The notes below the pieces were generated by a model that did not search any database, was not told where the DNA came from, and saw nothing but the letters and a program-made list of their open reading frames with translations. DNA of 64,000 bases from an uncultured Actinomycetes bacterium (GTDB lineage Bacteria > Actinomycetota > Acidimicrobiia > Acidimicrobiales > Microtrichaceae), in the NCBI GenBank assembly GCA_903925745.1, contig CAIYGQ010000218.1, forward strand, positions 12,274 through 76,273. Direction: 5' to 3'. Positions 1 to 64,000 of the stretch are shown here, piece after piece. The translations under genes and the position numbers were made by a program. How positions within the stretch are numbered: the stretch's first letter is position 1; the number at the start of each line of letters is the position of its first letter.

Positions 1-1
1 G

Positions 2-331
2 ATGGATCGCGAAGAGCCGGGGAGCCAGGGGTTCAACGTCCACCGGGTGCAGTCGGCTCGCGGTCTGCTGGCCGTCGCGGACGGCCGCGTCGATGCTGGG
101 CTCGACCTACTGGAAGTGGCCGAGGCGAGTCGCGCGCGGCGTCGACCTGTCGACCACCCTGATGTGCTCCGGGTGCGAGCATTGCGGGCGATCGCGCTGC
201 GTCGAGCCGGAGACCTGGCTGGTGCCCAGACGGTGCGGGAATCCATCTCCGTCGCGCTCCGTCGGCAGTTTCCCCAGACCTCCCACTGGATCACCGATCT
301 GGCGGGCGAGGAGCTCGGAGATCGCACCTGA
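2..331 (+). CDS. C-terminal fragment of a hypothetical protein (5' end outside window)
   Basis: ORF open at the window edge, stop at 329-331. Ala/Arg/Leu-rich helical-looking sequence with no diagnostic motif. Confidence 0.35.
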   Translation: MDREEPGSQGFNVHRVQSARGLLAVADGRVDAGLDLLEVAEASRARRRPVDHPDVLRVRALRAIALRRAGDLAGAQTVRESISVALRRQFPQTSHWITDLAGEELGDRT

Positions 332-501
332 GCGAGCAGTGCTCGCCGGGGTCCTGCACGGGGCGGTGTCACAATCGTTCCGACTGTTCCTGACGGAGGG
401 GTGGAACACGTTCCGTCATCGCCAGCTCGGGACGGCCTGCATCCGGGCCGGAGCGCAGGGTCCACCTCGGTGGGAGTCGCCGTCCGTCAGGGACGGTCAC
501 G

Positions 502-2172
502 ATGACGACCTCAACTGCCTCCTCTCCGGTCAGCCCGAGTTCCACGCTGGTGCGATCGGTCACCGTGCCCGAGATCTCGGTTCCGGGCTCGATCACCGCC
601 CACCTGGGTCCGACCAACTCGGGCAAGACGTTCTCGAGCCTGCAGGAACTCACCCGGCGCGGCGTCGGTCTCTACATCTCGCCGCTCCGCATGCTCTCGC
701 AGGAGGTCTACCGGCACCTCGTCGGGAAGCTCGGACCGCACCAGGTCGGCCTCCTCAACGGTGACCAGATCATCAACCCCGAGGCGTCGATTCTGTGCTG
801 CACCGCCGAGATGGCCCCGGCCTGTGCTCCCTTCGCCGTGATCGACGAGGCCCACTGGCTCCGGGACGCAGAGCGCGGTCCGGCGTGGACCCGGTTGTTC
901 ACCCAGTGCCGCTACGACCAGGTGTCCGTCATCGCAGCAGCCGAGACCGAGCAGCTCCTCCGGTCGATCCAACCGGCGATCGAGATCGTCACCCACCGTC
1001 GACTCGGTGAGATCGTGTTCCGGGGTTCGGCGAAGATCGACGACCTGGTGCCGGGTGACGTCGTGGTGGCGTTCAGTCGGGCCGCCGTGCTGTCGCTCGC
1101 CCGACGGATCTCCGAGGAGGGGTTCAAGGTGGGCGCGCTCTACGGTTCGCTTCCCCCCGCGGCCAGGTTCGACCAGATCCAGCGATTCGAGCGCGGTGAT
1201 CTGGAGGTGATCGTTGCGACCGACGCCATCGGACACGGCGTCAACCTGCCGGCCGACGCCGTGATCTTCGCCGAGACGGCCAAGTTCGACGGCGTCGAGC
1301 GTCGACCGCTCGCCCGGTGGGAGGTCGCGCAGATCGCTGGTCGAGCAGGACGCGGTGTCGGGGCCGAGGGTGAGGTCCGGGTGCTCGCCGGAGTGCACGG
1401 CTTCGAACCGGACGCCGGGCTCGTCGCTGCCGGGGTCGAGGTCGCAGCCGGTCGGGCGACGTCGGGTCTCGTGGTGGAGCGCCTGCTCGTGGAGCCGGCA
1501 CTGGATGATCTGGACTGCGACGATCCCCGTCTGCTCGCTCGAGCGCTCAAGCAGTGGGCCCGTGCGGCGGCCACCGAGCTCGACGACCACCCGTGGGCGT
1601 CACCGGCGTCGGTCCGGCCGATGCGGAACCACCTGAAGGTCCTGGCTGGTGCGTGGGGCGGGCGGCCGTGGCCCGTCGACGTGCGCACGGCATTCGGCAT
1701 CGCAGCAGCTCCGGTCTCACGGGACGAGGACCTGCTGGTTGTCGCCCGGGCCACGCTCGGCGAACGGGTGGATCTCCACGCTGAGTGGGGCTGCGGTGGA
1801 CTGGCCGAGATGAACCTGGTCCAGCTCGAGCGGATCGCCGGTTCGTGCCGCTCGCTGGCGTCGTCGGCTCGTCGTCTCGGCGGCATCGGTGGACTCGATG
1901 CTGCGGAGCTCGGTGCCGTCGGAGATCGAGCAGAGCGACGTGCGGTCGAGTTGCTGGACCTCGAGATCCGCCGCAACAGCTTCGGTCGCTGCCGGTCGTG
2001 TGGCCGGGACCTGCAACCCCGGTTCGATGTGTGCCGTCGGTGCCGTCCTGCCAGCGGCCGTCCGGGTGGGGGTCGGGGTCGGACCAGGACTGTCACAAGT
2101 CACGTGGTCCGTCGTGACGCCCAGGGTGGCGGCAGTCCCGCAGGTCACCGAGGAGTGGAGGTCAGCCGATGA
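502..2172 (+). CDS. Superfamily 2 helicase, SUV3-like, with C-terminal Cys4 zinc ribbon
   Basis: Walker A AHLGPTNSGKTF and DEAH-type box VIDEAHW. ATDAIGHGVNLP and QIAGRAGRG follow in SF2/SUV3 order. C-terminal CRSCGR..CRRC. Stop overlaps the next start (ATGA 2169-2172). Exact start uncertain. Confidence 0.8.
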   Translation: MTTSTASSPVSPSSTLVRSVTVPEISVPGSITAHLGPTNSGKTFSSLQELTRRGVGLYISPLRMLSQEVYRHLVGKLGPHQVGLLNGDQIINPEASILCCTAEMAPACAPFAVIDEAHWLRDAERGPAWTRLFTQCRYDQVSVIAAAETEQLLRSIQPAIEIVTHRRLGEIVFRGSAKIDDLVPGDVVVAFSRAAVLSLARRISEEGFKVGALYGSLPPAARFDQIQRFERGDLEVIVATDAIGHGVNLPADAVIFAETAKFDGVERRPLARWEVAQIAGRAGRGVGAEGEVRVLAGVHGFEPDAGLVAAGVEVAAGRATSGLVVERLLVEPALDDLDCDDPRLLARALKQWARAAATELDDHPWASPASVRPMRNHLKVLAGAWGGRPWPVDVRTAFGIAAAPVSRDEDLLVVARATLGERVDLHAEWGCGGLAEMNLVQLERIAGSCRSLASSARRLGGIGGLDAAELGAVGDRAERRAVELLDLEIRRNSFGRCRSCGRDLQPRFDVCRRCRPASGRPGGGRGRTRTVTSHVVRRDAQGGGSPAGHRGVEVSR

Positions 2173-3737
2173 GCGGCGCCAAGAGTTCGAGGGTCAGCCC
2201 GGTCGCCGACACGAGGCTCCAGGAGCAGGCGCAGCGTGCCCGGGATGAGGCCGCTCGGGAGCGGCAGCGTCGTGAGGCTGCTGCTGCTGCGGCCGAGCGC
2301 GCCCGTCGCGAGGCGGAGCGCAGGCGTCAGGAGGAGCGACGGCAGCGGCGCGCGGCGTCGATCGATGCTGCCAGGAGCGCACGAACCGGAGCGGCGTCGT
2401 TCGGTCGGCAGGTCGTCGACCACGGCGAGACCGTCGAACCTGAGGACCGCTCCGCCATCGTCACTCCGGCGACCGAGCAGGTCGTCGCCGAGGCCCCTGC
2501 CGGTGACACACTCGAGCACGCCCACGACCGCGACCGCACCGATCAACCGATCGAACGCTCCGGGGGGACGGGCGACGACCTCCTCACGATTCCAGATGGG
2601 CAGGGCTCCGGCCGGACCATTCGCGCCACGGTGGCGCAGGTGCCGTCGACACCAGCCGAGCGTCGGGCCGAGATCGAGCAGATCCTGGGTCGGGCACCGG
2701 CAGGCCTGCAGGTCGACGATGAGACGCGCAGTCGTCTCGTCACAGCTGCGGTGCAGGCCGAGGCGTTGAACGATTGGCAGGGTCTCTGCAGTCAGGCTCG
2801 GAGCGCAGTCGACGACGTGGCGCGTTCCGGCGCCCTGGCAGCTGCCCGAGCAGCCGAGCGCGAGGCTGCCGAGCGGGAGGAGGAGGTCGAGCGTGAGGAA
2901 CGAGCAGCAGTGGTCCGGGCCGAACGTGCCGAGGCGGAACAGCTGCGCGGATCCCTCGACGGGCTCACTGGGGACGAGGTCGCTGCCGTCGCCGAGGCGC
3001 TCGACGAGGTGGTCAACGGTGGTCGGTCACTCGACGAGAAGCTCCGTGACCGCGTGACGGGATGCCGGCAGCGCGCCGAGGAGACCGCCACCGCTCGATC
3101 CGAGGAGCGCTCTCGTGCGTACGAACTGCTCGCATCGCTCGGGGTGCTCGAGTCGGAGGAAGTCGTCGAGGTCCGTCAGGACCTCAAGTCGGTGATCGAC
3201 GGGACCCTGCGACTGGACGCCGCCCTCGAGACGCGGACGGAAGCAGCGCGAGCCCGGGCGACCCGTGTGGCGATTGCTGCGGTCCTGAACGAACACGGCA
3301 TCGAGCTCATCCAGGATGATGCGGTTGCGGCGTCGTGGCGGGCGTCGGTGCCGCTCGACGACCAGGGTGGGTCGAGTCTGGTCGTCATCGACGCGCACGG
3401 GCTCTCGGTCATCGCCGCACACGATCGATCCACGGAGCTCACTGACGACCAGCGTGTGGCGCTCGAGCACCGGAACTGCCAACTTGCCGACCAACTCGAC
3501 CAGTGGGCGAGCGACCGGGGGCTCGAGACGGAACGCTTCGTCGACTGGCGGCCCGGCCAGCTCGCCCACACGGCCCAGGCGTCCGTCAGTCAGGACCGTG
3601 AGGAGCACGACGGGAACCACGGCGACCAGCAGAACGGCGACCAGCACGACGAGGGCACCGGTACGGGCAGCCGTCGTCGGCAACGGACTCGGCGACGAGG
3701 AGCTGAGCAGGATCGAGTGCAACGGGGGGAACGATGA
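2169..3737 (+). CDS. Glu/Arg/Ala-rich coiled-coil protein, function unknown
   Basis: 522-aa ORF dominated by charged heptad-like runs (ARERQRREAAAAAAERARREAERRRQEERRQRR; EREAAEREEEVEREERAAVVRAERAEAEQLR). ATGA overlaps with both neighbours (2169-2172, 3734-3737). Confidence 0.6.
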   Translation: MSGAKSSRVSPVADTRLQEQAQRARDEAARERQRREAAAAAAERARREAERRRQEERRQRRAASIDAARSARTGAASFGRQVVDHGETVEPEDRSAIVTPATEQVVAEAPAGDTLEHAHDRDRTDQPIERSGGTGDDLLTIPDGQGSGRTIRATVAQVPSTPAERRAEIEQILGRAPAGLQVDDETRSRLVTAAVQAEALNDWQGLCSQARSAVDDVARSGALAAARAAEREAAEREEEVEREERAAVVRAERAEAEQLRGSLDGLTGDEVAAVAEALDEVVNGGRSLDEKLRDRVTGCRQRAEETATARSEERSRAYELLASLGVLESEEVVEVRQDLKSVIDGTLRLDAALETRTEAARARATRVAIAAVLNEHGIELIQDDAVAASWRASVPLDDQGGSSLVVIDAHGLSVIAAHDRSTELTDDQRVALEHRNCQLADQLDQWASDRGLETERFVDWRPGQLAHTAQASVSQDREEHDGNHGDQQNGDQHDEGTGTGSRRRQRTRRRGAEQDRVQRGER

Positions 3738-5563
3738 CCTGGGCTGATGACATTTGCGAGACCGTGGCGGTCGATCCGCACCTGGTTCTGACCGGGCGAA
3801 CCGACGACCTGGTGTACGTCGACCACTCCGATCAACCGGGCGCACAGCCGGCGGTCCGCCGCTTGCGGGATCTGGCCTTCGAGACGGGGAGCCACTGGGT
3901 TGCGGTCGTCGACCCGACGTTCGGCATCCGGGTGGACGTCGTCGGTGAGGAGTCGACCCCCCCGGCTGCCGAGCAGGTGGAGGTCGAGCGGGTCCGGGGG
4001 TGCCTCCCCGCTGAACTCCGCAACCGGCCCGGCACGACTGCCCCGCTCGCTCCCGATGGTCCGAGGCCGAGTCTGGAGGAGCTGACGGCGCTGGTCGGCG
4101 CTCTGGCACAGGTCGAGTACCGCGGGACCGTCATCGTCTCCGACGGAGGTCGTTGGATCGTGAACGTCCGGTCGCTCGAGGTCGATGAGCACCAGCTCTT
4201 CACGACGTGCTCGTCGGTCGCCAGGGCGAGCGAGCTCCGTCCGGGGAACGGCGGAGCCCCGGGGTACAACGCACTCTGGTGGCTGTGTCGGTCAGATGCC
4301 GAGCTGCCGTCGTGGTACGTGGCAGACCCGTGCGTCCGGTTGGTCGCTGTCGGCGGACCGACCCGTGGTCAGCGCGGGAAGTTGGGTGCAGCGCTGCTCG
4401 GCGTGCCGCCCGGATCGAGTGGGGCCCAGGAGTTCGCCGACGAGACCGACGGCATGTACGTCCGTTCGCTCCCTCAGGTCGCCACGATGGTCGTCAGCGG
4501 TCGGAAGGTGCACGAGGCCGCCACGCTGGTTCGGCTCGGCGTCACCGACGATCCGTGGACCGACCCGGAGTTGCTCGAGCGGGTCCGGACCGGGCGGGAG
4601 CAACTCGGCGCTCGGGTGGTCGGACAGGATCCGGTGCTGGATCAGGCGTGGAGTGGGCTCACCCGCTCGCTGACGGGCCTGAACGGCGCCCACCGCCCGT
4701 CCAGCGGCAGGCGGCCGCGCCTGGTGCTGTTCCTCGCCGGACCGACCGGTGTGGGCAAGACCGAGCTGGCCAAGGCCATCGCCAAGCTGATCTTCGGCGA
4801 CGACGACGCCGTGCTCCGGTTCGACATGAGCGGCTACCGAGAGCCGCACACGGCGCAGGGGCTCATCGGGTCCCCCCCGGGGTACGTCGGCCACGAGGCC
4901 GGCGGCACGCTCACCAACCAGGTGCGCGAACGGCCGTTCTCGGTGATCCTCTTCGACGAGATCGAGAAGGCCGACGGCCGGATCCTGGACACGTTCCTGC
5001 AGGTGCTCGACGAGGGCCACCTCGACGACGGGCGGGGGATCCGCACCTACTTCGACCAGTCGGTGATCATCTTCACCTCCAACCTCGGCATCGTCGACAG
5101 CCGTGGAACGGTGCTCGTCGATGACTCGATGGAGCCTGAGCAGGTTCGTGCGCACGTCGCGAGGTACATCCGGGAGTACTTCACGAACACGCTCGGCCGT
5201 CCGGAACTCCTGGGCCGGTTCGGCGACGCGTTCGCGGTGTTCGACTTCATCCGCCCGGAGGTCGCGGAGCGCATCTTCGACCTGATGATCCGGAACATGG
5301 TCAACGAGATCGAGAACCGCCAGGGGCTTCGACTCGAATTCGCCCCGGCCGCCGAGGATGCGCTGCGGTCCCACTGCTGCGCTGACCTGAGCACGGGTGG
5401 TCGGGGTATCGGGAATGCAATCGAGTCCGCGATCCTGAATCCGCTCGGCAGCTGGGAGTTCGACCAGATGCTGTCCGGTGAGCAGCTCGCCGGACGGAGC
5501 GCGACCGTCACCGCCTGGTCGCAGACGGACGGTGTCCCAGAACTCCTCGTGGAGTTCCGGTGA
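3734..5563 (+). CDS. Clp/Hsp100 D2-type AAA+ ATPase with unassigned N-terminal domain
   Basis: Walker A LFLAGPTGVGKTELAKA, GSPPGYVGHEAGG and Walker B SVILFDEIEKA. Also FLQVLDEGHLDDGRG and IIFTSNLG. The N-terminal ~320 aa carry no recognised motif. Confidence 0.8.
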   Translation: MTWADDICETVAVDPHLVLTGRTDDLVYVDHSDQPGAQPAVRRLRDLAFETGSHWVAVVDPTFGIRVDVVGEESTPPAAEQVEVERVRGCLPAELRNRPGTTAPLAPDGPRPSLEELTALVGALAQVEYRGTVIVSDGGRWIVNVRSLEVDEHQLFTTCSSVARASELRPGNGGAPGYNALWWLCRSDAELPSWYVADPCVRLVAVGGPTRGQRGKLGAALLGVPPGSSGAQEFADETDGMYVRSLPQVATMVVSGRKVHEAATLVRLGVTDDPWTDPELLERVRTGREQLGARVVGQDPVLDQAWSGLTRSLTGLNGAHRPSSGRRPRLVLFLAGPTGVGKTELAKAIAKLIFGDDDAVLRFDMSGYREPHTAQGLIGSPPGYVGHEAGGTLTNQVRERPFSVILFDEIEKADGRILDTFLQVLDEGHLDDGRGIRTYFDQSVIIFTSNLGIVDSRGTVLVDDSMEPEQVRAHVARYIREYFTNTLGRPELLGRFGDAFAVFDFIRPEVAERIFDLMIRNMVNEIENRQGLRLEFAPAAEDALRSHCCADLSTGGRGIGNAIESAILNPLGSWEFDQMLSGEQLAGRSATVTAWSQTDGVPELLVEFR

Positions 5564-6219
5564 GCACGATCTCGCTTGCACGGCCCGTGGTCTCGGGGGT
5601 CACGACGCTCGGTCACGGTCGCCGGGTGGTGGTGTGGACCCAGGGGTGCACGCTCGCGTGCTCCGGGTGCATGTCTCGCGACACCTGGCAGGGCGAGACG
5701 GCCGACACGGCGGTGCAGCGGGTGGATGAGCTCGCTGACCTGATCCTCCGGCTCGTCGAGTCCGACACGCTCGACGGGCTCACGGTCTCGGGCGGCGAGC
5801 CCTTCCAGCAGGCCGCAGCAGTGGCGGAGCTCGTCGAACGTGTGCGAGCCGGTACCCGCTCGGATCGATTCGATCTGCTCGTGTACTCCGGTTACACCCT
5901 CGAGCATCTGCGGGAGCGCGGGGACGATCATCGTCAGCGTGTCCTCGCGTCCGTCGACGTCCTGGTCGATGGGCGTTTCCGTGAGGGTGAACCGACCGAT
6001 GCTGCCCACCGGGGGTCGGCGAATCAGCGGCTCCACCGATTCACCGAGCTGGCCCTGAGCCGCTACGCCCGGGCAGATGAGGCCTGCCGTCCGTCACTGC
6101 AGGTCGTGGCGACTGGTGATGCGCTGACCTGGATCGGAATCCCGCGACGCGGGGAACTCGACCAGCACCGGGCCGCCCTCGCCGAGAGCGGCCTCGCACT
6201 CGAGGGCACGTCGTGGTGA
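5560..6219 (+). CDS. Radical SAM enzyme of the NrdG (anaerobic RNR activase-like) type
   Basis: CX3CX2C cluster motif QGCTLACSGC and SAM-binding GLTVSGGEPF. C-terminal DVLVDGRF..RGSANQR is typical of NrdG-type activases. GTGA overlap with the upstream gene. Confidence 0.8.
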   Translation: MSTISLARPVVSGVTTLGHGRRVVVWTQGCTLACSGCMSRDTWQGETADTAVQRVDELADLILRLVESDTLDGLTVSGGEPFQQAAAVAELVERVRAGTRSDRFDLLVYSGYTLEHLRERGDDHRQRVLASVDVLVDGRFREGEPTDAAHRGSANQRLHRFTELALSRYARADEACRPSLQVVATGDALTWIGIPRRGELDQHRAALAESGLALEGTSW

Positions 6220-6331
6220 TGCCGGATGACGCTCGGCGATTGCCGGACAGCGGTCTGATCGTCCGAGACGGTGGAGCCTGCGGCCGCCGCTGGATGAGTG
6301 TTCGGAACGGAGAGACAGAGGTGCGAGCGTC

Positions 6332-7069
6332 GTGACCAGGTACAAGTGCCCCAGTTGTTCGCACACGGCGCCGGCGCCGCAGCCGTTCTGCCCCAACGGT
6401 CACGTCGGTTCGGGCTGGATCGAGGTCGACGATGAACTCGACACGGCAGACGCTGACGTTCAGGAACCCTCGCCCGGTTCCGCCGGTGCAGCTGACTCGA
6501 ACCCGCTGCCACCTCCGCTGCCGACGGCATCGGTCGGGGCGCAGTGCGGACGCTGCGGGTACGCCGGCTCGGCCGGGTTCGACCGGTGTGGAGTGTGTGG
6601 CGGTCCGCTCTCGTCGACTGCACCGGCTGCGCCCGCTGCACCGGCTGCGCCGCCACCCGCATCGAGCTTGCCCGGCGCAGGTCCGGGCTCGCTCGTCGCA
6701 CCGCCCCCGTTGCGGGAGCAGATCGTGGAGGTGGCGCTCCTCGGGCGACCCGACGCTCCGATCGTCGTGCTGACCCAGGGGGCGACCGAGCAGTTCGGCA
6801 GGGCGGTGGGACCCCTCGCCCAGTTCCTGGGTGATGGTTCCTTCCCCAATGTCTCCGGAACCCACCTGGAGATGCGTCTCGGCGACACCGGCTTCGTGCT
6901 CCGTGACCTCAACTCGACCAACGGCACGTTCATCGTGGATGGAGAGCGGCTGGTGTGCGTCCCGACCGGCTACTGGTACGCGATCATCGAGGGCCAGTCG
7001 GTGCAGCTCGGAAACTACCCCGATCGGGCGAACGCCCGGCTCGAGTTCACCTGGGGGGTTGCGCCGTGA
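6332..7069 (+). CDS. Zinc-ribbon / FHA domain protein
   Basis: Two Cys clusters (CPSCSH..CPNGH; CGRCGY..CGVCGG) and a Pro/Ala linker. FHA signature follows: FGRAVGP..NVSGTHLEM..FVLRDLNSTNGTFIVDGE. Confidence 0.8.
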   Translation: MTRYKCPSCSHTAPAPQPFCPNGHVGSGWIEVDDELDTADADVQEPSPGSAGAADSNPLPPPLPTASVGAQCGRCGYAGSAGFDRCGVCGGPLSSTAPAAPAAPAAPPPASSLPGAGPGSLVAPPPLREQIVEVALLGRPDAPIVVLTQGATEQFGRAVGPLAQFLGDGSFPNVSGTHLEMRLGDTGFVLRDLNSTNGTFIVDGERLVCVPTGYWYAIIEGQSVQLGNYPDRANARLEFTWGVAP

Positions 7070-8088
7070 CGGCTGATTCCGCTGCGCGTCCGCTCCGTGG
7101 TCCCGACCCCACCGGGTCGTGGTCAGCTCGACCTGCACCGTGGTCTCCCGAGCCGTGTGGTCCGGTTGATCCACTGGTGAGCGTGGTCCAGATCGGATGC
7201 TTCACCCGTCGCGGGGTCGATCGCTCGGAGCTCCAGGATGCCGTCCTGGTCGGACCTGTGGTCCTGACGGTTCCGACCGAGTCGCCGATCACGCTCTCGT
7301 TCCGGCGTCCGGCAGTGGCGGGAGCCGCCGGAGGCGCTGCACCGCTGGTCGTCGCCGTCCTCGACGGGGTCGGAGGCGAACCCGGAGGCCACGAGGCGTC
7401 AGCGCTCTCGGCGCTCATTCTCGGCGACCTCGCAGTCGACGGGCCCGAACGTGAGCTCGATCAGATCGTGTCCGAGGTCGATGGTCGGATCTGCGATCTC
7501 GCGGGCCGACTCGGTGACCGTTCGACGATGGCCACCACGGTTGCGGGGATCCGGATCCGGCCGGGGGGCTACGAGGCCGTCAACGTGGGGGACTCGCGGG
7601 TGTACGCGCTCCACGACGGCTACCTCGTGCAGTACTCGATGGACCACGCTCGGGGCGGGCGTCTGACGCAGTACCTCGGTGGGGGTCGACGCAACGTCGA
7701 TCCCTACGTCGCCGGCTTCCGACCGGTTGATCACGGCGACCTGGTGCTCCTCTGCACCGACGGTCTGACCCGACACCTGACTGCCGACCAGATCCAGCGA
7801 GCGTGCCTGGGTCCGGACCCGCTCGAGGGTCTCTGGTCGCTCTCCGAGGGCGCAGCGGATGACACCTCGGTGGCTCTGGTCCGATGGTCCGAGTCGTCAA
7901 CTGAGTCGGATCCGGGTCTCCTGGAGGGCGCCCCCAGTGGTGGCGTCGAGGGTGTTCCGGTCGAGGGTGTTCCGGTCGAGGGTGTTCCGGTCGAGGGTGT
8001 TCCGGCCGAGGGTGTTCCGGCCGACGACACACACGACGGTCGAGGCCGATGGGGGGTGCGTGGTGTCCGACGCTGGCGTCGACGCTGA
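7066..8088 (+). CDS. PP2C-family Ser/Thr protein phosphatase
   Basis: PP2C motifs VLDGVGGEPGGHEAS, VNVGDSRVY, LLCTDGLTRH and ADDTSVALV. Start set at GTG 7066 (GTGA overlap with the FHA stop). C-terminal (EGVPV/A)5 repeat. Confidence 0.8.
   Translation: MTADSAARPLRGPDPTGSWSARPAPWSPEPCGPVDPLVSVVQIGCFTRRGVDRSELQDAVLVGPVVLTVPTESPITLSFRRPAVAGAAGGAAPLVVAVLDGVGGEPGGHEASALSALILGDLAVDGPERELDQIVSEVDGRICDLAGRLGDRSTMATTVAGIRIRPGGYEAVNVGDSRVYALHDGYLVQYSMDHARGGRLTQYLGGGRRNVDPYVAGFRPVDHGDLVLLCTDGLTRHLTADQIQRACLGPDPLEGLWSLSEGAADDTSVALVRWSESSTESDPGLLEGAPSGGVEGVPVEGVPVEGVPVEGVPAEGVPADDTHDGRGRWGVRGVRRWRRR
7945..8019 (+). repeat. 5 x 15-bp perfect/near-perfect tandem repeat (gtcgagggtgttccg) inside the PP2C 3' end
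   Basis: Counted directly: units at 7945, 7960, 7975, 7990 and 8005, the last with gcc for gtc. Encodes VEGVP repeats. Confidence 0.9.
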
Positions 8089-10189
8089 GCCTCCGGTCGA
8101 CAACGGTGTCGACGTCCCGGGGACGGGCGCGCTCGCCGACACCGTGCTCGACGTCGATGGAGTCGTGATCGAGCCGACGCAGACGGACCGGCCATCTGGA
8201 ACGACGGCGGAGCCCACGGATCTCGATCGTCCGGAGGCCGGGGCGAATCCCGAGGAGCAGCCCGGCACGCCGGAGGCGCCCGGTGCACCTCGGTCTCAGC
8301 CGCCGGCCGGGGCGTTCGGCGGGCTCGACTCCCTGCCCCCGATCCTCGCGTCTCGCTACCCGGATGCGGAGTTCGTCGCCGCAGGTTCCCAGGCGCGCGT
8401 CTACCGGGCGCCCGATCCGCAGCGCGGCGTGGTAGCGATCCGCGTGGCCTACCGGGGAGTTCACGATCAGGTGAACCAGCTCGGATTCCTCGATATCCGT
8501 CACCGGTCAGTGGCGCAGGTCCACGAGGTCGGCGAGGAGGACGGACAGACGTTCCAGGTCATGGAGTGGGTCGACGGACGTCCGCTCGAGCGGGCGCACG
8601 TGCTCGGATCCGATGGGGAGGTCGACCCGGGGCGGCTCGTGGAACTCGTGCGGCAACTCCACGGAGCCCTGACTGCGTTCGAGGAGAGCAGACACGCCCA
8701 CCGTGACGTCAAGCCGGGCAACATCCTGATCGAACACGGCATGGCACCGGACGACACGCTCCGCGCCGTGCTGATCGACTTCGGTCTGGTGCACCCGTCG
8801 GCCCACACCATCGTCCAGCACCCCGAGCGCAACTTCACCCCGGGGTACGCCGCGCCGGAGGCCTTCTTCAACAGGAGCGGTCTGGCCTTCGACTGGTGGT
8901 CGCTCGGGGTCGTGCTGGCCGAGATCATCCAAGGTGTCCACCCGTTCGGGAGGAGTCGGGAGGACGTCGAACTGAACGTGGCCTTCGCGTCGGCGGACAT
9001 CTCCCTGGTCGAGGACCCGCGGTGGGAACTCCTCCTCCGAGGCCTGCTGACGCCGGATCCCCGGTACCGCTGGAGGTCTCGCGAGGTCGGAGCGTGGCTC
9101 GACGGTGGGTCGCCGGCGGTCGTGGCGCCGAGCCTGTACGCAGCCCTGTTGGACCAACGGATGGACCTCGCCGATCCGGTGGGCCCGATGCCACCGGGGG
9201 AGCCCTCCACCTCGACTCCTCAGGTCGGTGATCCCCCGTCCGGTGGTGACAGTGCGAACCCGAGTGCGCCCTCCTCGATCCGAGGTGCCGTCGCGGCCGC
9301 ACCTCCTGTTCCGCCGCTGGTCTTCCTCGGGCGTGACTACCGCCGGGATCCTCGTCGACTCGCGGACGCGCTCGGATCCAACTGGGATGACGCAGCCAGA
9401 TTGATCGGGTCACCGGCGGCACGCTCGGAGCTGCTCCGGTGGGTCGCCCAGTTCCACGACCTCGGGCTCTCGGCAGCCGTCGAGGGGGCAGGTGGGCCGG
9501 ATTCCACCCTCGACCGTGATCTGGTTCGTGTGATCGGTGCGCTGTACCGCACCCAGGCCAAGGGCAGCCGAGGTCTCGGTGCCCGCTGGTACCGCGGCGC
9601 GCAGTTGCACGACCACCAGGTCCACCGGATCATCGACGAGGGCCTGGTCGACGTGGAGGAGCTCGTCCCGGCGGTCGAGGGAGACGCTGCTGACGAGCGA
9701 GCTCGCCCGGGCGAGTTTCAGTCAGAGGCGCTCCGCCGAGCCGTGGCGCTCGCCGACGGCGACCTCGTCTGGGTGGCGAACTGGAGCGGTCGGGGAACCA
9801 GCACCGAGGCGCTCGCACGCAACCACGAGGCCGGGTGCGGGTTCGTCGAACGACGCACGGCACTGCTCGACCGTGGAGAGCGGGAGGACTGGGAACTGAC
9901 ACTGTGGCGCCTGCGGTTGCTGCACGCTCTCAGTGAGCCGGCTGCGTCGGCCGCCCTCCGGAGCCGTGCCCGTGACGCCGTACGCGCTCGACCCGACCTG
10001 TGGCCGCTCGTCGGCGGGGGAACCGGAGCAGCGCACCACCTGACGGCATCGATCCTGGCGGCCCGCACCACGCCGCCGTCGTTGTGGCAGCGGATCCGGC
10101 TCTGGTTCCGACACCGGGCGGACCGGCCGGCGTCGAGGGGTCGGGCTGCCAGCGACGGTCAGCGTCACAACGGTTGGTCCAGGGGCTGA
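8060..10189 (+). CDS. Hanks-type Ser/Thr protein kinase with long C-terminal extension
   Basis: HAHRDVKPGNILI, LIDFGLV, TPGYAAPE and DWWSLGVVLAEI. About 450 aa of non-kinase C-terminal region. Start uncertain: GTG 8060/8063 chosen because the upstream ORF portion is an out-of-frame read of the PP2C repeat. Confidence 0.75.
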   Translation: MVSDAGVDAEPPVDNGVDVPGTGALADTVLDVDGVVIEPTQTDRPSGTTAEPTDLDRPEAGANPEEQPGTPEAPGAPRSQPPAGAFGGLDSLPPILASRYPDAEFVAAGSQARVYRAPDPQRGVVAIRVAYRGVHDQVNQLGFLDIRHRSVAQVHEVGEEDGQTFQVMEWVDGRPLERAHVLGSDGEVDPGRLVELVRQLHGALTAFEESRHAHRDVKPGNILIEHGMAPDDTLRAVLIDFGLVHPSAHTIVQHPERNFTPGYAAPEAFFNRSGLAFDWWSLGVVLAEIIQGVHPFGRSREDVELNVAFASADISLVEDPRWELLLRGLLTPDPRYRWRSREVGAWLDGGSPAVVAPSLYAALLDQRMDLADPVGPMPPGEPSTSTPQVGDPPSGGDSANPSAPSSIRGAVAAAPPVPPLVFLGRDYRRDPRRLADALGSNWDDAARLIGSPAARSELLRWVAQFHDLGLSAAVEGAGGPDSTLDRDLVRVIGALYRTQAKGSRGLGARWYRGAQLHDHQVHRIIDEGLVDVEELVPAVEGDAADERARPGEFQSEALRRAVALADGDLVWVANWSGRGTSTEALARNHEAGCGFVERRTALLDRGEREDWELTLWRLRLLHALSEPAASAALRSRARDAVRARPDLWPLVGGGTGAAHHLTASILAARTTPPSLWQRIRLWFRHRADRPASRGRAASDGQRHNGWSRG

Positions 10190-10196
10190 CGGGCAC

Positions 10197-10826
10197 GTGG
10201 ACGAGGCAGGGCACAACCGACTTGCTGCGTGGCTCACCCGGCTCGATCTGGCGGGGTGCGTCACCCAGTTCACATCGTCGACGCTGGTGGTCGAGCCTGC
10301 GGAACTCCATGCGGTCCACCGGATCAGGCTCGCTCTGCTCGTGGGGTTGATGAGCTTGCCGGCGGTGCTCGTGGCGCCGCTGGTCGTGGCTGCAGCTCCG
10401 GCGTTCCTCCGCAGGGATCTGCTGACCGAAGTGGGAACTTCAGGCCTGTGGGTCACCCTGGTCCTCCTCGCCGGCCGTCCGCTCCTGGTGCCGAGCAGGT
10501 GGCGTCGATACGGAGTGTTCGCTCTGGTGGTCCGTCTCGGTCTCTCGATGTGCTGTGCAGTGCTGGTGATCGACCGATGGATCGGATCTCCTGGTGTCGA
10601 CTGGCCGGGTCCGGATCCGGACCCCGCGCTGGGTGGCGCCGCTTCGGCGATTCATGTGCGTGCTCCGATCGTGTGGGCGAGCGGATCTCCCGGGATGTCG
10701 TGGACGCACTTCGTGATTCTGGTGTTGCTGCTGATCGTTGTGGATTTCGCCGTCCTCGCTGTCGTCGCTGCTGGACGATCCCGTCTGCCGTCGACGGCGT
10801 TCGGTGTTGCGCCATCGGATCGATGA
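10197..10826 (+). CDS. Multi-pass membrane protein, function unknown
   Basis: Hydrophobic segments LALLVGLMSLPAVLVAPLVVAAAPAF, LWVTLVLLAGRPLLV, VFALVVRLGLSMCCAVLVI and FVILVLLLIVVDFAVLAVVAA. Confidence 0.5.
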   Translation: MDEAGHNRLAAWLTRLDLAGCVTQFTSSTLVVEPAELHAVHRIRLALLVGLMSLPAVLVAPLVVAAAPAFLRRDLLTEVGTSGLWVTLVLLAGRPLLVPSRWRRYGVFALVVRLGLSMCCAVLVIDRWIGSPGVDWPGPDPDPALGGAASAIHVRAPIVWASGSPGMSWTHFVILVLLLIVVDFAVLAVVAAGRSRLPSTAFGVAPSDR

Positions 10827-11013
10827 GCAGCGGTCACCCGGTTGTGGGTGGTCTGGGGCGGGCGTGTCACAACGCTGCGGTCGGTGCCTGTCTTCCGTGT
10901 GGGCGATGTGTCCGGGTGTCGGAGGGTGGACGAGGTCAGTGGCTCGTGGTGCCGTCCGTCAGTCGTCCGTGGCGTTCGGAATCGAGTGGGTTGGATTCGA
11001 GTAGGGGAGGTCG

Positions 11014-12408
11014 ATGGTGAGTTCGCAGGGTGACGGCGAGGTGGTGTTCGACGGTGAGGAGCCGCGACCGGAGGTGGTGTCCGAGGCGCCGCACGGGTGG
11101 TTCACGCGTGCGTGGACCTGGGTCGGTGCCGTTGACGTGACCGGTCTCGGCCGGGCTGAGCGCGCCAGAGCGAGCATCGTGCCGCTGTTGATCATGCTGC
11201 CGGTGGTGATGGCGTTCGCCGCCGGGTCGGTGTTCGCGTCGACGGTGTTCCGGGCGCCGCTCCCGGTGGCGCTGGTGTCGGGCCTGATCTGGGCGGGCCT
11301 GATCTTCGTCCTCGAGCGGGCGGTCGTGGTCAGCGACATCGCTCCCAGGCACCGAGGTTGGGCGCTCTTCGTCCGGCTGGTGGTCGCCGGAGCGATGGGC
11401 TACGTGATCGCGGAGCCGCTGGTGGCCCTGATGTTCAAGTCGGACATCGACGCCAAGGTCGAGGTGGTCCGCGAGGAGAAGCGACGTTCGGCACTCGAGG
11501 ACATCGCCACCAATCCCCGGTACGGCGACGAGGCGATCGCCGCGGCGCGGACACGGCTCGACCGGGCGCGCGCGGCACTGACCTTCTCGGGTTCCGACCC
11601 GGCGGATGTGGTCGCCGATCCAGAGGTGGCGCGCCTGCGCGGAGAGCTCGCCGCTGCCGAGCAGGCCCGAGCCGTCCAGGCGGCCGCGGTCCAGACCGAG
11701 GCCGACGGCAGCGGTGGGTCGCTCCGGGCCGGGATCGGGCCGCGGTACGAGGAGAAGCTGAAGGAGCTCAACCGGCTCGAGGCAGAGATCGGCGCGAAGC
11801 GTGAGGCGTTGGCGGCGGCCGAGAACGCAGCGTCGGTGCGGTCGACCGAGGAGCGATCGGCTGAGTCGGCGGCATCCCGGACGGACCTGCCGGCGATCGA
11901 ACGCGACCTCGCTGAGCGGGAGGCGGAGCGGGGCCGCGCGGACAGCGTCGCACAGGAGACCGCCACCGAAGCGAGTTCGCTCGGGGTCCGGGCCGAGGCG
12001 TTCGAGAAACTCCGGGCCGACAACGCCTCGATCAACCGCTCGTACCTCGCGTTCACCATCATGCTGATCCTGCTCGACATCTCGGCGGTCATCGTGAAGT
12101 TTCTGATGCGGCCGAGCCTGGCCTCGGAACTCGCCGAAATCAACCGTCGCGCGCGGGTCGAACGGTGTCGTCTGGTCAACGACCACCGCCAGCAGGAGCT
12201 CGAGACGATGTTCGCCGAGGACTCGGCACGGAACACAGCGGTCCGGGCGGCGATGCAGGTCGACTTCGACGAGCGGCTCCGCACGCTCATCGAGGACGGC
12301 CGGAACTCAGAGCAGCCCCTCGACGATCGTGCCAGCGAGTGGATCGACCAGGCCGACACCGAGGCTCGCCGGGCCCGTGCCGCCCGCTCGTGGTGGAGGG
12401 ACGCATGA
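11014..12408 (+). CDS. Membrane protein with long coiled coil (DUF4407-like architecture)
   Basis: N-terminal TM helices (IVPLLIMLPVVMAFAAGSVFA; VALVSGLIWAGLIFVLE; LFVRLVVAGAMGYVIAEPLV). A long Ala/Glu/Arg coiled coil follows, then a late TM (YLAFTIMLILLDISAVIVKFL). GGGGAGG lies before ATG 11014. Family assignment is from memory of the architecture. Confidence 0.55.
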   Translation: MVSSQGDGEVVFDGEEPRPEVVSEAPHGWFTRAWTWVGAVDVTGLGRAERARASIVPLLIMLPVVMAFAAGSVFASTVFRAPLPVALVSGLIWAGLIFVLERAVVVSDIAPRHRGWALFVRLVVAGAMGYVIAEPLVALMFKSDIDAKVEVVREEKRRSALEDIATNPRYGDEAIAAARTRLDRARAALTFSGSDPADVVADPEVARLRGELAAAEQARAVQAAAVQTEADGSGGSLRAGIGPRYEEKLKELNRLEAEIGAKREALAAAENAASVRSTEERSAESAASRTDLPAIERDLAEREAERGRADSVAQETATEASSLGVRAEAFEKLRADNASINRSYLAFTIMLILLDISAVIVKFLMRPSLASELAEINRRARVERCRLVNDHRQQELETMFAEDSARNTAVRAAMQVDFDERLRTLIEDGRNSEQPLDDRASEWIDQADTEARRARAARSWWRDA

Positions 12409-13277
12409 CCTCGGGATTCTGCGTGCAGTGCGGCGACGTCACCACGTTCCGACGGTGCGAACGCTGTTCCGGTCGTCGTCCGGCCCCGCCTGCGGGCTGG
12501 GGCGATGTCGGGCCGGGGCCCGGGCGGGACAGATCGACACTGTCGCAGGGTGTCGGGCGCGGTGAGGTGGTCCAGCCGGGGGCATCTGCGACCCGGGCGC
12601 CATTCGGCGTCGGACGCCTCCTCTCGGGAGCATCGTCCGACCCACGTCCGGCCACGACGTCGAGCCCGCTGCCCGTCAGTCTGGGCAGTCGGATGCTGCC
12701 CCGGATCGGCCTGAGTGGTCTGGTCGACGGAGACGCACGTGTCGCCAGCGAGCCGCAGGCCCGAACCGTTGACGGTGGCTCCGGCGTCGGAGTGCTCAGG
12801 TCCCTCGCCCTGTTGCTGGGCGTGCTGGTGGTGGTGACCACTCCGTCGGTGATCTCGCTCATGATCGTGGTGCTCTTCGTCGTGTTCGCCTGGAGGCTGG
12901 TGGCGCGGTGGCTCGGGATCGGTGGATCCGGGAGCCGTGTCGGCCGGGCTGTCGTCAGCGCCGGAGCCGTTGCGGCAGTGCGGCGTACTGGTCCACGTCG
13001 GGCAGGCGGTCGACCTGCGCTGACCTTCCGGACCGAGGACGTCGCCGGGCGGGTGGATCACGTCGACCTGATCGGCCACGACGCCGGGATCGCGCTCGGT
13101 GACACCGTCAGGATCTCTGGATGGCGCATCCGTGGCCGACTCCACGCCCGTTCCGTCCGGAACCTCACCACTGGGGTGGTGTTCCGACGTCCGGGACTGG
13201 TCGAACTGCCGTTCCTCCTCGTGGTCGTCACGCTCCTCGGCATGGTGCTGGTCGACAGGTTGCTGAGGTGGACGTGA
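12405..13277 (+). CDS. Zinc-ribbon membrane protein
   Basis: ATG 12405 (ATGA overlap with the upstream stop). N-terminal CVQCG..CERCSG. TM segments LRSLALLLGVLVVVTTPSVISLMIVVLFVVFAW and LPFLLVVVTLLGMVLV. Confidence 0.55.
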   Translation: MTSGFCVQCGDVTTFRRCERCSGRRPAPPAGWGDVGPGPGRDRSTLSQGVGRGEVVQPGASATRAPFGVGRLLSGASSDPRPATTSSPLPVSLGSRMLPRIGLSGLVDGDARVASEPQARTVDGGSGVGVLRSLALLLGVLVVVTTPSVISLMIVVLFVVFAWRLVARWLGIGGSGSRVGRAVVSAGAVAAVRRTGPRRAGGRPALTFRTEDVAGRVDHVDLIGHDAGIALGDTVRISGWRIRGRLHARSVRNLTTGVVFRRPGLVELPFLLVVVTLLGMVLVDRLLRWT

Positions 13278-13301
13278 CCCCGGCACCATCCACTCCGGGA
13301 G

Positions 13302-16175
13302 ATGTCACCAGGCGCGAGGTCGGTCGTGCTCGCTGACCTGCCGGATCCCGGCGACCTGGACGAACTGTTCGACTGGGCGGTGCGCGGCCAGCCGTACCGC
13401 GATGGTGGATTGTCAACCGCTGAGTTCGACGCCGCGCTCTCGTCGGCCTCGTGGTTGCAGGTCGTGGAGACCTCGGCGTTCTGGGGGTCGGACGCGTTGT
13501 CACTCCACCGCGCCACTGCGGCGTGCCTGAGTGGACTCGCCCACATCGGCTGTCCGCTGGTTGTGGTCGTGCGCGGCGGAGCATCGGGTCTGCAGTTCAT
13601 CCTCGGCGCACCGCACGCTGCGGTGCTGCGGGCATCACTCGAGGCACACTGGCCCGGAGTGGAACTCAGGGCGGTGGCTCGTCCATCTGTCCAGGGCGGA
13701 ACCGACTGCTCGATGTGGCTCCGTCACCCGGTTCCCGCCTCGGACCATCGGGCCACGGGCTCGTCGTCGAGTACCCCGGCCAGCCGAGCGACGGGTCTGG
13801 GTGCCGACGCCGCCACACCGAGCACAGCGATCGAACGGCTCGCTGAGGTGCCCACCGGTCGCAGCTTCCAGGTCGAATTGTTGCTTCGGCCGGTTCCTGT
13901 CGACGTGCTCCGCGACCGAGCCGCTGCCCTGGCGGTACTCGCAGCGTCGCTGCGACGGGTCTCCCAGCACCAGGTGCAGGTCGAGTCCCACGTCAGCGCG
14001 GTGGTGGAGGATCGTGTGCCGCAGGTCCTGGCCGATGAGGTGGACATCGTCGGTGCCAGGACCCAGCGGATGCTGGGGTCCGGCGGCCTGCTCCTGTCGG
14101 GTCGTCTGACGACGTGGTCGGCGGACGACCTGGCGGTCGTCGCCGGGTCGTTGGTCGGTCACGTCGACTCGAGGATGGTCTGGGGTGTGCACCCCCGGGC
14201 CGTGCCGGCGCTCCCGGTGACCCTGCTCGCCGCTGACGACGCCGCTGATGCCGTCTCCCCGCCTCGCCACGACGTCCTCGGGTTGCCGAGCCGTCGGGCA
14301 CTGCGTCTCGACGAGCATCCGGACGGTCCCACCGACGACGGTGCTGGTTCGGTCGTGCTCGGTCGGACGCGTCGCGGGGCCGAGGTTCGGGTCGGCATGG
14401 GAGAGCTGTGTTCTCACCTGCTCGTCACCGGTGCCAGCGGCTCAGGGAAGTCCACTGCACTCGCGGGGCTGCTCAGCCAACTGGACGCGACGGGGGTTCC
14501 GTTCGCCGTGGTGGAGCCCGTCAAGCGTGAGTGGCTGTCGTGGGGTCTCTCTGGCCTGCGGACGTGGTGTCCGGGATCTGCTCACGACCACACCGGCTGG
14601 GTCCTCAACCCGCTCGAGGTGCCTGACGGCATCGAGGTCGGCACGCACCTCGACCAGTTGGTGGCGCTCTTCCGTGGTGCCTACTCGTTGCCGGATCCGC
14701 TGCCACACCTGCTCGAACTTGCGCTCGTCCGCGCCTACGAGCAGACGGGGTGTGACCTCGCTGCAGACCGGCGCCCCACCGATCAGCGCTGGCCGACGAT
14801 GTCCTCGGTCCTGACGGTGCTGGCCGGTCTTCCGGCCGAATTGGGCTACGAGCCACAGATCCGGGCCAATCTGCGTGCCGCAGCCATCGCCCGGTTGGGC
14901 GGCCTGGTGCGCGGGGCGCGTGGTCGGGTCCTCGACCGGGACGTTCCGTTCCCCGTCGGCGAGGCGCTCGCCGGTCCGCTCGTGGTCAACCTCGATGCGA
15001 TCGGTGACGACCAGGCGCGGAGCCTGCTCATGTCGTTGTTCGTGCTGCGGCTGGCCGAGGAACGTCGGGTGCGTCCCCACCGGGACCTGCAGCACGTGAC
15101 CGTCCTCGAGGAGGCCCACCGGTTGCTGCCGGCCCAGACCGCCGGTGTGCCCGACGGTTCCGGCTCGGTCGCAGGCGGGGCCGTGACCCACGGCGCCTCG
15201 GTCGTCGCCGATCTGATGGCCGAGGTCCGCAGCTCGGGTGAGGGCATCGTCGTGGTCGACCAGTCAGCGTCGACGCTCGTGCGCTCGGCTGTCGTCAACA
15301 CGTCGACCAAGGTGGCGCTGCGGACCGTGGATCGCAGCGACCAGTCAGCGCTTGGTGCCGCCATGGGCCTCGACGATGACGAGTTGGTCGTGTTCTCGAC
15401 CCTGCGGGATCACGAGGCGGTCGTGACGACGGCGTCGTCGGACCGACCGCTGGTCGTCGAGACCAGCTGGGTGGCCTTCGGGAACGCAACGACACCGATG
15501 CCCCTCGCCGCGCCGTCGACGGCGCCGACGTTGACCACCCTTCCACCACCGGTGCGTCGTGCAGCCGAAGTAGTCGTCCGTGTCCGCCCGAGCACCGATC
15601 GTGCCGGCGATCCCCGCGCCGTGCTGCTCGAGGAGATCGCCGACGCCTGGCCCGACATCACGGATGAGGACACGGCGGCAGTGGTCCGCAACGTGCTCGA
15701 TGCGGCCCTCGCGCCAGTCGACAGTGCGCGACGCTGGCCCCGGGGTCGCCGTGAGTCGGCAGTGTTCGGCGCAGCGATCGGATCTCCTCCGCAGGACCAT
15801 CCGCTCGAGCTGCTCCTCGATGGCCGGCGTCCCAGGTTGTCCTGTCGGGTGGTCTGCCCGGCCGGAGGGTGTCTCACCGGGGAGCTGGTCGAACCAGCCG
15901 TCGAGCGCCTCCTCGCCCAGCCGACCGTGGTGCACCGGATGCTCGCCGATCCCGAGGAGTGCCGCCGGCGGATCCGACGAGAGGCCGAGCACCTGCTCGG
16001 GGATGAGGCCCCGGAGGAGCTCCTCGATCACACATCGAGGTGCGTGACCGCTTCGGTCTTCGACGATGTCGTCGACGTGGCGACGGTCCGGGGGCTCGTC
16101 GCCACGGTCGGCGACGGAACTCGTGGCGGCAGCCACGTCAGGAATGGACCGACCCATGGGGAGCAGTCGGCGTGA
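13302..16175 (+). CDS. HerA/FtsK/VirB4-like P-loop ATPase with large N- and C-terminal extensions
   Basis: Walker A LLVTGASGSGKSTALAG, Walker B region HVTVLEEAHRLL and VVVDQSAS..KVALR. Flanking ~380 aa and ~250 aa are unassigned. Confidence 0.75.
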   Translation: MSPGARSVVLADLPDPGDLDELFDWAVRGQPYRDGGLSTAEFDAALSSASWLQVVETSAFWGSDALSLHRATAACLSGLAHIGCPLVVVVRGGASGLQFILGAPHAAVLRASLEAHWPGVELRAVARPSVQGGTDCSMWLRHPVPASDHRATGSSSSTPASRATGLGADAATPSTAIERLAEVPTGRSFQVELLLRPVPVDVLRDRAAALAVLAASLRRVSQHQVQVESHVSAVVEDRVPQVLADEVDIVGARTQRMLGSGGLLLSGRLTTWSADDLAVVAGSLVGHVDSRMVWGVHPRAVPALPVTLLAADDAADAVSPPRHDVLGLPSRRALRLDEHPDGPTDDGAGSVVLGRTRRGAEVRVGMGELCSHLLVTGASGSGKSTALAGLLSQLDATGVPFAVVEPVKREWLSWGLSGLRTWCPGSAHDHTGWVLNPLEVPDGIEVGTHLDQLVALFRGAYSLPDPLPHLLELALVRAYEQTGCDLAADRRPTDQRWPTMSSVLTVLAGLPAELGYEPQIRANLRAAAIARLGGLVRGARGRVLDRDVPFPVGEALAGPLVVNLDAIGDDQARSLLMSLFVLRLAEERRVRPHRDLQHVTVLEEAHRLLPAQTAGVPDGSGSVAGGAVTHGASVVADLMAEVRSSGEGIVVVDQSASTLVRSAVVNTSTKVALRTVDRSDQSALGAAMGLDDDELVVFSTLRDHEAVVTTASSDRPLVVETSWVAFGNATTPMPLAAPSTAPTLTTLPPPVRRAAEVVVRVRPSTDRAGDPRAVLLEEIADAWPDITDEDTAAVVRNVLDAALAPVDSARRWPRGRRESAVFGAAIGSPPQDHPLELLLDGRRPRLSCRVVCPAGGCLTGELVEPAVERLLAQPTVVHRMLADPEECRRRIRREAEHLLGDEAPEELLDHTSRCVTASVFDDVVDVATVRGLVATVGDGTRGGSHVRNGPTHGEQSA

Positions 16176-16900
16176 TCGATCGGCGCGCTGATCGTGCGGC
16201 CGAGGACGAGTCCGGTGAACTGGATGCTTCGGGCCGCGCGGGGCTTGACGGGGCGCAGGTGGACTGGTCAGCACTCGACCGCGCCCGCTCGATCGACACC
16301 GTCCCGCTGCTCGATCGCGACGAGCCCCTCCACCCGGAGCGAGCCGGCGTGTCGGTTCCCGACCTGTACCCCGACCGCTTCGAGCCGGCGGATCCGGTCG
16401 ACCAGCTCGAGCTCCGAGCTGCGTGGCGCGCGGACCAGCGACCCGAGCACTGGGTCGCGCTCGTCAATCCCGAGCGGAGCGACCCGCGCCGTATGGTCAA
16501 CTGTGCCGACTGCGCCCGGGCGGTGCAGCGAACCGTCGACGGCGACCCGACTGCCGCCGCCGCCCTGGACCTGGACGGCCTCCCGCTGCGGTCGGTCGAC
16601 GGCCCGGTGGCCGGTGAGGCACCGGAGTACACCGAGCAGTGGTCGGCGGACCGGGCGCAGCCCATGGACTACGACGAGATCGCTACGGCTGTCCGGTCGT
16701 CGGGCGGTTCGGCCATCGTGTTCGGGTACGGCCCCGAGGGTGGTCACGCCTTCAACGCCGTGCTCGACGAGTCGGGTGAGGTCCGCTGGGTCGACGGCCA
16801 ACTCGGCGAGGTGGGCGACTGGCCGCCACGGTACCGGTCGACGTTCCCTCACACCGAGGCCATCATCTTCGAACCGGTCGACCAACGGGAGGCGACGTGA
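16172..16900 (+). CDS. Papain-fold toxin domain protein (glutamine deamidase / Tox-PL1-like)
   Basis: MVNCADCARAV .. GGHAFNAVLDESGEVRWVDGQ gives a Cys, His and polar triad context as recalled for this toxin family. GTGA overlap with the ATPase stop (16172-16175). No WXG/LXG or signal sequence seen. Confidence 0.55.
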   Translation: MIDRRADRAAEDESGELDASGRAGLDGAQVDWSALDRARSIDTVPLLDRDEPLHPERAGVSVPDLYPDRFEPADPVDQLELRAAWRADQRPEHWVALVNPERSDPRRMVNCADCARAVQRTVDGDPTAAAALDLDGLPLRSVDGPVAGEAPEYTEQWSADRAQPMDYDEIATAVRSSGGSAIVFGYGPEGGHAFNAVLDESGEVRWVDGQLGEVGDWPPRYRSTFPHTEAIIFEPVDQREAT

Positions 16901-17160
16901 TGGACCGTTCGACTGCGATCACCCTGGCGTCCGGGGCCTACGACGACTGGCTCGGCCCTGCTGCGCCGGGGTCGGGTGCTCCCCGGTCCACGGACTTCGA
17001 CGCCCGCCCGATCGTCGGTGGCTGGCGGTGCTGGCCGACTGCGACGGGTCGGGTGCTCGGGGCGCTGCACGTGCTCGTCCGTGAGGACGGCGAGGTGACC
17101 CGCTGCCCGGTGGCGCTCGGAGACGACGCGGCTGCGGTGTTGCTCGCCGAGCTCGACTGA
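16897..17160 (+). CDS. Small protein in the immunity-gene position after the toxin
   Basis: 87-aa ORF whose start overlaps the toxin stop (16897-16902). No motif; the call rests on position only. Confidence 0.4.
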   Translation: MMDRSTAITLASGAYDDWLGPAAPGSGAPRSTDFDARPIVGGWRCWPTATGRVLGALHVLVREDGEVTRCPVALGDDAAAVLLAELD

Positions 17161-17229
17161 GTGGACTCGTTGAACCGAGCGTGGGAGTTCGACCGAGTGT
17201 GCGGGGCCGAGTGGGTGCGTGGATCGGAC

Positions 17230-17255
17230 GGTGCCGGGCGGGGCGCCCGAGCACC
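17230..17255 (+). terminator. GC-rich hairpin after the toxin/immunity pair (possible U-tract-less terminator)
   Basis: ggtgccgggc (17230-17239) pairs with gcccg-a-gcacc (17245-17255): 10 bp with one bulge and a 5-nt loop. No T-run follows. Confidence 0.3.
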
Positions 17256-17338
17256 GGCTTCTGGGCAACCACTAGGGTCCGGGCTCGGGATTCGAAGCCG
17301 TGACTCGGGGCACCACTCGAGCCGGCGGGAGAGGAGGC

Positions 17339-19354
17339 ATGGTGGTCGCAGGTCGTCTCGTCGTGTACGCGGTCGGTGAGCGCGACGTCAGCGTCGACGT
17401 GTTGAAGGCGCTAGATCTGCTGGAGAAGGATGCCAAGCCGACCAGCAGCGAACTCGCTGAACTCGTCCTCGAGCTCTCGGGAGCGTCAGCCCTGGACCTG
17501 GAGGTCGGCGCCCGTGGACGCGACGGCAACATGGAGCCACTCCCGATGCTGGCAGCGACCATCCAGCACCTGCGGATCCGCCACGGCTCCGAGGTGGAGC
17601 TCTCGGTGTTGTTCGTGCTCACCGACCAGAGTGACGACGACGAGGTGGACCAGTTCCACAAGGACCGCGACACGTTGCCGTTCCTCCCCGTGCTGCAGTC
17701 GTGGGGGGAGGCGAACGGGGTGGAGGTGCTGGATCCGGTCGTGAGTCGTCAACCAGCCAGTCGCACCTATGCCCTCGACACCCTGCTCAACGAGCTCTCG
17801 GAGCGCGTCCGGGATCTCAACCCGGAGGCGGTGACCGTGGTGGTCGGTCCGTCGACGCCGGCGCACCACCTGACCCTGACCCTGCTGCTCGCCGACGGCC
17901 TGGTCGGTGTCCGCGACGTGGAGTACGTGGAGCTCCTCGAGATACGGCCGAACCCGAAGGACCGAACGATCCCTCCGTTCACCGATGTCGTCCCGCTCGA
18001 CATGCCCCGTCTGGTCGACGGTCCGACCACCCGGCAGGCGGCCCTCCGTCGGCTCCGGGACTTCCAGCCGGCCCAGGCGCTCGACGTGGCCTCATCGTTT
18101 GAGAGCGCCTTCGACGACGAGTGGATGGAGCGCCTCCGGACACTCGTGACACGTATCGAGCGTCACGACCCCGTCGACCACCCGATCGCGCAGGTTGCGG
18201 ATCTGGTGGACCGACTCGAGCTGGGTGCGCTGTCTACGGCCCCACCTTGGCAGCAGTTGTTCGAACTGGCGGTCCTGATCGTCGAGATCCTCCCGAATGC
18301 CTGGTTGGAGCGGTACACCGAGTTGCACCCTTCCACCACAACGCTCGACATCCCCGAGAATGAGGCGACGATCATCCAAGGACGATCAGGTGTCAGTGTC
18401 GGGAGGGGATTCGAGGCTCGGCTGCTGCTCGCATCCGCCGCTCCGCTGATCCACCGCATGCACGACAAACCTGATGAGTTCGTCACTCCGCTCGAGCAAG
18501 ACCGATTCACGGGCGAGGAGGGCCGGTCGCTGCTCTGGCAGGCGTGGTGGAAGGAGCTGAAGCAGCTCAGGAACGACCTCGCACACACCTACATGGGTGT
18601 TGCGAGCATTGGCGCCGCCGCAATACTCCGCAGAGCCACGGTGGCGACAAATGAACGGATCAAGTCGTTGTGCGGCCCTGTGGTGACTCGGGAAGTCGAG
18701 GAGTTCGCGGCGCAGGCGTTGCTGCTGGACGAGGCCTCGATCTGGTTTGAGAAGGGCTTCACCGACACATCCGGGAACATCGATTGGACCCCTGTCGTGA
18801 AATCCGTCGCCACTCTCGACGCCGCGAAAGTCCGCAGGGCAGCGCTGCTCGAGGCTGCCGACCGGATCGAGCTGTTCGGTAAGTTGAAGCCCCGAACGCG
18901 CCAGAAGTGGTTCGGCAACCCGAGGTTGCCAGCAGTCGTCGATGCCGTGGTGTCAGGTCAGGTGTCGCCATCGATCCTCTACATCTTCGGACTGATGAAG
19001 CAAGGCACGGAGACTGAGAAGCTCAAGGAGTTCATCGCGGGATCAGAGGCTGCGCTGTGGTTCCGGGCGCTGACGGCGCCGGGAAATTCCCTCTGCCTCA
19101 CGAATCAGCGTGGTTCCGCTCGGAGCGTGGAGGACGAGGCGCTGTGGATCAACGAGCCCGGCCTGGACCCGGACCCGCGTGACTCCGCCGGACGAGTCGG
19201 TTCGTCGCCACTCCGCGAGACGATGCGCCGATTCCTCCGTGCAGAGGAGGACCCCGACTTCGTGTTGGCCGAGACCAACCCGCTCATCGACGAGTGCGAA
19301 GAGCTGGCCGATCAGCTCCAGAACGCAACTGGCCGGGCGGTCACGGCGCCGTAG
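17339..19354 (+). CDS. CARF-like sensor fused to HEPN RNase (Csx1/Csm6-class type III ancillary effector)
   Basis: Rossmann-like N-terminus (VLFVLTDQSDDDE; VVVGPSTPAH). C-terminal HEPN R-x4-H motif QLRNDLAHT. ATG 17339 is preceded by GGGAGAGGAGG. Confidence 0.6.
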   Translation: MVVAGRLVVYAVGERDVSVDVLKALDLLEKDAKPTSSELAELVLELSGASALDLEVGARGRDGNMEPLPMLAATIQHLRIRHGSEVELSVLFVLTDQSDDDEVDQFHKDRDTLPFLPVLQSWGEANGVEVLDPVVSRQPASRTYALDTLLNELSERVRDLNPEAVTVVVGPSTPAHHLTLTLLLADGLVGVRDVEYVELLEIRPNPKDRTIPPFTDVVPLDMPRLVDGPTTRQAALRRLRDFQPAQALDVASSFESAFDDEWMERLRTLVTRIERHDPVDHPIAQVADLVDRLELGALSTAPPWQQLFELAVLIVEILPNAWLERYTELHPSTTTLDIPENEATIIQGRSGVSVGRGFEARLLLASAAPLIHRMHDKPDEFVTPLEQDRFTGEEGRSLLWQAWWKELKQLRNDLAHTYMGVASIGAAAILRRATVATNERIKSLCGPVVTREVEEFAAQALLLDEASIWFEKGFTDTSGNIDWTPVVKSVATLDAAKVRRAALLEAADRIELFGKLKPRTRQKWFGNPRLPAVVDAVVSGQVSPSILYIFGLMKQGTETEKLKEFIAGSEAALWFRALTAPGNSLCLTNQRGSARSVEDEALWINEPGLDPDPRDSAGRVGSSPLRETMRRFLRAEEDPDFVLAETNPLIDECEELADQLQNATGRAVTAP

Positions 19355-20151
19355 CCGAGCGGCGTCCGGTCTCCCAGCCCGGTGAGCGCCGCGAGCGTCA
19401 CCCACGCCGCCAGTCGGTCGGCGTCGTCCGGCTCGACCCGGTAGCTCCAGGTGCCGGTTGCGGCCGGTTCGGGTGGTCCGTTCCGTCTGCGGTTGGGGAC
19501 CGTCCGTTCCCGGACGTCGTGCACGGCCCAGGCCACCTCGGTCGGGTCGAGTTGCAGCGCCTCGAACACCTCGACCGCGCAGAACTCCCTCGCCCGCCGC
19601 TGCAGGCGTCCCAGCAGGAGCTCGGGGTGCAGCAGTTCGGCCCCCATCGGGGCGCGGACGCCATCGGGCGGTCGCAGGGTCAGCGGGGCGGTCGTGGTCA
19701 GGCTCCACGTCGTCGACAGCTCCTCGGGCGACGGGCCGGGGACCGCCGGCTGCAGCGGGCTCGAGGGGATGCCCGCCAGTTCGTCGGACGCCTCGGGGCT
19801 GAACGCAGCGAGGCCCTCCCACGGGATGCCGACCACCTCGATCTCGTCGACCGTCAGGTCGGCCCCCCTCGGGCTGATGATCCGCGCCCGGTCGAGGCAG
19901 TCCGCGACGAGTTCGATGAGGTCGTCGACGAACATCCCGACGCCGAACTCGGATCGACCTGCCCGTGCCGGTCCGACCGCCCGCACCGGGGTGAGCGTGT
20001 AGGGCGTCCTGGGTCCGCGGGAGTTGTGGAGCGCCTCGGAGATCGCCGGCGACCGGGCCTCGATCACGGCGAGCAGCTCGGCCTGCAGCGCCGGGCCGTG
20101 GTCGCCACGCGGCGGTGCGCCGGAGGTGTGGACGGTGATGCGAGCCGGCAC
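19312..20151 (-). CDS. cas6: Cas6 CRISPR endoribonuclease
   Basis: Last gene of the effector operon. C-terminal glycine-rich loop LTGLGDRTPLGYG is typical of Cas6. Start lies 1 nt after the upstream stop. Confidence 0.65.
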   Translation of the reverse strand: MPARITVHTSGAPPRGDHGPALQAELLAVIEARSPAISEALHNSRGPRTPYTLTPVRAVGPARAGRSEFGVGMFVDDLIELVADCLDRARIISPRGADLTVDEIEVVGIPWEGLAAFSPEASDELAGIPSSPLQPAVPGPSPEELSTTWSLTTTAPLTLRPPDGVRAPMGAELLHPELLLGRLQRRAREFCAVEVFEALQLDPTEVAWAVHDVRERTVPNRRRNGPPEPAATGTWSYRVEPDDADRLAAWVTLAALTGLGDRTPLGYGAVTARPVAFWS

Positions 20152-20152
20152 G

Positions 20153-21388
20153 TCAGTTGACAGCGACGTCGTAGAGCGGGCCGTCCTCGACGGGTTGGGT
20201 GATCCGCACCCTCAGGTTCGGGCGGGAGGCGACCGCCGTCTCGAGTCCGGTGAACATCGCCGGGGTGCCGCCCGCCTGGACGATCACGACCTCGTCGCAC
20301 CCGTCGACCACGGTGTCGATCGACCGCCGGATGGTCGCCAGGACGGCGTGCGTGACGTTGGGCCGGCTGCTCAGCACGATCGGATCGCCCAGTTCGCGAA
20401 TCTGCCTGGTCCGCTGCTGCTGTGTCCCCTGCACCCACAGCTCCAGGAGCCGGCCGAAGTACAGGGAGTCGTCGACGTGGCCGTCGGGTCGCTCGACGGT
20501 CGCCTGGTCGGTCACGACCAGCGTGAGACGTCGGAGCTCGGCCGGGAGCACCGCCTCGGTCAGGACCCTGCGGAGCATCGGTGCGTCCAGGTGGCGGGCG
20601 ACCAGCCGTGCCTGTTCGGCCTCGGGTTGGTCGCTGATGGCCCGGAGACAGGCCTGGCCCCACGCCCGGGCGTCGACCTTGCGCTGCTGGCCGGCCCGAC
20701 CCGATGAGTGATCGGCGGGATCGGGGAACGGTCCCGGATCCCCGGGTCGCGCCTGGATGTCGCGGCCGCCGACGGGCACGATCAGCACCGTCGGCGTGTC
20801 CCCGGGGGCGATCACCTCGAGCCCGATCCGCTGGCCGGCACCCGGGTCCGGGTTGCACACCAGGTGGTCGACCTCGACCACTGCGGGCAGTTGTACGCCG
20901 TCGAGTCCGGCGGTGCTGATGGTGCCGTCGTCGCCGGATTCGTCCGGCGTCGGTGCGGTGTCGCCTGGTGCGTCCGCCTGCGCAGCCGGGCTCGGGCCGG
21001 GCAGGGGCGCGACGTCCGCAACGTCGGGTGGCGTGGCCCAGCGGTCGGACGAGGTCGGTGGTGTCGGGGGCCGGCCGGTTCCGGCCCCTTCCACCACCAG
21101 CGTCACCGAACGTTCGCCGGCCCACCCGTGGATGACGCCGCGCTCGTTGCGGTGTGGACCGTCGACCACCGTCACACTGGTGCCCGGGGTCAACACCGAC
21201 CCGTCGCGGTCCAGGAGCCCGGACGGGAACTCGTTCACGAGTCGGCCCGGTTGCTCCGTCCCGAAGATCTCGTCGAGCAGGTGCTCGATGGCACGCCGCG
21301 ACTGCTCGTCGCTCGACGCCGTCGACGAGGAGGCAGTGTCGCTCACGTCGTCGGGGCCGGGTGCCGGGGTGTCGTCGTGGTCGGTCAC
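20153..21388 (-). CDS. CARF-domain protein with acidic N-terminus (type III ancillary)
   Basis: C-terminal Rossmann unit LTLVVTDQ .. VVIVQAGGTPAMF (CARF GGT-type loop). Start taken as GTG 21388, 1 nt after the upstream stop; start uncertain. Confidence 0.5.
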   Translation of the reverse strand: MTDHDDTPAPGPDDVSDTASSSTASSDEQSRRAIEHLLDEIFGTEQPGRLVNEFPSGLLDRDGSVLTPGTSVTVVDGPHRNERGVIHGWAGERSVTLVVEGAGTGRPPTPPTSSDRWATPPDVADVAPLPGPSPAAQADAPGDTAPTPDESGDDGTISTAGLDGVQLPAVVEVDHLVCNPDPGAGQRIGLEVIAPGDTPTVLIVPVGGRDIQARPGDPGPFPDPADHSSGRAGQQRKVDARAWGQACLRAISDQPEAEQARLVARHLDAPMLRRVLTEAVLPAELRRLTLVVTDQATVERPDGHVDDSLYFGRLLELWVQGTQQQRTRQIRELGDPIVLSSRPNVTHAVLATIRRSIDTVVDGCDEVVIVQAGGTPAMFTGLETAVASRPNLRVRITQPVEDGPLYDVAVN

Positions 21389-21389
21389 G

Positions 21390-22829
21390 TCACTGGCCTC
21401 CGTCGCCGTCGTTGGGTGTCCGGCTCGCCAGTGTGACAGCTCGGTCGTGGACCTCCCGGAGCCAGCGGTCCCGGTTTTCGTCGGGACCGTCGTCCAGAAT
21501 CGACTGCAGTCGGTTGCCAACCATCTCGACGTCCACCTCGAGCCCGGCACGGATGATCTGGACGAACCCGTGCAGCAGGCCGGCGAGCATCTGGGTGTCG
21601 AGATCTGGTGCCCCGGGCAGTTCCAGGAGGGTCGCGGCGACATCGGCGACAGCCGGGTCGGACTCGTCTCCGATCCAGTCTTCCTCGATCCCGCCGGATC
21701 CCGACCCGATGCCGTCGGCAGGGTCCCCCTGAACACCGTGGCGGGGATCGTCGTCGGGCGTGCCCGGTCGCTCTGCGGTGTCACTCGGATCGCCGGTGCT
21801 CCAGTCGTCGGTGTCCAACTCGAACCACTGGGCGTCGTCGTCATCGTCCACGTCGGCGACGGCGAACTCGACAGCTCGTGTGGTCGCGGTCCGGTCCTGC
21901 TGGAGACGCTCCCACTTCTTCGGGAAGAGCTCCCGGAGCAGTTGCTCGCAACCTTCCACGACCGCGGTCCACTCGGTCTCGAACTGGTTCACGATCACCG
22001 GGAGCGGTTCGAGGTCGGTGCCGTAGCGTCGGCCGAGGTGTCGGGCGATCCGGTGGACGTCGGCGGCCATCGAGGGTCGCGTCTCGCCGGCGTCGTTGAA
22101 CAGCCCGCGGAACCATCCGCCCATCGCCCATTTGGTGGCCTCGGTGGGGTCGTCCCACACCTCGCGCCGGGGCCACCGGAACGTCGTCGCTGCCGCCGTC
22201 TCGAACTCCGCCACCGGACCGTTGGTTGCGGTGAAGTAGGCCGCAAGTCCGCTGGTCCACTGATCCTTGGCCCCCTTGGCGTCGAGTCTCACGACCTCAG
22301 GCAAACCAATGAACTTCCGGTACGCGCGTTGGCACTCGGCGCTGATGCCGTACATCTTGGCGAGCAGGATCGGCCGAAGCTCCCGAGTCGTGTCCTTGCC
22401 CCACTCGATGAACCCGCCGCTCAGGGTCGCTGTACCGGAGAGTCGGCTGACGATGACGTACCGCATCACCTCGACGACTCCGTCGTCGAGCCCGTCGAAG
22501 ACACCCCGGTTGGAGATCCGGGCTGCCTGACGACGCGCTGTCGCATCGAGCGGACGGCCCATGATCGAGTCGAACGCACCGGTGATGAGCCAGGTCTGCA
22601 CGGCCGCCGTGCCTCGTCGCAGGGCCGCCGTGGCCCGCTCGGCGTCCGGGCCGGTGTGCTTCGGCAGCTTCGGCCCTCGATGAATCCGGTGGAGGTGCGT
22701 GGCGAGTCCGGCGATCCTCTGACGCTGTGTCGCCGGAGGAGCGATCAGGAAGCGATCGTTGCGGACGTTCCGCTCGATCCACTCGGCGGACTGGACCCAG
22801 TCGGCGGGCGCGGAGTTGCTCTGTGACAT
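21390..22829 (-). CDS. Hypothetical protein inside the type III effector operon
   Basis: ATG 22829 is preceded by GGAGG. High GC3 coding frame. Acidic tail ADVDDDDDAQWFELDTDDW. No family motif recognised. Confidence 0.5.
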   Translation of the reverse strand: MSQSNSAPADWVQSAEWIERNVRNDRFLIAPPATQRQRIAGLATHLHRIHRGPKLPKHTGPDAERATAALRRGTAAVQTWLITGAFDSIMGRPLDATARRQAARISNRGVFDGLDDGVVEVMRYVIVSRLSGTATLSGGFIEWGKDTTRELRPILLAKMYGISAECQRAYRKFIGLPEVVRLDAKGAKDQWTSGLAAYFTATNGPVAEFETAAATTFRWPRREVWDDPTEATKWAMGGWFRGLFNDAGETRPSMAADVHRIARHLGRRYGTDLEPLPVIVNQFETEWTAVVEGCEQLLRELFPKKWERLQQDRTATTRAVEFAVADVDDDDDAQWFELDTDDWSTGDPSDTAERPGTPDDDPRHGVQGDPADGIGSGSGGIEEDWIGDESDPAVADVAATLLELPGAPDLDTQMLAGLLHGFVQIIRAGLEVDVEMVGNRLQSILDDGPDENRDRWLREVHDRAVTLASRTPNDGDGGQ

Positions 22830-23005
22830 CTCGACGCGACCTCCCCGGGGGCGATCGTGCCTCACTGGTCGAGCGTCCGTCAAGGGGTCACCGGAGGTCG
22901 CCGCAGTTCGGGAGGAACTGGGAAGACGGACGGGGACTCGGGTCGGCATCGACCCTCACTGACGGACGGCGCCAGTCTCAGTCCCGATTGCCGCGGCCTT
23001 GTTGG

Positions 23006-24403
23006 TCACTCCTCGAGTGACGGTTCCTTTGCGTCCGGGTGCGGCAGCGTCTGGAAGTCAGTCAAACCTTGAGCACCCCGGCCGTTGTTGGTGACGAACC
23101 ATCGATACCCACCGGGCGGGTACTTGATTTCCAAGTTCGGCCGACCCTTGGCGATGGCCGCGAACTGGGTGAAGTAGCTGGGTGGGTTGGTTTGGGGGAG
23201 CTGATCCCTGAGCGACTCGGGGAGGGCATCGCTCCACTCGGGTGCGCTGTCCAGTTCCTTGACCCGGCGTGCGACCTCCGAGTCGCTCTCGAGCCTGTTC
23301 CCGGTGACCTTCAGGTTCACGCTCCCGAAGCCGAGCGGCTTGCCGTGTCCGAGCTTCAGGAACGCCTCGGCCTCCAGCAGGTGGAGCAGGCGGAGCAGTT
23401 CGAGGAGGTCGCGTTCTTCCACCGAGTCGAGACGGATGACGACGGTGAACTTCGTCCCGACCGTGATGTAGTCGGCGACCGACCGATTCCGCTTCGTCCT
23501 CTGTGTGGTCGTGGCCGTGTCGACGGTGAAGTCCGGGTGGTGCCAGTAGAACTTGCGCCCCGAGAGGCGGAACTCGTCCAGATTGCCGTCGTAGAACTCG
23601 CGCTGCGCCATGGCGCCGATGTGAGAGCCGTCCTTCTTGCGGAGGTAAAACGGCGCGTACTTGCCCGCCGGTAGCCCCAGCTCCTTCAGGACGAGCTTCT
23701 CCTCCTTGATCGCCTCGTGCTTGCTCGCCTCGTGCTTGATCGCCTCGTGCTTGCTCGCCTCGTGCTTGATCGCCTCGTGCTTGATCGCCTCGTGACGGTC
23801 AGGGATGGAGTGGGACACCGAGACGATCCGCAGCCTCCCCCGGACCTGGAATCCCGGATTCTTCCCCTGGGGCTCCGAGACGACGCCGAACAACCGGTCG
23901 GCGGGGGAGAGATCCTCCAGGCTGGTCGCCGGCCGCAGCGATGTGTGCAGGTACTCGGTGGGCTTCTTCTTCCAGGTCCCGAAGTCCGTCCCACGAACGC
24001 CCTGGCCTTGGCGTCCCCACTGATTGTTGATGTCGGTGTCGAACACCCCGAACCGGGAATTGGTGACCGCCTCGTAGGCTGCGCGCAACGGCCCCTTCAC
24101 CGCCGTCGCCGGCAGGTCGGGCGTGTCGGGATCGCCGAGCACCCGCCGGGTCCGGTAGGTCCAGTGCCGGTGGGTCCTGCCGTTGATCCTCAGGTCCTCG
24201 TATTCCTTCGTGGTGTCGTCGAGGATGAGCAGAGGTGTGGCCACGGTCAACTGCAGCCTCAGCTCGCCGGACCAGGTTGGTTCGCTGACGTCGTCCACCG
24301 AGCTCGTCCCGTTCGACTCGGGCTGTTCGTCACCCGCGCCGGTGCGGGCACTGGTCCGGTCGGGAGTCCAGACGAAGGCGTAGGGGTTGACGAAGTTCGG
24401 CAT
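23006..24403 (-). CDS. cas7: Cas7-family RAMP with large insertion (Cas7-insertion position of III-Dv)
   Basis: N-terminus MPNFVNPYAFV is a common RAMP start. C-terminal G-rich loop KLGHGKPLGFGS. The insertion carries (HEA[I/S]K)6. ATGA overlap with the upstream gene at 24401-24405. Confidence 0.65.
   Translation of the reverse strand: MPNFVNPYAFVWTPDRTSARTGAGDEQPESNGTSSVDDVSEPTWSGELRLQLTVATPLLILDDTTKEYEDLRINGRTHRHWTYRTRRVLGDPDTPDLPATAVKGPLRAAYEAVTNSRFGVFDTDINNQWGRQGQGVRGTDFGTWKKKPTEYLHTSLRPATSLEDLSPADRLFGVVSEPQGKNPGFQVRGRLRIVSVSHSIPDRHEAIKHEAIKHEASKHEAIKHEASKHEAIKEEKLVLKELGLPAGKYAPFYLRKKDGSHIGAMAQREFYDGNLDEFRLSGRKFYWHHPDFTVDTATTTQRTKRNRSVADYITVGTKFTVVIRLDSVEERDLLELLRLLHLLEAEAFLKLGHGKPLGFGSVNLKVTGNRLESDSEVARRVKELDSAPEWSDALPESLRDQLPQTNPPSYFTQFAAIAKGRPNLEIKYPPGGYRWFVTNNGRGAQGLTDFQTLPHPDAKEPSLEE
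23705..23794 (-). repeat. 6 x 15-bp tandem repeat (cttgatcgcctcgtg / cttgctcgcctcgtg) inside the Cas7-insertion gene
   Basis: Counted directly: units at 23705, 23720, 23735, 23750, 23765 and 23780. Encodes HEAIK HEAIK HEASK HEAIK HEASK HEAIK. Confidence 0.9.
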
Positions 24404-25023
24404 CAGTCGTCCTGTCGTTCGGTTGGTCTCGGAACCGAGGTGAAGCCGAGGCACACCTCGTCGACGACCACTGCGTTGTGATCCACGAAGTCGATGCGCT
24501 CCACCGCCCGCAGCGAGATTCGGTGCATCTCGCCAGCGCCCGGCACCCACACCCAGTGCGTGCCCACCTGGGTGGACGTGATCTTGGCGAACTTGCCGTC
24601 ACGGGCCGTGTCGAACGTCTTCCACTCGAGGGGCCCCCAGCACTGGTACCAGCGTTCGAGGCGCTCGCCGTTGTCGGGGAGCGGCACGACAGCGGACGGC
24701 CCGGTGTGCTCATCCTGCCGGGACCATCGCACCTCGCCCTGAGGGCTGACCACCCGGAAACCCAGGACCTCGCCGAGATCGACCGACTCGAGGGACTGAC
24801 CGTCGGTCGACGGGCGTTGGACCACGGGCTCGCCTCCATTGAAGCTGAGCCGCCACGCGCCCCACTCGGTCGGCGTCGACACCAGCACCGTCCAACTCTC
24901 AGGGGTCTCGCGCTCAGGGGTCTCACCGACAAGTTCGCTGACTCGCTCGAGCGCGCTCGATGCCACGACGACCGCTGCGCTCGCCGGTCCGTCGGCCACC
25001 GGTGCCTGCTCGTTGATGGTCAT
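24403..25023 (-). CDS. Small type III subunit in the csx19 position
   Basis: 206-aa ORF bracketed by ATGA overlaps on both sides (24401-24405; 25020-25023). It sits where csx19 lies in III-Dv operons as I recall them. No motif recognised by eye. Confidence 0.45.
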   Translation of the reverse strand: MTINEQAPVADGPASAAVVVASSALERVSELVGETPERETPESWTVLVSTPTEWGAWRLSFNGGEPVVQRPSTDGQSLESVDLGEVLGFRVVSPQGEVRWSRQDEHTGPSAVVPLPDNGERLERWYQCWGPLEWKTFDTARDGKFAKITSTQVGTHWVWVPGAGEMHRISLRAVERIDFVDHNAVVVDEVCLGFTSVPRPTERQDD

Positions 25024-26630
25024 GGGTTCTGTCCGTTCGCTGTGTCGGCCCCCGAGCCCGTGCCGTTGAGCGACTTCAGTGACGTGCCCCAGGCAATCTT
25101 CACGGACCGCCAGAGGTCGTCGCCGAGCGCAGCCTCGAGCCAGCCGAGGGGCGACGCGCCGCTGGGTTCCGTCGGCCACGTCAACTCGGCCCCAGCGTCG
25201 GTCGACGAGTCCGGTGTGTTCCCCGACAGTCGGGCCGGGAGGTCGCCCGGGATGGTGATGCGGGTGGCTCGCATCGACCCCATGCCGCGGTTGACCTCGG
25301 CGCCGAGTGCGATCGCGCCATCGGCGAGCTCCTCGAACAGCAGGCCGATCGCTGCGACCGCTGCGGGTCGCTTCGACTCCTCGAGCCGGTCGATTCGGAA
25401 GTCGATCCGGATCGGTGACCACTCGAGCTGCTCGCACGGCACCGGCTCGATGCGGCTGAAGAGCTTGCTGTCCGCAGCGCCACTCCGCCACCTGTCGATC
25501 GCCACGTGCTGGCTCGGACGGAGGAACTGGAGCTTCGCCGCCGCCAGCGCCGCCGCCACCTCCTTCACCTTGGTGGTGTCGTCCGTGCCGGCGAGCGACC
25601 GAAGCTCCTCCCACTTCCCCGGGGCGATTCCGAGGTTCGCTGTGCAGTCGTGGAACACCAGCGTTCCACTCCGTCCAGCAGACCAGGTCGTGGACCCGTT
25701 GCATACCTTCCACCCCGGCGCCTCACCGAACAGATCCTGTACCGGTCCGGTGTTCCGGAGCTGGTCGAGGAAGTCCTCCGGGATCTCTTTTCCGGCGGCG
25801 ATTCGAATCAGGTGTTCGAGCCGGCTCCGCAGCGCCCCCTTGATCGAGCTGCCGGGGATCAGCAGATGGACTTTCTCGTTGATCACCGTCGTCAGGGGCC
25901 AGTGATCGACGGCGTTCCCCGGGAACCCGCTCATCACCGCCACCGGCAGCACCGGTTGCCACACGATCATCAGGCTGATCGGCTGGCGGACCGCTGCACC
26001 CGGTTGTTGCGCGGCCTCCACTTCCTCGCCCTTATTCCCAGTTGCCAGGGCCAGAACATCCTCTGGGCTGGTGAGGTCGTAGGACTGAACCTGAAGTTTG
26101 CTGAGCTCGAAGCCTCCCAAGCCCCGGGTGGTCGCCGCTCCGATCCGGAGACCCCCAGCGGCGAGGATCCGGTGCAACTCCTCGGCCAAGGTGTCGCTGG
26201 ACGACGCAGCTGGGGCGTCCGCGTCGGGCTGCTTCGGGAGGTCGATGTGCGCCCGAAAGCCCCCCGTGGCGCCGGGACGGACCACGACCCGGTCGAACTT
26301 GAACCCATCCGCTGCAGAACCCGTCCGACGATCGATACCGACGCCGTCGCGGATCTCCTCGCCCACCGTCTCGAGGTGTACGTCGTCGACGACGAAGCGG
26401 GAAGCTCCGACGCCGCTGGCGTCACCGAAGAGGTGCGAGAGGTCAGGATTCGAACCGAACTCGCTCCGCAGAACCCCGGCGATCGCCGTCCCCGGGATGG
26501 TGTGACGCCCACCGCCGTCCCGGAACGGGACGTGGTCGAGCCCGGCGGTCCCGCCCCCACCGATGTGGAGCGCTTCAGTCGTCGTGAGTTTCGCGGTGAT
26601 CACCCAGCGCGTGGACGTCTGCCGAGCCAC
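25020..26630 (-). CDS. cas7: Double-Cas7 RAMP fusion (Cas7-2x)
   Basis: Two RAMP cores: HIGGGG..TIPGTAIAGVLRSEF and LLIPGSSIKGALRSRLEH. G-rich loop NRGMGS near the C-terminus. Confidence 0.75.
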   Translation of the reverse strand: MARQTSTRWVITAKLTTTEALHIGGGGTAGLDHVPFRDGGGRHTIPGTAIAGVLRSEFGSNPDLSHLFGDASGVGASRFVVDDVHLETVGEEIRDGVGIDRRTGSAADGFKFDRVVVRPGATGGFRAHIDLPKQPDADAPAASSSDTLAEELHRILAAGGLRIGAATTRGLGGFELSKLQVQSYDLTSPEDVLALATGNKGEEVEAAQQPGAAVRQPISLMIVWQPVLPVAVMSGFPGNAVDHWPLTTVINEKVHLLIPGSSIKGALRSRLEHLIRIAAGKEIPEDFLDQLRNTGPVQDLFGEAPGWKVCNGSTTWSAGRSGTLVFHDCTANLGIAPGKWEELRSLAGTDDTTKVKEVAAALAAAKLQFLRPSQHVAIDRWRSGAADSKLFSRIEPVPCEQLEWSPIRIDFRIDRLEESKRPAAVAAIGLLFEELADGAIALGAEVNRGMGSMRATRITIPGDLPARLSGNTPDSSTDAGAELTWPTEPSGASPLGWLEAALGDDLWRSVKIAWGTSLKSLNGTGSGADTANGQNP

Positions 26631-26633
26631 TGT

Positions 26634-29078
26634 TCAGCCCCTTCCGTGGTCGTTCCCGTTGTGGCTGCCGTTGCGTCTGCCGTCGCCCCCGTCCCGGTCA
26701 CCTCGGTCGGCCGAGGAATCGGTAGAGGTTGACGTGGAGTTGCGCTCTCGTTCGATGCGCTCGATCAGTCCCCGGACAGCGAACCCCCAGAGGTCGGCTC
26801 GTTCGGTGTCAGTGAGCGAATTGTCGTTCAGCCCGAGGGTCTTCCAGATCGCCTCGTTCTCCTTGAGGATCGTCCGAATGGAATTCGTCCAGCTGCTCCC
26901 GGGGGAGAAGGCCTTCTCCGCTGAGGCGAACCACGCCGTAGCAGGGTGGTTTCGGTGCTTGTCCTGTTCGAGCAGCCGCCGGCGGAGGCCGCCCACAGCA
27001 GAGCTGCTCGGTTCCCGGCCGGTGATCGCGAGCTTCTTCTCCCTGAGCTTCACAAGGGCGATACGGCGCAGGATCTCCGTGCGCAGGGCGTCGCTCCGGG
27101 CGATCGACAGCAGGCTCTCGGTCTTCCCTGGGTCGGGGTCATCAGCGTCGGTGCTGGTGACCGGGCGACCGGCGACGATGGGCTGTGACTCGAATCCAGC
27201 GAACAGGTCGGAGCTGTCACTGCTGAGGAGGTCGGGGTTCAGGAGGACCCGGCCGTACCCTTCGGCGCACCGTTCCCCGAGCCAGACCTCAGACGGCACT
27301 GCTGTGGGCTGTTGTCCGTTCCCCGAGTCGACGCCGTTCCGGGTCAGGACGATGCACGACCCGCGCGCCACCACCACCTGGGTGGGTTGCGGCAGGCCCC
27401 AACCCCGGTGGAAACCCTCGATCCGACGGGTCCGCATGCGGACGAGTTCGGATTCGACCGTCCACCGGTCGTCGAGCCTGAGAGCGGCCCGGAGCTTCGT
27501 TGCGAGCCCATCCGCCGTGGGGTCGAAGCTCTGCTGGGCGTTCCGGATCACCACGTCGCTCACACACCAGACCACGAGGCGATCCGTCAGGTTCGTGGTC
27601 CGAACCGTGCTCTCGGTCTCGTTCGCGTCCAGTGAACCGGGTTTGTCCACCACCTCGACGAAGACCAGTCCGTAGTCGTCCTTGGCGGCCGTACCGACCT
27701 TGTGGGAACCACCGAGTTCGTTCTTGATCGCTTCCGCTGCGTCGTGTGGGAGGTCGACGAACGCGCGGAATTCCTGTCCGGCTGCGATGGCCTCGTACGT
27801 GAAGACGCCGCCAGTCGATTCGTCTGGTCGCTGGGTGGCGTCGTCGATCGAGTTGTGCGTGGTCACCGTCATTCCGACGGTGGAGATGCGGAGCAGATCG
27901 TTTGCGCTGGGTCTGATCGATGGGTCCAGATAGCCGGACCGCACCTGCTTGGCCTGAACCTCGCTTTGTCCACCCGCCACGGTGCTCACCACTGGCGTCT
28001 GGTTGCGCTTGTTGGGTTCCTTGTGTCTCGACAGAGCGAACGGGACTGGTTCGAGACGGTTCTCCGAGGCGACAGGATTGGCGTCGCCGACCCGAAGGGC
28101 CCCCCCGGCGATCAACGCCCCGGGATCGAATCCCGACCGGCGGAGCGCCCCGCAGACGATCGGGAACAGCAGCCGCCCGGGGATGTAATCGCTGCTCTCG
28201 ACGACGTTGCCGAACGTGGTGGTCCCCACCAGCAGTTTGGTGTCGGCAACGACTGACAGGGCGACTCGACTCATCGCCGAGCTAGCAGGGGTCGTTCGAT
28301 TGCCGCCGCGGTCGGGTGCATTGGCGTCGGTGTCTTCGCGGGCCGCCCGGGCAGAGCGCAACAGGTCCTCGCGCTGCCGAGCTGCTGAGAACTTGACTTC
28401 TTCGTCGCCAGGGTGGGACTCGCCTGCGGCGGAGGTCCTCTCTGACCACACCTCGATGACGCACCGACCGAGGCCGCGCCGCCGCTTCGCGCCGATCCCG
28501 TCGACCAGTGCAGCAGCAGTGGCCAGGAACCGCGCTGCATCGACGGCCCGTTCCTCGCCCTTGACCGTCACGGTTGGGGCCCGGGCATCGTCGAGGTCCC
28601 AGACGGCGTTGAACACGGTGCCGGGCCGCCCGACCTCGATGGTCCGCAGCGTGTGCTCCGCCGCGGTCCCGGTGACCGGGTCGATCGCGGTCGATGCCCT
28701 CGTCGTCGTCAGTCCCTCCAGAGCGGTGCGATCCTCGCTGAGCTCGACCACGAGCGCGTCGCTGAGATGGCCGGGTCGGATGCTGAGCGCCGCCCGCTGG
28801 TCGGCTCGTCCGAACATCCAGCGGACGTAGTCCGACCATGGTCCCTGGTCGGTGCCACGATCGAGGCCGAAGGCGAGGCGCTCTGCGGCGTCGCGGAGGA
28901 TCCCGGTGAGGGTCTTGGCCGGGAGGAACGGCACCTCGACTGGGTCGGAATCGTCGACCCGCACCGTCTCCCGGGCGATCAGTCGGTCGACGTCACCCGA
29001 CCGGCCGGCACCCGTGCCGACGTGCCAGTCCGAGGTGAACTCCACCCAGATCGTGCCGTCCGTCACGTCGACCCCCAC
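26634..29078 (-). CDS. 814-aa multi-RAMP fusion (Cas7-Cas5-Cas11-like large subunit)
   Basis: N-terminal RAMP WHVGTGAGRSGDVD..LPAKTLTGILRDAAE. Second RAMP-like unit YIPGRLLFPIVCGALRR, then EGYGRVLL and a helical C-terminal third. 16-nt overlap with the cas10 stop. Confidence 0.65.
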   Translation of the reverse strand: MGVDVTDGTIWVEFTSDWHVGTGAGRSGDVDRLIARETVRVDDSDPVEVPFLPAKTLTGILRDAAERLAFGLDRGTDQGPWSDYVRWMFGRADQRAALSIRPGHLSDALVVELSEDRTALEGLTTTRASTAIDPVTGTAAEHTLRTIEVGRPGTVFNAVWDLDDARAPTVTVKGEERAVDAARFLATAAALVDGIGAKRRRGLGRCVIEVWSERTSAAGESHPGDEEVKFSAARQREDLLRSARAAREDTDANAPDRGGNRTTPASSAMSRVALSVVADTKLLVGTTTFGNVVESSDYIPGRLLFPIVCGALRRSGFDPGALIAGGALRVGDANPVASENRLEPVPFALSRHKEPNKRNQTPVVSTVAGGQSEVQAKQVRSGYLDPSIRPSANDLLRISTVGMTVTTHNSIDDATQRPDESTGGVFTYEAIAAGQEFRAFVDLPHDAAEAIKNELGGSHKVGTAAKDDYGLVFVEVVDKPGSLDANETESTVRTTNLTDRLVVWCVSDVVIRNAQQSFDPTADGLATKLRAALRLDDRWTVESELVRMRTRRIEGFHRGWGLPQPTQVVVARGSCIVLTRNGVDSGNGQQPTAVPSEVWLGERCAEGYGRVLLNPDLLSSDSSDLFAGFESQPIVAGRPVTSTDADDPDPGKTESLLSIARSDALRTEILRRIALVKLREKKLAITGREPSSSAVGGLRRRLLEQDKHRNHPATAWFASAEKAFSPGSSWTNSIRTILKENEAIWKTLGLNDNSLTDTERADLWGFAVRGLIERIERERNSTSTSTDSSADRGDRDGGDGRRNGSHNGNDHGRG

Positions 29079-30757
29079 AGCCCGGCCACATCGGCGAGGT
29101 CCACGATGAGTGCCGGCTTGCTCTTTGCTCCGAGCACCTCGTTCGGCTTGAGTCCGCCCAGGTCCAGGCCGCCGATCCTGGTGAGCACGGACTCGGCCGC
29201 AGCGCTGCTGATGAACCGTTGCTCACGGATCTCGCCGACCGCAGCGGCCGACACCCGACGGCGACCGGTCTTCGGGTCGACCGCAGCGAACGCGGCGATG
29301 CCCGCCTCGAGGTCCGCGACCGTCCACGTGTCACCGCTCGAGTTGCCCCCGACCAGGAACGGCCCGGCGAAGAGGCGTTTCCCCTCGCCGTCCCGGCGCG
29401 TGCTGCGGATCCGGTCGAGGTCGGCCCCCGAGGAGTCGGCGAGCATGTGGAAGTCGATCGCTGAAGGCGGGAGCGGGTCCTCCTCCTCCTTCAGGCGCAG
29501 GACGCCGCTCTTGGCGTTGGCGGTCAGCTGCTCGCTCAGTTCGTAGGCGGCGTGGAACGGGTAGTGAGGCTTGACGATGGCGATCCCGGCCTTCATGGTG
29601 AGGCCGGACTTCTCGAGCTTCTCGAGCTTGGTGTTCTCGGATGCTCCGGAGTCCTCGCCACCGTCGGCGGTGTAGCAGGTCGCAAGCGCCTCGACTGCCT
29701 TCTTGCTCCATTCGGTGAACTCTTGGATCAGGGTCTTGGTGAACCCGAGCGCCACGGTGGCGTCCATCACGAAGGTCAGGTCGTCGCCTTCGACGAGGAG
29801 GGGAATCACCGGGGTCTCCCCTCCAGCCGGAGTGACCTTGGCCAACGCCAGTGCGGCAGCGGTCTCGGTGGCGGTCGCCAGGGCAGAGGAGAAGTCCCCG
29901 TACGCCTTCCGGTACAGATCCCACTGCACATCCTCGTCGTGGGGTCTCGCCGCCTCAACGTCTCCTGCCAGGGAGAGGAACAGCGAGCCGACTCCGTTCC
30001 CGTCGGCGTGGACGACCGCCACCCATCCCACGGGCTCCGACGACCCGGGGGTGTCCCCGGACCGCACGATGCGCTCGAGCTGGTCGAGGTTCTCGGGGAA
30101 CGTCAGGACTGTCTTCTTCTCGCCCTTCTCCTCGGGCTCCCCGTGTAGACGATCGTCGAGCGTCGCCGCCAAGCTCGTCAGTGAGGTCGTCCGGTACTCG
30201 TACTGGCGGTGAGCGATCTCGGAGAGCGGACCCAGCATGGACTTGGAGTCGTCGTGCTCGGCCGGGAACGGCGAGGATCCGCAGCCGGCCACGATCGGGA
30301 TCCGCTGGAACCGGGCGGTGCTGCCACCGGGCCGGGCAGCCAGCCGGGTCGCCTCCTCGGCCAGACCGCGGATCGTCTCGGCCAGACCCTCTCGCTTCCG
30401 GATGGCGCCGGCCACGGCGAGCCCGGGCGCCTTCTCGAGCGCCCGGAGCGTGACGGCGCGGACGAGCTCACCGAGTGCATTTTCGTCGCCGGTGACGAGC
30501 GTGAACCCCGACGACGCGCCGATCAGGTCGACCGAGCCGCCACCCTTGTTGATCGTCTCGATGGCTTCATGGACCCACTCGACTGTGGCGGCGCGGAGCA
30601 GTCCCGAGGCGCCGATGTTGCAGCCGAGCCGGTTGGAGGTGCCGTAGATGTACGACTGGTTGCCGCTCGTCGAGATCAGTGCAACGTGCGTCCCGAGAGA
30701 TCCCGCTCCGGTCCGGCTGGCACTGCTGATCGAGATGTCGGTGGCTTCGCTCTCCAC
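29063..30757 (-). CDS. cas10: Cas10 (minimal, no HD domain), cyclase/polymerase palm subunit
   Basis: Palm-1 STSGNQSYIYGTSNRLGCNIGASGLL. Palm-2 VAVVHADGNGVGSLF and LLVEGDDLTFVMD at the GGDD position. MKAGIAIVKPHYPFHAAYELSEQLTANAK. No H-D dyad at the N-terminus. GGAGGAGGG lies before GTG 30757. Confidence 0.75.
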   Translation of the reverse strand: MESEATDISISSASRTGAGSLGTHVALISTSGNQSYIYGTSNRLGCNIGASGLLRAATVEWVHEAIETINKGGGSVDLIGASSGFTLVTGDENALGELVRAVTLRALEKAPGLAVAGAIRKREGLAETIRGLAEEATRLAARPGGSTARFQRIPIVAGCGSSPFPAEHDDSKSMLGPLSEIAHRQYEYRTTSLTSLAATLDDRLHGEPEEKGEKKTVLTFPENLDQLERIVRSGDTPGSSEPVGWVAVVHADGNGVGSLFLSLAGDVEAARPHDEDVQWDLYRKAYGDFSSALATATETAAALALAKVTPAGGETPVIPLLVEGDDLTFVMDATVALGFTKTLIQEFTEWSKKAVEALATCYTADGGEDSGASENTKLEKLEKSGLTMKAGIAIVKPHYPFHAAYELSEQLTANAKSGVLRLKEEEDPLPPSAIDFHMLADSSGADLDRIRSTRRDGEGKRLFAGPFLVGGNSSGDTWTVADLEAGIAAFAAVDPKTGRRRVSAAAVGEIREQRFISSAAAESVLTRIGGLDLGGLKPNEVLGAKSKPALIVDLADVAGLWGST

Positions 30758-30866
30758 TCACCCTCCTCCGAGTCGGACCATAGAGGCTGTCGGAACCGGC
30801 CGCAACGCGCAGTCGGATGTGGCGGTGGTTGCTCGTCGGTCTCCGGGGCCGGAGTTGATCCATCAC

Positions 30867-31979
30867 TCAGGGGAGTTCGTTCTCGGCCTCCGGGATGAGT
30901 CGTCGGATGCTCGATCGCATGGTCGCCGACGCCGGTCGCATGTGCGCCAGGTCGTCCCGCAGCGCCTTGAGGTCGCGGACGAGCGCCACCACCTTGGGTT
31001 TCGAGTTGCGGAAGTAGCGTCCGAGTTGGGCAGAGATCTCCGACAGCTCCCACTCCCCGGGGGATCCTGTGAGGTGCCGGCTGACGTGCTGCTGGCCCGA
31101 AACCCAGTCGACCAGTCCGCGGCGCGTGGCCTCGATCTCGGGCCAGGTGGACCGCAGCGATGCCAACCACAGACGGCGTGTCACCTCGCTGTTATCGGCG
31201 TACCGGAGGTGGCCGACGAACCTGCCGGAGTCCCACCAGTCGCCGGTGCCGCGGACCCATTCGTCCTCGAGCGCGCTCGAGGATCTGGTCTGCAGGACTC
31301 CGATGGGAGTGACCCGATCGGGTTGGCGCCCCTCGGGTTGCAGATGGTCGTCGATCGTCTCCGGGTCGCCGTCCCACTGGTCGACCAGACGGTCGGCCAG
31401 GTCCAGGTCGAACCCGGCGAGCTCGGTGATCGCCGCCGACATCCACTCGTCGACATGTTCACTCTGCTGGCGGAGTCGGCCGTGCACGTACGCAGCGGTG
31501 TCGGGGCGTTCGAAGACCCGTCGGAACGGCACCACGGCGAGCCGGGGGCCACCGGGGTGCAAGCCGGGTGGCGCCCCGATCACGTACCGGGGGCCGTTGC
31601 GGCGATCCGAGTAGCGGGCGACCTGTTCGACGACCTCGAGCAGGGCCGGCGTGGGCTGGTCGTGGTCGCAGATGAGCTCCACGAGGCACCCGTCCGCCAT
31701 GGCCGACAGGTCCTGGACCGACGGCGCTACGACGGAGGAGTCGATCTCCGGGCCGAGGATCGACCGCACCTCGTGGTGGTCGGTGGCCGTCCACAGGCCG
31801 GGCGAGTCGATCCGGATGGTCGGGAGTCTGGCTGCCGAGCTCACGGCCTCGACCACCTCGGTGCGCGGTCGACCTGGTGGCACCTCCACGACGACCGAGG
31901 AACCCTGGCGGACCTTGGCGGTGATCCCGGCCGTCCACCGGCGCGGACCCGGGAGCTGCCAGGCCCAGGGCTCACTCAT
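30867..31979 (-). CDS. HEPN-domain protein (R-x4-H) with unassigned N-terminal domain
   Basis: C-terminal [13 protein letters not shown], the same LRxDLAH signature as the 17339-19354 protein. Start overlaps the stop of the giant ATPase by 8 nt. Confidence 0.55.
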
Positions 31980-34900
31980 CGGTCGGTCGGTGGGTATCGG
32001 GGATGGCCGAGACGAGTGCTCGCGTGAAGTCGTCGATCGAGCAGTGCTCGTCGACCAGCGTGGCGAAGCCCTGACGGAGGGACTCGGCGATCTTTGCGAC
32101 CTCGGTCGGGTCGGCTTCGGAGTCCTCCAGCGAGATGCTGACCCAGTCGTCGAACTCGTCGGACTCCACCGAGTCGAGGGTCACCAGCGCCTCGAGCCCC
32201 CGGTGTTCGAGCGAACCCGGTCGGATCCCCAGGTCCCCGACCGTCCAGCGCGCATCCGCAATCGACTGCTGCACGTGAGCCGTCGAGGCCGCCGGGTTCT
32301 GCGAGGACGCGAACGCAGTGATCCACTCGACCACCGGCTCGTGCCACCCGCCCGTGACCTCGATGATCTCCTCGACGCGGTGACGGGCCGGGTGGTCGTC
32401 GAGCCACAACGCCAGGTCCGGTGCACTCCAGCGCTGGAGCCAGAGCACCTGGGTCTGGTCGTCGTGGGGGAGCGTCCCGAACGCCTGAACGTCGGCCAGG
32501 ATGATCGACCGAGCCCGCTTCTCGGAGAGGAGTCGGAGCGCCGGAGCCGGGTCGTCCCCCGGGCGGAGCCGGCACCAGTTCACGGCGTCGTCGCTCGGAT
32601 CGACCTGATCGGGATGGCGGACCTCGACGAGCCGTTGGCCGAGCGGTTCGACCAGGATCTCCAAGGTTGACGGAATCCGCTCGATCCCCGAAGCGACGCC
32701 ACCCACGACGACGTTGCAGCGCTGCTCGAGCAGGTTCCGGGCCGACGAGCGCGTGATCGGTGATCGCGTGTCGTCCGGGAGGAGGAGTCGGACCGCAGCG
32801 GGGTCGTGCTGCGGTTCGGAATCGAACTCGACCGGGTTGGTATAACGGTCGGCCACTTCGTCGTACGTGCCGAGGGTGTCGAGGATGTTGAGGGTCCGGA
32901 GGCCGAATCCGCCGGAGGGCGAGCGGCGCAGGATGCCCAGACCGACCATCTCCTCCAGCAGGCCTGCCACCTCGTCGAACCCGGATGTGGCGAAGTACTG
33001 CGGCCACGTCTGTCGGATGTCGGTTGCGATCTCGAGGGGAGTGACCTCGGCGCTGGCTCCCTTGTGTCCCGGGCTCCTCAGCGCGTCGTGGGTACGGAGC
33101 GCGAACAGGTAGGCGAGCACCCGGTACCGCTTGTCCAGACTGAGGGTCCACTCGAAGCGTTGGCGGATCTCGCTCCGGACCTCGATGTCGGCGAGCACCC
33201 GGTTGACCGCAGCGGTGTTGATCACGATCGGAGGGGTGCCCGCCTGTCGGGGAACGCTCTTCATGTGCTCGGCCAGGCTCGAGCCGAGCAGCTGGAGGAT
33301 GGAGGCCTGGTAGTTGCCGAACGCCGCGAGTCGGTAGGGGAGCTCGGGTGACTCCCATCGGAATCCGAGGCAGCTGAAGAGCCGGTCGATCAGCTCGTAG
33401 GCGTTGAGGGGGGACAGCGCCGCGACCCGCACGGGCCGCTGCGCCAGGTGGGCCAGCGGTTGCTTGGCGTCGCGCTCGAACCGCTGCACCTGGTGCAGAC
33501 CTGCGAGCACACACTTGAACCGGCGCTTCGTCTCCTGCATCAGACCGCGGATCCGCTGGGTCTGGGGGTACTCCGACGCCCGGTCGTTGTCGAGGAAGCG
33601 GTCACACTCGTCGAGCAGCAGGTAGATGTTCTGGCCCGGGTGGTCGTCGAGCCACGTGAGCACGGCTGCCTTGAAGTCGTCGAACTGATCGGACTTCTTG
33701 GGACTCGGGCTCGGCGTGGTGACCCCGTGTCTCGCCAGCTCGCCCAGCGCGACCTTCCACACCGTCGGTCCGCCGCCGACCTCTCCCGCCTGTGCGTAGT
33801 TCAGGTCGATCATCACCGCCACGTGACCCTGGTCGTTCGCTCGGCGCTGGACCTTGCGCAGCAACGCCGACTTGCCGAGCTGGCGCCCGCCGTAGACGAA
33901 CGACGGCCCTTGGGGGCTGAGCAGGGACGTGAGTTCCTCCTGCCGTCCGAAGAACACCTCCTTGGGGAGTTCCCCCTGGGCGTTCGGGCGGAAGGGGTCG
34001 AGGCTGTTGAACGGGAGCACCGCCCGCATCAACTGCTCCCACCTCCGCTTCTCGTCGGGCGCGGTGGCACACACCCATGCGACCGTCGCCGGGTCGATGA
34101 CCGCCACCGGCCGGGGGGACTCAGCGGTTCGACGACGTTCGGCGAGGTCGACCCGGTCGTGGGCGCCGATCACGGTCGGTGTGATCACGAGGACGGGCTC
34201 ACTCGAGCGCTCGTCGTTGATCGAGTTGTCCAGGTCCCGCGTCGAGGTGAACGTGTGGACGATCACGACCCGGTAGTTCCCGCCCGCCTCGGATCCGAAG
34301 TCGGGGACCAGCGACCTACCCTCGGGGGTTGCGCTGCGCACCTGGAACCAGAGGCGTCCGCGACCGGACCACGGGCCGGTCGGCAGCGCCGTCACGGTTC
34401 CGAGCGTCAGGCCGAGGTGCGGGAGCAGTGCCTCGAGCGCTGCGATTCCCTCTGCGTCGGGACGTTGCGCGGCGCCGGCCGAGAGCAGTCCGGCGGAGGC
34501 GTCGAACAGGGTCCAGCCGTCGAGCAGGTCGCTGGAGGTCTTCCGCCACGACGGTTCGATCCACGGCAGGTCCCCGAAGGCGTTCTCGAGCTGCGTCTCG
34601 ATCTGCGCGGCGTCAGGGTCGATTCGCTCGAGCAGCTCGTTGAAATGCTCGACTCCGAGGTGGTCGGCGGTGGGTGCCGGGATGGTTCCGTCGTTGTCCT
34701 GCGCGATGAGGTTGAGTTCCACGGCCGCGCCGTAGTCACCGCGCTCGATGGCTGCATCGACCTGGCGGCGGGCATCCTCATCGAGCTGTCCCCCCAGATC
34801 GTGGATCGGGTTGCTGACCCGAGCAGCCTCGAGCTCGCCGAGCAGCCGCCGGGCCTGCTCGACGGCTTCGACGGCACGGCGGAGGTCGGACTGCTCGGCG

Positions 34901-37659
34901 AGTTCCACCGCCTCGGCCAGGAGGAACTCGACCTCGGTCGTGCTGGTGGGGTCCAGTGCCAGACCGCTCGAGACGACGGCGAGGTGGTCGGCCGTCTCCT
35001 GGCGGTCCCGATCGAGCCGGTCGCGCACGCGGCGCACCTGATCGTCGAGGTCCTCCCGCCGCTCCTCGCCGATCAGGCCGACTTCGATCATCAGTTCGGC
35101 GGAGATCACCTCGAGCGCCTCGACCCGCTCCCGGAACAGCTCCTCGCTGGCAACCTCGCCGAGGTACCGCTCGATGTCGTCCGCTCCCGGCCGTCTGACG
35201 ATTGCGCCGTCGGCATCGAATGCGACTCCGGGCGCACGCAGCAGATGGAGAACCGGGTCGCTCTCGGTCGCCGAGGGCGGTCTGCCGACCATGCGGATCA
35301 GGTGGCCGGCGGCAGATCCCCAGCGGGCAGCAGAGCCGGCCTGGTGGTCGAGTTCCTCGGCGGCCTGCTCCCGGAGTTCCGAGACGCGGGCCAGCAATCT
35401 CGAGTAGTGGTCGTCGTTCGCCGACTTGGCATCGACCAGTTCGGTTGCCCGGAGGACCTGCAGCGCAAGGTCACGCGCCTCCTCGATCTTCCCGGTCAGA
35501 CGCGCCCGCGCCTTCGCCTCGATTCGGCGGAGGCCGTGCTCGTCGATCTCGTCGCAGGTGTCGTCGATGAGGTTGCCGATCTGCTTCCGGTCGGCTAGCG
35601 AGTCGGCGATGTCCTTCGCTCGGCGGTACGAGTCCCGGTCACGCTTCTCGGCGTGTTCGAGCGCGAGATCCACCATCTCGCAGACGGTTCCGGTGTTCAC
35701 GAGGCGTTGCCAGACCAGCGTTGCGAGCTGGTACACGAGTTTCTGGTGGGGAGCCTGCTCGCGGAAGATCCGGAGTCGCTCCGCCGATTCCCCCAGCAGA
35801 CTGGCTGCGGCATCGCCTGTTCCCGCCGTGTCGATCAGCACCGGGACTCCGTAGTTCGCGGCCTCCCGCAACGCGACGAGCAGATCGTTCGTCCTCGGCG
35901 AGCCCACTGACCGGGCCACGGCCCAGTCCTCCATGGCCGGGACCCGACTCAGGGGCGAGCGGGCCATGTGGAGTGCGGTTGCGGCCAGCGCCAGCGGCAC
36001 CGCGAAGTCGGGCGTCTCCACCAGATCGACCTGGCGAGCGAGCCGCTCAGCCGCAGTTCGGGCGAGGTCGGCGGTCCCGCCGTGACGCGGATCCTGATCG
36101 CGGAGATTCGTAGCGCTCGCCGCGAACTCGAGCACCGCCTGCTCGGTCGAGTGGAGCGGGGCGAAGGTTGCGGCCAGCATCAGTTCGTCCCGCTCTACGA
36201 GCTCGTCGAGCAACTCGTTCACAGGGCGGACGTCGACATGTGCCGACGGCGAACCGGCATTCGTGTCGGACACACGTTCGGGTTCGGGTTCGGGTTCGGG
36301 TTCGGGTTCGGGTTCGGGTTCTGGTTCGGGTTCTGGTTCGGGTTCTGGTTCTGGTTCTGGTTCGGGTTCTGGTTCGGGTTCTGGTTCGGGTTCTGGTTCC
36401 AGCATTGTGGGGTCGACGGGGTGCTTGTCGGACCCGGCTGGGTTATCGAGCAGGAGCTGACCCTCCGCTGCGGCGTACACGATCCAGCGGAGTTCGACCG
36501 GGAGCTGCGCCGCAATAGTCACCATCGGGTTGTCGGGGTCGACGGCCTCCAGCGCGGCGCTGATGGTGAGGAGGTGCGATGCGAGCACCCTGTCTGATTC
36601 CTCGACCGGCGGCCATCCGTCACAGAGCCGCTCAGCCGTCGACCTGATCGTTGCGAGGTCCTGTTCGAAGTCGGTGACGGTGGATCGAACGCCGGCCAGC
36701 CGACGCAACGCCTCGAGGTCGGGATCGACTACGGCGGCCGATGCCGCCGCGGCCTCGGCGAGGTCATCCACGGTCGTCTCCTCCGTCGCGTCGAGTCCGA
36801 GGTCCGATGCGAGCGAGTTGAACGAATCACGCAGCAGCTTCAGGTCCAGGATCAGCTGCTCCTCGGGAGCGCGGCCGGCGGCAAGCGCTTCGCTGGCCGC
36901 CTCGACGCTCGCTGCGGCGATCTCGATCCGATCCTGGAGTTGGGCGAGTCGATCTTCGAGGGAGAGGCCGTCAGACGCTCCAGTCCCGGTCGGCGTGCTG
37001 CTCATGAAATCATCGAAGTCACCGCGATCGAGCAGCTGTTTGATCTCAGGGGCTGCGGGCAACCCACGGAGCACGCATGCACGCAGGCCGGCACGAAGAA
37101 GTTCATCGCTCATGCGTTCCCGTGCTGGTGGGAGCGCCTTCACGAGATCGTCGAGCGTCGGGCTGGCGGCTCGGTCACCCAGGAGCGGCACCATGAGTTC
37201 GAGCACGGGTGCGATGACGAGATCGATGGCGAGGTCCTGTTCCCTGAGCTCGTTGCAGCGATCTCTCAGCCGGCCGGCGGATACTGCGGACAGCTTCTGC
37301 AGGGGTTGCCCGAGCAGGTGTCGAGTGATCCCCCGAAGAGTCGGCTCGCTGAACTGAGCCGCCCCCAACCGAACATCTGCGTTGGAGAGCGATGCGAACT
37401 CCAGCCAGAACTGGTCCACGTCCTCGGCTCGGCCGAGCTCCGCTGGCCCTTCGGGATCCTGCGTCTGCTCGCCGTCGTCCATCGCGTCCGTCCCCTCCCG
37501 AGCGGTGCTCTCGATCAGATCCTCGCTGCGGATCAAGATCAATTCAACGGGATGCACCCAGCCCGCGTCCAGACCGCGCCCCACGAATTCAGTACGAGCG
37601 GTTCCGATGTCACCGTCCGGACCGGAACGAGGCGAGGGCGCCGGCGGCTGTGCCGTCAC
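31972..37659 (-). CDS. Giant (about 1,895 aa) STAND/ORC-Cdc6-like AAA ATPase with helical N-terminal region
   Basis: [26 protein letters not shown] (Walker A) and [12 protein letters not shown] (Walker B). Also VLAGLHQV and winged-helix-like [14 protein letters not shown]. About 1,100 aa of helical N-terminus contain (EP)20. The start could instead be GTG 37584, since ATG 37659 overlaps the E1 gene by 50 nt. Confidence 0.7.
36280..36399 (-). repeat. 20 x 6-bp microsatellite (gggttc/tggttc) encoding (EP)20 in the giant ATPase
   Basis: Counted directly on the sequence. In frame, it reads GAACC[C/A] on the minus strand. Confidence 0.9.
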
Positions 37660-38533
37660 CGAGCGGAGCCACCGGTGCGACTCGGTGCTCTCCGCAGACG
37701 GGACACTCGGGGGAGCCGAGCACCCGCAGCCACACCGACTGGGGTGCGAACTGCCCCGGGGTCTCGCCGAAGTTGCCGGGGAACCACTCCCACCCGGCGC
37801 TCGTGGAGATGATGCACATGGAGTGCCGGGCGATCGCGGTCAGGGTGTGCGTCCCGACCGGCGACGACGGGCCACCCAGCAGGCCGATCGACAACTTGGC
37901 CGCCACGCTGACGACAGTGAGGATGTCCGCACCGAGCGCCGTCTCGGCCGCCAGCCGTCCGGTGCCGTAGTCCTGCTCGCCCCGCAGGTGCGCACCGTCG
38001 GCCCCGTGCGAGGTCGCCCGCTGCCCGGTCGCGCAGGCCCAGCACGGTGTCGCGCCCGGGATGTTGAGCACGATCTCGCCGGCGGCAGCGCCGCGGTAGA
38101 GGGCGCAGTGCACGACCGGTCGACCGATCGCAGTGGCCCGGTGGTCGAGCGCGCCCTGCGCGACCGGGTCGTCGAGCGCAGCGACCACCAGGTCGACCTG
38201 CTGGAGCAGGTCGGCGAGCTGGAGCTCGAGCAGGGCGTCCAGGTCGCAGTGGTGGCCCGTGACGCGGGTGCCCGGGTCGATGCGGAGCAGGTGGTCGGCC
38301 AGAGCGTCGACCTTGGGCCGCCCGCAGTCCTCGCCGGTGTAGGTGCTGCGCGACAGGTTGGGGGCCTCGACCACGTCGGGGTCGACCAGGGTGAACGACC
38401 CGACGCCGTGCCGGGCGAGCACGTCGCTCATCGTCGATCCGACGCTGCCGCACCCGACGACGAGTACGTGACGGTCGCTGAGTGATGGGACGAGCCCGGT
38501 GATCCGAGCGGTGCGGCTGTCGGGTGCGTTCAC
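37610..38533 (-). CDS. E1-like adenylating enzyme (ThiF/MoeB/UBA family)
   Basis: [37 protein letters not shown] nucleotide-binding fold. Two CxxC pairs (PCWAC; CPVCG). GTG 38533 gives a GTGA overlap with the JAB stop. Confidence 0.8.
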
Positions 38534-39474
38534 GATGCCTCCTGGTCGGATGGTGTCGGATCCGGACGGGTCGGTTCGGTCTCGGTCGGATCGGTCTCGG
38601 TCGGTTCGGCGGCTGCCGGCGCCAGGTCGAGCAGTTCGAGGGCCGCGACGAGCGCACCGACTCCGGTCGCGGTTTTCGTCGACGCCGGAACCGGCAGCGG
38701 GAACGGAGTGAGACCGTCCCCGTGATCCAGTGCCACGAGCGGGGCGGCGAGCGGGAAGTCGTGGCTGAGCAGCACCCAGACCTGCGGAGCGCCGGACCCG
38801 GGGTCGAAGCAGCACCCGAGCAGGTCCACCCCGTTGACCGAGACGGGCTCTGCGCCGACCCGCCGCCACCCGAGTCGGGCGGTGATGCGTCGGCAGGTCC
38901 GCTCCACGGGGATCACCCGGACCGCAGCAGGTCGGGAGAGCCGCAGCGTGCCGGCGCCATCCAAGCGCCCGACGAAGCACGACATCCGACCGTGCGGCAG
39001 CCGGACCTCGTGGTCCCCGAGCGGCCGGTCGTCCACGATCTGGGTGACCACCGGCATGCACACCCAACCCAGGTGCGGGTTCCGCTCGAGCAGGTGGGTG
39101 GTGACCTGGAGGTCAGGTCCGCTCAACCGGTTGAGGCCGTTGGGGTGTGAGTGCACGACGCCGACCAACCGCAGGTCGAGCGACGACTCGAGCTCGACGA
39201 CACGATTGACGAGTTGCTCCGATGGCACGTACGACACCTCGGTGGTCGCAGCGTGTCGATCCCACTCGAAGTGGGTGACCGAACGCGCGTTGACTGGCCG
39301 CAACAGGGCACCACCCTGCTCCGGGTCCGGTGCGGCCAGCCGCCGGTCGATCCGCCGCAGGGTCAGGTCGGTGAAGGTCGGCACGATCGGTGTGACCGAC
39401 AGGTCCGTCGGCTGCCGGCGGGCGCGACGGGGACGGCCGGTGCTGGGGGTGCGTCGGGAGCTCACGTCGGTCAT
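38530..39474 (-). CDS. JAB/JAMM metallo-isopeptidase
   Basis: Complete JAMM motif: VVELESS..GVVHSHPNGLNRLSGPD (E, HxH, S-x2-D). ATG 39474 gives an ATGA overlap with the upstream stop. Thr/Pro/Glu-rich tail. Confidence 0.8.
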   Translation of the reverse strand: MTDVSSRRTPSTGRPRRARRQPTDLSVTPIVPTFTDLTLRRIDRRLAAPDPEQGGALLRPVNARSVTHFEWDRHAATTEVSYVPSEQLVNRVVELESSLDLRLVGVVHSHPNGLNRLSGPDLQVTTHLLERNPHLGWVCMPVVTQIVDDRPLGDHEVRLPHGRMSCFVGRLDGAGTLRLSRPAAVRVIPVERTCRRITARLGWRRVGAEPVSVNGVDLLGCCFDPGSGAPQVWVLLSHDFPLAAPLVALDHGDGLTPFPLPVPASTKTATGVGALVAALELLDLAPAAAEPTETDPTETEPTRPDPTPSDQEAS

Positions 39475-40379
39475 GCGCTGAAGGGGGCCGGCAGATCGCG
39501 TCGGATGAACTCGATGTAGATGCACCACTTGGCCAGGGCGGCGTGGACGTCCCGGATCGACGGGTGCCCTCGGAACCCGGGTCGGAGGCACACCACCGTG
39601 GCGCCGTTGAGCAACTGGAGGTGGTGCCGGTGACCGGCCAAGTGGTCCAGGTTGGGCGCCAGGCAGTAGGCGAACCACTCGTTCCTGCGCGACGGCTCGC
39701 GGCGGATCAGGAACACGTACTCGGCCTCGGTGAACACGTCCGGGCGGAGCTCCATGACCCACCCACGGCTCTCGTCGTGCCAGTACCAGCTGCAGAGGTT
39801 GTCCGGATCGATCGCTCGGATCGCCCGGATGTCGTCGACCGGAGGGGCGGCGAACGTCTCCCGGGGGAGGGACGTGGTCGCCTCGACGTGTCGGCCCGAC
39901 TCGCCGAACCTGATCTTCCCGTCGGGCGACGTCGTCACCTCCCGTGCGGACGCCCGCCCTTGCTCGGCGTCGCGGATCGCCTGGATCATGGCAGCCATCT
40001 GCTCGGGGGTCTGGCTTGCGAACCGCTCGGTGGGCAGCGACGACACCGGGTGGTCCTGGTGCTCGGCTCCCACGGCCGATCCGGCGTTCCCAGCGGGACC
40101 CGACCCACGGTTGGCCCAGACGGGAGGTGTGGTGATGCGGCCACGGTCGACCACGGGCGCGTCGGTGAGCGGCACCAGACCGTCGCCAGCCGACTCCGAC
40201 GTTCTGGTCTCGTGGGCACCCAACGGCGCGACACCCGTCCGCGGCTGGTCGTCCGGCGACGTCCACACCTCCACGCCGTTCCGGTCGAGCGAGGGGACGA
40301 GGTCGATCACGGGCAGCGGCGGTGTGCGCTCGGCTGCCGTGTCGGTGGGGGGAGTGGGTCGGGTCGGTCGGGTGCTCAT
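39471..40379 (-). CDS. Putative prokaryotic E2 (UBC-like) protein with disordered N-terminal half
   Basis: The C-terminal ~130 aa contain GHRHHLQLLNGATVVCLRPG, a His then Cys spacing like prokaryotic E2 families as I recall them. Sits at the E2 position of E2-JAB-E1 cassettes. Confidence 0.5.
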   Translation of the reverse strand: MSTRPTRPTPPTDTAAERTPPLPVIDLVPSLDRNGVEVWTSPDDQPRTGVAPLGAHETRTSESAGDGLVPLTDAPVVDRGRITTPPVWANRGSGPAGNAGSAVGAEHQDHPVSSLPTERFASQTPEQMAAMIQAIRDAEQGRASAREVTTSPDGKIRFGESGRHVEATTSLPRETFAAPPVDDIRAIRAIDPDNLCSWYWHDESRGWVMELRPDVFTEAEYVFLIRREPSRRNEWFAYCLAPNLDHLAGHRHHLQLLNGATVVCLRPGFRGHPSIRDVHAALAKWCIYIEFIRRDLPAPFSA

Positions 40380-40434
40380 GGGTGCTCCAGTGGGTTGACG
40401 GTGGGTTGTGACATCAGGGGTGCGGGTGTGGTGG

Positions 40435-41187
40435 TCATCGCCAGGCCTCGATCAGGAACCACACGCTCAGTTCGCCCGTCCGGGCACGGCCGCTCGCAGA
40501 CACCACGCCCAGCAGTGCTGGATCGAGTCCGGCGGTGGCGGCGCCGAGCGCTGCCGCTGCGGCAACGGGCGCCAGCCCTGCAGCCACCACCGGTGCGACG
40601 ACCCCGCCGAGGGACACCCGCGCCGCTGATGTGGCGATCCGAAGGGCGCGTCGGGTGCGCTCCGAGGGAGGTGTCTCCGGGATGAGTGCTGCGAGTTCGG
40701 TCGGGTCGATGGTCTGGACGTCGGCCTTCAACGACCCGTCGGGGAGTTCGTGGGCGACGAACAGGCGGTCGAACTCGACACCGAGCTCGACCAGCCGCTC
40801 GAGCTTCGCCACGACGTGGTCCGGCATCACGAACTGCTGCTGGCGCAGTTGCGGGTCGGTCTCGGCAGCGGTGACCACCCACTCGGTGCGCTTCCCGTCC
40901 GCACGCAACGGAGCGCGACCGGCCAGTCCGGGCTTGGCCGTCGGTCGAGCGGTGCTGCGGTCGGGCGACACATGGGCCGCGACCGGACCGCCGACACGGA
41001 GTCCGATCGGTCCGTCGGGAACGGGGATCACGCCGACGGGGGTCACGAGTCCCCCGGAGCGGGCCATGACGGCGGTCGCCCGCCGCTCCAGGGCCGAGCC
41101 CGTGGCCCCGACCGACGTCGAGTGCGACACGACAGGAGTGGTCCGCTTCGAGGGCGGTACTGCCGGGAGGGTGGAGTCGGTTCCCAC
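40435..41187 (-). CDS. Hypothetical protein with Ala/Gly-rich hydrophobic C-terminal segment (first or second gene of the conjugation cassette)
   Basis: 250-aa ORF with C-terminal LGGVVAPVVAAGLAPVAAAAALGAATAGLDPALLGVV..WFLIEAWR. No C-terminal Gly-Gly and no obvious beta-grasp signature by eye. Confidence 0.4.
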   Translation of the reverse strand: MGTDSTLPAVPPSKRTTPVVSHSTSVGATGSALERRATAVMARSGGLVTPVGVIPVPDGPIGLRVGGPVAAHVSPDRSTARPTAKPGLAGRAPLRADGKRTEWVVTAAETDPQLRQQQFVMPDHVVAKLERLVELGVEFDRLFVAHELPDGSLKADVQTIDPTELAALIPETPPSERTRRALRIATSAARVSLGGVVAPVVAAGLAPVAAAAALGAATAGLDPALLGVVSASGRARTGELSVWFLIEAWR

Positions 41188-41190
41188 TCG

Positions 41191-41784
41191 TCAGTCCCCA
41201 CTCGCTCCGAACAGCAGCATGAGGCCAACCGCCCCGACTGCGAGACCGATCAGGACCATCACCGCCAGCGCGAGCAGGCCAGCGGCCACGCTGAGCGCCA
41301 GGGGTACCGCCAGGACTGCGGCAGTGACGTCGAGCAGCCCGATGGCGACGATCACCCGGAACGGGGCCTGCTGGAAACCCCGGGTCACCGCAGCGCATCC
41401 GACCAGTCCGGCCGCAGCCGCCAGTGCGGCCCACGGTCCCCAGCGGTCGACTCCCCAGAACGTCGCGCAGGTGCGGAGGAACTCTGCGACGGGGACGGGG
41501 AGCGCGAGCACCCACTGCATCGCCGGGCGGTGGGCAGCGGCGACGACGACGGCGAGTCCGAGTGCGAGCCAGCTCATCCAGGAGAGGCTCCCGAGTTCGA
41601 TGGGAACGTCGTCGGATCGCACGGAGCGGTCGAGGATGTCGCGAAGCCCGTGACGGTGTGCCGGCGCTGCGGCAGACTCGACGAACTTCTGGGGAGCGCG
41701 GCGCGGGACGGGGGTGCTGGTTGGCAGTCCCAGGTCGCGGCGTACTCGGTCGATCGGGTGCACGTGGTCTCCTGCTGTCGTCAC
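41191..41784 (-). CDS. Multi-pass membrane protein
   Basis: Hydrophobic segments WMSWLALGLAVVVAAA, PWAALAAAAGLVGCAAV and VIVAIGLLDVTAAVLAVPLALSVAAGLLALAVMVLIGLAVGAVGLMLLF. Ends in GASGD. 3-nt gap to the next gene. Confidence 0.5.
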   Translation of the reverse strand: MTTAGDHVHPIDRVRRDLGLPTSTPVPRRAPQKFVESAAAPAHRHGLRDILDRSVRSDDVPIELGSLSWMSWLALGLAVVVAAAHRPAMQWVLALPVPVAEFLRTCATFWGVDRWGPWAALAAAAGLVGCAAVTRGFQQAPFRVIVAIGLLDVTAAVLAVPLALSVAAGLLALAVMVLIGLAVGAVGLMLLFGASGD

Positions 41785-41954
41785 TCGGTTCGTCCCGGGC
41801 TGACTGACGGACGGGACAGCCCGTTCGGTTCTCCCAGGGTCACCAGGCTCCGAGTCGACGGATGTGACAACCGGTCCAGCTCACGCCGGCTCGGAAGGAC
41901 CGGCTGAGATCCGGTAGCGTCGCAGCGTCAGGGTGTGAGGGAGAGGACTGGACC

Positions 41955-43340
41955 GTGGAGCCGTTGGGCAGCCCAGCAGCAGAGGTATCGGGCGCAGATG
42001 ACCCGTCGTCGAGGCACGTGTGGGCGCTCCTCGGGAACAGCGTGGAGCCGGTCGTCTACGGGCTGGTCGCCCTGTCCCCGGCGTCGGTGACGTTCGTGGT
42101 GACGAAGGATTCGAAACCACTGGTCCGGCAGGTGCTGCAGCGGGTGCGGAGGTCCGGGGTTGCACTCGACGGCAACGCCGTGGAGTCGGTCGTCGTGGAG
42201 CCGGACGATCCGGCTTCCATCCGACGCGAGCTCGAGGAGCACTTCGCCTACGAACACGAGCGCCGGGGTGACCTGCTGTTCGGTGGCGGAACGACCGTGA
42301 TGAACGTGGTCGCCGCCTCGGTCTGGTCGGTGCAGCACAGTGACTCGGGGAGCAGGAGTGATCCGGAGTACCGCCAGTGGTACCTGCCGGCCCGCGGGTC
42401 GCAACTGCTGAGCCCGAGCGGCGACCGTATCGACCTGAGGGCTGCGTTCCCCGGGATTGACCAACTCGTCAAGTCCGCTGCGCCAGAACAGTCCAGATGG
42501 GAACCGGAGGCGGACGAGTGGCTCGGACGGGCCACACCTCCCGGTGTCGGTCCAGCTCAGCCCTGGTCCGCGGATTCCCACGTCGGTGCAGTGACCGAGC
42601 TGGTGGTCGCGCTGCTCAGTCGGGTCGAGGACAAATCCTGGAAGAACAACGATTGGCTCAAGGGGCGGCTGGGGACCGCCTTCGACGAGAGCGACTGGAC
42701 TCCGGATCCTCAGCAGGTGTCCAAGGACCGACTCGCAGGCTGGCGCCGGGGGAAGGCCCTCGAACTGGTGACCTTCGCGCTGGTGGCACGTCGGGTCCAC
42801 CAGCTGACCAGCGCGCCCCGTGCCCGATCCGGATCCGTTGCGCCCGAGGTGCTCCGGAACCTGTCCGTCAATCGACTCAAGAAGGGGAGGAAGCCGGCGA
42901 CGGTCACGGAGCTCGATGTGGTCGTGCGGAGCGGTCCTCGCTTCACGCTCTTCTCGTGCGGGGTCGAGGGGGGAGTCCGTCAGGCTCCGCTCGTGAAGAA
43001 GCTCGCCGAGGCCGAGCGTCGCTCCAAGCAGTTCGGTGGCTCCGAGGCGAGGTCGGTGCTCGTCTGGTGGCGTTCGCCCGACAGAGGACGCCCGGCTCGC
43101 AACAACAAACCCGCTCAACGGGTCGGATGGAACATACCGAAGGACATGAGTTCGGCAGCATCTGAATCCCGCAACATGATGGACAATGCGGGCATCAACG
43201 CTCTCGGCAACCACGTCGCTGTTGCGCTCGGCGAGTTCTTTGCGAGGCGGGACAAGGAGAGCATTCGCGAGACCGTGGAGGATCCGGGAAGAGTCCCCAA
43301 ACGTGTCCGAGAGATCATCGAGGGGAGCGTCTTCCCGTGA
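41955..43340 (+). CDS. CARF + restriction-endonuclease-fold protein (Card1/Can2-like)
   Basis: N-terminal LLGNSVEPVVYGLVALSPASVTFVVT and GGGTTVMN CARF loop. C-terminal ALELV..ELDVVVRSGPRFTLFSCG..QFGGSEARSVLV resembles the Card1/DUF1887 nuclease half. Confidence 0.6.
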   Translation: MEPLGSPAAEVSGADDPSSRHVWALLGNSVEPVVYGLVALSPASVTFVVTKDSKPLVRQVLQRVRRSGVALDGNAVESVVVEPDDPASIRRELEEHFAYEHERRGDLLFGGGTTVMNVVAASVWSVQHSDSGSRSDPEYRQWYLPARGSQLLSPSGDRIDLRAAFPGIDQLVKSAAPEQSRWEPEADEWLGRATPPGVGPAQPWSADSHVGAVTELVVALLSRVEDKSWKNNDWLKGRLGTAFDESDWTPDPQQVSKDRLAGWRRGKALELVTFALVARRVHQLTSAPRARSGSVAPEVLRNLSVNRLKKGRKPATVTELDVVVRSGPRFTLFSCGVEGGVRQAPLVKKLAEAERRSKQFGGSEARSVLVWWRSPDRGRPARNNKPAQRVGWNIPKDMSSAASESRNMMDNAGINALGNHVAVALGEFFARRDKESIRETVEDPGRVPKRVREIIEGSVFP

Positions 43341-45466
43341 GTCACAGGTTGCTGCACGTCCTGGGGGCCGGTGACCTGGGTGTCGGTCCGGTCGAGTACC
43401 CCACCACCCTGCAGGACCTCGAGGAGCAGCTGGCCACGGGTGATCGGCCCGGGGTGCTGGTCGAACTGGGCCGCACGCGCTCGGAGGTCGAACACCGTGC
43501 CGGTCCACCCCTGATCCGAGTGCTCCGCGAGCTCGACCACACCGAGGTGCTGCTGGTCGCCACCAACCAGGATCATCCCGGCGACACCATCGGTCACGCC
43601 CGGATCTTGGAGGGCCTCACCGTCGACGAGTGGACGCAACTCGTCGGCCGTCCGATCACCGTCACGATCGTGGAGTGCCGCGCGTTCTCGCTCGGCGAGT
43701 TCGTCGAGCGTGTCTCGGGAGCCGTGGCTTCCCTGGACGGGGAGTCGTCGCTGGATCTGGTGCTCTCGGGTGCGGTCCAGATGGTCGTGTGGACCTTCCT
43801 GGGTGCGGTGGCGGGTTCGCAACTGCCCATGCTCCTCGACCCGCACGGTCAGCAACTGCAGCGGGTGACCCTGGACGTCGACGACGGCCTGGTCCCCCTG
43901 CTCGCCCGGCTGCGGCAGTTCCGCGCCATTGCGCAGCTGGACCCCGCCGAGTGGCCGTCCGGTGCGACTCAGGTCGATCTGGAACTGGCCGAGGACGCCG
44001 TTGCGCTTGTCGATCCTGTGCCGGGTGACCTGGACGAGCAGGTCCGCCGTCTCGCCCGGTCCATGTACGCACGACTCGACCGGGGCGACCACTCGGGCAT
44101 CTCCCTGATCCGGCCGGTGCTCCAGGCCGCCTATGCGCTCCGTCACGGAATCGTGTCGAATCCGGCCAACCCTCCCGTCCGTCTGCAGACCGACGCCATG
44201 ACCGATCAGCTCTTCGGCCGGCGGCGGCTCGGGCGTCAGGAGCGCATGGAACGTGCTGCGCTCGAGCCACTGCTCGACTGGGCCGACAGGAGCGCATCGG
44301 TGCTGTCGGATTTCCTCCCGGAGGAGCTCAGATCCCGGGCGCACTGGGTATCGGACCGACTCTCGGTCGACCGGATCCACCGCTTCGTGCCGTTCCCACG
44401 CCAGTCGGATCCCGTGTTCGGACGGCTCGGATTCCCCGGGTGGCCCGCTGTTCGTTCGGGGACACCAGAGTTCGTGGACCTCCCCGAAGGCATCGACGAG
44501 GACATGCCGGCCGCTGACGAGCTGTGGTTCGGCGACGACGAGCAGGCCTGGTCGTCGGTCCCGTACGCACTCGTGCTGATGGCGGTGGGCGAGCGTGACT
44601 ACGCGCCGATGCACGAGGCGATCCTGCGGGCGTTGTCCTACCCGGACGTGGTGATCTTCCCGTCAGCGGTGACGCAGGCCACTCTGGATCCGGCGCACCG
44701 ACAGCACATCGGTGCGCTGCTCGATCCCGGCGACGTCGTCGCCAACCTGACCAAGGTCACCAACGGGCTGCTGAGTCGGAGACCGCAGCCCAGTGCCGCT
44801 GATCGGGTCGTGGTGGCTGTGGGACCGGGGACCCTGGCGATGAACTTCGCGCTGATCGTCGGTGGTCTGGACTACGCCCAGCGCAACGGTCTGCCCTTCC
44901 ACGTCGCCTCACTCCAACGGGTCGGTCCCGGCGGAGCAGGCGGTCTCGAGAGCCAGTTCGTCGTGGACCGCGACCGGGCTGCGGCCCGGCTCGTCAGCGA
45001 CGACCGGTTGGCCGGAGTGATCGTGGGACTCGTGCGACGGCTCCGGTTCGACCTGGCGCTCGAGGTGGTGCGGTCACGGGGGTCGATCGATCTGGAACGC
45101 CGCGTGGCGGCGAGGATCGAGGACCTGCGGGACCGGGTCTTCGGGGGAGACCACACGGTCGCCAACCTGGCGGCGCGTCTGGTCGTCCTGGAGTCGACAG
45201 CGGTGCACGATCCGTGGTGGTCCGTGTTGGCTGCGTGCGAGTTGGTCCAGCGCGCGCTCGACAACGATCGACGTGACCAGCGGACGTTCCGGGACTCGTC
45301 CCTGTGGCGCTTCGGGAACCTGGGACCGTTCGGGAGCGATCCGCACGCTGATCCGACGAATGTCGGGGAGGGCACCGCAGCGGAGGTGATCGTCCGCTAC
45401 CGGCGGGACGCAGACCTGCCGGCGGATCGCACGCTGTTGGACGAGGTCGCCGGCTTCTCCGTGTGA
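43337..45466 (+). CDS. Protein with two Rossmann/CARF-like units, effector domain unassigned
   Basis: LLHVLGAG..VLLVATNQD..LDLVLSGAVQM, and a second unit YALVLMAVGERD..VVVAVGPGTLAMN. GTGA overlaps with both neighbours. Confidence 0.45.
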   Translation: MSHRLLHVLGAGDLGVGPVEYPTTLQDLEEQLATGDRPGVLVELGRTRSEVEHRAGPPLIRVLRELDHTEVLLVATNQDHPGDTIGHARILEGLTVDEWTQLVGRPITVTIVECRAFSLGEFVERVSGAVASLDGESSLDLVLSGAVQMVVWTFLGAVAGSQLPMLLDPHGQQLQRVTLDVDDGLVPLLARLRQFRAIAQLDPAEWPSGATQVDLELAEDAVALVDPVPGDLDEQVRRLARSMYARLDRGDHSGISLIRPVLQAAYALRHGIVSNPANPPVRLQTDAMTDQLFGRRRLGRQERMERAALEPLLDWADRSASVLSDFLPEELRSRAHWVSDRLSVDRIHRFVPFPRQSDPVFGRLGFPGWPAVRSGTPEFVDLPEGIDEDMPAADELWFGDDEQAWSSVPYALVLMAVGERDYAPMHEAILRALSYPDVVIFPSAVTQATLDPAHRQHIGALLDPGDVVANLTKVTNGLLSRRPQPSAADRVVVAVGPGTLAMNFALIVGGLDYAQRNGLPFHVASLQRVGPGGAGGLESQFVVDRDRAAARLVSDDRLAGVIVGLVRRLRFDLALEVVRSRGSIDLERRVAARIEDLRDRVFGGDHTVANLAARLVVLESTAVHDPWWSVLAACELVQRALDNDRRDQRTFRDSSLWRFGNLGPFGSDPHADPTNVGEGTAAEVIVRYRRDADLPADRTLLDEVAGFSV

Positions 45467-47493
45467 TGGAACAGGCCGACGTGTCGGGCGCTGCCGGTCG
45501 GGTCGTCGACGTGGTCGCAGCGTTGTCGTTGAGCGTGCTGCCCGGGCCCCAGCTGGGGCCGGACTGGCCCAGCGAAGGCGAGAAGCTCCCGGCGTGGCTG
45601 TCGAACGAGGACCATCAGCGCCGGGCCGCCACCTGGGTCGTCGAGCACCGTCCCGACACACCGTCGAGCGAGCTCACGCCCTTGCCGGCGATCCTGGACC
45701 GGTATCCGTCCGGCTCCCGACTTCGCCTGCACCTGCTCGTCGACCCGGACGATCCGATCCACGGACCGGTGGTTGGCGTGCTGCGTCAGGTGGTCGAGCT
45801 GATCGAGGCGACACGGGGACGGGTCGAGGTCGTCGAGGTGCCCGTTGCCGCCGGGTTCACCAGCATGGAGGGTGCAGGCGTTGCGGGCGTCTCGGTCCCC
45901 GACGCCCTCGCTCCACTGGTCGCCTCGGGTGGCGACGTGTGGGTCAACGCAACCAGCTCCGTCCGGGCAGTGTCGATCCAGGCCGTTGCGCTTGCCGGAG
46001 TCGCCGGCTGGAACGTGTTCATCATTCCGGACCGGGACAAGGCCGAGATCCACGTGCTCGACCTCCGGGCGATCGGCCCCGACCGGACAGCGGTCATGGC
46101 GGTCCTGGACGACGACGACCTGTCGACCGTGCTCGACCGGCTCGAGAACGATGACGCAACTCCGGCTCGGTCGGCACCGACCCCCACGTTCGCGGGTCTG
46201 GGTCCATCGTTGCGTTCGTACTACGAGACGCTGGTGGCTCGTCTGCCCGACCGTCCTGCCCACCCCGCAACCGCGGCCGTGCTCGCCCGTCACGCCCGGT
46301 CTGGTCGGCCGGGGCGAGAGGATGCGGGGAGGTTGTCGGAGACCCTCGCAGCGTGCGTGCAGCGGTGGGTCGACCAGAGGCTCTGGTCGCTGAACCTCAT
46401 CCCCGAGATCGTCGTCCACGACGACCGCCACGTCGAGCGAGTCGACGGCTTCCTGGCACTGTTGGTCGCTCCGTTGCTGCACGCCGGAACGCTCACACCG
46501 CACCAGGTGGCGGCGTTGTCGGCCGCGGCGTGGCTGCACGATTGGGGTCACGTCGGCTCCCGTCTGGGTGACGGGTACGTCAGCCACCCGATCGCCGTCC
46601 GGTACCTGCACGGTCTGTTGTCCCGCCAACTGATCACCGATTCCCCCGCAACCCACGGACTCGAGGGTCTTGGTCCGGGAACCGCTGACCTCGTGGGTGT
46701 GCTGTGTGCCCACCACCAACGGTGGTGTTCGTGTTCGGATGTGGGCGTCGATCAGCGGGGCAAGCAGTTCGGTGTGCTGGGCATCTACAGCGACGAACCG
46801 GCGGCCCTGGCCCCGTCACTGCACTCCGAGGCGGACCGACTCCGGATCGACTCCGAGCAGCTGGAGCTGATGGTGGCCCTCCTGCGGATCGCGGATGCGT
46901 GCGACGTGGGTGCGCACCGGGCTCCGGCCCACGGGCGGGGACGCAGTGAGTTCTTGGTGAACTGCGCCCGCAGGGAATTGGACCGGACCGAGTCACACCT
47001 GCACCAGCTCGCAGCCGGCACCCAACTGCAGCCCGAGCTGCTGGACTGGGTCGGGCAGCTCCGGCAGTCGGTGGAGAGCCTCTGGGAGCACGGGTACCAG
47101 GGGCCATCGATCAGTCTTCCGGCCCCACCTGACCTCGAGGGTGCATCAGCCGCCGTGCGGGCGGTCGTTCAACTGAGTCAGACCTACCTGGAAGTGCTCG
47201 CCGATCGCGACCACGACGACCTGCACCGGAGCATCAGCCTCGTCAGATTGCGAATCGACCTGCTCCCCGGTCCGGTTGTGAGCGTGGCTCCACAGGTCTG
47301 GATGGCTCCTGACTGCGGTGTTCAGGGCGAGACGATGCGAGCGATGATGGACGAGGCGCTCGACAACGAGCTGAACTGCGCGACGTCCAGCGGGACGGTG
47401 CGCGACACGGTTGGACACGCCGGTCTGTGGTTCGGTCAGGTGGAGTCCGGCCCGGTCGGTCAGGGTCCTCACGGGTTGCTGACCGAGTCCTGA
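45463..47493 (+). CDS. Rossmann (CARF-like) N-terminus fused to HD-domain phosphohydrolase
   Basis: LRLHLLVDPDD..VWVNATSSVRAVS at the N-terminus. HD domain HVERVDGFLALL..AAAWLHDWGHVGS..LCAHHQRW..RIADACD. Confidence 0.6.
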   Translation: MMEQADVSGAAGRVVDVVAALSLSVLPGPQLGPDWPSEGEKLPAWLSNEDHQRRAATWVVEHRPDTPSSELTPLPAILDRYPSGSRLRLHLLVDPDDPIHGPVVGVLRQVVELIEATRGRVEVVEVPVAAGFTSMEGAGVAGVSVPDALAPLVASGGDVWVNATSSVRAVSIQAVALAGVAGWNVFIIPDRDKAEIHVLDLRAIGPDRTAVMAVLDDDDLSTVLDRLENDDATPARSAPTPTFAGLGPSLRSYYETLVARLPDRPAHPATAAVLARHARSGRPGREDAGRLSETLAACVQRWVDQRLWSLNLIPEIVVHDDRHVERVDGFLALLVAPLLHAGTLTPHQVAALSAAAWLHDWGHVGSRLGDGYVSHPIAVRYLHGLLSRQLITDSPATHGLEGLGPGTADLVGVLCAHHQRWCSCSDVGVDQRGKQFGVLGIYSDEPAALAPSLHSEADRLRIDSEQLELMVALLRIADACDVGAHRAPAHGRGRSEFLVNCARRELDRTESHLHQLAAGTQLQPELLDWVGQLRQSVESLWEHGYQGPSISLPAPPDLEGASAAVRAVVQLSQTYLEVLADRDHDDLHRSISLVRLRIDLLPGPVVSVAPQVWMAPDCGVQGETMRAMMDEALDNELNCATSSGTVRDTVGHAGLWFGQVESGPVGQGPHGLLTES

Positions 47494-47647
47494 AGCAACC
47501 GAGGAGTCGGGCTCACTACGACGGTCGCCGACCTTCGCGACACACCAGGCCGCCGATTCGAGCCGTCTGCTCCCGCCGCTGGATTCCGCTGCAGAGTGGG
47601 CTGGCTCGACTGTCAGACCACTCGTCAGACCTCCAGCTGGGTCGACC

Positions 47648-47797
47648 TCACCGAGTCCCGGTGCCCTTGCACCGAGGGCACTTCCCCGTGTTGGCGCAGG
47701 TCCGACAATCCCGGGCCACGCCGATCGGATTGGTGTAGCCCCTGCCCTTGCAGACTCCGCAGACTTTCGAGCCCTTGCACTCGCCGCACTCTGCCAT
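47648..47797 (-). CDS. 49-aa DnaJ-type zinc-finger mini-protein (not in the supplied ORF track)
   Basis: My translation: MAECGECKGSKVCGVCKGRGYTNPIGVARDCRTCANTGKCPRCKGTGTR, i.e. four CxxC(x)G(x)G units. GGAGGGG lies 7 nt upstream of the ATG. High GC3. Confidence 0.55.
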   Translation of the reverse strand: MAECGECKGSKVCGVCKGRGYTNPIGVARDCRTCANTGKCPRCKGTGTR

Positions 47798-47967
47798 CTC
47801 GTCTTCCCCTCCGATTTTCACGACTGCCGCGCAGGTTGTCGCAGTCTTCCCGGTCGTTGAATCCTTGGGATTGGATTCATTCCGCTCGGATGATTCCGTC
47901 TGGACCTGTGCTGACCTGCTCGTGCATCTGCGGGTCGACCGCTTGTCCAGTTGTTCACCTGGGGTGA

Positions 47968-48829
47968 ACCCAAGTCCGTATCGGTGGTGATCAACGCGTA
48001 CGTGATCTCTCGTTCACTCAGTGAATCACGCCGTGTCAGTTTCAGTCCGTATCGGTATTTCAGGGGCCCCTGAACGAGACCGAAAGGCTGAACATGGGAA
48101 CCAAGAGTTTCAGTCCGTATCGGTATTTCAGGGGCCCCTGAACCCGCCATAAGGCCTATCGTTGGCGACGGTAGTTTCAGTCCGTATCGGTATTTCAGGG
48201 GCCCCTGAACGGAGAGAGCCCAGCTCGACTTGTGCAGGCAGTTTCAGTCCGTATCGGTATTTCAGGGGCCCCTGAACAAGCCGGTGTCGGATGAGGTTCG
48301 CAAGAAGAGTTTCAGTCCGTATCGGTATTTCAGGGGCCCCTGAACCTGAAAGGCAAAAAATGGAGACACTGGAGATCCAGTTTCAGTCCGTATCGGTATT
48401 TCAGGGGCCCCTGAACACAGGCACGGTTCCCTCGCCGTAAACGAGATGTTTCAGTCCGTATCGGTATTTCAGGGGCCCCTGAACCAAGGGCCCAACTAAG
48501 GAGCACCCCATGAGCACGTTTCAGTCCGTATCGGTATTTCAGGGGCCCCTGAACGAACGGACAGATCCCTCGTGGATCACCCTTCCTGTTTCAGTCCGTA
48601 TCGGTATTTCAGGGGCCCCTGAACGTTCAGAGCACAGAGGAACGTAGACCCCTATAGTTTCAGTCCGTATCGGTATTTCAGGGGCCCCTGAACAGATCCT
48701 CTGAAGGGTAGAGCGCTGCTCCCCGTTTCAGTCCGTATCGGTATTTCAGGGGCCCCTGAACCAGCGAATACCTGGTGGGGACCGGCATCTTCGTTTCAGT
48801 CCGTATCGGTATTTCAGGGGCCCCTGAAC
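47968..48829 (-). CRISPR. CRISPR array 1: 12 identical 37-nt repeats plus one degenerate terminal repeat
   Basis: Plus-strand repeat gtttcagtccgtatcggtatttcaggggcccctgaac. Starts at 48039, 48107, 48174, 48241, 48309, 48380, 48448, 48518, 48588, 48657, 48725 and 48793. Degenerate copy at 47968-48004. Spacers are 30-34 nt. Orientation is minus: the leader lies on the right, the degenerate repeat on the left, and the reverse-complement repeat ends in ..ACTGAAAC. Confidence 0.97.
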
Positions 48830-49012
48830 AGCACCCCCTCGGATCCCTGTCCTGGCGGGCCGGAACTGGCCTCTCGCGCCAACCCCCCTCGGACCGGTCC
48901 TGACGGCGAGCACCCTAGCACTGTGGAAAACCCCGAGCCACCCCGGCAGCACTGCGATCGCGCCGCTTGCGCCAACCCCTGTGGACAACCCGGGGTCCGG
49001 GAGGTTGGCGCG
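48830..49012 (-). promoter_or_regulatory. CRISPR leader, copy 1 (183 bp, near-identical to 58577-58759)
   Basis: The sequence flanking the last intact repeat is conserved between the two arrays up to ..ggtccgggaggttggcgcg, then diverges. Confidence 0.8.
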
Positions 49013-49284
49013 AAACGTGGAATCGGTTGACCGGAGAGCGGCATTTGACCTGATCGAGTTCCCCGGATCGAGCTCGAAACTCCCGGATTGCGTCCGCATC
49101 GCCCGATTGCCACTGTCCGGTCGACCTGCTGGTCGGGCCGGGTTCGCGCGGTCGAGGCCCGGCCGGTTCGCACGCCCCGAGCCTACAGAGATCGCGAGTT
49201 CCGCTGACCCGACCCGACAGCTCGCGCCGGACTGTCGGCACCCGGATCCGCCCGGCCGGGCGAATCCGTCCGTCAGGCGGGGGC

Positions 49285-50253
49285 GTGCCGTCCAAGCCGA
49301 CCCTCTACCAACGCATCCACCAGCGCTCTGCGCTCTACTCGGCGTGGGGCCGCGTCGTCCGTGGTACCGAGATGCCGGGTGCGGACGGTGTCAGCCTGAG
49401 CCGGTTCGGACACGACCTGGACGGCCACATCGAACGGTTGCGATCGACGCTCGCTGATCGGACCTACCGGCCCGGGCCGCTGCGCACCTTCGAACGATCG
49501 GCGGGCGGGCGGCGCCGCGTGTTCGCCGTCCCGACCGTCCGGGACCGTGTGGCCCAGCGTGCTGCGCTCGACGTACTGGCCCGTCGGCTCGGGCGGACCG
49601 AACACGCCGACAGCTTCGCCTACCGGCGCGGCACCGGTTGGACCGACGCGCTCCGTCGGGTCGCAGCGCACCGGGACGATGGGCTCCGCTGGGTCTACCG
49701 CTTCGACATCGAGCGGTTCTTCGAGTCGATCCCGCACGGCCAGCTCGAGGAGGCGCTGTTGCGGTCGCTCGTCTCCCCGCCGGTCGTCGAGCTGCTCATG
49801 CGGTGGGTGTCGGCGCCGGTGGTGACAGCCGACGGCATGGAGCAGCCCAGCGTCGGGGTGCCCATGGGGACCGCGATCGCCTCGGCGCTGGCCAATCACT
49901 ATCTGACACCCCTCGATCTGGGCGTGGACTCGCCGACCTCCCGCGTCGTGCGTTACGCCGACGACCTGGTGGTGGCGTGCTCCGACCTGGACGCGGCCCT
50001 GCAGGCGCAGGTCCGGGCCGAGTGCATCCTCACCCGACTCGGGCTGCGACCCAACCCGGCCAAGAGCTACGTGTCGAGCTTCGACCGTGGCTTCGGGTTC
50101 CTCGGCTGGGTGTTCCACGGCGACGGCGGCTGGCCGGAGGACCCGAACGACTGGCCGCACCCCATGGCCACCTCGCGGGGTCCAGGGGTGCGTCGGCAGC
50201 GAACGGATCGGGACCTTGGTGAGGACCGCGACCCGGTGGCGGTGATCGCGTGA
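49285..50253 (+). CDS. CRISPR-associated group II intron-like reverse transcriptase (stand-alone)
   Basis: RT motifs RVFAVPTVRDRVAQRA, YRFDIERFFESIPH, GVPMGTAIASALANHYL, VRYADDLVVAC (YADD), LGLRPNPAKSYV and FGFLGW. GTGA overlap with cas1. Confidence 0.85.
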   Translation: MPSKPTLYQRIHQRSALYSAWGRVVRGTEMPGADGVSLSRFGHDLDGHIERLRSTLADRTYRPGPLRTFERSAGGRRRVFAVPTVRDRVAQRAALDVLARRLGRTEHADSFAYRRGTGWTDALRRVAAHRDDGLRWVYRFDIERFFESIPHGQLEEALLRSLVSPPVVELLMRWVSAPVVTADGMEQPSVGVPMGTAIASALANHYLTPLDLGVDSPTSRVVRYADDLVVACSDLDAALQAQVRAECILTRLGLRPNPAKSYVSSFDRGFGFLGWVFHGDGGWPEDPNDWPHPMATSRGPGVRRQRTDRDLGEDRDPVAVIA

Positions 50254-51233
50254 GCGGGACGGCCACGGTGTACCTGACCGGGCGCAACTCGTCCATGGCG
50301 CTGCGCGGCAACCGGCTGGTCGGTCGCGATGGTGACCAGGTGCGTTGGACCCTGCCCGTGGCGCGTGTGCGCATGGTGGTCGCCAGCGGTGAACCGACCA
50401 TCACCGGCCCGGCGTTGGTCACCCTCATGCGGCGGGGGGTGCCCGTGACCTGGCTCAACCGGAACGGTCGGGCCCTCGCCCGGGTGAGCCCGGCGGCGTC
50501 GAGCACTGGGGCGGACCGACTCCGGCAGGTCGAGGCGTCGGTGGAGCGGAGCGAGCGACTCCGGCTCGCCCGACGGTTCGTGCTCGCGAAGGTCCACAAC
50601 CAACGGACCCTGCTGGTTCGCCGGTGCCGCCGCGCCGGGCTGGCGCAACCCGGGTCGGTGGCGACGCTCGCCCGCATCCTCGACCGCGGCACGACCGCAG
50701 CGAGCATTCCGGAGCTGTTCGGCCTCGAGGGAGCGGCCGCGAGCGCCTACTACCGGACGCTCCGGTTGCTGGTGCCGGCCGAGGCCGGCTTCCAGCGGAG
50801 GGACCGGGCCTCACGGGATGTGGTCAACCAGGCGACCAACTACGCATCCGGCCTGCTCCGGGAGCACCTGCTGGTTCCGGTCGTCGCCGCCGGCCTGGAC
50901 CCCGGGGTGTCGTTCCTCCACGAGCCCGACCCATCCCGTCCGACGCTCGTGTTCGACCTCATGGAGGAGTGGCGCGCCCCGCTCGTGGACTCGGTGGCGC
51001 TCACGCTGGTGTGCCGGGGCGAGCTCGGCGACGGGGATCTGGACGAGGACGGTCGTCTGGCGCTCGACGCTCGGCGTCGGATCATCACGCGGGTCGAGGA
51101 GCGGCTCGACCAGCAGGTCGCCGGCGCCGATGGCGTGGCCCGCACCTACCGGAGCCACCTGTCGGTCCAGGTCGGTCGACTCGTCGAGCACCTGCGGGGC
51201 CGACGGGACTACGAGGGGTTCGCGTGGCGATGA
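50250..51233 (+). CDS. cas1: Cas1 integrase
   Basis: LFGLEGAAASAYY, VNQATNYASGLL, GLDPGVSFLHEP and LVFDLMEEWRAPLVD. Confidence 0.85.
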   Translation: MSGTATVYLTGRNSSMALRGNRLVGRDGDQVRWTLPVARVRMVVASGEPTITGPALVTLMRRGVPVTWLNRNGRALARVSPAASSTGADRLRQVEASVERSERLRLARRFVLAKVHNQRTLLVRRCRRAGLAQPGSVATLARILDRGTTAASIPELFGLEGAAASAYYRTLRLLVPAEAGFQRRDRASRDVVNQATNYASGLLREHLLVPVVAAGLDPGVSFLHEPDPSRPTLVFDLMEEWRAPLVDSVALTLVCRGELGDGDLDEDGRLALDARRRIITRVEERLDQQVAGADGVARTYRSHLSVQVGRLVEHLRGRRDYEGFAWR

Positions 51234-51511
51234 TCCTCCAGTCCGACGGTTGGATCGTCTCCTACGACGTCGCACTCGAGCGGAACAGGCGCCAGCTGCG
51301 CCGAATCCTCGACGGTGTCGGCCACCGAATCCTGTTCAGCACCTACGCCGTCGACGACCTCCGGCGTGGCGACCTGGCTGAACTGGTGGGCCAGCTCGCC
51401 GAGTGGATCGGACCGACGGATTCGCTGCTCGGTGACCACCACTGCCAGTGGTGCGCTCCCGTATCGGTCGGGCACGCACACGACCTGGTCGACCGGTGCC
51501 GAATCGCATGA
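51230..51511 (+). CDS. cas2: Cas2-like protein (first of two)
   Basis: 93 aa. WIVSYDV..RRQLRRILDGVGHRILFSTYAV fits the Cas2 beta-alpha-beta pattern. ATGA overlaps on both sides. Confidence 0.5.
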   Translation: MILQSDGWIVSYDVALERNRRQLRRILDGVGHRILFSTYAVDDLRRGDLAELVGQLAEWIGPTDSLLGDHHCQWCAPVSVGHAHDLVDRCRIA

Positions 51512-51840
51512 CCCGTTCCGCCAATGGCAGCCCACCCCTCGTCGCCGCACGCCGGTTGGAGCGACTCGCACTGGTGTCGTTCGACGTCTTCGACGACCGT
51601 CGCCGGCGGAGTGTCCGACGGGTGCTGCGCCAACACGGCGACTGGTTCCAGCAGAGCCTGTGGATCGCTGAGCGTTCCAGCCGGGTGACCGTCGAGCGCC
51701 TGACTGCGGACCTCGGGTCGGAGCTCGCCGGACGTGACCGCGCGGTGCTGCACCGGCCGTGTGATGGATGCGCTCCGTTGCTGTGGTGGTATCCGACGCA
51801 CCGGGCCCCCACCGAGGGGGACGGTGCGGTGATCACGTGA
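51508..51840 (+). CDS. cas2: Cas2 (second of two)
   Basis: 110 aa. LALVSFDVFDDRRRRSVRRVLRQHGDWFQQSLWIAE is a classic Cas2 N-terminal signature. Confidence 0.65.
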   Translation: MTRSANGSPPLVAARRLERLALVSFDVFDDRRRRSVRRVLRQHGDWFQQSLWIAERSSRVTVERLTADLGSELAGRDRAVLHRPCDGCAPLLWWYPTHRAPTEGDGAVIT

Positions 51841-51927
51841 GTGACGTCGACGCTCGGTCGCCTCAGCCGGGGGTGACCCACGGCCGGCCCGACGCCTACG
51901 ATTCGGGATGGGAGTGAGGAGACGACA

Positions 51928-53106
51928 GTGACAGAACACCTGTGGATGCTGATCGGGAAGAGTCCGATCCCGATTGCGATCGCCATCGAGTGCCTGCGTC
52001 CGACGCGCGTGACACCGATCGCCACTGATCCGTCGGCGGTGGACCAGCTGCGGACCGCCTACCCGTGGGTTGCATGGACCCCGACGGTCGTGGTCGATGG
52101 GTTCGAGCCGAACCGGGCTGGCGAGACCCTCCGCGAAGCCGGGCTCGAACCTGGTGACCTGTTCTGGGGGCCGGGCACCACCCCGATGAACATCGAGGTG
52201 GTCCACCGCTGGACGCTCGACCAGGCGACCACGTGGGGCGACAACGAGTTCCGCCGGTGGTACCTGCCGGCACGAGGAGGGGTCCTGCTGCCCGACACGG
52301 GTCCCGAGGTGCGGGTCGCCGACGGTTTGGCGGCCGCGATTCGCGACCGCGTGGACGTCCTGTGCACGCTCGACGACTTGCTCACCTTGTCCCGTCTGCC
52401 CCCGGGTTCCGTCGTCCGGTCAGCCCGCCAGGTCACGCCGCCGGATGCGAGCCCCTACGACCCTGACCTTCTGTGCCAACCGGTGGTCGACCTGCTCGAA
52501 TTCCAACCCGCAAACCCGGCGACGATTCAATCCGCAACGATCGGCGGGGGCGGCACCCGTGGGGATCTGCTCGAGGCGGTGGTGTTCCACCTGGTCGTGA
52601 AGATCTTGGACGGGGTTCGGTCGTCGCTGCCGACCACGGTGTCGTTGAACGTCGTGGCCGCACCGCCCGGTCAACCACCGGTCGTGGAACTCGACGTGGT
52701 GATCCAGAGCGGACCACTCCTGACCAACATCTCCTGCGGGGCCGTCCAACAGAACGTGCTGAAGCTCAAGAGCATGGAGGCTCAGCAGCGGGCCCAGCAG
52801 ATGGGTGGTTCCGAGGCCCGAGCGTGCCTGGTCGGCCAGCGAACCAACCTGACGGCGGCCGGTGGCGTTCCGCAGCGTCACAGCATCGTGAGCGAGGACT
52901 CGCCCGAGCAGCGCCGTCGGCTGGGGATCGTCGAGGACTGGGGGTCGTCGGGTGCACGGATCGGGCTCTGCCGGCTCGACGAGCTCTTCGCCAGCCGGGA
53001 TCCCGCCGATGTGCGCTCGGGCCTCCAGGACCCCGTGGCGCAGGCGCCCTCGATCCCGGGTCTGGCGGAGTTCGTGGCATTCGTCCGGAACTCGGTGTTC
53101 GGGTGA
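51928..53106 (+). CDS. CARF + restriction-endonuclease-fold protein, paralog of 41955-43340
   Basis: MLIGKSPIPIAIAIECLRPTRVTPIAT and GPGTTPMN CARF loop. C-terminal LLEAVV..ELDVVIQSGPLLTNISCG..QMGGSEARACLV. Confidence 0.6.
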   Translation: MTEHLWMLIGKSPIPIAIAIECLRPTRVTPIATDPSAVDQLRTAYPWVAWTPTVVVDGFEPNRAGETLREAGLEPGDLFWGPGTTPMNIEVVHRWTLDQATTWGDNEFRRWYLPARGGVLLPDTGPEVRVADGLAAAIRDRVDVLCTLDDLLTLSRLPPGSVVRSARQVTPPDASPYDPDLLCQPVVDLLEFQPANPATIQSATIGGGGTRGDLLEAVVFHLVVKILDGVRSSLPTTVSLNVVAAPPGQPPVVELDVVIQSGPLLTNISCGAVQQNVLKLKSMEAQQRAQQMGGSEARACLVGQRTNLTAAGGVPQRHSIVSEDSPEQRRRLGIVEDWGSSGARIGLCRLDELFASRDPADVRSGLQDPVAQAPSIPGLAEFVAFVRNSVFG

Positions 53107-53200
53107 GCCCCACCCTGCGGACTGGAACCGCTCGCACAGCGGGTGCTCGCAGTCCCGGTCGGCTCCGACTCGTCGGTGAACGCCGGGCGGTGAGGGGCTG

Positions 53201-55258
53201 ATGGCTGGTCCGAGCAAGCTGGTCAGGGTCACGATGCGGAACCGGGGCGAGTCGATCTCGTTCGAGGTGCGTACGCTCCCGGGGTCTCGGAACCTCGTCC
53301 TCGGGTGGGTCGGCCAGGTGGCCCCCGACCCCACCGAGATCACGCTCTCCGACAGTGGCGGCAGATCCAGAGTGGTCACCCCGAGGGACCGACAGTGGGA
53401 GCACTCGGTCGAACTACTGAGTGACGCCCACCTGTTCGTCCCGAGGTCCGACCGTCCCTTCGTCCTCACCCTGGAGTACCGGGTGCATCCGGGTGAGCTG
53501 CAGCGAATCCGGAAACTCGAGGCCGACCACCTCGTGGTCGAGGAACTGCCGCCGACCGCGCCGTCGGGGTCACCCGAACTTCCGGAGTCGTTGAGTGCCG
53601 ACCGTCGCAAGGTGGCCAGCGAAGCACTGGCAGAGCTGGACGAGCTCGTCGGACTCGAGGACGTCAAGGTGATGGTTCGGGAGATCCTGCACGCAGAGGT
53701 GGGGCGGCAGCGGCGGGAGGCGCTGAGCTTGGCGACAGCTGTGTCGTCCCGACACCTGATCCTCACGGGTGCACCGGGCACCGGCAAGACGGTGGTGGCC
53801 CGGCTGCTGGCGAAGTTGTTCTGGGGGTTCAACCTGGTGGAACTCGATCAGCTCGTCGAGGTCGGTCCGAGCGAGCTGATCGGCAAGTACGTCGGCGCAA
53901 CTGCGCCGCTGGTGGACGAGGCCGTCGATCGGGCGATCGGTGGCGTCCTGTTCATCGACGAGGCCCACATGCTCCACTACACCGTCCTCTACGGGCAGGA
54001 AGCTGTCACGGCGCTCCTGAGGAACATGGAGAACCACCAGCGACGACTGGTGGTCATCGCGGCCGGGTATCCCGACAAGATGGAGGAGTTCCTGGACTCG
54101 GATCCGGGGCTGCGCGGGCGCTTCACCCGAGTGATCGCGTTTCCCGACTACGACGACGACTCGCTGGGAGAGATCTTCCGCAGGATCGCAACCAGCAGCG
54201 ACTTCGATGTCGACGACGAGGTCGTCGGTGCGGTCGTCAAGCACTTCAACACGAGCCACCGTGGGCCCCAGTTCGCCAATGCCCGGGAGGTTCGCAACCT
54301 GTTCGGTGCGGCGTGCGACCGTCACGCCGCCAGAGTCGGACAACTCAGGGCACCGTCGGTCGAACAGCTCCGTCGACTCGAACTGGACGACGTCTTCCCT
54401 CGCAATGCCTCCCGCAATCTGGACGCAAGTGTGACGGCGCTGGACGAGGCACTCGCGGCGCTGCAGTCGATGGTGGGTCTGTCCTCGGTGAAGTACGAGG
54501 TCGACACCGTCATCAAGCTCGCGCGGATGAACCGCTGGCGGGTTGCGAGTGATCTGGTCCCCGCTCGTGTGACACGCCACTTCGTGTTCAGCGGGCCACC
54601 CGGCACGGGCAAGACGACGGTGGCTGAGCACGTCGCTGCTGCGTTCCGGGCACTCGGGGTCCTCAAGCGTGGTCACGTGGTCAAGGCGACCAGAGACGAT
54701 CTGAACGAGTGGTCGGTCGGCAGCCAGGGGGAGCGAGCATCGGAGATCATCCGGAGTGCCGTCGATGGCGTCCTGTTCCTGGACGAGGCGTACACACTGA
54801 TCGGGACCCCGGCGGTGGTTCCGCTCCTCGAGTTGATGGAGGAGTACCGGGACCGGCTCGTCGTCGTCGCTGCGGGCTACTCGCAGGAGATGCAGTTGTT
54901 CCTGGATTCCAATGCTGGGCTACGCAGCCGCTTCACCAAGGTGATCGAGTTCCCGGCCTACTCGCCCGAGGAACTCGTGGAGATCTTCGAGGTGACCGCT
55001 CGGTCGGAGCAGTTCGTCGTGTCTGACGAGGTGCTTGCGGCGGTTCGTGCAGAACTGGACAGCATCGACCTGAGACACTTCGGCAACGCACGGGGTGTGC
55101 GGACGATGTACGAGCGGATCGTCGAACGGATCGCCGGTCGGATGGGTGAGAGCCCGACCGTCACCGAGATGTCGACGATCCTCCCAGAGGATGTGCGCGG
55201 CCTGGGGTCGGCGACCACGGTCCCGCCGAGGTTCGGATTCGTACCGTGGACTGCGTGA
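53201..55258 (+). CDS. Tandem CbbX/SpoVK-type AAA+ ATPase
   Basis: Module 1: LILTGAPGTGKTVVARLLAK, GGVLFIDEAHML, VIAAGYPDKMEEFLDSDPGLRGRF. Module 2: FVFSGPPGTGKTTVAEHVA, DGVLFLDEAYTL, VVAAGYSQEMQLFLDSNAGLRSRF. The N-terminal ~150 aa are unassigned. Confidence 0.8.
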   Translation: MAGPSKLVRVTMRNRGESISFEVRTLPGSRNLVLGWVGQVAPDPTEITLSDSGGRSRVVTPRDRQWEHSVELLSDAHLFVPRSDRPFVLTLEYRVHPGELQRIRKLEADHLVVEELPPTAPSGSPELPESLSADRRKVASEALAELDELVGLEDVKVMVREILHAEVGRQRREALSLATAVSSRHLILTGAPGTGKTVVARLLAKLFWGFNLVELDQLVEVGPSELIGKYVGATAPLVDEAVDRAIGGVLFIDEAHMLHYTVLYGQEAVTALLRNMENHQRRLVVIAAGYPDKMEEFLDSDPGLRGRFTRVIAFPDYDDDSLGEIFRRIATSSDFDVDDEVVGAVVKHFNTSHRGPQFANAREVRNLFGAACDRHAARVGQLRAPSVEQLRRLELDDVFPRNASRNLDASVTALDEALAALQSMVGLSSVKYEVDTVIKLARMNRWRVASDLVPARVTRHFVFSGPPGTGKTTVAEHVAAAFRALGVLKRGHVVKATRDDLNEWSVGSQGERASEIIRSAVDGVLFLDEAYTLIGTPAVVPLLELMEEYRDRLVVVAAGYSQEMQLFLDSNAGLRSRFTKVIEFPAYSPEELVEIFEVTARSEQFVVSDEVLAAVRAELDSIDLRHFGNARGVRTMYERIVERIAGRMGESPTVTEMSTILPEDVRGLGSATTVPPRFGFVPWTA

Positions 55259-55277
55259 CCGACGGAGGTCTGGCGAC

Positions 55278-55703
55278 GTGACCGATGACCGAGAGGTGCT
55301 CTTCCTGCAGCTCTACGACCGTGTGGCGGCAGAGTTCGACGCCCGTCTCAACGGGAAGCGGGGCTTCGTGGTGGTCCACGGCGGAATCCGGTCCACGCTC
55401 GACGTGGTCCGTTTCCGGTCCAGGGCGACGTTCGAGGTCCGGCTGGCGGTCCTGGCGGATGTGCCCGACGACGACCTCCAGCAGATGACGCTGGTGTTGA
55501 GGTCGGGTATCGCCGACACCTCGCTCGAGTCACTGCAGGTGGAGGACGAGCAACTCCCCTTCTCGGACGTCTCCCACGTCAGGCTCCGAGGGCTCACGTC
55601 CGACGTCCAGTTGCTGTTGAACATGATCCGGGTCGCACCAACGGTGCTGGCGGACCTGGCGGACTTTTACCCTGAACTCGGGCTGCACGTCGCTCGAGGG
55701 TGA
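55278..55703 (+). CDS. Small acidic hypothetical protein
   Basis: GTG 55278 lies 9 nt after GGAGG. 141 aa with no motif. Confidence 0.45.
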   Translation: MTDDREVLFLQLYDRVAAEFDARLNGKRGFVVVHGGIRSTLDVVRFRSRATFEVRLAVLADVPDDDLQQMTLVLRSGIADTSLESLQVEDEQLPFSDVSHVRLRGLTSDVQLLLNMIRVAPTVLADLADFYPELGLHVARG

Positions 55704-55746
55704 ACAGACATTATGAGTAGCGTGGCCGCTGGAGAGGGGAGTTTCA

Positions 55747-56094
55747 GTGTTGGATCGAGTACTCAATCGCTACGAGCGTGGCTTTGGTGAGTTCAACGAG
55801 CGTTGGGTTGAGGTGCACGCCCTGCTCGGAGCATTCCTCGCAGGTCTCGACGACGACAACGCAGGAGAACTCGGGGAGCCGCACCGGTTCCCGGCTCCGC
55901 CGCGAGAGGAACAACCGGTTCGGTCCCCGGAAGGCGCTGGCGACAGAGAGGTCGCTCGTGTGGAGCGAGTCGACGTGGCGTCGGTGTTGTCCGGGTCTTC
56001 GCCGCTGGTCGACACCGGGTGGCCGGATGTGTCGGTTGGCGGAGAGTTCGAAGGATTCGATCCGCAGGGGATCGGAGCGGTCATCGACCCCTAG
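55747..56094 (+). CDS. Hypothetical protein (weakly supported)
   Basis: 115-aa ORF from GTG 55747. Third-position GC is visibly lower than in neighbouring genes, so coding status is uncertain. Confidence 0.3.
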   Translation: MLDRVLNRYERGFGEFNERWVEVHALLGAFLAGLDDDNAGELGEPHRFPAPPREEQPVRSPEGAGDREVARVERVDVASVLSGSSPLVDTGWPDVSVGGEFEGFDPQGIGAVIDP

Positions 56095-56169
56095 CGTCGA
56101 CAGTTCCTTGGCGCCGGTTTCGAACGCATCTTCGAGGGTACGTGGGAGGCGGCGGCGTGGTACTGCTCG

Positions 56170-57057
56170 ATGCGGTCGTACGGTCCGTCGTGGGGTATCT
56201 ACATCAGGCGCCGAGCGTTGGTCGCAATGGCACAGAGCATCGCCCCGTACTGGGTTGAGCGGTTGACGCCGTCGGAGTGGCGGCTCGACCTGCACCGCCA
56301 GTTGGACCAACTGGTCCGGGTCGCCTTCGCGCTGCTGCTGTTCCACGAGGTCTACCACCACCAGATGGAGGTGTTCGCCCTCAGTGCACCATTCGACCGC
56401 TACCGCGACAGAGATCCCGCCGACGGTGCCGTCCTGTACGCGGCCTACAAGGACGCCGTGTATCGCCCCACGTGGGGCACAGACCTGAATCTGGAAGAGG
56501 CGCTCGCCGTTGCGGCGTCGTTCCGGTGCTCGCTCGATCCGGTTGCTGCGCTGCGTTCGTTCGGGTTCCCGGTAGGCCCTGAGTTGGAGTCCCTGCCGTT
56601 CGAGCCGGCCCGACGGTGGTTGATCGAGCGGGTACCTCACCACCTGGCGGGGTACCGCAACGGCATCCGGTTGTTGGCCGATGACACGTTCCGGGCAGTG
56701 GAACGGGCGTTGACCATGGAGTGGGCGGACGCCGAAAGCATTCTGCTGATTCGTGAACTCTCGCGACTCCGACCGTTGTTGGCTCAGGGGGTGGATGACG
56801 ACCATCTCTGCACTGTCGAGCAGGCGCTCGAGCAAGAGGCCTGGGTTGACGTGAGACACAGAGGAAGATGGGCACTACATCGCTTCGTCCGCGCGCTCGA
56901 GCGAGAGCATGCGCAGCTGGACCTCAGTCGCCACATCAACGACCTGATTCACTCCAATCTGCTCTACCCGAGCGGTTCCCGAAGGTGGTTCGACGCAACA
57001 CCATCGGGTGCGGCGCCGCTCGCAGATCTCGCCGAACGAGTCTTCCTCGTCGATTGA
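56170..57057 (+). CDS. HExxH-motif protein (possible metallopeptidase)
   Basis: FALLLFHEVYHHQMEVF contains HEVYH. Strong GC3 bias in this frame, unlike the antisense 371-aa ORF. Confidence 0.5.
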   Translation: MRSYGPSWGIYIRRRALVAMAQSIAPYWVERLTPSEWRLDLHRQLDQLVRVAFALLLFHEVYHHQMEVFALSAPFDRYRDRDPADGAVLYAAYKDAVYRPTWGTDLNLEEALAVAASFRCSLDPVAALRSFGFPVGPELESLPFEPARRWLIERVPHHLAGYRNGIRLLADDTFRAVERALTMEWADAESILLIRELSRLRPLLAQGVDDDHLCTVEQALEQEAWVDVRHRGRWALHRFVRALEREHAQLDLSRHINDLIHSNLLYPSGSRRWFDATPSGAAPLADLAERVFLVD

Positions 57058-57120
57058 CCGACCCTTCCGTAGCGACCCACCTGCGGGAAGCCAACGCTGA
57101 GCGGCGCTCCGGAGCGTGGC

Positions 57121-57543
57121 TCACCTGATCCGGGCGAGGGCCGTGCAGCCGATCACGGAGCCGTCGTCGGCGCGGACCAGGCCATCCGGGAAGACCAGAT
57201 CCTCCCGTTCGGGCACAGCCTCTGCGACCATGCGCGACACGACCAGCAGCACCCCAGCCCGACGGCCCGGAAGAACGGGAGGGTCGGTCACCGTGGACTG
57301 GTAGACGGAGATGCTCTGTTCGCCGATCATCACCTGGTCGACCTGAGTCCGCTCGATGACGCACCGGGCCGGCGACGCCTCTGGAGTCAGTACCAACCTG
57401 CAGCCGTCGCCGATGATCACGACATCGTGTGGGGTCAGGTTCACCAGCTCAACGTCGGGCGTCTCCACATCGGATGTCGACGTGTGAGCGCGAGCGTCAG
57501 GGTCGTGGCATCCCGCTGGGTGCATCTCTCCGTACATGCTCAT
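57121..57543 (-). CDS. Hypothetical protein
   Basis: 140 aa from ATG 57543, including VELVNLTPHDVVIIGDG..VVSRMVAEAV..PDGLVRADDGSVIGC. Family not recognised. Confidence 0.45.
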   Translation of the reverse strand: MSMYGEMHPAGCHDPDARAHTSTSDVETPDVELVNLTPHDVVIIGDGCRLVLTPEASPARCVIERTQVDQVMIGEQSISVYQSTVTDPPVLPGRRAGVLLVVSRMVAEAVPEREDLVFPDGLVRADDGSVIGCTALARIR

Positions 57544-57628
57544 GTGCTCCGCTCCTTCGTGTCCGGGAGTCACTGACGGACGGCGAATCGGAGAGGCCCT
57601 GCACACCCGGCGGGAATCACGTTTCCGG

Positions 57629-58117
57629 TCACAACGGGAAGGTCGCCAGCGTCGGCAGGGCGAGGAAGCCGGTGTGGTCGTTGGGGTCCCACACGACGTA
57701 GGAGTACGAGGTGTCGGTCGCGTAGCCGGCGACGCCACCGCGTCGCTTGTCAACGAAGTCGTCGTCGAGCAGTTCGCGGACCTCGGCGAGGTCGTGGACC
57801 GAGAACCACCCGGCCGTGTCGACGTCCCGCTCACTGTCGGCGTTGATGATCGCCACACCCACGGCGAAGGGCACACCATCAGGGCCGACGCCGTGCAAGA
57901 CGGTGTACTGGCGCGGCCGGGGCGAGGCCGAGGCGTCGCCGGTGCGCAGGTCCCGGCACACGGCGAACTCCCCGCGCCGGACGCAGTCACGGACGGCCTG
58001 GTCGAGGTCTCCGTCGCCGTGGACGAACGCCGAGCCGGTGACGCCCTCCCAGCTGGACCCGAGCCCGTCGAGCGCGCAGATCACCATGACCTGCAACGGA
58101 TGACGCATGTTGTTCAC
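57629..58117 (-). CDS. Hypothetical protein immediately downstream of array 2
   Basis: GTG 58117 is preceded by CCAGGAGGATGG. 162 aa with no motif recognised. Confidence 0.5.
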   Translation of the reverse strand: MNNMRHPLQVMVICALDGLGSSWEGVTGSAFVHGDGDLDQAVRDCVRRGEFAVCRDLRTGDASASPRPRQYTVLHGVGPDGVPFAVGVAIINADSERDVDTAGWFSVHDLAEVRELLDDDFVDKRRGGVAGYATDTSYSYVVWDPNDHTGFLALPTLATFPL

Positions 58118-58134
58118 CCATCCTCCTGGCCATG

Positions 58135-58576
58135 GACTTGGTCCGTATCGGTATTTCAGGGGCCCCTGAACTTCACCATGCCAAGCAACAACGACAATCT
58201 TGTTTCAGTCCGTATCGGTATTTCAGGGGCCCCTGAACGGAAAACATGACGTACTTGCAGCTGAACGAGTTTCAGTCCGTATCGGTATTTCAGGGGCCCC
58301 TGAACCGGTGCCAAGGAGTACGAGACCCGGATGGAGTTTCAGTCCGTATCGGTATTTCAGGGGCCCCTGAACACCTCTGCCCGGAGGTAAAACACTATCG
58401 TGAGTTTCAGTCCGTATCGGTATTTCAGGGGCCCCTGAACACATTACGAAGACAACACTAGCAATCTGGAAGTTTCAGTCCGTATCGGTATTTCAGGGGC
58501 CCCTGAACCGGCCAAGAAGAACGGCGTGACCGGCTACGAGTTTCAGTCCGTATCGGTATTTCAGGGGCCCCTGAAC
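58135..58576 (-). CRISPR. CRISPR array 2: 7 repeats (same repeat as array 1; leftmost copy degenerate)
   Basis: Repeat starts at 58135 (gacttgg.. variant), 58202, 58269, 58336, 58404, 58472 and 58540. Six spacers of 30-31 nt. Confidence 0.95.
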
Positions 58577-58759
58577 AGCACCCCCTCAGATCCCTGTCCT
58601 GGCGGGCCGGAACTGGCCTCTCGCGCCAACCCCCCTCGGACCGGTCCTGACGGAGCGGACTGTAGCACTGTGGAAAACCCCGATCCACCCCGGCAGCACT
58701 GTGATCGCGCCGCTCGCGCCAACCCCTGTGGACAACCCGGGGTCCGGGAGGTTGGCGCG
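58577..58759 (-). promoter_or_regulatory. CRISPR leader, copy 2
   Basis: Aligns base for base with 48830-49012, apart from a few substitutions and a short variable patch (gacggcgagcaccctagc vs gacggagcggactgtagc). Confidence 0.8.
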
Positions 58760-58879
58760 GCATCCGCAATACGTCGGTTCGCTCGTCCGCGGGGTTCCTC
58801 GAGTCGCACCGCACTGGCGCGCTGAGGTGGTGCCGAGCGGATCGGGTGATTCACGACACGGTGGCGCCCAGTAGGGAGT

Positions 58880-59263
58880 TCAGAACGGTTCGACGGGAAC
58901 ACCGACTGGTTCGTCCAAGTGCTGCCACGATCGAGTGGCCACGGCATCATTTGCTGCTTTCGGTGCGACGTCTTCGTCCAGTGACAAGGTGATGTGGAAG
59001 ATCCGCTCGTCAGGCCGCACGGTGGTTCCGTCGACCTCGACGACCAGGGCGTCGACCCCGTCCCCTCGCACGTAGGCGACGACCAGCACCGATGCACGGT
59101 CAGGCGCAGGGTCGGGGTCCGGGTACCGGTAGGTGACGTGTTCGGCCACGATGCGGTCGAACGCCGGCGATACGCCGCGCCGCTCCAACTCGCTCAACAG
59201 TGCACCTCGGTCGAGCACCCTGTAACCCGAGTAGTTGGACCGTTCGAACACGACGATCGCCAT
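58880..59263 (-). CDS. Small hypothetical protein with two H-x-T tetrapeptides
   Basis: 127 aa from ATG 59263 with high GC3. Contains AEHVTYRY and IFHITLSL. Confidence 0.45.
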   Translation of the reverse strand: MAIVVFERSNYSGYRVLDRGALLSELERRGVSPAFDRIVAEHVTYRYPDPDPAPDRASVLVVAYVRGDGVDALVVEVDGTTVRPDERIFHITLSLDEDVAPKAANDAVATRSWQHLDEPVGVPVEPF

Positions 59264-59379
59264 CCTGTCCGGTCTGCGCAGCCTGTGTCGTGCTTTTCGT
59301 TCCGGCGCCTGTGCGCGACGATTGTCGCCGGAGCGGCGTCGGGGAGGGCGGCGGCGATGATGCACGACTGGTCGGACCG

Positions 59380-61974
59380 ATGACCCGGCACCCCGGAGCT
59401 CGTGACGTGTTCTGCTGGGCGTGCGGCTCCTTGGTCGGCCCGGCGATCGGACCGCCCTGTCCCGTGTGCGGAGTCGGCCGTGACCTTCCGTCGTGGGACA
59501 GCGGGTCCCCCATTGGCCGGCGCGTGGAGTACCGGGTCCGGTTGAGCAGGCGCTCGGCTGTCGTGGTGGCCACGGACTCGACGTCGGCGATCGTCACCGA
59601 CGGGCGGTCCGACGCACACATCCCCCTGTCCAAGATCGTGTTCACCGACGCCGGTGTCTGGCCGTCCGCCTGGTACCGACTCCACTGCGCTGGCCTGGCT
59701 GACCGGCTCGGACCGGTGAGCCTGGGTGATCGGCGGGCATTCGCCGGTTGCGCCGTCGCCGCCAGGGACCTCGACGGCGTCGGCGCCAGCGGCCTCGGGC
59801 CGCGAGAGCAGGCGTGGCTGCGCATGTGGCTCCGGCACAATGCCGGCGATCGTTCGGGAGCACTGGCCGAGGCGGTAGCGCTCGGTCCCGTCACCTACCC
59901 CGATCGTCTCGGTGTGTTCGCCGCGGCGCTCGACGACTGGGTGGCCGACGCGTCGATCAGGGGGCTGGTGTTCCAGTTGGCCAACAGCTTTCCGACGGAT
60001 CAGCTCGCGCAACTACTGCTCGCCGTGCTGGCCGATCCGATGCCCGATGTGGCCGCTCCGGTGCAGGCCTGCGTCTCCTCAGTAGCGCCGGGTCTGGCGG
60101 CGACGGACTCCACCCGAACCATCGCAGCGGCGATCAGGTCCGGTCGGTCGCTTGCCGTGGCGACCGGCAGTCGGTACGTGTCGAGCGCAACGCTGCGCAC
60201 CGTCGCTATCTGTGATGCACCCCCCGGCTCACCGCTGCCCGATCTGGCCGAGGTGGAGATGTCGGTGCTCGACGACGCCGTGGACTCCGGGGTGCTCACC
60301 CTGCCGCTGCTCGAGTCCTGCGGAGCCTCGCTCGCTGACGGAGCTCGGCTGTACCTGACGGCGCGACTCGACCCGGGAGGCTTGACCGACGACCAGGTCG
60401 CCGCGCTGGGCCACCGCGACGAGGCGCACCGCCGGTCGTTCGTTGCGCCCGGGCGGGCTCCGGTCCCACCGGGGGAGCCCGGCGGCAGGTACGACCTGCT
60501 CACCCGGCTCCGGGACGGGGACCAGCGGGTCGTCGGTGACCTGGTGCCGATGCTCCCCGCGGAGCACGCTCCGGTGGCGATCGCAGTCGGAGCGTCGCTC
60601 CACACGGGGAGACTGCACCTCGAAGCGGTAGCAGATCCGTCAACCTGGGACGTCCTGGTCCCGGTGTTCGTTCGGGAACTGCAGGATGACCCCGCCGGCA
60701 TGGAGGCGACCGCACGCGACGCCGCAGGATGGGCGCTGCTCGACCTGGCCAAGCGGGAGCTGTTCGACTGGCGATGGCCGCAGGCGGTGTGGGCGGCGTC
60801 AGGCTGCATGGCGGCGGTCGACGACGAGCCCCGTTCCGACGAGGCGACGGCGATCAAGGCCGCAGCTGCGCTGATGAACGGTGACCGTGACCTCGCCGTC
60901 GGCTACCTCGATGATGCCGCCACGGGTGAGGCGTCGGACTCGTTGCTCGTGAACCTCGCCCTGTTGGCAGCCGACGAGTCGCCGGAACTGGCTGCCGATG
61001 CGCTGGTGCGGCTCGCTCGCCAGACGAAGGATCGCCGGCTGGCGGCGCGGGCAGTGGTCCGAGCGGCGCATCTGTACCTCCGTGACGACGGCGACTGGAC
61101 ACCAACGTCGGACCACCGCCGCATGCTCAGGAGGGCGTGCGGCGCCGATCTGGAGCTGGGGGAGCACCTCGAGGTCATGGCCGTCGCCGCGGGCGTCGAC
61201 TCCGAGTGGGTATCGGACCCGGTCAACACGGCGGACACGCCACACTCGCAGACGATCGAGCACCGGCTCGCTGTCGCCAAGGCCGCCGACTCCGTCGACA
61301 GCCTGCTCGACCTCCTGACTGCTGCCAGCGCAAACGGTGAGACGCCCGACGTCGTCGAGCGCGAGGTCGCTCGGCTCGTGAGCACGTCCCTGGCCATGAT
61401 GGCCGAGAGCGAGGAGCCGTCGGTGGTCGCCGGACTCGTCGCGCTGGACCTGTTCGACCGCAACCTGCCGGTGGAGCCGGGGATGGCCGTCATCCTGCGG
61501 GCGTTCGCAGTCCAGGAGCTCTGCTGGTACGTCGCCGACCTCGAGGAGATGTCACCGCCGCTCGCCGACTGGCAGGCTCACCTCGATGCGGCAGCCGCCG
61601 GGCTCGTCCGAGTGCCACCGGAGGATCTGGACTCGGCGCAGGAGGTGGTCGACGACGCCCGCAAGGTCATGGCCCGAGCGTGGTCCCTGCACTGGTTCCG
61701 TCGTCGCGCCGGCATCGTCGCCCACCACCAGCAGACCCTCGAGCAGTACCGCGACCGGATGGCGTCGGTGCGGTCGAACCAGGAGGTCGCCGGGGTCAAC
61801 CGGGTGATGCACGGCATCCTCTCGGAGCTCCTCGAGGCCACCGTCGCGTTGCGATCGGAGATCGACGCCCGCATCGCAACCGTCGTGCAGGTCGACGATC
61901 TGCGCGATGTCGTCGTGGGCCTCCGACAGTCCGTCATCGAGATCGAGGTCGTCCTGCGGAGGCATCTCCGGTGA
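59380..61974 (+). CDS. Large zinc-ribbon plus helical-repeat protein
   Basis: ATG 59380. N-terminal CWACG..CPVCG, then ~800 aa of Ala/Leu-rich helical sequence. GTGA overlap with the next gene. Confidence 0.5.
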   Translation: MTRHPGARDVFCWACGSLVGPAIGPPCPVCGVGRDLPSWDSGSPIGRRVEYRVRLSRRSAVVVATDSTSAIVTDGRSDAHIPLSKIVFTDAGVWPSAWYRLHCAGLADRLGPVSLGDRRAFAGCAVAARDLDGVGASGLGPREQAWLRMWLRHNAGDRSGALAEAVALGPVTYPDRLGVFAAALDDWVADASIRGLVFQLANSFPTDQLAQLLLAVLADPMPDVAAPVQACVSSVAPGLAATDSTRTIAAAIRSGRSLAVATGSRYVSSATLRTVAICDAPPGSPLPDLAEVEMSVLDDAVDSGVLTLPLLESCGASLADGARLYLTARLDPGGLTDDQVAALGHRDEAHRRSFVAPGRAPVPPGEPGGRYDLLTRLRDGDQRVVGDLVPMLPAEHAPVAIAVGASLHTGRLHLEAVADPSTWDVLVPVFVRELQDDPAGMEATARDAAGWALLDLAKRELFDWRWPQAVWAASGCMAAVDDEPRSDEATAIKAAAALMNGDRDLAVGYLDDAATGEASDSLLVNLALLAADESPELAADALVRLARQTKDRRLAARAVVRAAHLYLRDDGDWTPTSDHRRMLRRACGADLELGEHLEVMAVAAGVDSEWVSDPVNTADTPHSQTIEHRLAVAKAADSVDSLLDLLTAASANGETPDVVEREVARLVSTSLAMMAESEEPSVVAGLVALDLFDRNLPVEPGMAVILRAFAVQELCWYVADLEEMSPPLADWQAHLDAAAAGLVRVPPEDLDSAQEVVDDARKVMARAWSLHWFRRRAGIVAHHQQTLEQYRDRMASVRSNQEVAGVNRVMHGILSELLEATVALRSEIDARIATVVQVDDLRDVVVGLRQSVIEIEVVLRRHLR

Positions 61975-62444
61975 GCGGCGATGAGATCAGGCTGAGCCCC
62001 TACCTGATCCTGGGAGTCGACGTGGGTGCGACCGCGGGCGAGGCCAACCGTGCCTTCGCCCGCCGGGTGAAGCAGGTTGCTGCCGGTGAGGTCGACCTGA
62101 CACAAGAGGATCTGAACTGGGCGCAGAGCCAGTTCCGTCGACCCGGTGAGCTGGAGGGCTCGCTCGACTACCTGCGGGTGCCCACCGGTTCAGCGGTGCG
62201 CCCCGAGGTGCCAGAAGGGACTCTGTTCCGGCCCTCGCCCCAGCCGTTGGAGCGACGGACACCTCCGCCCGACGCTGCGGTGCTGGAGGCGCAACGGGTT
62301 GAGGTGACCCGGGCGGCATTGATCGAGCTCATCCGATCGTTCGACGTGGTCGTGCGAGCGCCCTACGGTGAGATGCCGGGTGGAGGTCGAGCTGGTGATC
62401 CGGCTGCGACGGTCGAAGGGAGCACGGATGCGGCGCAAGGATGA
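61971..62444 (+). CDS. Degenerate J-domain-like protein
   Basis: N-terminal SPYLILGVDVGATAGEANRAFARRVK matches J-domain helices I-II. No HPD tripeptide seen. Confidence 0.4.
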   Translation: MSGDEIRLSPYLILGVDVGATAGEANRAFARRVKQVAAGEVDLTQEDLNWAQSQFRRPGELEGSLDYLRVPTGSAVRPEVPEGTLFRPSPQPLERRTPPPDAAVLEAQRVEVTRAALIELIRSFDVVVRAPYGEMPGGGRAGDPAATVEGSTDAAQG

Positions 62445-63057
62445 AGATCGACTGCGACTCGCACGGCTGGAGGAGGCCGTCGAGGGGATCCAGCACTCGC
62501 TCGACCGGGTCCAGCTGATGTTCCTGATGAAGGATCCGAGCGTTCCGGCCGGGGCCGATGCGTACGAGGGCCTGCGGCGGAGCTTGATTCTGGCGCGGGA
62601 GGACCGCATGGCCCGGCTGGTCGACCTGGCCAGGATCGACGCGAGCCTGCACCGGGCCGACGGGGCCGGTGATGTCGCAGCGATCGTCGACGAGTTGCTC
62701 GTGGCCGCAGGAGTCGAGCGGGTGGATCACCCGACCAGCGGCACCGACGGGTTGTTCGACGTGTTCGGTGAGGCTGGCCCCGGGACCCGCGAGGTGGTCC
62801 TCGAAGCCGCCTACGTGCACGCGGAGTCCGGTGCGGTCGTTCGAACGGGCCGTGTGCGCCACGAACCGAGGACTGGAACCGCTGGATCGTCCGAATCGAG
62901 GGGCGGTCGTCCGACCGGTGCGGAGGACGACGACGGGTTCCGCACCGACGACTCGGAGCATTCGGTCGGGCAGGACGCTGAGGGTGGATCGGATGGACCA
63001 GACGGCGGTTCCGATGGCGGGTCCGACGGTGCTTCCGGACGGGGAACGGCGCAGTGA
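62428..63057 (+). CDS. Possible GrpE-like nucleotide-exchange factor
   Basis: ATG 62428 follows GAAGGGAG. Coiled N-terminus (RLRLARLEEAVEGIQHSLDRVQ). C-terminal VVLEAAYVHAESGAVVRTGRVRH is reminiscent of the GrpE beta domain. Weak call. Confidence 0.35.
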   Translation: MRRKDEDRLRLARLEEAVEGIQHSLDRVQLMFLMKDPSVPAGADAYEGLRRSLILAREDRMARLVDLARIDASLHRADGAGDVAAIVDELLVAAGVERVDHPTSGTDGLFDVFGEAGPGTREVVLEAAYVHAESGAVVRTGRVRHEPRTGTAGSSESRGGRPTGAEDDDGFRTDDSEHSVGQDAEGGSDGPDGGSDGGSDGASGRGTAQ

Positions 63058-64000
63058 CCACCTACGGGATCGACTTCGGAACCACCAACTCGGCGCTCGC
63101 GAGCTGCTCGTCGGGGTCGACCACCGTCGTCCCCATCGACACGCCGCCGGGGGAGTGGCGCACCGAGGGCTTCGACAAGGTGCTCCCGTCGGTCATCGGT
63201 GTCGACGGGTCGGGGTCGTGGGCGTTCGGCTGGGCCGCCAAGCAGCCGGGTCGTCGTCGGCTCGACGCGGCGAAGCGGCTCCTCGCCACCGAGGACACGG
63301 TGCAGGTCGGGGTTGAGTCGCTGTTCGTCGAGGAAGCGGCGGGGGCGCTGTTCGGTCGGATCCGGGACGGCGGCCGTGCGGCGGGGGTCGAGTTCGACCA
63401 GGCGGTCATCACCATCCCCGCCAACTCGCGAGGTCTGGCCCGGTACCGCACCCGGATCTGCGCCGGGTTGGCCGGCATCGAGACGCTCGCGTTGCTCAAC
63501 GAGCCGACGGCGGCGGCCATGGCGTTCGGTTCGCAGGTCGGCGACGACGAGCGGATTCTGGTCGTTGACCTGGGAGGCGGCACGCTCGACGTGACGGTGC
63601 TGCACGCAATCGGTGGCGTGTTCATGGAGCAGGCGTCGGCCGGAATCCAACGGCTCGGCGGCATCGATCTGGACCAGGAGATCGCCCGCCACGTGATGGA
63701 CGAGGTGCCGGGCTCGACGAGTTGGTCCAAGGAGGTCAAACAGGAGTTCCTGCTGGACGTCGAGCTGGCGAAGATCCGCCTGTCGACGCGCACCGAGGTG
63801 GCGCTCCCGCTCCCGGACGGAGGTTCGAGGACACTGACCCGGTCACAGGTCGCTGGATGGCTGGAGCCGCTCGTGTCCCGGCTCGACGAGCCGGTGACCG
63901 AGGCGTTGCAGCGTGCCGGGATGCACCTGTCCGACGTGGACCACCTGCTGCTGATCGGTGGGTCGTGCAAGATGCCTGCGGTGCGGGACCGGGTGGTCGA
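63054..64000 (+). CDS. Hsp70/DnaK-family ATPase (3' end outside window; not in supplied ORF track)
   Basis: My translation from GTG 63054: TTYGIDFGTTNS, VITIPANS, LLNEPTAAAMAFG, LVVDLGGGTLDVTVL, GGIDLDQ, LLIGGSCKMPAVRD. GTGA overlap with the upstream stop. Confidence 0.85.
   Translation, partial: MTTYGIDFGTTNSALASCSSGSTTVVPIDTPPGEWRTEGFDKVLPSVIGVDGSGSWAFGWAAKQPGRRRLDAAKRLLATEDTVQVGVESLFVEEAAGALFGRIRDGGRAAGVEFDQAVITIPANSRGLARYRTRICAGLAGIETLALLNEPTAAAMAFGSQVGDDERILVVDLGGGTLDVTVLHAIGGVFMEQASAGIQRLGGIDLDQEIARHVMDEVPGSTSWSKEVKQEFLLDVELAKIRLSTRTEVALPLPDGGSRTLTRSQVAGWLEPLVSRLDEPVTEALQRAGMHLSDVDHLLLIGGSCKMPAVRDRVV

Follow-up and report, generated by a model that had tools for sequence, protein, structure and literature searches.

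In a window of 64,000 nucleotides from an uncultured Actinomycetes bacterium, we identified a pair of adjacent genes that belongs to a widespread, unnamed two-gene module of Actinomycetota. The first gene encodes a giant protein which, from its motifs and predicted structure, is a P-loop NTPase of the STAND/ORC-Cdc6 class, and the second encodes a 370-residue partner in which an inactivated AAA+-like module is predicted to precede a HEPN-type RNase domain. Our preferred reading, to which we give slightly better than even chances, is that the pair is an autonomous conflict module, formed of an NTP-dependent switch and an RNase, that lies in a type III-D CRISPR locus through the clustering of defence islands and not through dependence on Cas10.

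Coding integrity and architecture of the giant NTPase

Both genes of the pair, the NTPase ORF of about 5.7 kb and the 370-codon ORF, were found as the sequence-only reading had described them, together with the 8-nt start/stop overlap between the NTPase gene and the partner gene (ATGAGTGA). The two genes and the features of the giant protein are as follows, all on the minus strand.

31972..37659, minus: giant STAND/ORC-class NTPase gene, 1,895 aa if the start is GTG 37659 (ORF list)
30867..31979, minus: 370-aa partner gene, its ATG overlapping the NTPase stop by 8 nt (ORF list)
34393..37659, minus: N-terminal ~1,090 aa, predicted helical/coiled-coil, putative sensor or scaffold, fast-evolving
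36280..36399, minus: (EP)20 linker, aa 421-460 (TRF period 6, 20.7 copies)
34000..34362, minus: small alpha/beta domain directly before the NTPase, aa ~1100-1220 (model secondary structure, pLDDT > 90)
33070..33954, minus: P-loop NTPase and helical lid, aa ~1236-1530
33931-33954, minus: hhGRxxE motif, FFGRQEEL, aa 1236-1243
33868-33891, minus: Walker A, GGRQLGKS, aa 1257-1264
33601-33621, minus: Walker B, LLLDECD, aa 1347-1353
33478-33507, minus: 10-residue motif with an invariant Arg, downstream of Walker B
32824..33072, minus: winged-helix region after the lid, aa ~1530-1612 (model helices, then a beta-hairpin at 488-498)
31975..32790, minus: C-terminal alpha/beta domain (aa ~1624-1740) and helical domain (aa ~1746-1895), from the model

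The proposal of a functional pair had been made to depend on an undisrupted NTPase gene. The GC3 frame signal is unbroken along the entire 1,895-residue ORF, and homologs were found with E values down to 4e-275. Because full-length relatives of 1,750-2,300 residues are common, the ORF is intact and well beyond chance expectation. Three candidate starts were considered, GTG 37659, GTG 37584 and ATG 37482, the last of which is preceded by GGGAGG. Codons 26-59 are already coding-like (GC3 0.82), and the start is therefore predicted to lie at or upstream of 37584. The codon at 37659 reads GTG and not ATG as had been written, the sole error in the earlier description. We consider the two genes to form a self-contained module, predicted to be translationally coupled.

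The giant protein consists of a helical N-terminal region, an alpha/beta domain, the NTPase, its lid, a winged helix and two C-terminal domains. Pfam, NCBIfam and PADLOC returned no match for the N-terminal ~1,090 residues, of which the part from about 550 to 1000 can be aligned with relatives at 15-20% identity. The helical character proposed for this region is consistent with its composition (A, L, E, D and R account for 55%) and with a profile search whose matches were coiled-coil or helical-bundle chains only. Some relatives (L003-L005) have the N-terminal part split off into an upstream gene of its own, of 813-1,019 codons. The (EP)20 linker was confirmed exactly, with a regular-expression count of 20 repeats. 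In the small alpha/beta domain the VPxFGS motif is conserved and the Asp at aa 1189 is invariant, the conserved columns of our alignment A3 being G33, R80 and D100. The C-terminal part of the protein carries a conserved TGGW motif ("TGGWP" in the same alignment).

The NTPase core contains a Walker A motif of the form GxxxxGK[ST], a Walker B motif of the form hhhhD[DE] and, N-terminal to both, the hhGRxxE motif that is typical of STAND proteins. In the model a helical lid comes next and then a winged-helix domain, and the fold is like that of known STAND and ORC/Cdc6 members. Across 65 homologs the G-G-R-x-L-G-K, D-E and R columns are invariant, as is hhGRxxE; with all of its catalytic motifs invariant, the protein is predicted to be an active NTPase. 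The P-loop, placed near residue 1200 by the sequence-only reading, has the ORC/Cdc6-STAND motifs described for it, its location being nearer to residue 1250. Foldseek searches with the AlphaFold model of the ATPase core (pLDDT 89.8) gave SSO1545, PAB2304 and ORC1/Cdc6 as top matches, then Avs3, NRC and CED-4/Apaf-1. Whole-chain matches were to proteins that combine an ATPase with a winged helix (2fna, E = 8.8e-9, target TM 0.58; 2qen, target TM 0.62), in agreement with the winged-helix-like segment noticed earlier. The NTPase reached no curated family model above threshold, scoring below the Pfam cut-offs for AAA_16 (18 bits, cut-off 32.6) and nSTAND6 (14 bits, cut-off 27.7), with a weak match to ATPase_2; several of its homologs have precomputed AAA_22 and nSTAND1 matches. 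The invariant motifs, the model and the structural matches together uphold the ORC/Cdc6-STAND assignment.

Architecture of the partner protein

The partner had been described as a HEPN protein. Its C-terminal domain is indeed predicted to be of HEPN type, but two thirds of the chain form an inactivated AAA+-like module that had been overlooked.

31215..31979, minus: inactivated AAA+/STAND-like module, partner aa 1-255 (AlphaFold, Foldseek and column statistics)
30870..31208, minus: HEPN-like four-helix domain, partner aa 258-370 (model and conserved residues)
30939-30965, minus: R341-D-D-L-A-H346 motif, ALRDDLAHM, partner aa 339-347

The AlphaFold model of the partner has a pLDDT of 93.5 and a pTM of 0.90, and Foldseek matched its N-terminal part to clamp-loader and RFC subunits, RuvB, FtsH and Apaf-1. 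The partner family has 795 representatives at E <= 1e-3. The module has a WxLPGP motif near its N-terminus and contains no GK[ST] Walker A, a conserved P34 standing in its place in 70 of 71 sequences, and at the arginine-finger position we found R158 (58%) and D160 (100%). From its sequence and predicted fold, we conclude that the first ~250 residues form an AAA+-like module that has been inactivated, its Walker A being eroded.

The remainder of the protein is predicted to be a Swt1/Abi2-like HEPN domain that retains the R-x4-H catalytic dyad, and thus a candidate RNase. R341 and H346 are invariant in 71/71 homologs, and position 311, at the start of helix 2, is E or D in every one (E311 in the window). 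The predicted helices span residues 263-294, 312-323, 328-345 and 352-368, and in the helix order read from the model, which fits the HEPN topology, R341-H346 lies where helix 3 ends, the position that the motif has in canonical HEPN domains (PMC3710099). The HEPN ending proposed by the sequence-only reading is thus supported by conservation and by the model. Foldseek with the full chain was dominated by the AAA+ part. Among 38 partner C-terminal domains, 16 matched HEPN_Swt1 in Pfam (best E 0.0096, all sub-threshold), and matches to HEPN_Apea, Ribonuc_2-5A and pEK499_p136 also fell below curated thresholds; the top match of a PDB profile search was the Cas13a HEPN2 motif, at a non-significant E of 0.2.

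We considered whether the HEPN domain of the window copy might be catalytically weakened and serve chiefly to bind RNA or to dimerise, with Asp replacing the usual Asn. Position 342 is N in 63 (89%), H in 5 and D in 3 of the 71 sequences, and both the window and its 90%-identical relative have D. Nonetheless R341, H346 and E311 are all kept, and since a survey of HEPN domains defines the dyad as R-x4-6-H with a residue after R that is typically N, D or H (PMC3710099), a pattern that the partner shows, D342 falls within the active repertoire. We regard such weakening as improbable.

Distribution of the family and its relation to the type III-D locus

A single 9-residue pattern, run against two collections, identified 581 and 577 related loci, mostly in Actinomycetota. 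From these two scans 160 loci were fetched, 145 of them with enough downstream sequence. The HEPN partner lies directly downstream of the ATPase in 94 of the 145, the arrangement seen in L001 and L003-L007. The sequence-only reading had staked its proposal on the two genes being linked elsewhere, and they are linked in many unrelated genomes. We additionally identified sister sub-families in which the HEPN partner is exchanged for a beta-CASP metallo-beta-lactamase (Lactamase_B, Beta-Casp and RMMBL; 27/145 loci), or in which the ATPase is joined by an upstream tandem helicase (Helicase_C_2 and DEAD; 17/145). These HEPN, MBL and helicase partners are the only recurrent neighbours of the family, and Pfam, PADLOC and NCBIfam contain no model for the module.

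A non-immune role was weighed, in which the module would serve Actinomycetota as a STAND system for housekeeping or regulation, for example in RNA turnover or developmental control, with its HEPN domain directed at specific cellular RNAs. The module is very common on the chromosomes of Streptomyces, Nocardia, Mycobacterium, Lentzea and others, PADLOC and Pfam defence models give no match, and STAND proteins also include transcription regulators. We nevertheless hold this reading to be unlikely, because several of its features are typical of conflict systems and not of housekeeping genes: partners of HEPN, beta-CASP nuclease or helicase type replace one another, the N-terminal region diverges strongly, plasmids of several distant phyla carry family members, and conflict-type genes lie nearby. 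These neighbours include restriction-modification, DndB, NERD, SNF2, CHAT/caspase and CRISPR genes, and also DUF2397, which we take to be the JetA component of type III Wadjet. Its architecture and genomic context, on which the assignment is based, suggest that the pair is probably a defence system.

In the window, the pair is located in a type III-D locus between E1 (ThiF) and JAB genes upstream and cas10, 109 nt downstream, the neighbours that had been claimed for it. All the genes from the E1/JAB cassette through cas6 are co-oriented with tiny gaps, so that co-transcription of the pair with cas10 is likely. The sequence-only reading had left a choice between an independent defence system nested in the CRISPR locus and a new type III ancillary module, and the evidence favours the former. 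As an ancillary, the pair would be a CARF-independent arm of the type III-D system, in which the Cas10 complex or its product activates the STAND ATPase, which in turn switches on the HEPN RNase. The apparent operon with cas10 would fit this, and so would the window Cas10, which has no HD domain but keeps its palm motifs, indicating that signalling outputs matter for the locus. A contig from a 90%-identical relative (P0001) repeats the pair-cas10 arrangement, although it is the sole co-occurrence and not independent evidence; the region downstream lacks cas genes in the closest distinct relative (50-55% identity).

Among the 160 scan-derived loci, none had Cas10 or Cas7 in phmmer searches with the window's own divergent proteins, by which distant cas genes could be missed. 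One contig, fetched twice (L049 and L135), adjoins a type I-C system, and it alone among the surveyed loci carries CRISPR arrays. Neither protein has a CARF or SAVED sensor by Pfam, PADLOC, NCBIfam or Foldseek, and the N-terminal fold of the partner matches AAA+, confirming the earlier statement that the pair has no CARF domain. The window, moreover, already encodes four to six canonical CARF-type effectors. The reading of the pair as a new type III ancillary module is therefore not supported by the loci surveyed, and we consider activation by Cas10 very unlikely.

The upstream cassette was considered in the same way. With the ATPase ORF taken at its longest, 50 nt of it overlap the end of E1, while a start at GTG 37584 leaves the E1 stop 26 nt upstream; the P0001 contig keeps the gene order 192-250-286-JAB-E1-ATPase-partner. 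These observations would suit a single system formed of the pair, E1, JAB and three small genes, in which ubiquitin-like conjugation regulates the ATPase or is directed by it. However, JAB was found in 0/160 loci and E1 in only one, 10 kb away on the opposite strand; ATPase-partner pairs form complete operons elsewhere, and co-occurrence is limited to the near-identical relative. We consider a joint system highly improbable. We attach an equally slight probability to a combined reading, in which the cas10 operon of the type III-D locus acquired both the STAND-HEPN module and the E1/JAB cassette, which would serve it as an output or regulatory arm independent of CARF. If this were true, the ATPase could for example be triggered by an activated Cas10 complex or a conjugation event and not by a phage protein, a new wiring between innate and adaptive immunity.

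Likeness to known systems and proposed function

The closest concept to the pair is the two-gene nSTAND2 system (Kaur, Iyer, Burroughs and Aravind, eLife 2021; PMC8195603). Its second gene encodes an inactive STAND-like module with an effector that varies, HEPN and GT4 being the most frequent, and its authors predicted an active-inactive hetero-oligomer (PMC8195603). The pair has the same logic and gene order, an active winged-helix STAND followed by a fusion of an inactive module with an effector. Homology was not detected in an hhalign comparison of our partner alignment (A4) with the published nSTAND2 alignment (probability 0.2%, E = 0.31). The nSTAND2 proteins are of ~600 residues, with TPRs, and come from Gammaproteobacteria (PMC8195603), whereas here an ATPase of ~1,900 residues has a 1,100-residue helical N-terminus, the 370-residue partner has no TPRs, the family is centred on Actinomycetota, and the alternative partners are beta-CASP nucleases or helicases and not GT4.

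More distant likenesses were found to other systems. Like the Avs proteins, one of which (Avs3) appeared among the structural matches, the pair combines a STAND-class NTPase with a predicted nuclease effector and a large variable region that is not catalytic. In Avs a single polypeptide carries the effector at its N-terminus and the sensor at its C-terminus, whereas the effector of the pair is on a separate protein with a dead AAA+ module and its large variable region is N-terminal; PADLOC Avs models gave no match at E <= 0.05. BrxC/DUF499 (HmaC) with BrxB also pairs an ORC/Cdc6-type winged-helix AAA+ ATPase with an inactive STAND-like protein, and many DUF499 ATPases bear an N-terminal Swt1-type HEPN domain. 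In the pair, however, HEPN is on the inactive subunit and not on the ATPase, no conserved methyltransferase or PglZ partner was found beside the family, and Pfam and PADLOC returned no DUF499 or BREX match. As in Csm6/Csx1, a predicted HEPN R-x4-H RNase domain is encoded within a type III CRISPR locus, but the N-terminal domain of the partner is AAA+-like, matching no CARF model, and the family lies almost entirely outside CRISPR loci.

PrrC and RloC likewise couple an NTPase module to a HEPN RNase that is latent until a phage cue, but there an ABC-type ATPase and HEPN share a polypeptide, which is under the control of a restriction-modification partner. The pair differs in having a STAND/ORC-type ATPase on a separate giant protein. 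The HEPN assignment of PrrC and RloC includes the catalytic R and H (PMC3710099). A known theme of conflict systems is the fusion of HEPN domains of the Swt1/Abi2 clade with AAA+ or STAND ATPases, and another is the pairing of an active STAND with an inactive STAND-HEPN protein (PMC8195603).

As an autonomous conflict module, the pair would work as follows. The NTPase would be a nucleotide-dependent switch, whose variable helical region may sense a cue derived from an invader. NTP-driven conformational change or oligomerisation would then recruit or rearrange the partner through its dead AAA+ module, for which the delta' subunit of clamp loaders may be a template, as may the inactive STAND modules of BREX BrxB and nSTAND2 systems. 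HEPN domains of the partner, brought together, would form an active RNase site, and RNA cleavage would lead to growth arrest or abortive infection.

For CRISPR biology the lesson is cautionary, in that a HEPN gene beside cas10 need not be a type III ancillary effector. If the pair is a defence system, a large unnamed family, with more than 1,100 loci from a single peptide pattern, would join the STAND/NLR-like immune repertoire, mostly in Actinomycetota, a phylum with under-explored defences. Its layout would be unusual, with the effector on a protein of its own that would dock onto the switch by way of a dead AAA+ module, and the exchange of HEPN RNase, beta-CASP nuclease and helicase across the family adds to this. 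The module may thus be a natural setting in which to study how nucleotide switching is coupled to nuclease activation by an inactive ATPase subunit, a question that arises equally for BREX BrxB and nSTAND2 systems.

A coupled NTPase-HEPN gene pair

Two translationally coupled genes encode a predicted-active STAND/ORC-type NTPase (hereafter the ATPase) and a smaller protein that joins a dead AAA+ module to a predicted HEPN domain (the partner).

Genes, checked motif positions and in-frame candidate start codons of the pair
31972-37659, minus strand: ATPase gene, ORF of 1,895 aa
30867-31979, minus strand: partner gene, ORF of 370 aa
ATPase aa 421-460, minus strand: (EP)20, exact
ATPase aa 1236-1243, minus strand: FFGRQEEL
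ATPase aa 1257-1264, minus strand: GGRQLGKS
ATPase aa 1347-1353, minus strand: LLLDECD
Partner aa 339-347, minus strand: ALRDDLAHM
37659, minus strand: GTG, candidate ATPase start, with a 50-nt overlap into the upstream E1 gene
37584, minus strand: GTG, candidate ATPase start
37482, minus strand: ATG, candidate ATPase start, preceded by GGGAGG

The window has a G+C content of ~69%, and the long ORF carries the third-position GC signal in frame from end to end. The partner ATG (31979) and the ATPase TGA (31972-31974) share the string ATGAGTGA, an overlap of 8 nt. Checks of the ORFs and motif positions found both ORFs, the overlap, the motifs and the (EP)20 run just as the sequence-only reading had described them; its sole factual slip was to place an ATG at 37659, where the codon is GTG. 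ATPase codons 26-59 are coding-like in composition, making 37659 or 37584 the probable start.

Direct family searches with the ATPase gave sub-threshold P-loop matches only (AAA_16, ATPase_2, nSTAND6 and Sll1717), with no match in PADLOC. Searched by sequence against Pfam, NCBIfam, PADLOC and PDB, the two proteins returned only noise from the EP repeat and weak P-loop matches. The C-terminal 806 aa of the ATPase have over 100 homologs (27-36% identity), and many of these carry precomputed AAA_22, AAA_16 or nSTAND1 matches. The conserved core spans aa ~1100-1670, reaching ~1800 in many homologs, and a 65-sequence alignment contains an invariant hhGRxxE arginine, G-G-R-x-L-G-K, the Walker B D-E and a further invariant arginine within a 10-residue motif. 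A confident AlphaFold model of aa 1090-1895 (pLDDT 89.8, pTM 0.78) matched the archaeal ATPases SSO1545 (2fna, E = 8.8e-9) and PAB2304 (2qen) best among PDB structures, followed by ORC1/Cdc6 proteins and the STAND proteins Avs3, NRC2/4 and CED-4/Apaf-1, indicating that the ORC/Cdc6-STAND type assigned earlier is correct. In the model, the NTPase is preceded by a small alpha/beta domain, and an alpha/beta and helical region follows the winged helix. A PD-(D/E)xK nuclease, as in Avs, was considered for the domain preceding the NTPase and provisionally rejected, as it lacks a conserved (D/E)xK.

No family matched the N-terminal ~1,090 aa, in which A, L, E, D and R are abundant, and the region could be aligned with those of relatives at just 15-20% identity. 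A profile of this region matched coiled-coil and helical-bundle chains only, and searching PDB with profiles of the full partner, of the ATPase and of the N-terminal region yielded only coiled-coil noise.

Relatives of the partner numbered 2-3 in word-indexed searches, even with a five-sequence profile; an exhaustive HMMER profile search identified 795 cluster representatives of its family (E <= 1e-3), mostly of 360-400 aa, and a metagenome locus search from the partner alignment gave no confirmed match. Across a 71-sequence alignment D160, R341 and H346 are invariant, and W7, L9, P10, G11, P34, D191, W241, G244, W271, R286 and E311 nearly so. The very confident AlphaFold model (pLDDT 93.5, pTM 0.90), searched as a whole chain with Foldseek, matched AAA+ proteins, including clamp-loader and RFC subunits, RuvB, FtsH and Apaf-1. 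The Walker A loop has a proline in 70 of the 71 sequences and no GK[ST], and only about half the family members retain the Walker B aspartate; together with the fold matches, this identifies the first ~250 residues as an inactivated AAA+/STAND-like module. An arginine (58%) and the invariant Asp160 begin the helix after strand 147-151, which is the arginine-finger position of AAA+ proteins.

In residues 258-370 the model has four main helices (263-294, 312-323, 328-345 and 352-368), with R341-H346 running from the end of helix 3 into the start of the loop toward helix 4. E311 (glutamate or aspartate in 71/71) begins the second helix, and the residue after R341 is N, H or D across the family; the placement of the R/H motif, the acidic residue and the N/H/D position all match features given in a reference survey of HEPN domains (PMC3710099). 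Profile matches are weak, and consistent in pointing to HEPN: 16 of 38 isolated C-terminal domains matched HEPN_Swt1 (best E 0.0096), others matched HEPN_Apea, Ribonuc_2-5A and pEK499_p136, and the best PDB profile match, to the Cas13a HEPN2 motif, was not significant (E = 0.2). Judged by the helix order of the predicted model, the C-terminal domain is very probably a HEPN domain. Of the 370-aa protein with a HEPN R-x4-H motif that was originally described, the motif holds, located where helix 3 ends, and the AAA+-like first ~250 residues had gone unseen.

Distribution of the family and exchange of the nuclease partner

The two genes occur together in many lineages, and the nuclease partner is replaced in a modular way. 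The pair's nearest distinct relative, on a Microthrixaceae MAG contig, has a partner 50% and an ATPase 55% identical to those of the window and the same 8-nt overlap, with an Hsp70-like gene downstream on the opposite strand and no cas genes there. Among more distant ATPase homologs, five of the six contexts have a partner-family gene directly downstream. In three of these contexts the N-terminal region seemingly forms its own upstream gene (813-1,019 aa); when the window protein's first 1,089 aa were compared by BLASTP with these upstream genes in two such loci (L003 and L004), no significant similarity emerged, so the idea of a fused three-gene system is drawn from gene position only.

A scan with the peptide GGRQLGKSA identified at least 581 confirmed loci in species-representative genomes and 577 in metagenomes. 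We surveyed the downstream partner in the 145 of 160 fetched loci that had at least 1.2 kb of downstream sequence, and the expected genomic linkage was borne out elsewhere, a HEPN partner being present in 94 of the 145. In 27 loci, a sister sub-family, the partner is instead an RNase J/CPSF-type nuclease of ~700 aa (Lactamase_B, Beta-Casp and RMMBL) with a coiled-coil N-terminus (for example L048:12421-14523, L053, L080, L083, L068 and L037). A further 17 have a giant tandem helicase upstream, and seven have no HEPN, beta-CASP or helicase partner. Most surveyed ATPases are of 1,750-2,300 aa, making that of the window a typical member.

In the helicase sub-family, the third (L020:1-6638, L027:1-6701), there is no downstream partner, and the upstream protein, 1,450 aa or longer, contains two helicase modules (Helicase_C_2 and DEAD/Helicase_C). 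A ~774-aa protein then follows in 16 of the 17 loci; the ~700-860-aa proteins found after the helicase in most of them had no family match. In L027 and L063 the next gene encodes DUF2397, a component of type III Wadjet. Other neighbours of ATPase loci include restriction-modification, DndB, NERD, UvrD-like, SNF2, CHAT/caspase and DUF2397 genes.

Streptomyces, cyanobacteria, Alphaproteobacteria and Salinibacter also carry the ATPase on plasmids, where its only annotations are 'hypothetical', 'ATP-binding' or 'AAA family ATPase'; a search for phage-encoded relatives found none. On an Azospirillum oryzae plasmid (NZ_CP054617.1, 502307-512077) the core lies inside a 3,256-aa 'RNaseH domain-containing protein', and a 525-aa AAA ATPase and a DUF6035 protein come next; this is another architecture of the family, in Proteobacteria.

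The surrounding type III-D locus and E1/JAB cassette

Genes and arrays around the pair
37610-41784, minus strand: five-gene cassette (197-aa, 250-aa, 302-aa, JAB and ThiF/E1 genes), directly upstream of the ATPase
38530-~39489, minus strand: JAB deubiquitinase-like gene
37610-~38560, minus strand: ThiF/E1 gene (Pfam 1e-32)
29063-30757, minus strand: cas10 (PADLOC Cas10 1e-76, Cas10d 8e-48)
Downstream of the pair, minus strand: Cas7-Cas5 fusion, double Cas7 and Cas7 with insertion (type III-D effector module)
19312-20151, minus strand: cas6 (type III-D effector module)
41955-43340, plus strand: CARF-PD-(D/E)xK type effector
43337-45466, plus strand: CARF-type effector
45463-47493, plus strand: CARF-HD type effector
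51928-53106, plus strand: CARF-type effector
20153-21388, minus strand, and 17300-19354, plus strand: further CARF-type ancillary candidates
48038-48831 and 58141-58577: two CRISPR arrays with the common 37-nt repeat GTTTCAGTCCGTATCGGTATTTCAGGGGCCCCTGAAC
49285-51233, plus strand: reverse transcriptase (RVT_1 4e-19) and cas1 (7e-62)

The CARF effectors, arrays and cas genes place the pair within a large type III-D locus already equipped with canonical cOA-responsive effectors, and the presence of several CARF effectors suggests that its Cas10 may still make cyclic oligoadenylates. The sequence-only reading had offered two alternatives, an independent system nested in the CRISPR locus or a type III ancillary module. 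No relative of Cas10, Cas7 or JAB was found in the 160 fetched loci, and E1 occurred once, incidentally; these negative results, and the CARF effectors already present, speak against an ancillary module and support an independent system. The only loci in which Cas1 and a CRISPR array were found are L049 and L135, one and the same Actinomycetota MAG contig (2326-11450), in which a type I-C system (Cas3, Cas5d, Cas7, Cas4, Cas1 and array) has the pair immediately upstream of it. The pair thus neighbours CRISPR in a second, independent instance, with a system of another type. On the evidence, an autonomous conflict or defence module within a defence island is favoured over a type III ancillary, and the CRISPR adjacency is most likely incidental. 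In the window and its 90%-identical relative, the genes from the E1/JAB cassette to cas6 form one apparent transcription unit, so that regulatory or functional cross-talk with the pair is possible.

Cas10 is short (564 aa), without an N-terminal HD motif, and has VHADGNGVG at palm 1 and EGDD rather than GGDD as its cyclase motif. The four to six CARF-type candidates comprise two CARF-PD-(D/E)xK, one CARF-HD, one 'CARF_HEPNnew_CARF' and two weak Csx1-like matches. The reverse transcriptase gene overlaps the start of cas1, forming an RT-associated adaptation module, and between cas1 and the second array a 685-aa protein (53201-55258, plus strand) contains two P-loop modules (Pfam AAA 5e-30 and AAA_lid_6) and weakly matches IetA, mad8 and TRIP13 in PADLOC. 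Near-perfect 15-nt tandem repeats of 5-6 copies lie within coding regions at 23705-23794 and 7945-8024, one of them in the Cas7-with-insertion gene. A weak FtsK/SpoIIIE match in a 957-aa protein (13302-16175, plus strand) hints that the island may lie on or beside an actinomycete conjugative element.

In the upstream cassette, the E1 gene matched PADLOC E1-E2 models at 1e-30 and, partially, NCBIfam '6A-MBL cap2_3'. The 197-aa, 250-aa and 302-aa genes had no family match, and PDB sequence searches with the 302-aa gene, a possible E2, and the JAB gene found nothing. The gene order, preserved in the 90%-identical contig (P0001), resembles that of Ubl-E2-JAB-E1 operons. The cassette is co-oriented with the type III-D cas10 and may merit its own study.

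Comparison with known systems and a proposed mechanism

Among published concepts the two-gene nSTAND2 system comes closest, with an active STAND gene preceding one for an inactive STAND that carries a fused HEPN or GT4 (PMC8195603), the same arrangement of active STAND and inactive STAND-effector genes as here. The two differ in size, in taxa and in their accessory domains. The partner was judged not homologous to nSTAND2, as hhalign of its family against the published nSTAND2 alignment was negative. Avs proteins share the NTPase class of the ATPase, but are single polypeptides and gave no PADLOC match. BrxC/DUF499 systems share the theme of an ORC-like ATPase with HEPN, whereas the pair has neither a DUF499 match nor a methyltransferase context, and Csm6 and Csx1 resemble it only in its predicted HEPN domain. 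A search of open-access literature found no paper describing the ATPase-partner family.

The folds, motifs and linkage support the earlier proposal of a sensor-switch plus RNase pair, from which we infer the switch and RNase roles. The NTPase would act as both sensor and switch, its divergent N-terminal region likely providing the recognition surface. As clamp-loader delta', BREX BrxB and the nSTAND2 inactive subunit suggest by analogy, the partner may dock via its dead AAA+ module, and nucleotide-driven assembly would bring HEPN domains together into an active RNase. The family is a widespread, uncharacterised STAND-plus-effector group with a distinctive split architecture, which fits an established paradigm and is worth testing.

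Follow-up and report, generated by a model that had tools for sequence, protein, structure and literature searches.

A set of genes for ubiquitin-style tagging, encoding an E2-like protein, a JAB peptidase and an E1 enzyme, lies within the type III-D CRISPR locus of the 64,000-nt stretch of actinomycete DNA analysed here (the window), and this placement raises the question of whether conjugation serves CRISPR signalling or whether the two systems are only neighbours. The set is real, and it forms part of a conserved five-gene module comprising a membrane protein, a 250-aa protein, and the E2-like, JAB and E1 proteins, whose enzymes have intact catalytic motifs and whose five genes recur together in different lineages. 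This module is rare and self-contained, and it is also found elsewhere without CRISPR genes. The reading that we favour, tentatively and with somewhat less than even confidence, is that the cassette is one copy of this module, brought to the locus by the stacking of mobile defence or mobile-element cargo and not dedicated to Cas10 signalling.

The last gene of the module (positions 37,610-38,533, minus strand) encodes a 307-aa E1-like adenylating enzyme of the ThiF fold (Pfam ThiF, 1.1e-32), and the GCGSVGS Rossmann motif and two CxxC pairs of the original prediction were recovered. Adenylation motifs GCGSVGS, NLSRS, GRPKV and DD are intact, four Zn-type cysteines form the pairs CWAC and CPVC, and Cys240 is invariant (alignment of four module homologs, 54-65% identity). 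Best scores for this enzyme are those with Cap2-type (CBASS) E1-E2 models, up to 6.5e-31 in PADLOC, and its top NCBIfam matches are ThiF and MoeB models, all NCBIfam matches falling below the family cut-offs; the match to the NCBIfam cap2_3 model, at 1e-22, is far below the cut-off of that model. The preceding gene (38,530-39,474, minus strand) specifies a 314-aa JAB/JAMM metallopeptidase with the complete JAMM motif that had been proposed, and residues E52, H108xH110, S118 and D121 are invariant in eight relatives. It matches Pfam Prok-JAB at 26.5 bits (cut-off 25), and the family profile matches the MPN/Mov34 structure 2kcq at 5e-5. The peptidase occupies residues from about 40 to 135, and is followed by a C-terminal domain of ~150 residues with an invariant D-[FY]-P-x3-P motif and by an acidic, Pro-rich tail. 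We conjecture that this C-terminal domain has a UEV/RWD-like fold; profile comparison with the E2-like family gave no match.

The third gene (39,471-40,379, minus strand) encodes the 302-aa E2-like protein, and the predicted HH..NG..VCL segment is present as GHRHHLQLLNGATVVCL, with H250, H253 and C264 at least 90% conserved among 89 family members. Cys264, the candidate catalytic residue, is encoded by the codon at 39,590-39,588. Residues 1-120 are mostly disordered and precede two P-x-E-R-F-A motifs, a UBC-like domain at about residues 176-300, and a conserved tail, PFS-x, at the extreme C-terminus. Profile searches, which confirmed the ThiF and Prok-JAB assignments, returned no Pfam, NCBIfam or PADLOC family for the 302-aa protein, Prok-E2 and Cap2 models included, and no family match for any of the 89 members. 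An AF2 model of residues 120-302, built from an 88-sequence alignment, has pLDDT 92.7 and pTM 0.77, and its best Foldseek match in the PDB is the CBASS E2 8yjy_B (probability 0.89, E 0.15), with no match at or below 1e-3. Other E2, RWD and FANCL entries are matched with similarly weak statistics, and the full-length model has a structural match to UFC1. The model therefore lies nearest to E2 enzymes, and the C-terminal domain of the 302-aa protein is predicted to adopt an E2-like fold, on Foldseek statistics that are weak.

Two further genes lie upstream, as had been predicted. Module gene 1 (41,191-41,784, minus strand) encodes a 197-aa membrane protein with three to four hydrophobic segments by hydropathy scan, a cytoplasmic N-terminus carrying a conserved R-x-L-G-L-P motif, and a very hydrophobic stretch over the last ~55 residues; Pfam, PADLOC and NCBIfam searches gave no family match. 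Its homologs in L001, L003, L008 and L045, and more weakly in L044 (E 0.019), always lie beside other module genes, and in L012 the motif reappears at the N-terminus of a 206-aa protein encoded 3' of the JAB-E1 gene. Module gene 2 (40,435-41,187, minus strand) encodes a 250-aa membrane-anchored protein, in which an alignment of eight homologs and a hydropathy scan delineate an N-terminal soluble domain with an invariant FD..L..HE motif, a single hydrophobic segment rich in Ala, and a C-terminal tail conserved as DPAL.GV...G....WFLI..W. Searches of Pfam, NCBIfam, PADLOC and PDB sequences gave no match for this protein, whose homologs occur in L001, L003, L007/8, L044 and L045. The predicted chaining of the E2-like, JAB and E1 genes by start-stop overlaps is borne out by ATGA at 39,474-39,471 and GTGA at 38,533-38,530. 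Moreover, a 20-codon micro-ORF read from the sequence, MTTTPAPLMSQPTVNPLEHP (40,376-40,438, minus strand), bridges the 250-aa and E2-like genes with an ATGA overlap at each end, and is probably a translational-coupling relay. An 11-codon ORF with an ATGA overlap takes the equivalent position in L008, and in L001 the E2-like gene itself extends in frame through this stretch, from a GTG. On the gene map, the divergent intergenic region between the cassette and the CARF-nuclease gene (41,785-41,954) is likely to contain the promoter of the minus-strand operon; no sigma-70 consensus is seen there, a search that is uninformative at 69% G+C.

No ubiquitin-like protein is encoded, in agreement with the original prediction: no credible ORF in the 37.5-42.1 kb interval ends in Gly, and the five ORFs that do so are all out-of-frame or antisense shadows. 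If the cassette acts as its components suggest, the E1 would adenylate the C-terminal carboxylate of a partner protein, for which the PFS-x tail of the E2-like protein and the 250-aa protein are candidates. The activated group might then pass as a thioester via a cysteine of the E1 to Cys264 in the E2-like protein, from which it would be transferred to an amine of a target at the membrane, and the JAB peptidase would either mature the C-terminus or reverse the linkage. We regard as very improbable a scheme without conjugation, in which the E1 adenylates a small peptide or a sulfur carrier (MccB-type RiPP or ThiF/MoeB/CysO chemistry) and the JAB protein is a processing peptidase. The MvdD-type ATP-grasp gene whose end overlaps that of the membrane gene (L001, L008), the 64-aa ORF that precedes it in L001, the micro-ORFs before the E2-like gene, and the ThiF and MoeB models at the head of the NCBIfam matches are all consistent with such chemistry. 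The ATP-grasp gene, however, is absent from the window, the operon of L003, L044 and L045, the micro-ORF sequences are not conserved, and no ThiS, MoaD, CysO, rhodanese, CysM or peptide-clamp domain is present, whereas an E2-like partner with the conserved Cys accompanies every copy of the module.

Is this conjugation set tied to CRISPR? As predicted, a genuine E1/JAB/E2-like cassette lies inside the CRISPR locus, upstream of and co-directional with the giant ATPase gene, cas10 and the RAMP genes. The type III-D effector block begins with an HD-less Cas10 of 564 aa (29,063-30,757, minus strand; palm motif EGDD; PADLOC Cas10 1.4e-76, Cas10d 7.8e-48; Pfam palm2), continues with Csx10, Csx7, Csx19 and TIGR03986 RAMPs, and ends with Cas6 at 19,312. 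On the other side of the cassette lie genes for CARF-nuclease, CARF-HEPN and CARF-HD effectors, the array and RT-Cas1. This position, the absence of any predicted terminator between 43 kb and 29 kb, and a published precedent of CRISPR-linked E2, ThiF and ThiS genes (UAS-33, PMC10910872) would fit recruitment of the cassette as a type III-D accessory, as originally proposed, with Cas10 or a CARF effector controlled by reversible C-terminal conjugation. The only other CRISPR setting, in the P0002 contig, retains the arrangement with different flanking CARF genes, but it comes from a near-identical lineage (84-90% identity; 84% for the E2-like protein, at least 90% for the E1 and the 250-aa protein). 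Moreover, cas10 is set apart from the cassette by the two genes of an independent module and a further 110 nt, the C-terminus of Cas10 (...GLWGST) has no feature that marks it as an E1 substrate, and family searches found no CARF, SAVED or other nucleotide-sensor domain, and thus no sensor of cyclic oligoadenylate, in any cassette protein.

The wider distribution of the module also argues against this proposal. Outside the window, the E2-like family occurs with JAB and E1 in ~10 independent contexts (L001, L003, L006, L007/L008, L010, L012, L044, L045, L046 and the P0003 contig). All five genes are found together at 30-65% identity in L001, L003 (in permuted order), L007/L008 (Actinobacteria bacterium IMCC26256) and L045; in L044 the 250-aa protein is retained, and JAB is fused to E1 in L012, L044 and L046. 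No cas homologs or CRISPR arrays occur in the searched DNA of these contexts, although many contigs are only 1-10 kb long and cas genes could lie past their ends. Absence of homologs beside cas genes had been named beforehand as an outcome that would refute the proposal, and this is essentially what is observed, only the close relative in P0002 repeating the CRISPR context. Because the module occurs elsewhere without CRISPR genes, a working link to CRISPR is unproven, and we consider control of Cas10 signalling unlikely. Nevertheless, the embedded placement of the cassette, its tight joining to the giant gene and the CARF genes on its other flank are what would be expected of a recruited accessory.

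The cassette is joined tightly to a neighbouring pair of genes. Gene A of this neighbouring module (31,972-37,659, minus strand) lies outside the conserved cassette and encodes a giant P-loop ATPase of 1895 aa, with Walker A (GGRQLGKS) and Walker B (LLLDECD) motifs near residue 1250, an EP repeat at residues 413-461, and weak Pfam matches to AAA_16, ATPase_2 and nSTAND6. Its first start, at 37,659, gives a 50-nt overlap with the E1 gene, and an alternative GTG at 37,587 leaves a 23-nt gap. Gene B (30,867-31,979, minus strand) encodes a 370-aa partner with a C-terminal R-x4-H motif. The predicted order of genes from the E1 to cas10 and the RAMPs thus stands, and the partner, which has no family match, is HEPN-like by its motif only. 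Homologs of the giant ATPase, of 1900-3400 aa, are encoded on 14 plasmids, the Salinibacter pSR118 protein having 27% identity to that of the window (E 4e-77), and a homolog of the partner is encoded immediately 3' of it in three cases (Salinibacter, E 8e-12; Agrobacterium, 2e-6; Thiodictyon, 6e-5), with the R-x4-H motif aligned in Salinibacter and Thiodictyon. The pair recurs on plasmids without the cassette of the window, and no cas genes surround it on the 14 plasmids; it is a second independent module.

It is conceivable, if rather unlikely, that the cassette regulates this pair, priming or restraining an NTPase-plus-RNase abortive-infection module much as Cap2/Cap3 act on CD-NTases, with CRISPR only as the neighbourhood. 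The overlap or abutment of the E1 and giant genes is kept in the related contig, other copies of the module adjoin P-loop NTPases of other kinds, and on Agrobacterium pTiCFBP4996 genes for an MBL-like protein, an E2-E1-JAB fusion and a patatin follow the homologous pair. This E1/E2/JAB set is of the 6A-MBL type, a family unrelated to the window cassette, and its presence there hints at a functional tie to the pair. Against regulation of the pair, 13 of the 14 plasmid contexts have no E1 within 10 kb of the giant ATPase, the giant family is absent from the other module copies examined, and neither the giant protein nor its partner ends in Gly or Ala.

Neighbours of the module differ from one context to another, and some of them point to mobile elements. 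HerA/TrwB-like ATPases occur beside it in L001, L003, L006, L008, L014 and L046, an AAA+ ATPase is the partner gene in L010, and a DnaG-type primase adjoins it in L044. The module might then be cargo of actinobacterial conjugative or integrative elements, with a role in establishment, exclusion or counter-defence, and the window copy a remnant inserted in the CRISPR locus. One family of HerA/TrwB/FtsK-like ATPases adjoins the module in L001, L003, L006, L008 and L046, the last alongside Replic_Relax and an HTH_17 excisionase-type gene in a relaxase-type set, and distant members of the E2-like family are fused to Phage_Mu_F or DnaJ domains. We find this specific origin distinctly unlikely, since the E2-like and JAB proteins have no match in 72,556 plasmids, 50,697 phages or viral contigs, no integrase, relaxase or translocase lies beside the window copy, and this reading leaves room for a defence role. 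Stacking remains our preferred explanation: as the five-gene module and the ATPase pair each recur where cas genes are absent, we interpret the operon most readily as a stack of three mobile modules within a type III-D locus that has many CARF effectors, and recruitment, whether by CRISPR or by the ATPase pair, is a possible, minority reading.

Comparison with known systems places the cassette among bacterial conjugation sets. UAS-33, in which E2 and E1 genes are statistically linked to CRISPR loci (score 34/50; Altae-Tran et al. 2023, PMC10910872), is the only catalogued CRISPR-linked E2/E1 case that we found in the literature, and it softens the earlier statement that no such arrangement was known. 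The gene sets differ, however: UAS-33 has ThiS, Prok-E2 family A, CorA and NYN with no JAB listed, whereas the cassette lacks ThiS and Prok-E2_A and belongs to a family with no CRISPR linkage elsewhere. Bil (BilABCD) and Bub operons (PMC10557695, PMC11601596) likewise have separate genes for E1, E2 and a JAB-type peptidase in defence contexts, but they also specify a Ubl that ends in Gly, in some cases as several copies, and no Ubl, JAB-N, RING-like or multi-ubiquitin components were detected in the cassette. The earlier Bil-like label consequently fits poorly, the E1 and E2-like proteins being closest to Cap2-type models and a CBASS E2, respectively. The vWA-MoxR/FtsH ternary systems (Kaur et al. 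2020, PMC7159879), from multicellular or actinobacterial lineages, share the theme of a JAB/E1/E2 set whose operon also holds large NTPase-driven defence modules, but they have EAD adaptor domains, a RING-type E3 and a Ubl-E2 fusion that were not detected in the cassette. The 6A-MBL systems (Iyer et al. 2006 class 6a; NCBIfam NF058523) likewise combine E2, E1 and JAB chemistry in the absence of a Ubl, the E1 of the window matching cap2_3 (below cut-off, as noted) and such a set adjoining the Agrobacterium giant ATPase homolog, but consist of a single triple-fusion protein and a metallo-beta-lactamase, whereas the cassette has three genes, membrane partners and no MBL. Type II CBASS, with Cap2 (E2-E1) and Cap3 (JAB) (Ledvina et al., Jenson et al. 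2023; PMC10097602), differs in its fused E2-E1, the cassette having separate genes, an E2-like family not recognised by Prok-E2 or Cap2 models, a JAB with an extra C-terminal domain, and two membrane proteins as obligate partners in place of a CD-NTase or nucleotide-activated effector. Like the cassette, it combines E1, E2 and JAB without a ubiquitin-like protein, and an analogous mechanism in the cassette would activate a partner protein at its C-terminus. The cassette thus appears to be a variant, without a dedicated ubiquitin-like protein, of the Cap2/Cap3-type conjugation system.

The five genes of the cassette lie on the minus strand in a window of approximately 69% G+C, and the divergent intergenic region at 41785-41954 is the start point of this gene series. 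They encode a 197-aa membrane protein (41784-41191, -), a 250-aa protein (41187-40435, -), an E2-like protein of 302 aa (40379-39471, -), a JAB protein of 314 aa (39474-38530, -) and an E1 of 307 aa (38533-37610, -). As described in the original prediction, two proteins (41784-40435) precede the enzymes, and the three enzyme genes are chained by an ATGA overlap between the E2-like and JAB genes (39474-39471) and a GTGA overlap between the JAB and E1 genes (38533-38530). The gene for the giant P-loop ATPase (1895 aa, -) then either overlaps the E1 gene by 50 nt (start 37659) or abuts it (start 37587), and is followed on the same strand by the gene for a 370-aa protein with an R-x4-H motif (31979-30867, -; 8-nt overlap with the giant ATPase gene) and, after a 110-nt gap, by an effector block (-) encoding Cas10, a Csx10-like protein, a double Csx7, Csx19, a TIGR03986 RAMP, two further proteins and Cas6. 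This arrangement, with the cas10 and RAMP genes downstream, also agrees with what had been read from the sequence. In addition, a micro-ORF of 20 codons (40376-40438, -) bridges the gap before the E2-like gene through ATGA overlaps. An ORF in this gap starts with M/V-(S/T)-T-(T/A) in three lineages (the window, 40376-40438, -; L008 from Actinobacteria bacterium IMCC26256, 9978-10013; and a third module locus, L001, 4252-4337), with 20 codons in the window, 11 in L008 and an in-frame extension in L001, and possibly serves as a translational relay.

The cassette sits inside a cas locus and is oriented like the effector genes of that locus, with no predicted terminator. Two CRISPR arrays with a 37-nt repeat are present (48038-48831 and 58141-58577), and an RT gene that overlaps the start of cas1 (49054-51233, +) forms an RT-associated adaptation module after the first array, the second being approximately 7 kb further downstream. 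The plus-strand genes diverging from the cassette encode CARF effectors (CARF-PD(D/E)xK, CARF_HEPN_CARF-like and CARF_HD), and further CARF genes are found elsewhere in the locus; hits to CARF or Csx1 models fall at 41955-47493 (+), 51877-53106 (+), 20153-21844 (-) and 17300-19354 (+). Because it is flanked by III-D effector genes, arrays and CARF effectors, the cassette is physically within a type III-D locus set up to signal through cyclic oligoadenylates. Five genes match CARF models (CARF-PD(D/E)xK twice, CARF_HEPN_CARF-like, CARF_HD and Csx1-like) and a sixth (17300-19354, +) has a weak Csx1 hit, which is an unusually large effector set for a single type III-D system. Cas10 itself (29063-30757, -), which despite the many CARF genes is only a putative source of cyclic oligoadenylate, is a short protein of 564 aa with no HD domain and a palm motif of EGDD instead of GGDD. 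Within the gene for the TIGR03986 RAMP, a 15-nt tandem repeat (23705-23794, -) encodes (HEAIK/HEASK) x6 as an insertion in this Cas7-like protein. No paralogy is seen among the large accessory proteins of the window.

For two of the three enzymes, the E1 and the JAB protein, the assignments agree with those proposed. The E1 matches Pfam ThiF (1.1e-32) and has no domain beyond it within its 307 aa, hence no rhodanese domain; its Gly-rich loop and the NLSR, GRPK and DD adenylation motifs are invariant in 5 homologs, and all module homologs keep its four Zn-type cysteines. The best defence-model scores of this protein are to the Cap2-type E1-E2 proteins of CBASS (PADLOC, 6.5e-31), it falls below every curated NCBIfam cut-off, and scanning metagenomes with the E1 alignment returned mostly Cap2-like or generic ThiF loci. 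The JAB protein narrowly exceeds the Pfam cut-off of 25 for Prok-JAB (26.5 bits), and its family profile matches solved MPN/JAMM structures in the PDB (5e-5). Its JAMM motif (E...HxH...S..D) is complete, with E52, the HxH, S118 and D121 all invariant. An additional domain at the C-terminus of the protein contains a D-[FY]-P-x3-P motif, also invariant, and on this motif may resemble UEV/RWD domains; comparison of this domain with the E2-like family using hhalign gave no relationship.

Assignment of the 302-aa protein required more extensive searches. Word-indexed searching of 5.8 billion proteins gave 9 close homologs, and few members were gained when this was repeated with a broad alignment; 98 homologs came from searching 1.84 billion representatives exhaustively with a profile, and the family comprises approximately 100 clusters at 50% identity. 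Residues H250, H253 and C264 are conserved in at least 90% of 89 members, and a distant clade has the motif H-x-Y-x-D-G-x2-C-L, much like the UBC HPN...C signature. Neither the protein nor 89 relatives match any family in Pfam, NCBIfam or PADLOC, including the Prok-E2 families of Pfam, and profile searches of PDB sequences with 9 and 89 family sequences returned chance hits only. AlphaFold modelling of residues 120-302 from an 88-sequence alignment gives a confident structure (pLDDT 92.7, pTM 0.77) consisting of a helix, a four-strand meander, a His/Cys loop and a long helix. Foldseek comparison of this domain model with the PDB places a CBASS E2 (8yjy_B, probability 0.89) and an E2 variant (0.82) at the top, the best E value being 0.15 and none reaching 1e-3, with Rad6, UBE2H, a Leishmania E2, RWD and FANCL among the lower matches, and the full-length model retrieves UFC1. 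In hhalign comparisons the protein falls in the correct register against UbcH5 and a Prok-E2_B-like protein, although the score is not significant. The predicted E2 identity is thus well supported by convergent evidence that stops short of formal proof: the near-invariant His and Cys residues and the model uphold it, whereas a match to a Prok-E2 HMM is absent and the best structural E value is 0.15. Two distant members (P0088 and P0107) are fusions, one to a Phage_Mu_F head-morphogenesis domain and the other to a DnaJ J-domain, which hints that the distant clade may be used by phages or in chaperone-linked settings.

No credible ORF ending in Gly is present within 37.5-42.1 kb, in agreement with the original prediction, in which no ubiquitin-like protein of this kind was evident, and none of the cassette proteins has a beta-grasp family hit in Pfam or NCBIfam. 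A sulfur-carrier or cysteine-synthesis operon (ThiS/CysO with Mec) was considered and ruled out, there being no carrier, CysM or rhodanese. The extreme C-terminus of the E2-like family (PFS-x or FPF[NS]-x; alignment A2; window codons 39471-39482, -) is kept in nearly all 89 members. Conservation to the very C-terminus is unusual for an E2, and this tail is therefore a candidate E1 substrate or docking peptide; the E2-like protein's own tail and the 250-aa protein are our substrate candidates. We infer the chemistry, substrate and biological role of the module along these lines: a partner protein, in place of a ubiquitin-like protein, would have its C-terminus activated by the E1, the activated group would pass to Cys264 of the E2-like protein and from there to a target, and the JAB protein would mature or reverse the linkage, with the two membrane proteins perhaps acting as anchor, target or effector. 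By analogy, the closest chemistry would seem to be that of Cap2/Cap3, and the module could serve in defence or as mobile-element cargo.

The five genes are inherited together. Homologs of the membrane and 250-aa proteins adjoin the three enzymes in L001, L003-5 (where gene order is permuted), L007/L008 and L045, and L044 has a 250-aa homolog with a weakly matching membrane protein (E 0.019); identity of the E2-like protein across these loci ranges from approximately 30% to 63%. Actinobacteria bacterium IMCC26256 (L007/L008) is the sole hit among 185,579 species genomes, and no relatives of the E2-like and JAB proteins were found in the plasmid, phage and viral-contig collections. The enzyme triad is kept in L006, L010 and L046, JAB is fused to E1 in L012, L044 and L046, and L012 combines the E2-like gene and this fusion with a membrane protein having the same N-terminal motif. 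Neither the 250-aa protein nor the membrane protein matches a family in Pfam, NCBIfam or PADLOC, and a PDB sequence profile search with the 250-aa family gave chance hits only. HerA/TrwB-like ATPases of one family adjoin the module in L001, L003, L006, L008 and L046, and L014, a related E2_B-like/JAB/E1 set, also has a HerA-like ATPase; the neighbour in L010 is an AAA+ ATPase, and L046 has Replic_Relax and excisionase-type genes alongside. No HerA/TrwB-like homolog lies next to the window copy, and the giant ATPase belongs to a different P-loop family. In two lineages an MvdD-type ATP-grasp gene shares 4 nt with the beginning of the membrane gene (L001 1816-3092 and L008 7756-8808); the one in L001 is preceded by a 64-aa ORF with a Ser/Thr/Asp-rich tail, possibly a graspetide-like peptide tied to the module. 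Near the module in L001 (9577-9753) and L003 (19101-19376) is a small DnaJ-type zinc-finger protein with CxxCxGxG repeats that ends in GAG[RK]HDHR in both cases. A related segment is fused to the E1 C-terminus in IMCC26256 (L008 12633-12740), and the window has no counterpart.

The placement of the cassette raises the idea that it has been recruited to type III signalling, and conjugation control of Cas10 had indeed been proposed on first reading. In about 10 independent module contexts, however, the DNA examined (several contigs being short) contains no homolog of the window Cas proteins and no CRISPR array. The order of cassette, giant ATPase, 370-aa gene and cas10 is repeated only on the P0002 contig, whose proteins are 84-90% identical to those of the window and therefore represent the same lineage; recurrence with cas10 or type III loci across unrelated lineages was not found. 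Conjugation control of Cas10 thus fails the comparative test named with the original prediction, and recruitment to type III signalling, for which position is the basis, appears distinctly unlikely. Family scans gave no hit to CARF, SAVED or any other sensor of Cas10 signals in the cassette (all five proteins), in the giant ATPase or in the partner of the latter. An apparent CRISPR-like signal in another locus (L023) is an 84-nt coding repeat and was dismissed.

Position is likewise the basis for the idea that the cassette might control the giant ATPase pair. Homologs of the C-terminal 775 residues of the giant ATPase occur on 25 plasmids. Salinibacter ruber pSR118 encodes a 1927-aa homolog (E 4e-77) and, directly after it, a 377-aa protein that is homologous over its full length to the 370-aa protein of the window, R-x4-H motif included (E 8e-12), and the pairing recurs in Thiodictyon and Agrobacterium. 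The giant protein and its R-x4-H partner of approximately 370 aa (window 30867-37659, -; L048, L051 and L052) hence constitute a conserved two-gene module on Salinibacter, Thiodictyon and Agrobacterium plasmids, and look like an uncharacterised NTPase/HEPN defence pair; the 370-aa protein has no family match in Pfam, NCBIfam or PADLOC. Streptomyces and other plasmids also carry the giant homolog, with a 510-aa downstream gene in S. fungicidicus. In the gene of the window, a near-perfect 6-nt tandem repeat (36276-36399, -) gives the giant ATPase a run of approximately 25 Glu-Pro dipeptides, likely a flexible linker and possibly a site of length variation. There are no cas genes in 14 plasmid contexts of the giant ATPase, and an E1 lies within 10 kb in just one of these, on Agrobacterium leguminum pTiCFBP4996 (L052, 5449-17649), where the genes next after the pair encode an MBL-like protein, an E2-E1-JAB triple fusion of the 6A-MBL type and a patatin. 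That the same ATPase family adjoins a different E1/E2/JAB system keeps regulation of the pair by the cassette alive, but the single occurrence among 14 contexts leaves us doubtful of it, and the fact that two unrelated E1/E2/JAB systems adjoin one rare family of ATPases could be a coincidence of defence islands.

The sequence observation is confirmed overall, and its interpretation holds in part. Our preferred reading of the minus-strand "operon" is a series of three modules, each mobile in its own right: the conjugation module first, then the giant ATPase with its partner, and last the genes of the III-D effector block. With its intact motifs, fold support and co-inherited genes, the first of these is a real, uncharacterised conjugation module. 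It is improbable that this lineage has coupled a Cap2/Cap3-like module to an RNA-guided immune locus, such that III-D target recognition, or sensing by the NTPase/HEPN-like pair, would be gated by reversible covalent attachment to an immune protein at the membrane; if true, an E2 family that family libraries do not yet contain would be exerting ubiquitin-like control over CRISPR or NTPase-based immunity. The placement of the module nevertheless makes it possible to ask, in a natural setting, whether CRISPR or large NTPase defences are ever under conjugation control. Should the placement prove mere stacking, the case would warn that a location within a cas operon says little about function.

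Prokaryotic E1/E2/JAB conjugation systems have been on record since the work of Iyer et al. 2006, Ubl sets have been described within NTPase conflict systems (PMC7159879), and a CRISPR-linked set of Prok_E2, ThiF and ThiS has been catalogued as UAS-33 (PMC10910872). In the incomplete literature that could be searched, neither an E1/E2/JAB set associated with type III CRISPR nor the E2-like family with membrane partners was the subject of any paper that we found, and an earlier comparative-genomics description is possible. The cassette resembles class 6 of Iyer et al. 2006 in having an E1 with a ThiF fold and no rhodanese and an adjacent JAB gene, which overlaps that of the E1. UAS-33, in contrast, comprises a family A Prok-E2, ThiF, ThiS, NYN and CorA, of which the window shares ThiF only, the other components having no hits among the scanned genes. 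Conjugation of the E1/E2/JAB type is experimentally established for CBASS (PMC10097602) and Bil, and it is mainly through CBASS Cap2/Cap3 and through Bil and Bub (PMC10557695, PMC11601596) that bacterial ubiquitin-like conjugation in immunity has been shown so far. Type II CBASS operons encode a CD-NTase and a cyclic-nucleotide-activated effector, whereas PADLOC and Pfam detect no CD-NTase in the cassette or the scanned flanking genes; moreover, E2 and E1 are fused in Cap2 and are encoded in the cassette by separate genes with the JAB gene between them. Bil and Bub operons encode a beta-grasp Ubl ending in Gly, unlike the cassette, and the substrate question is for this reason directly testable in the module. 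To these systems the module adds a separate E2-like family that is unnamed in family libraries, together with two obligate membrane partners.
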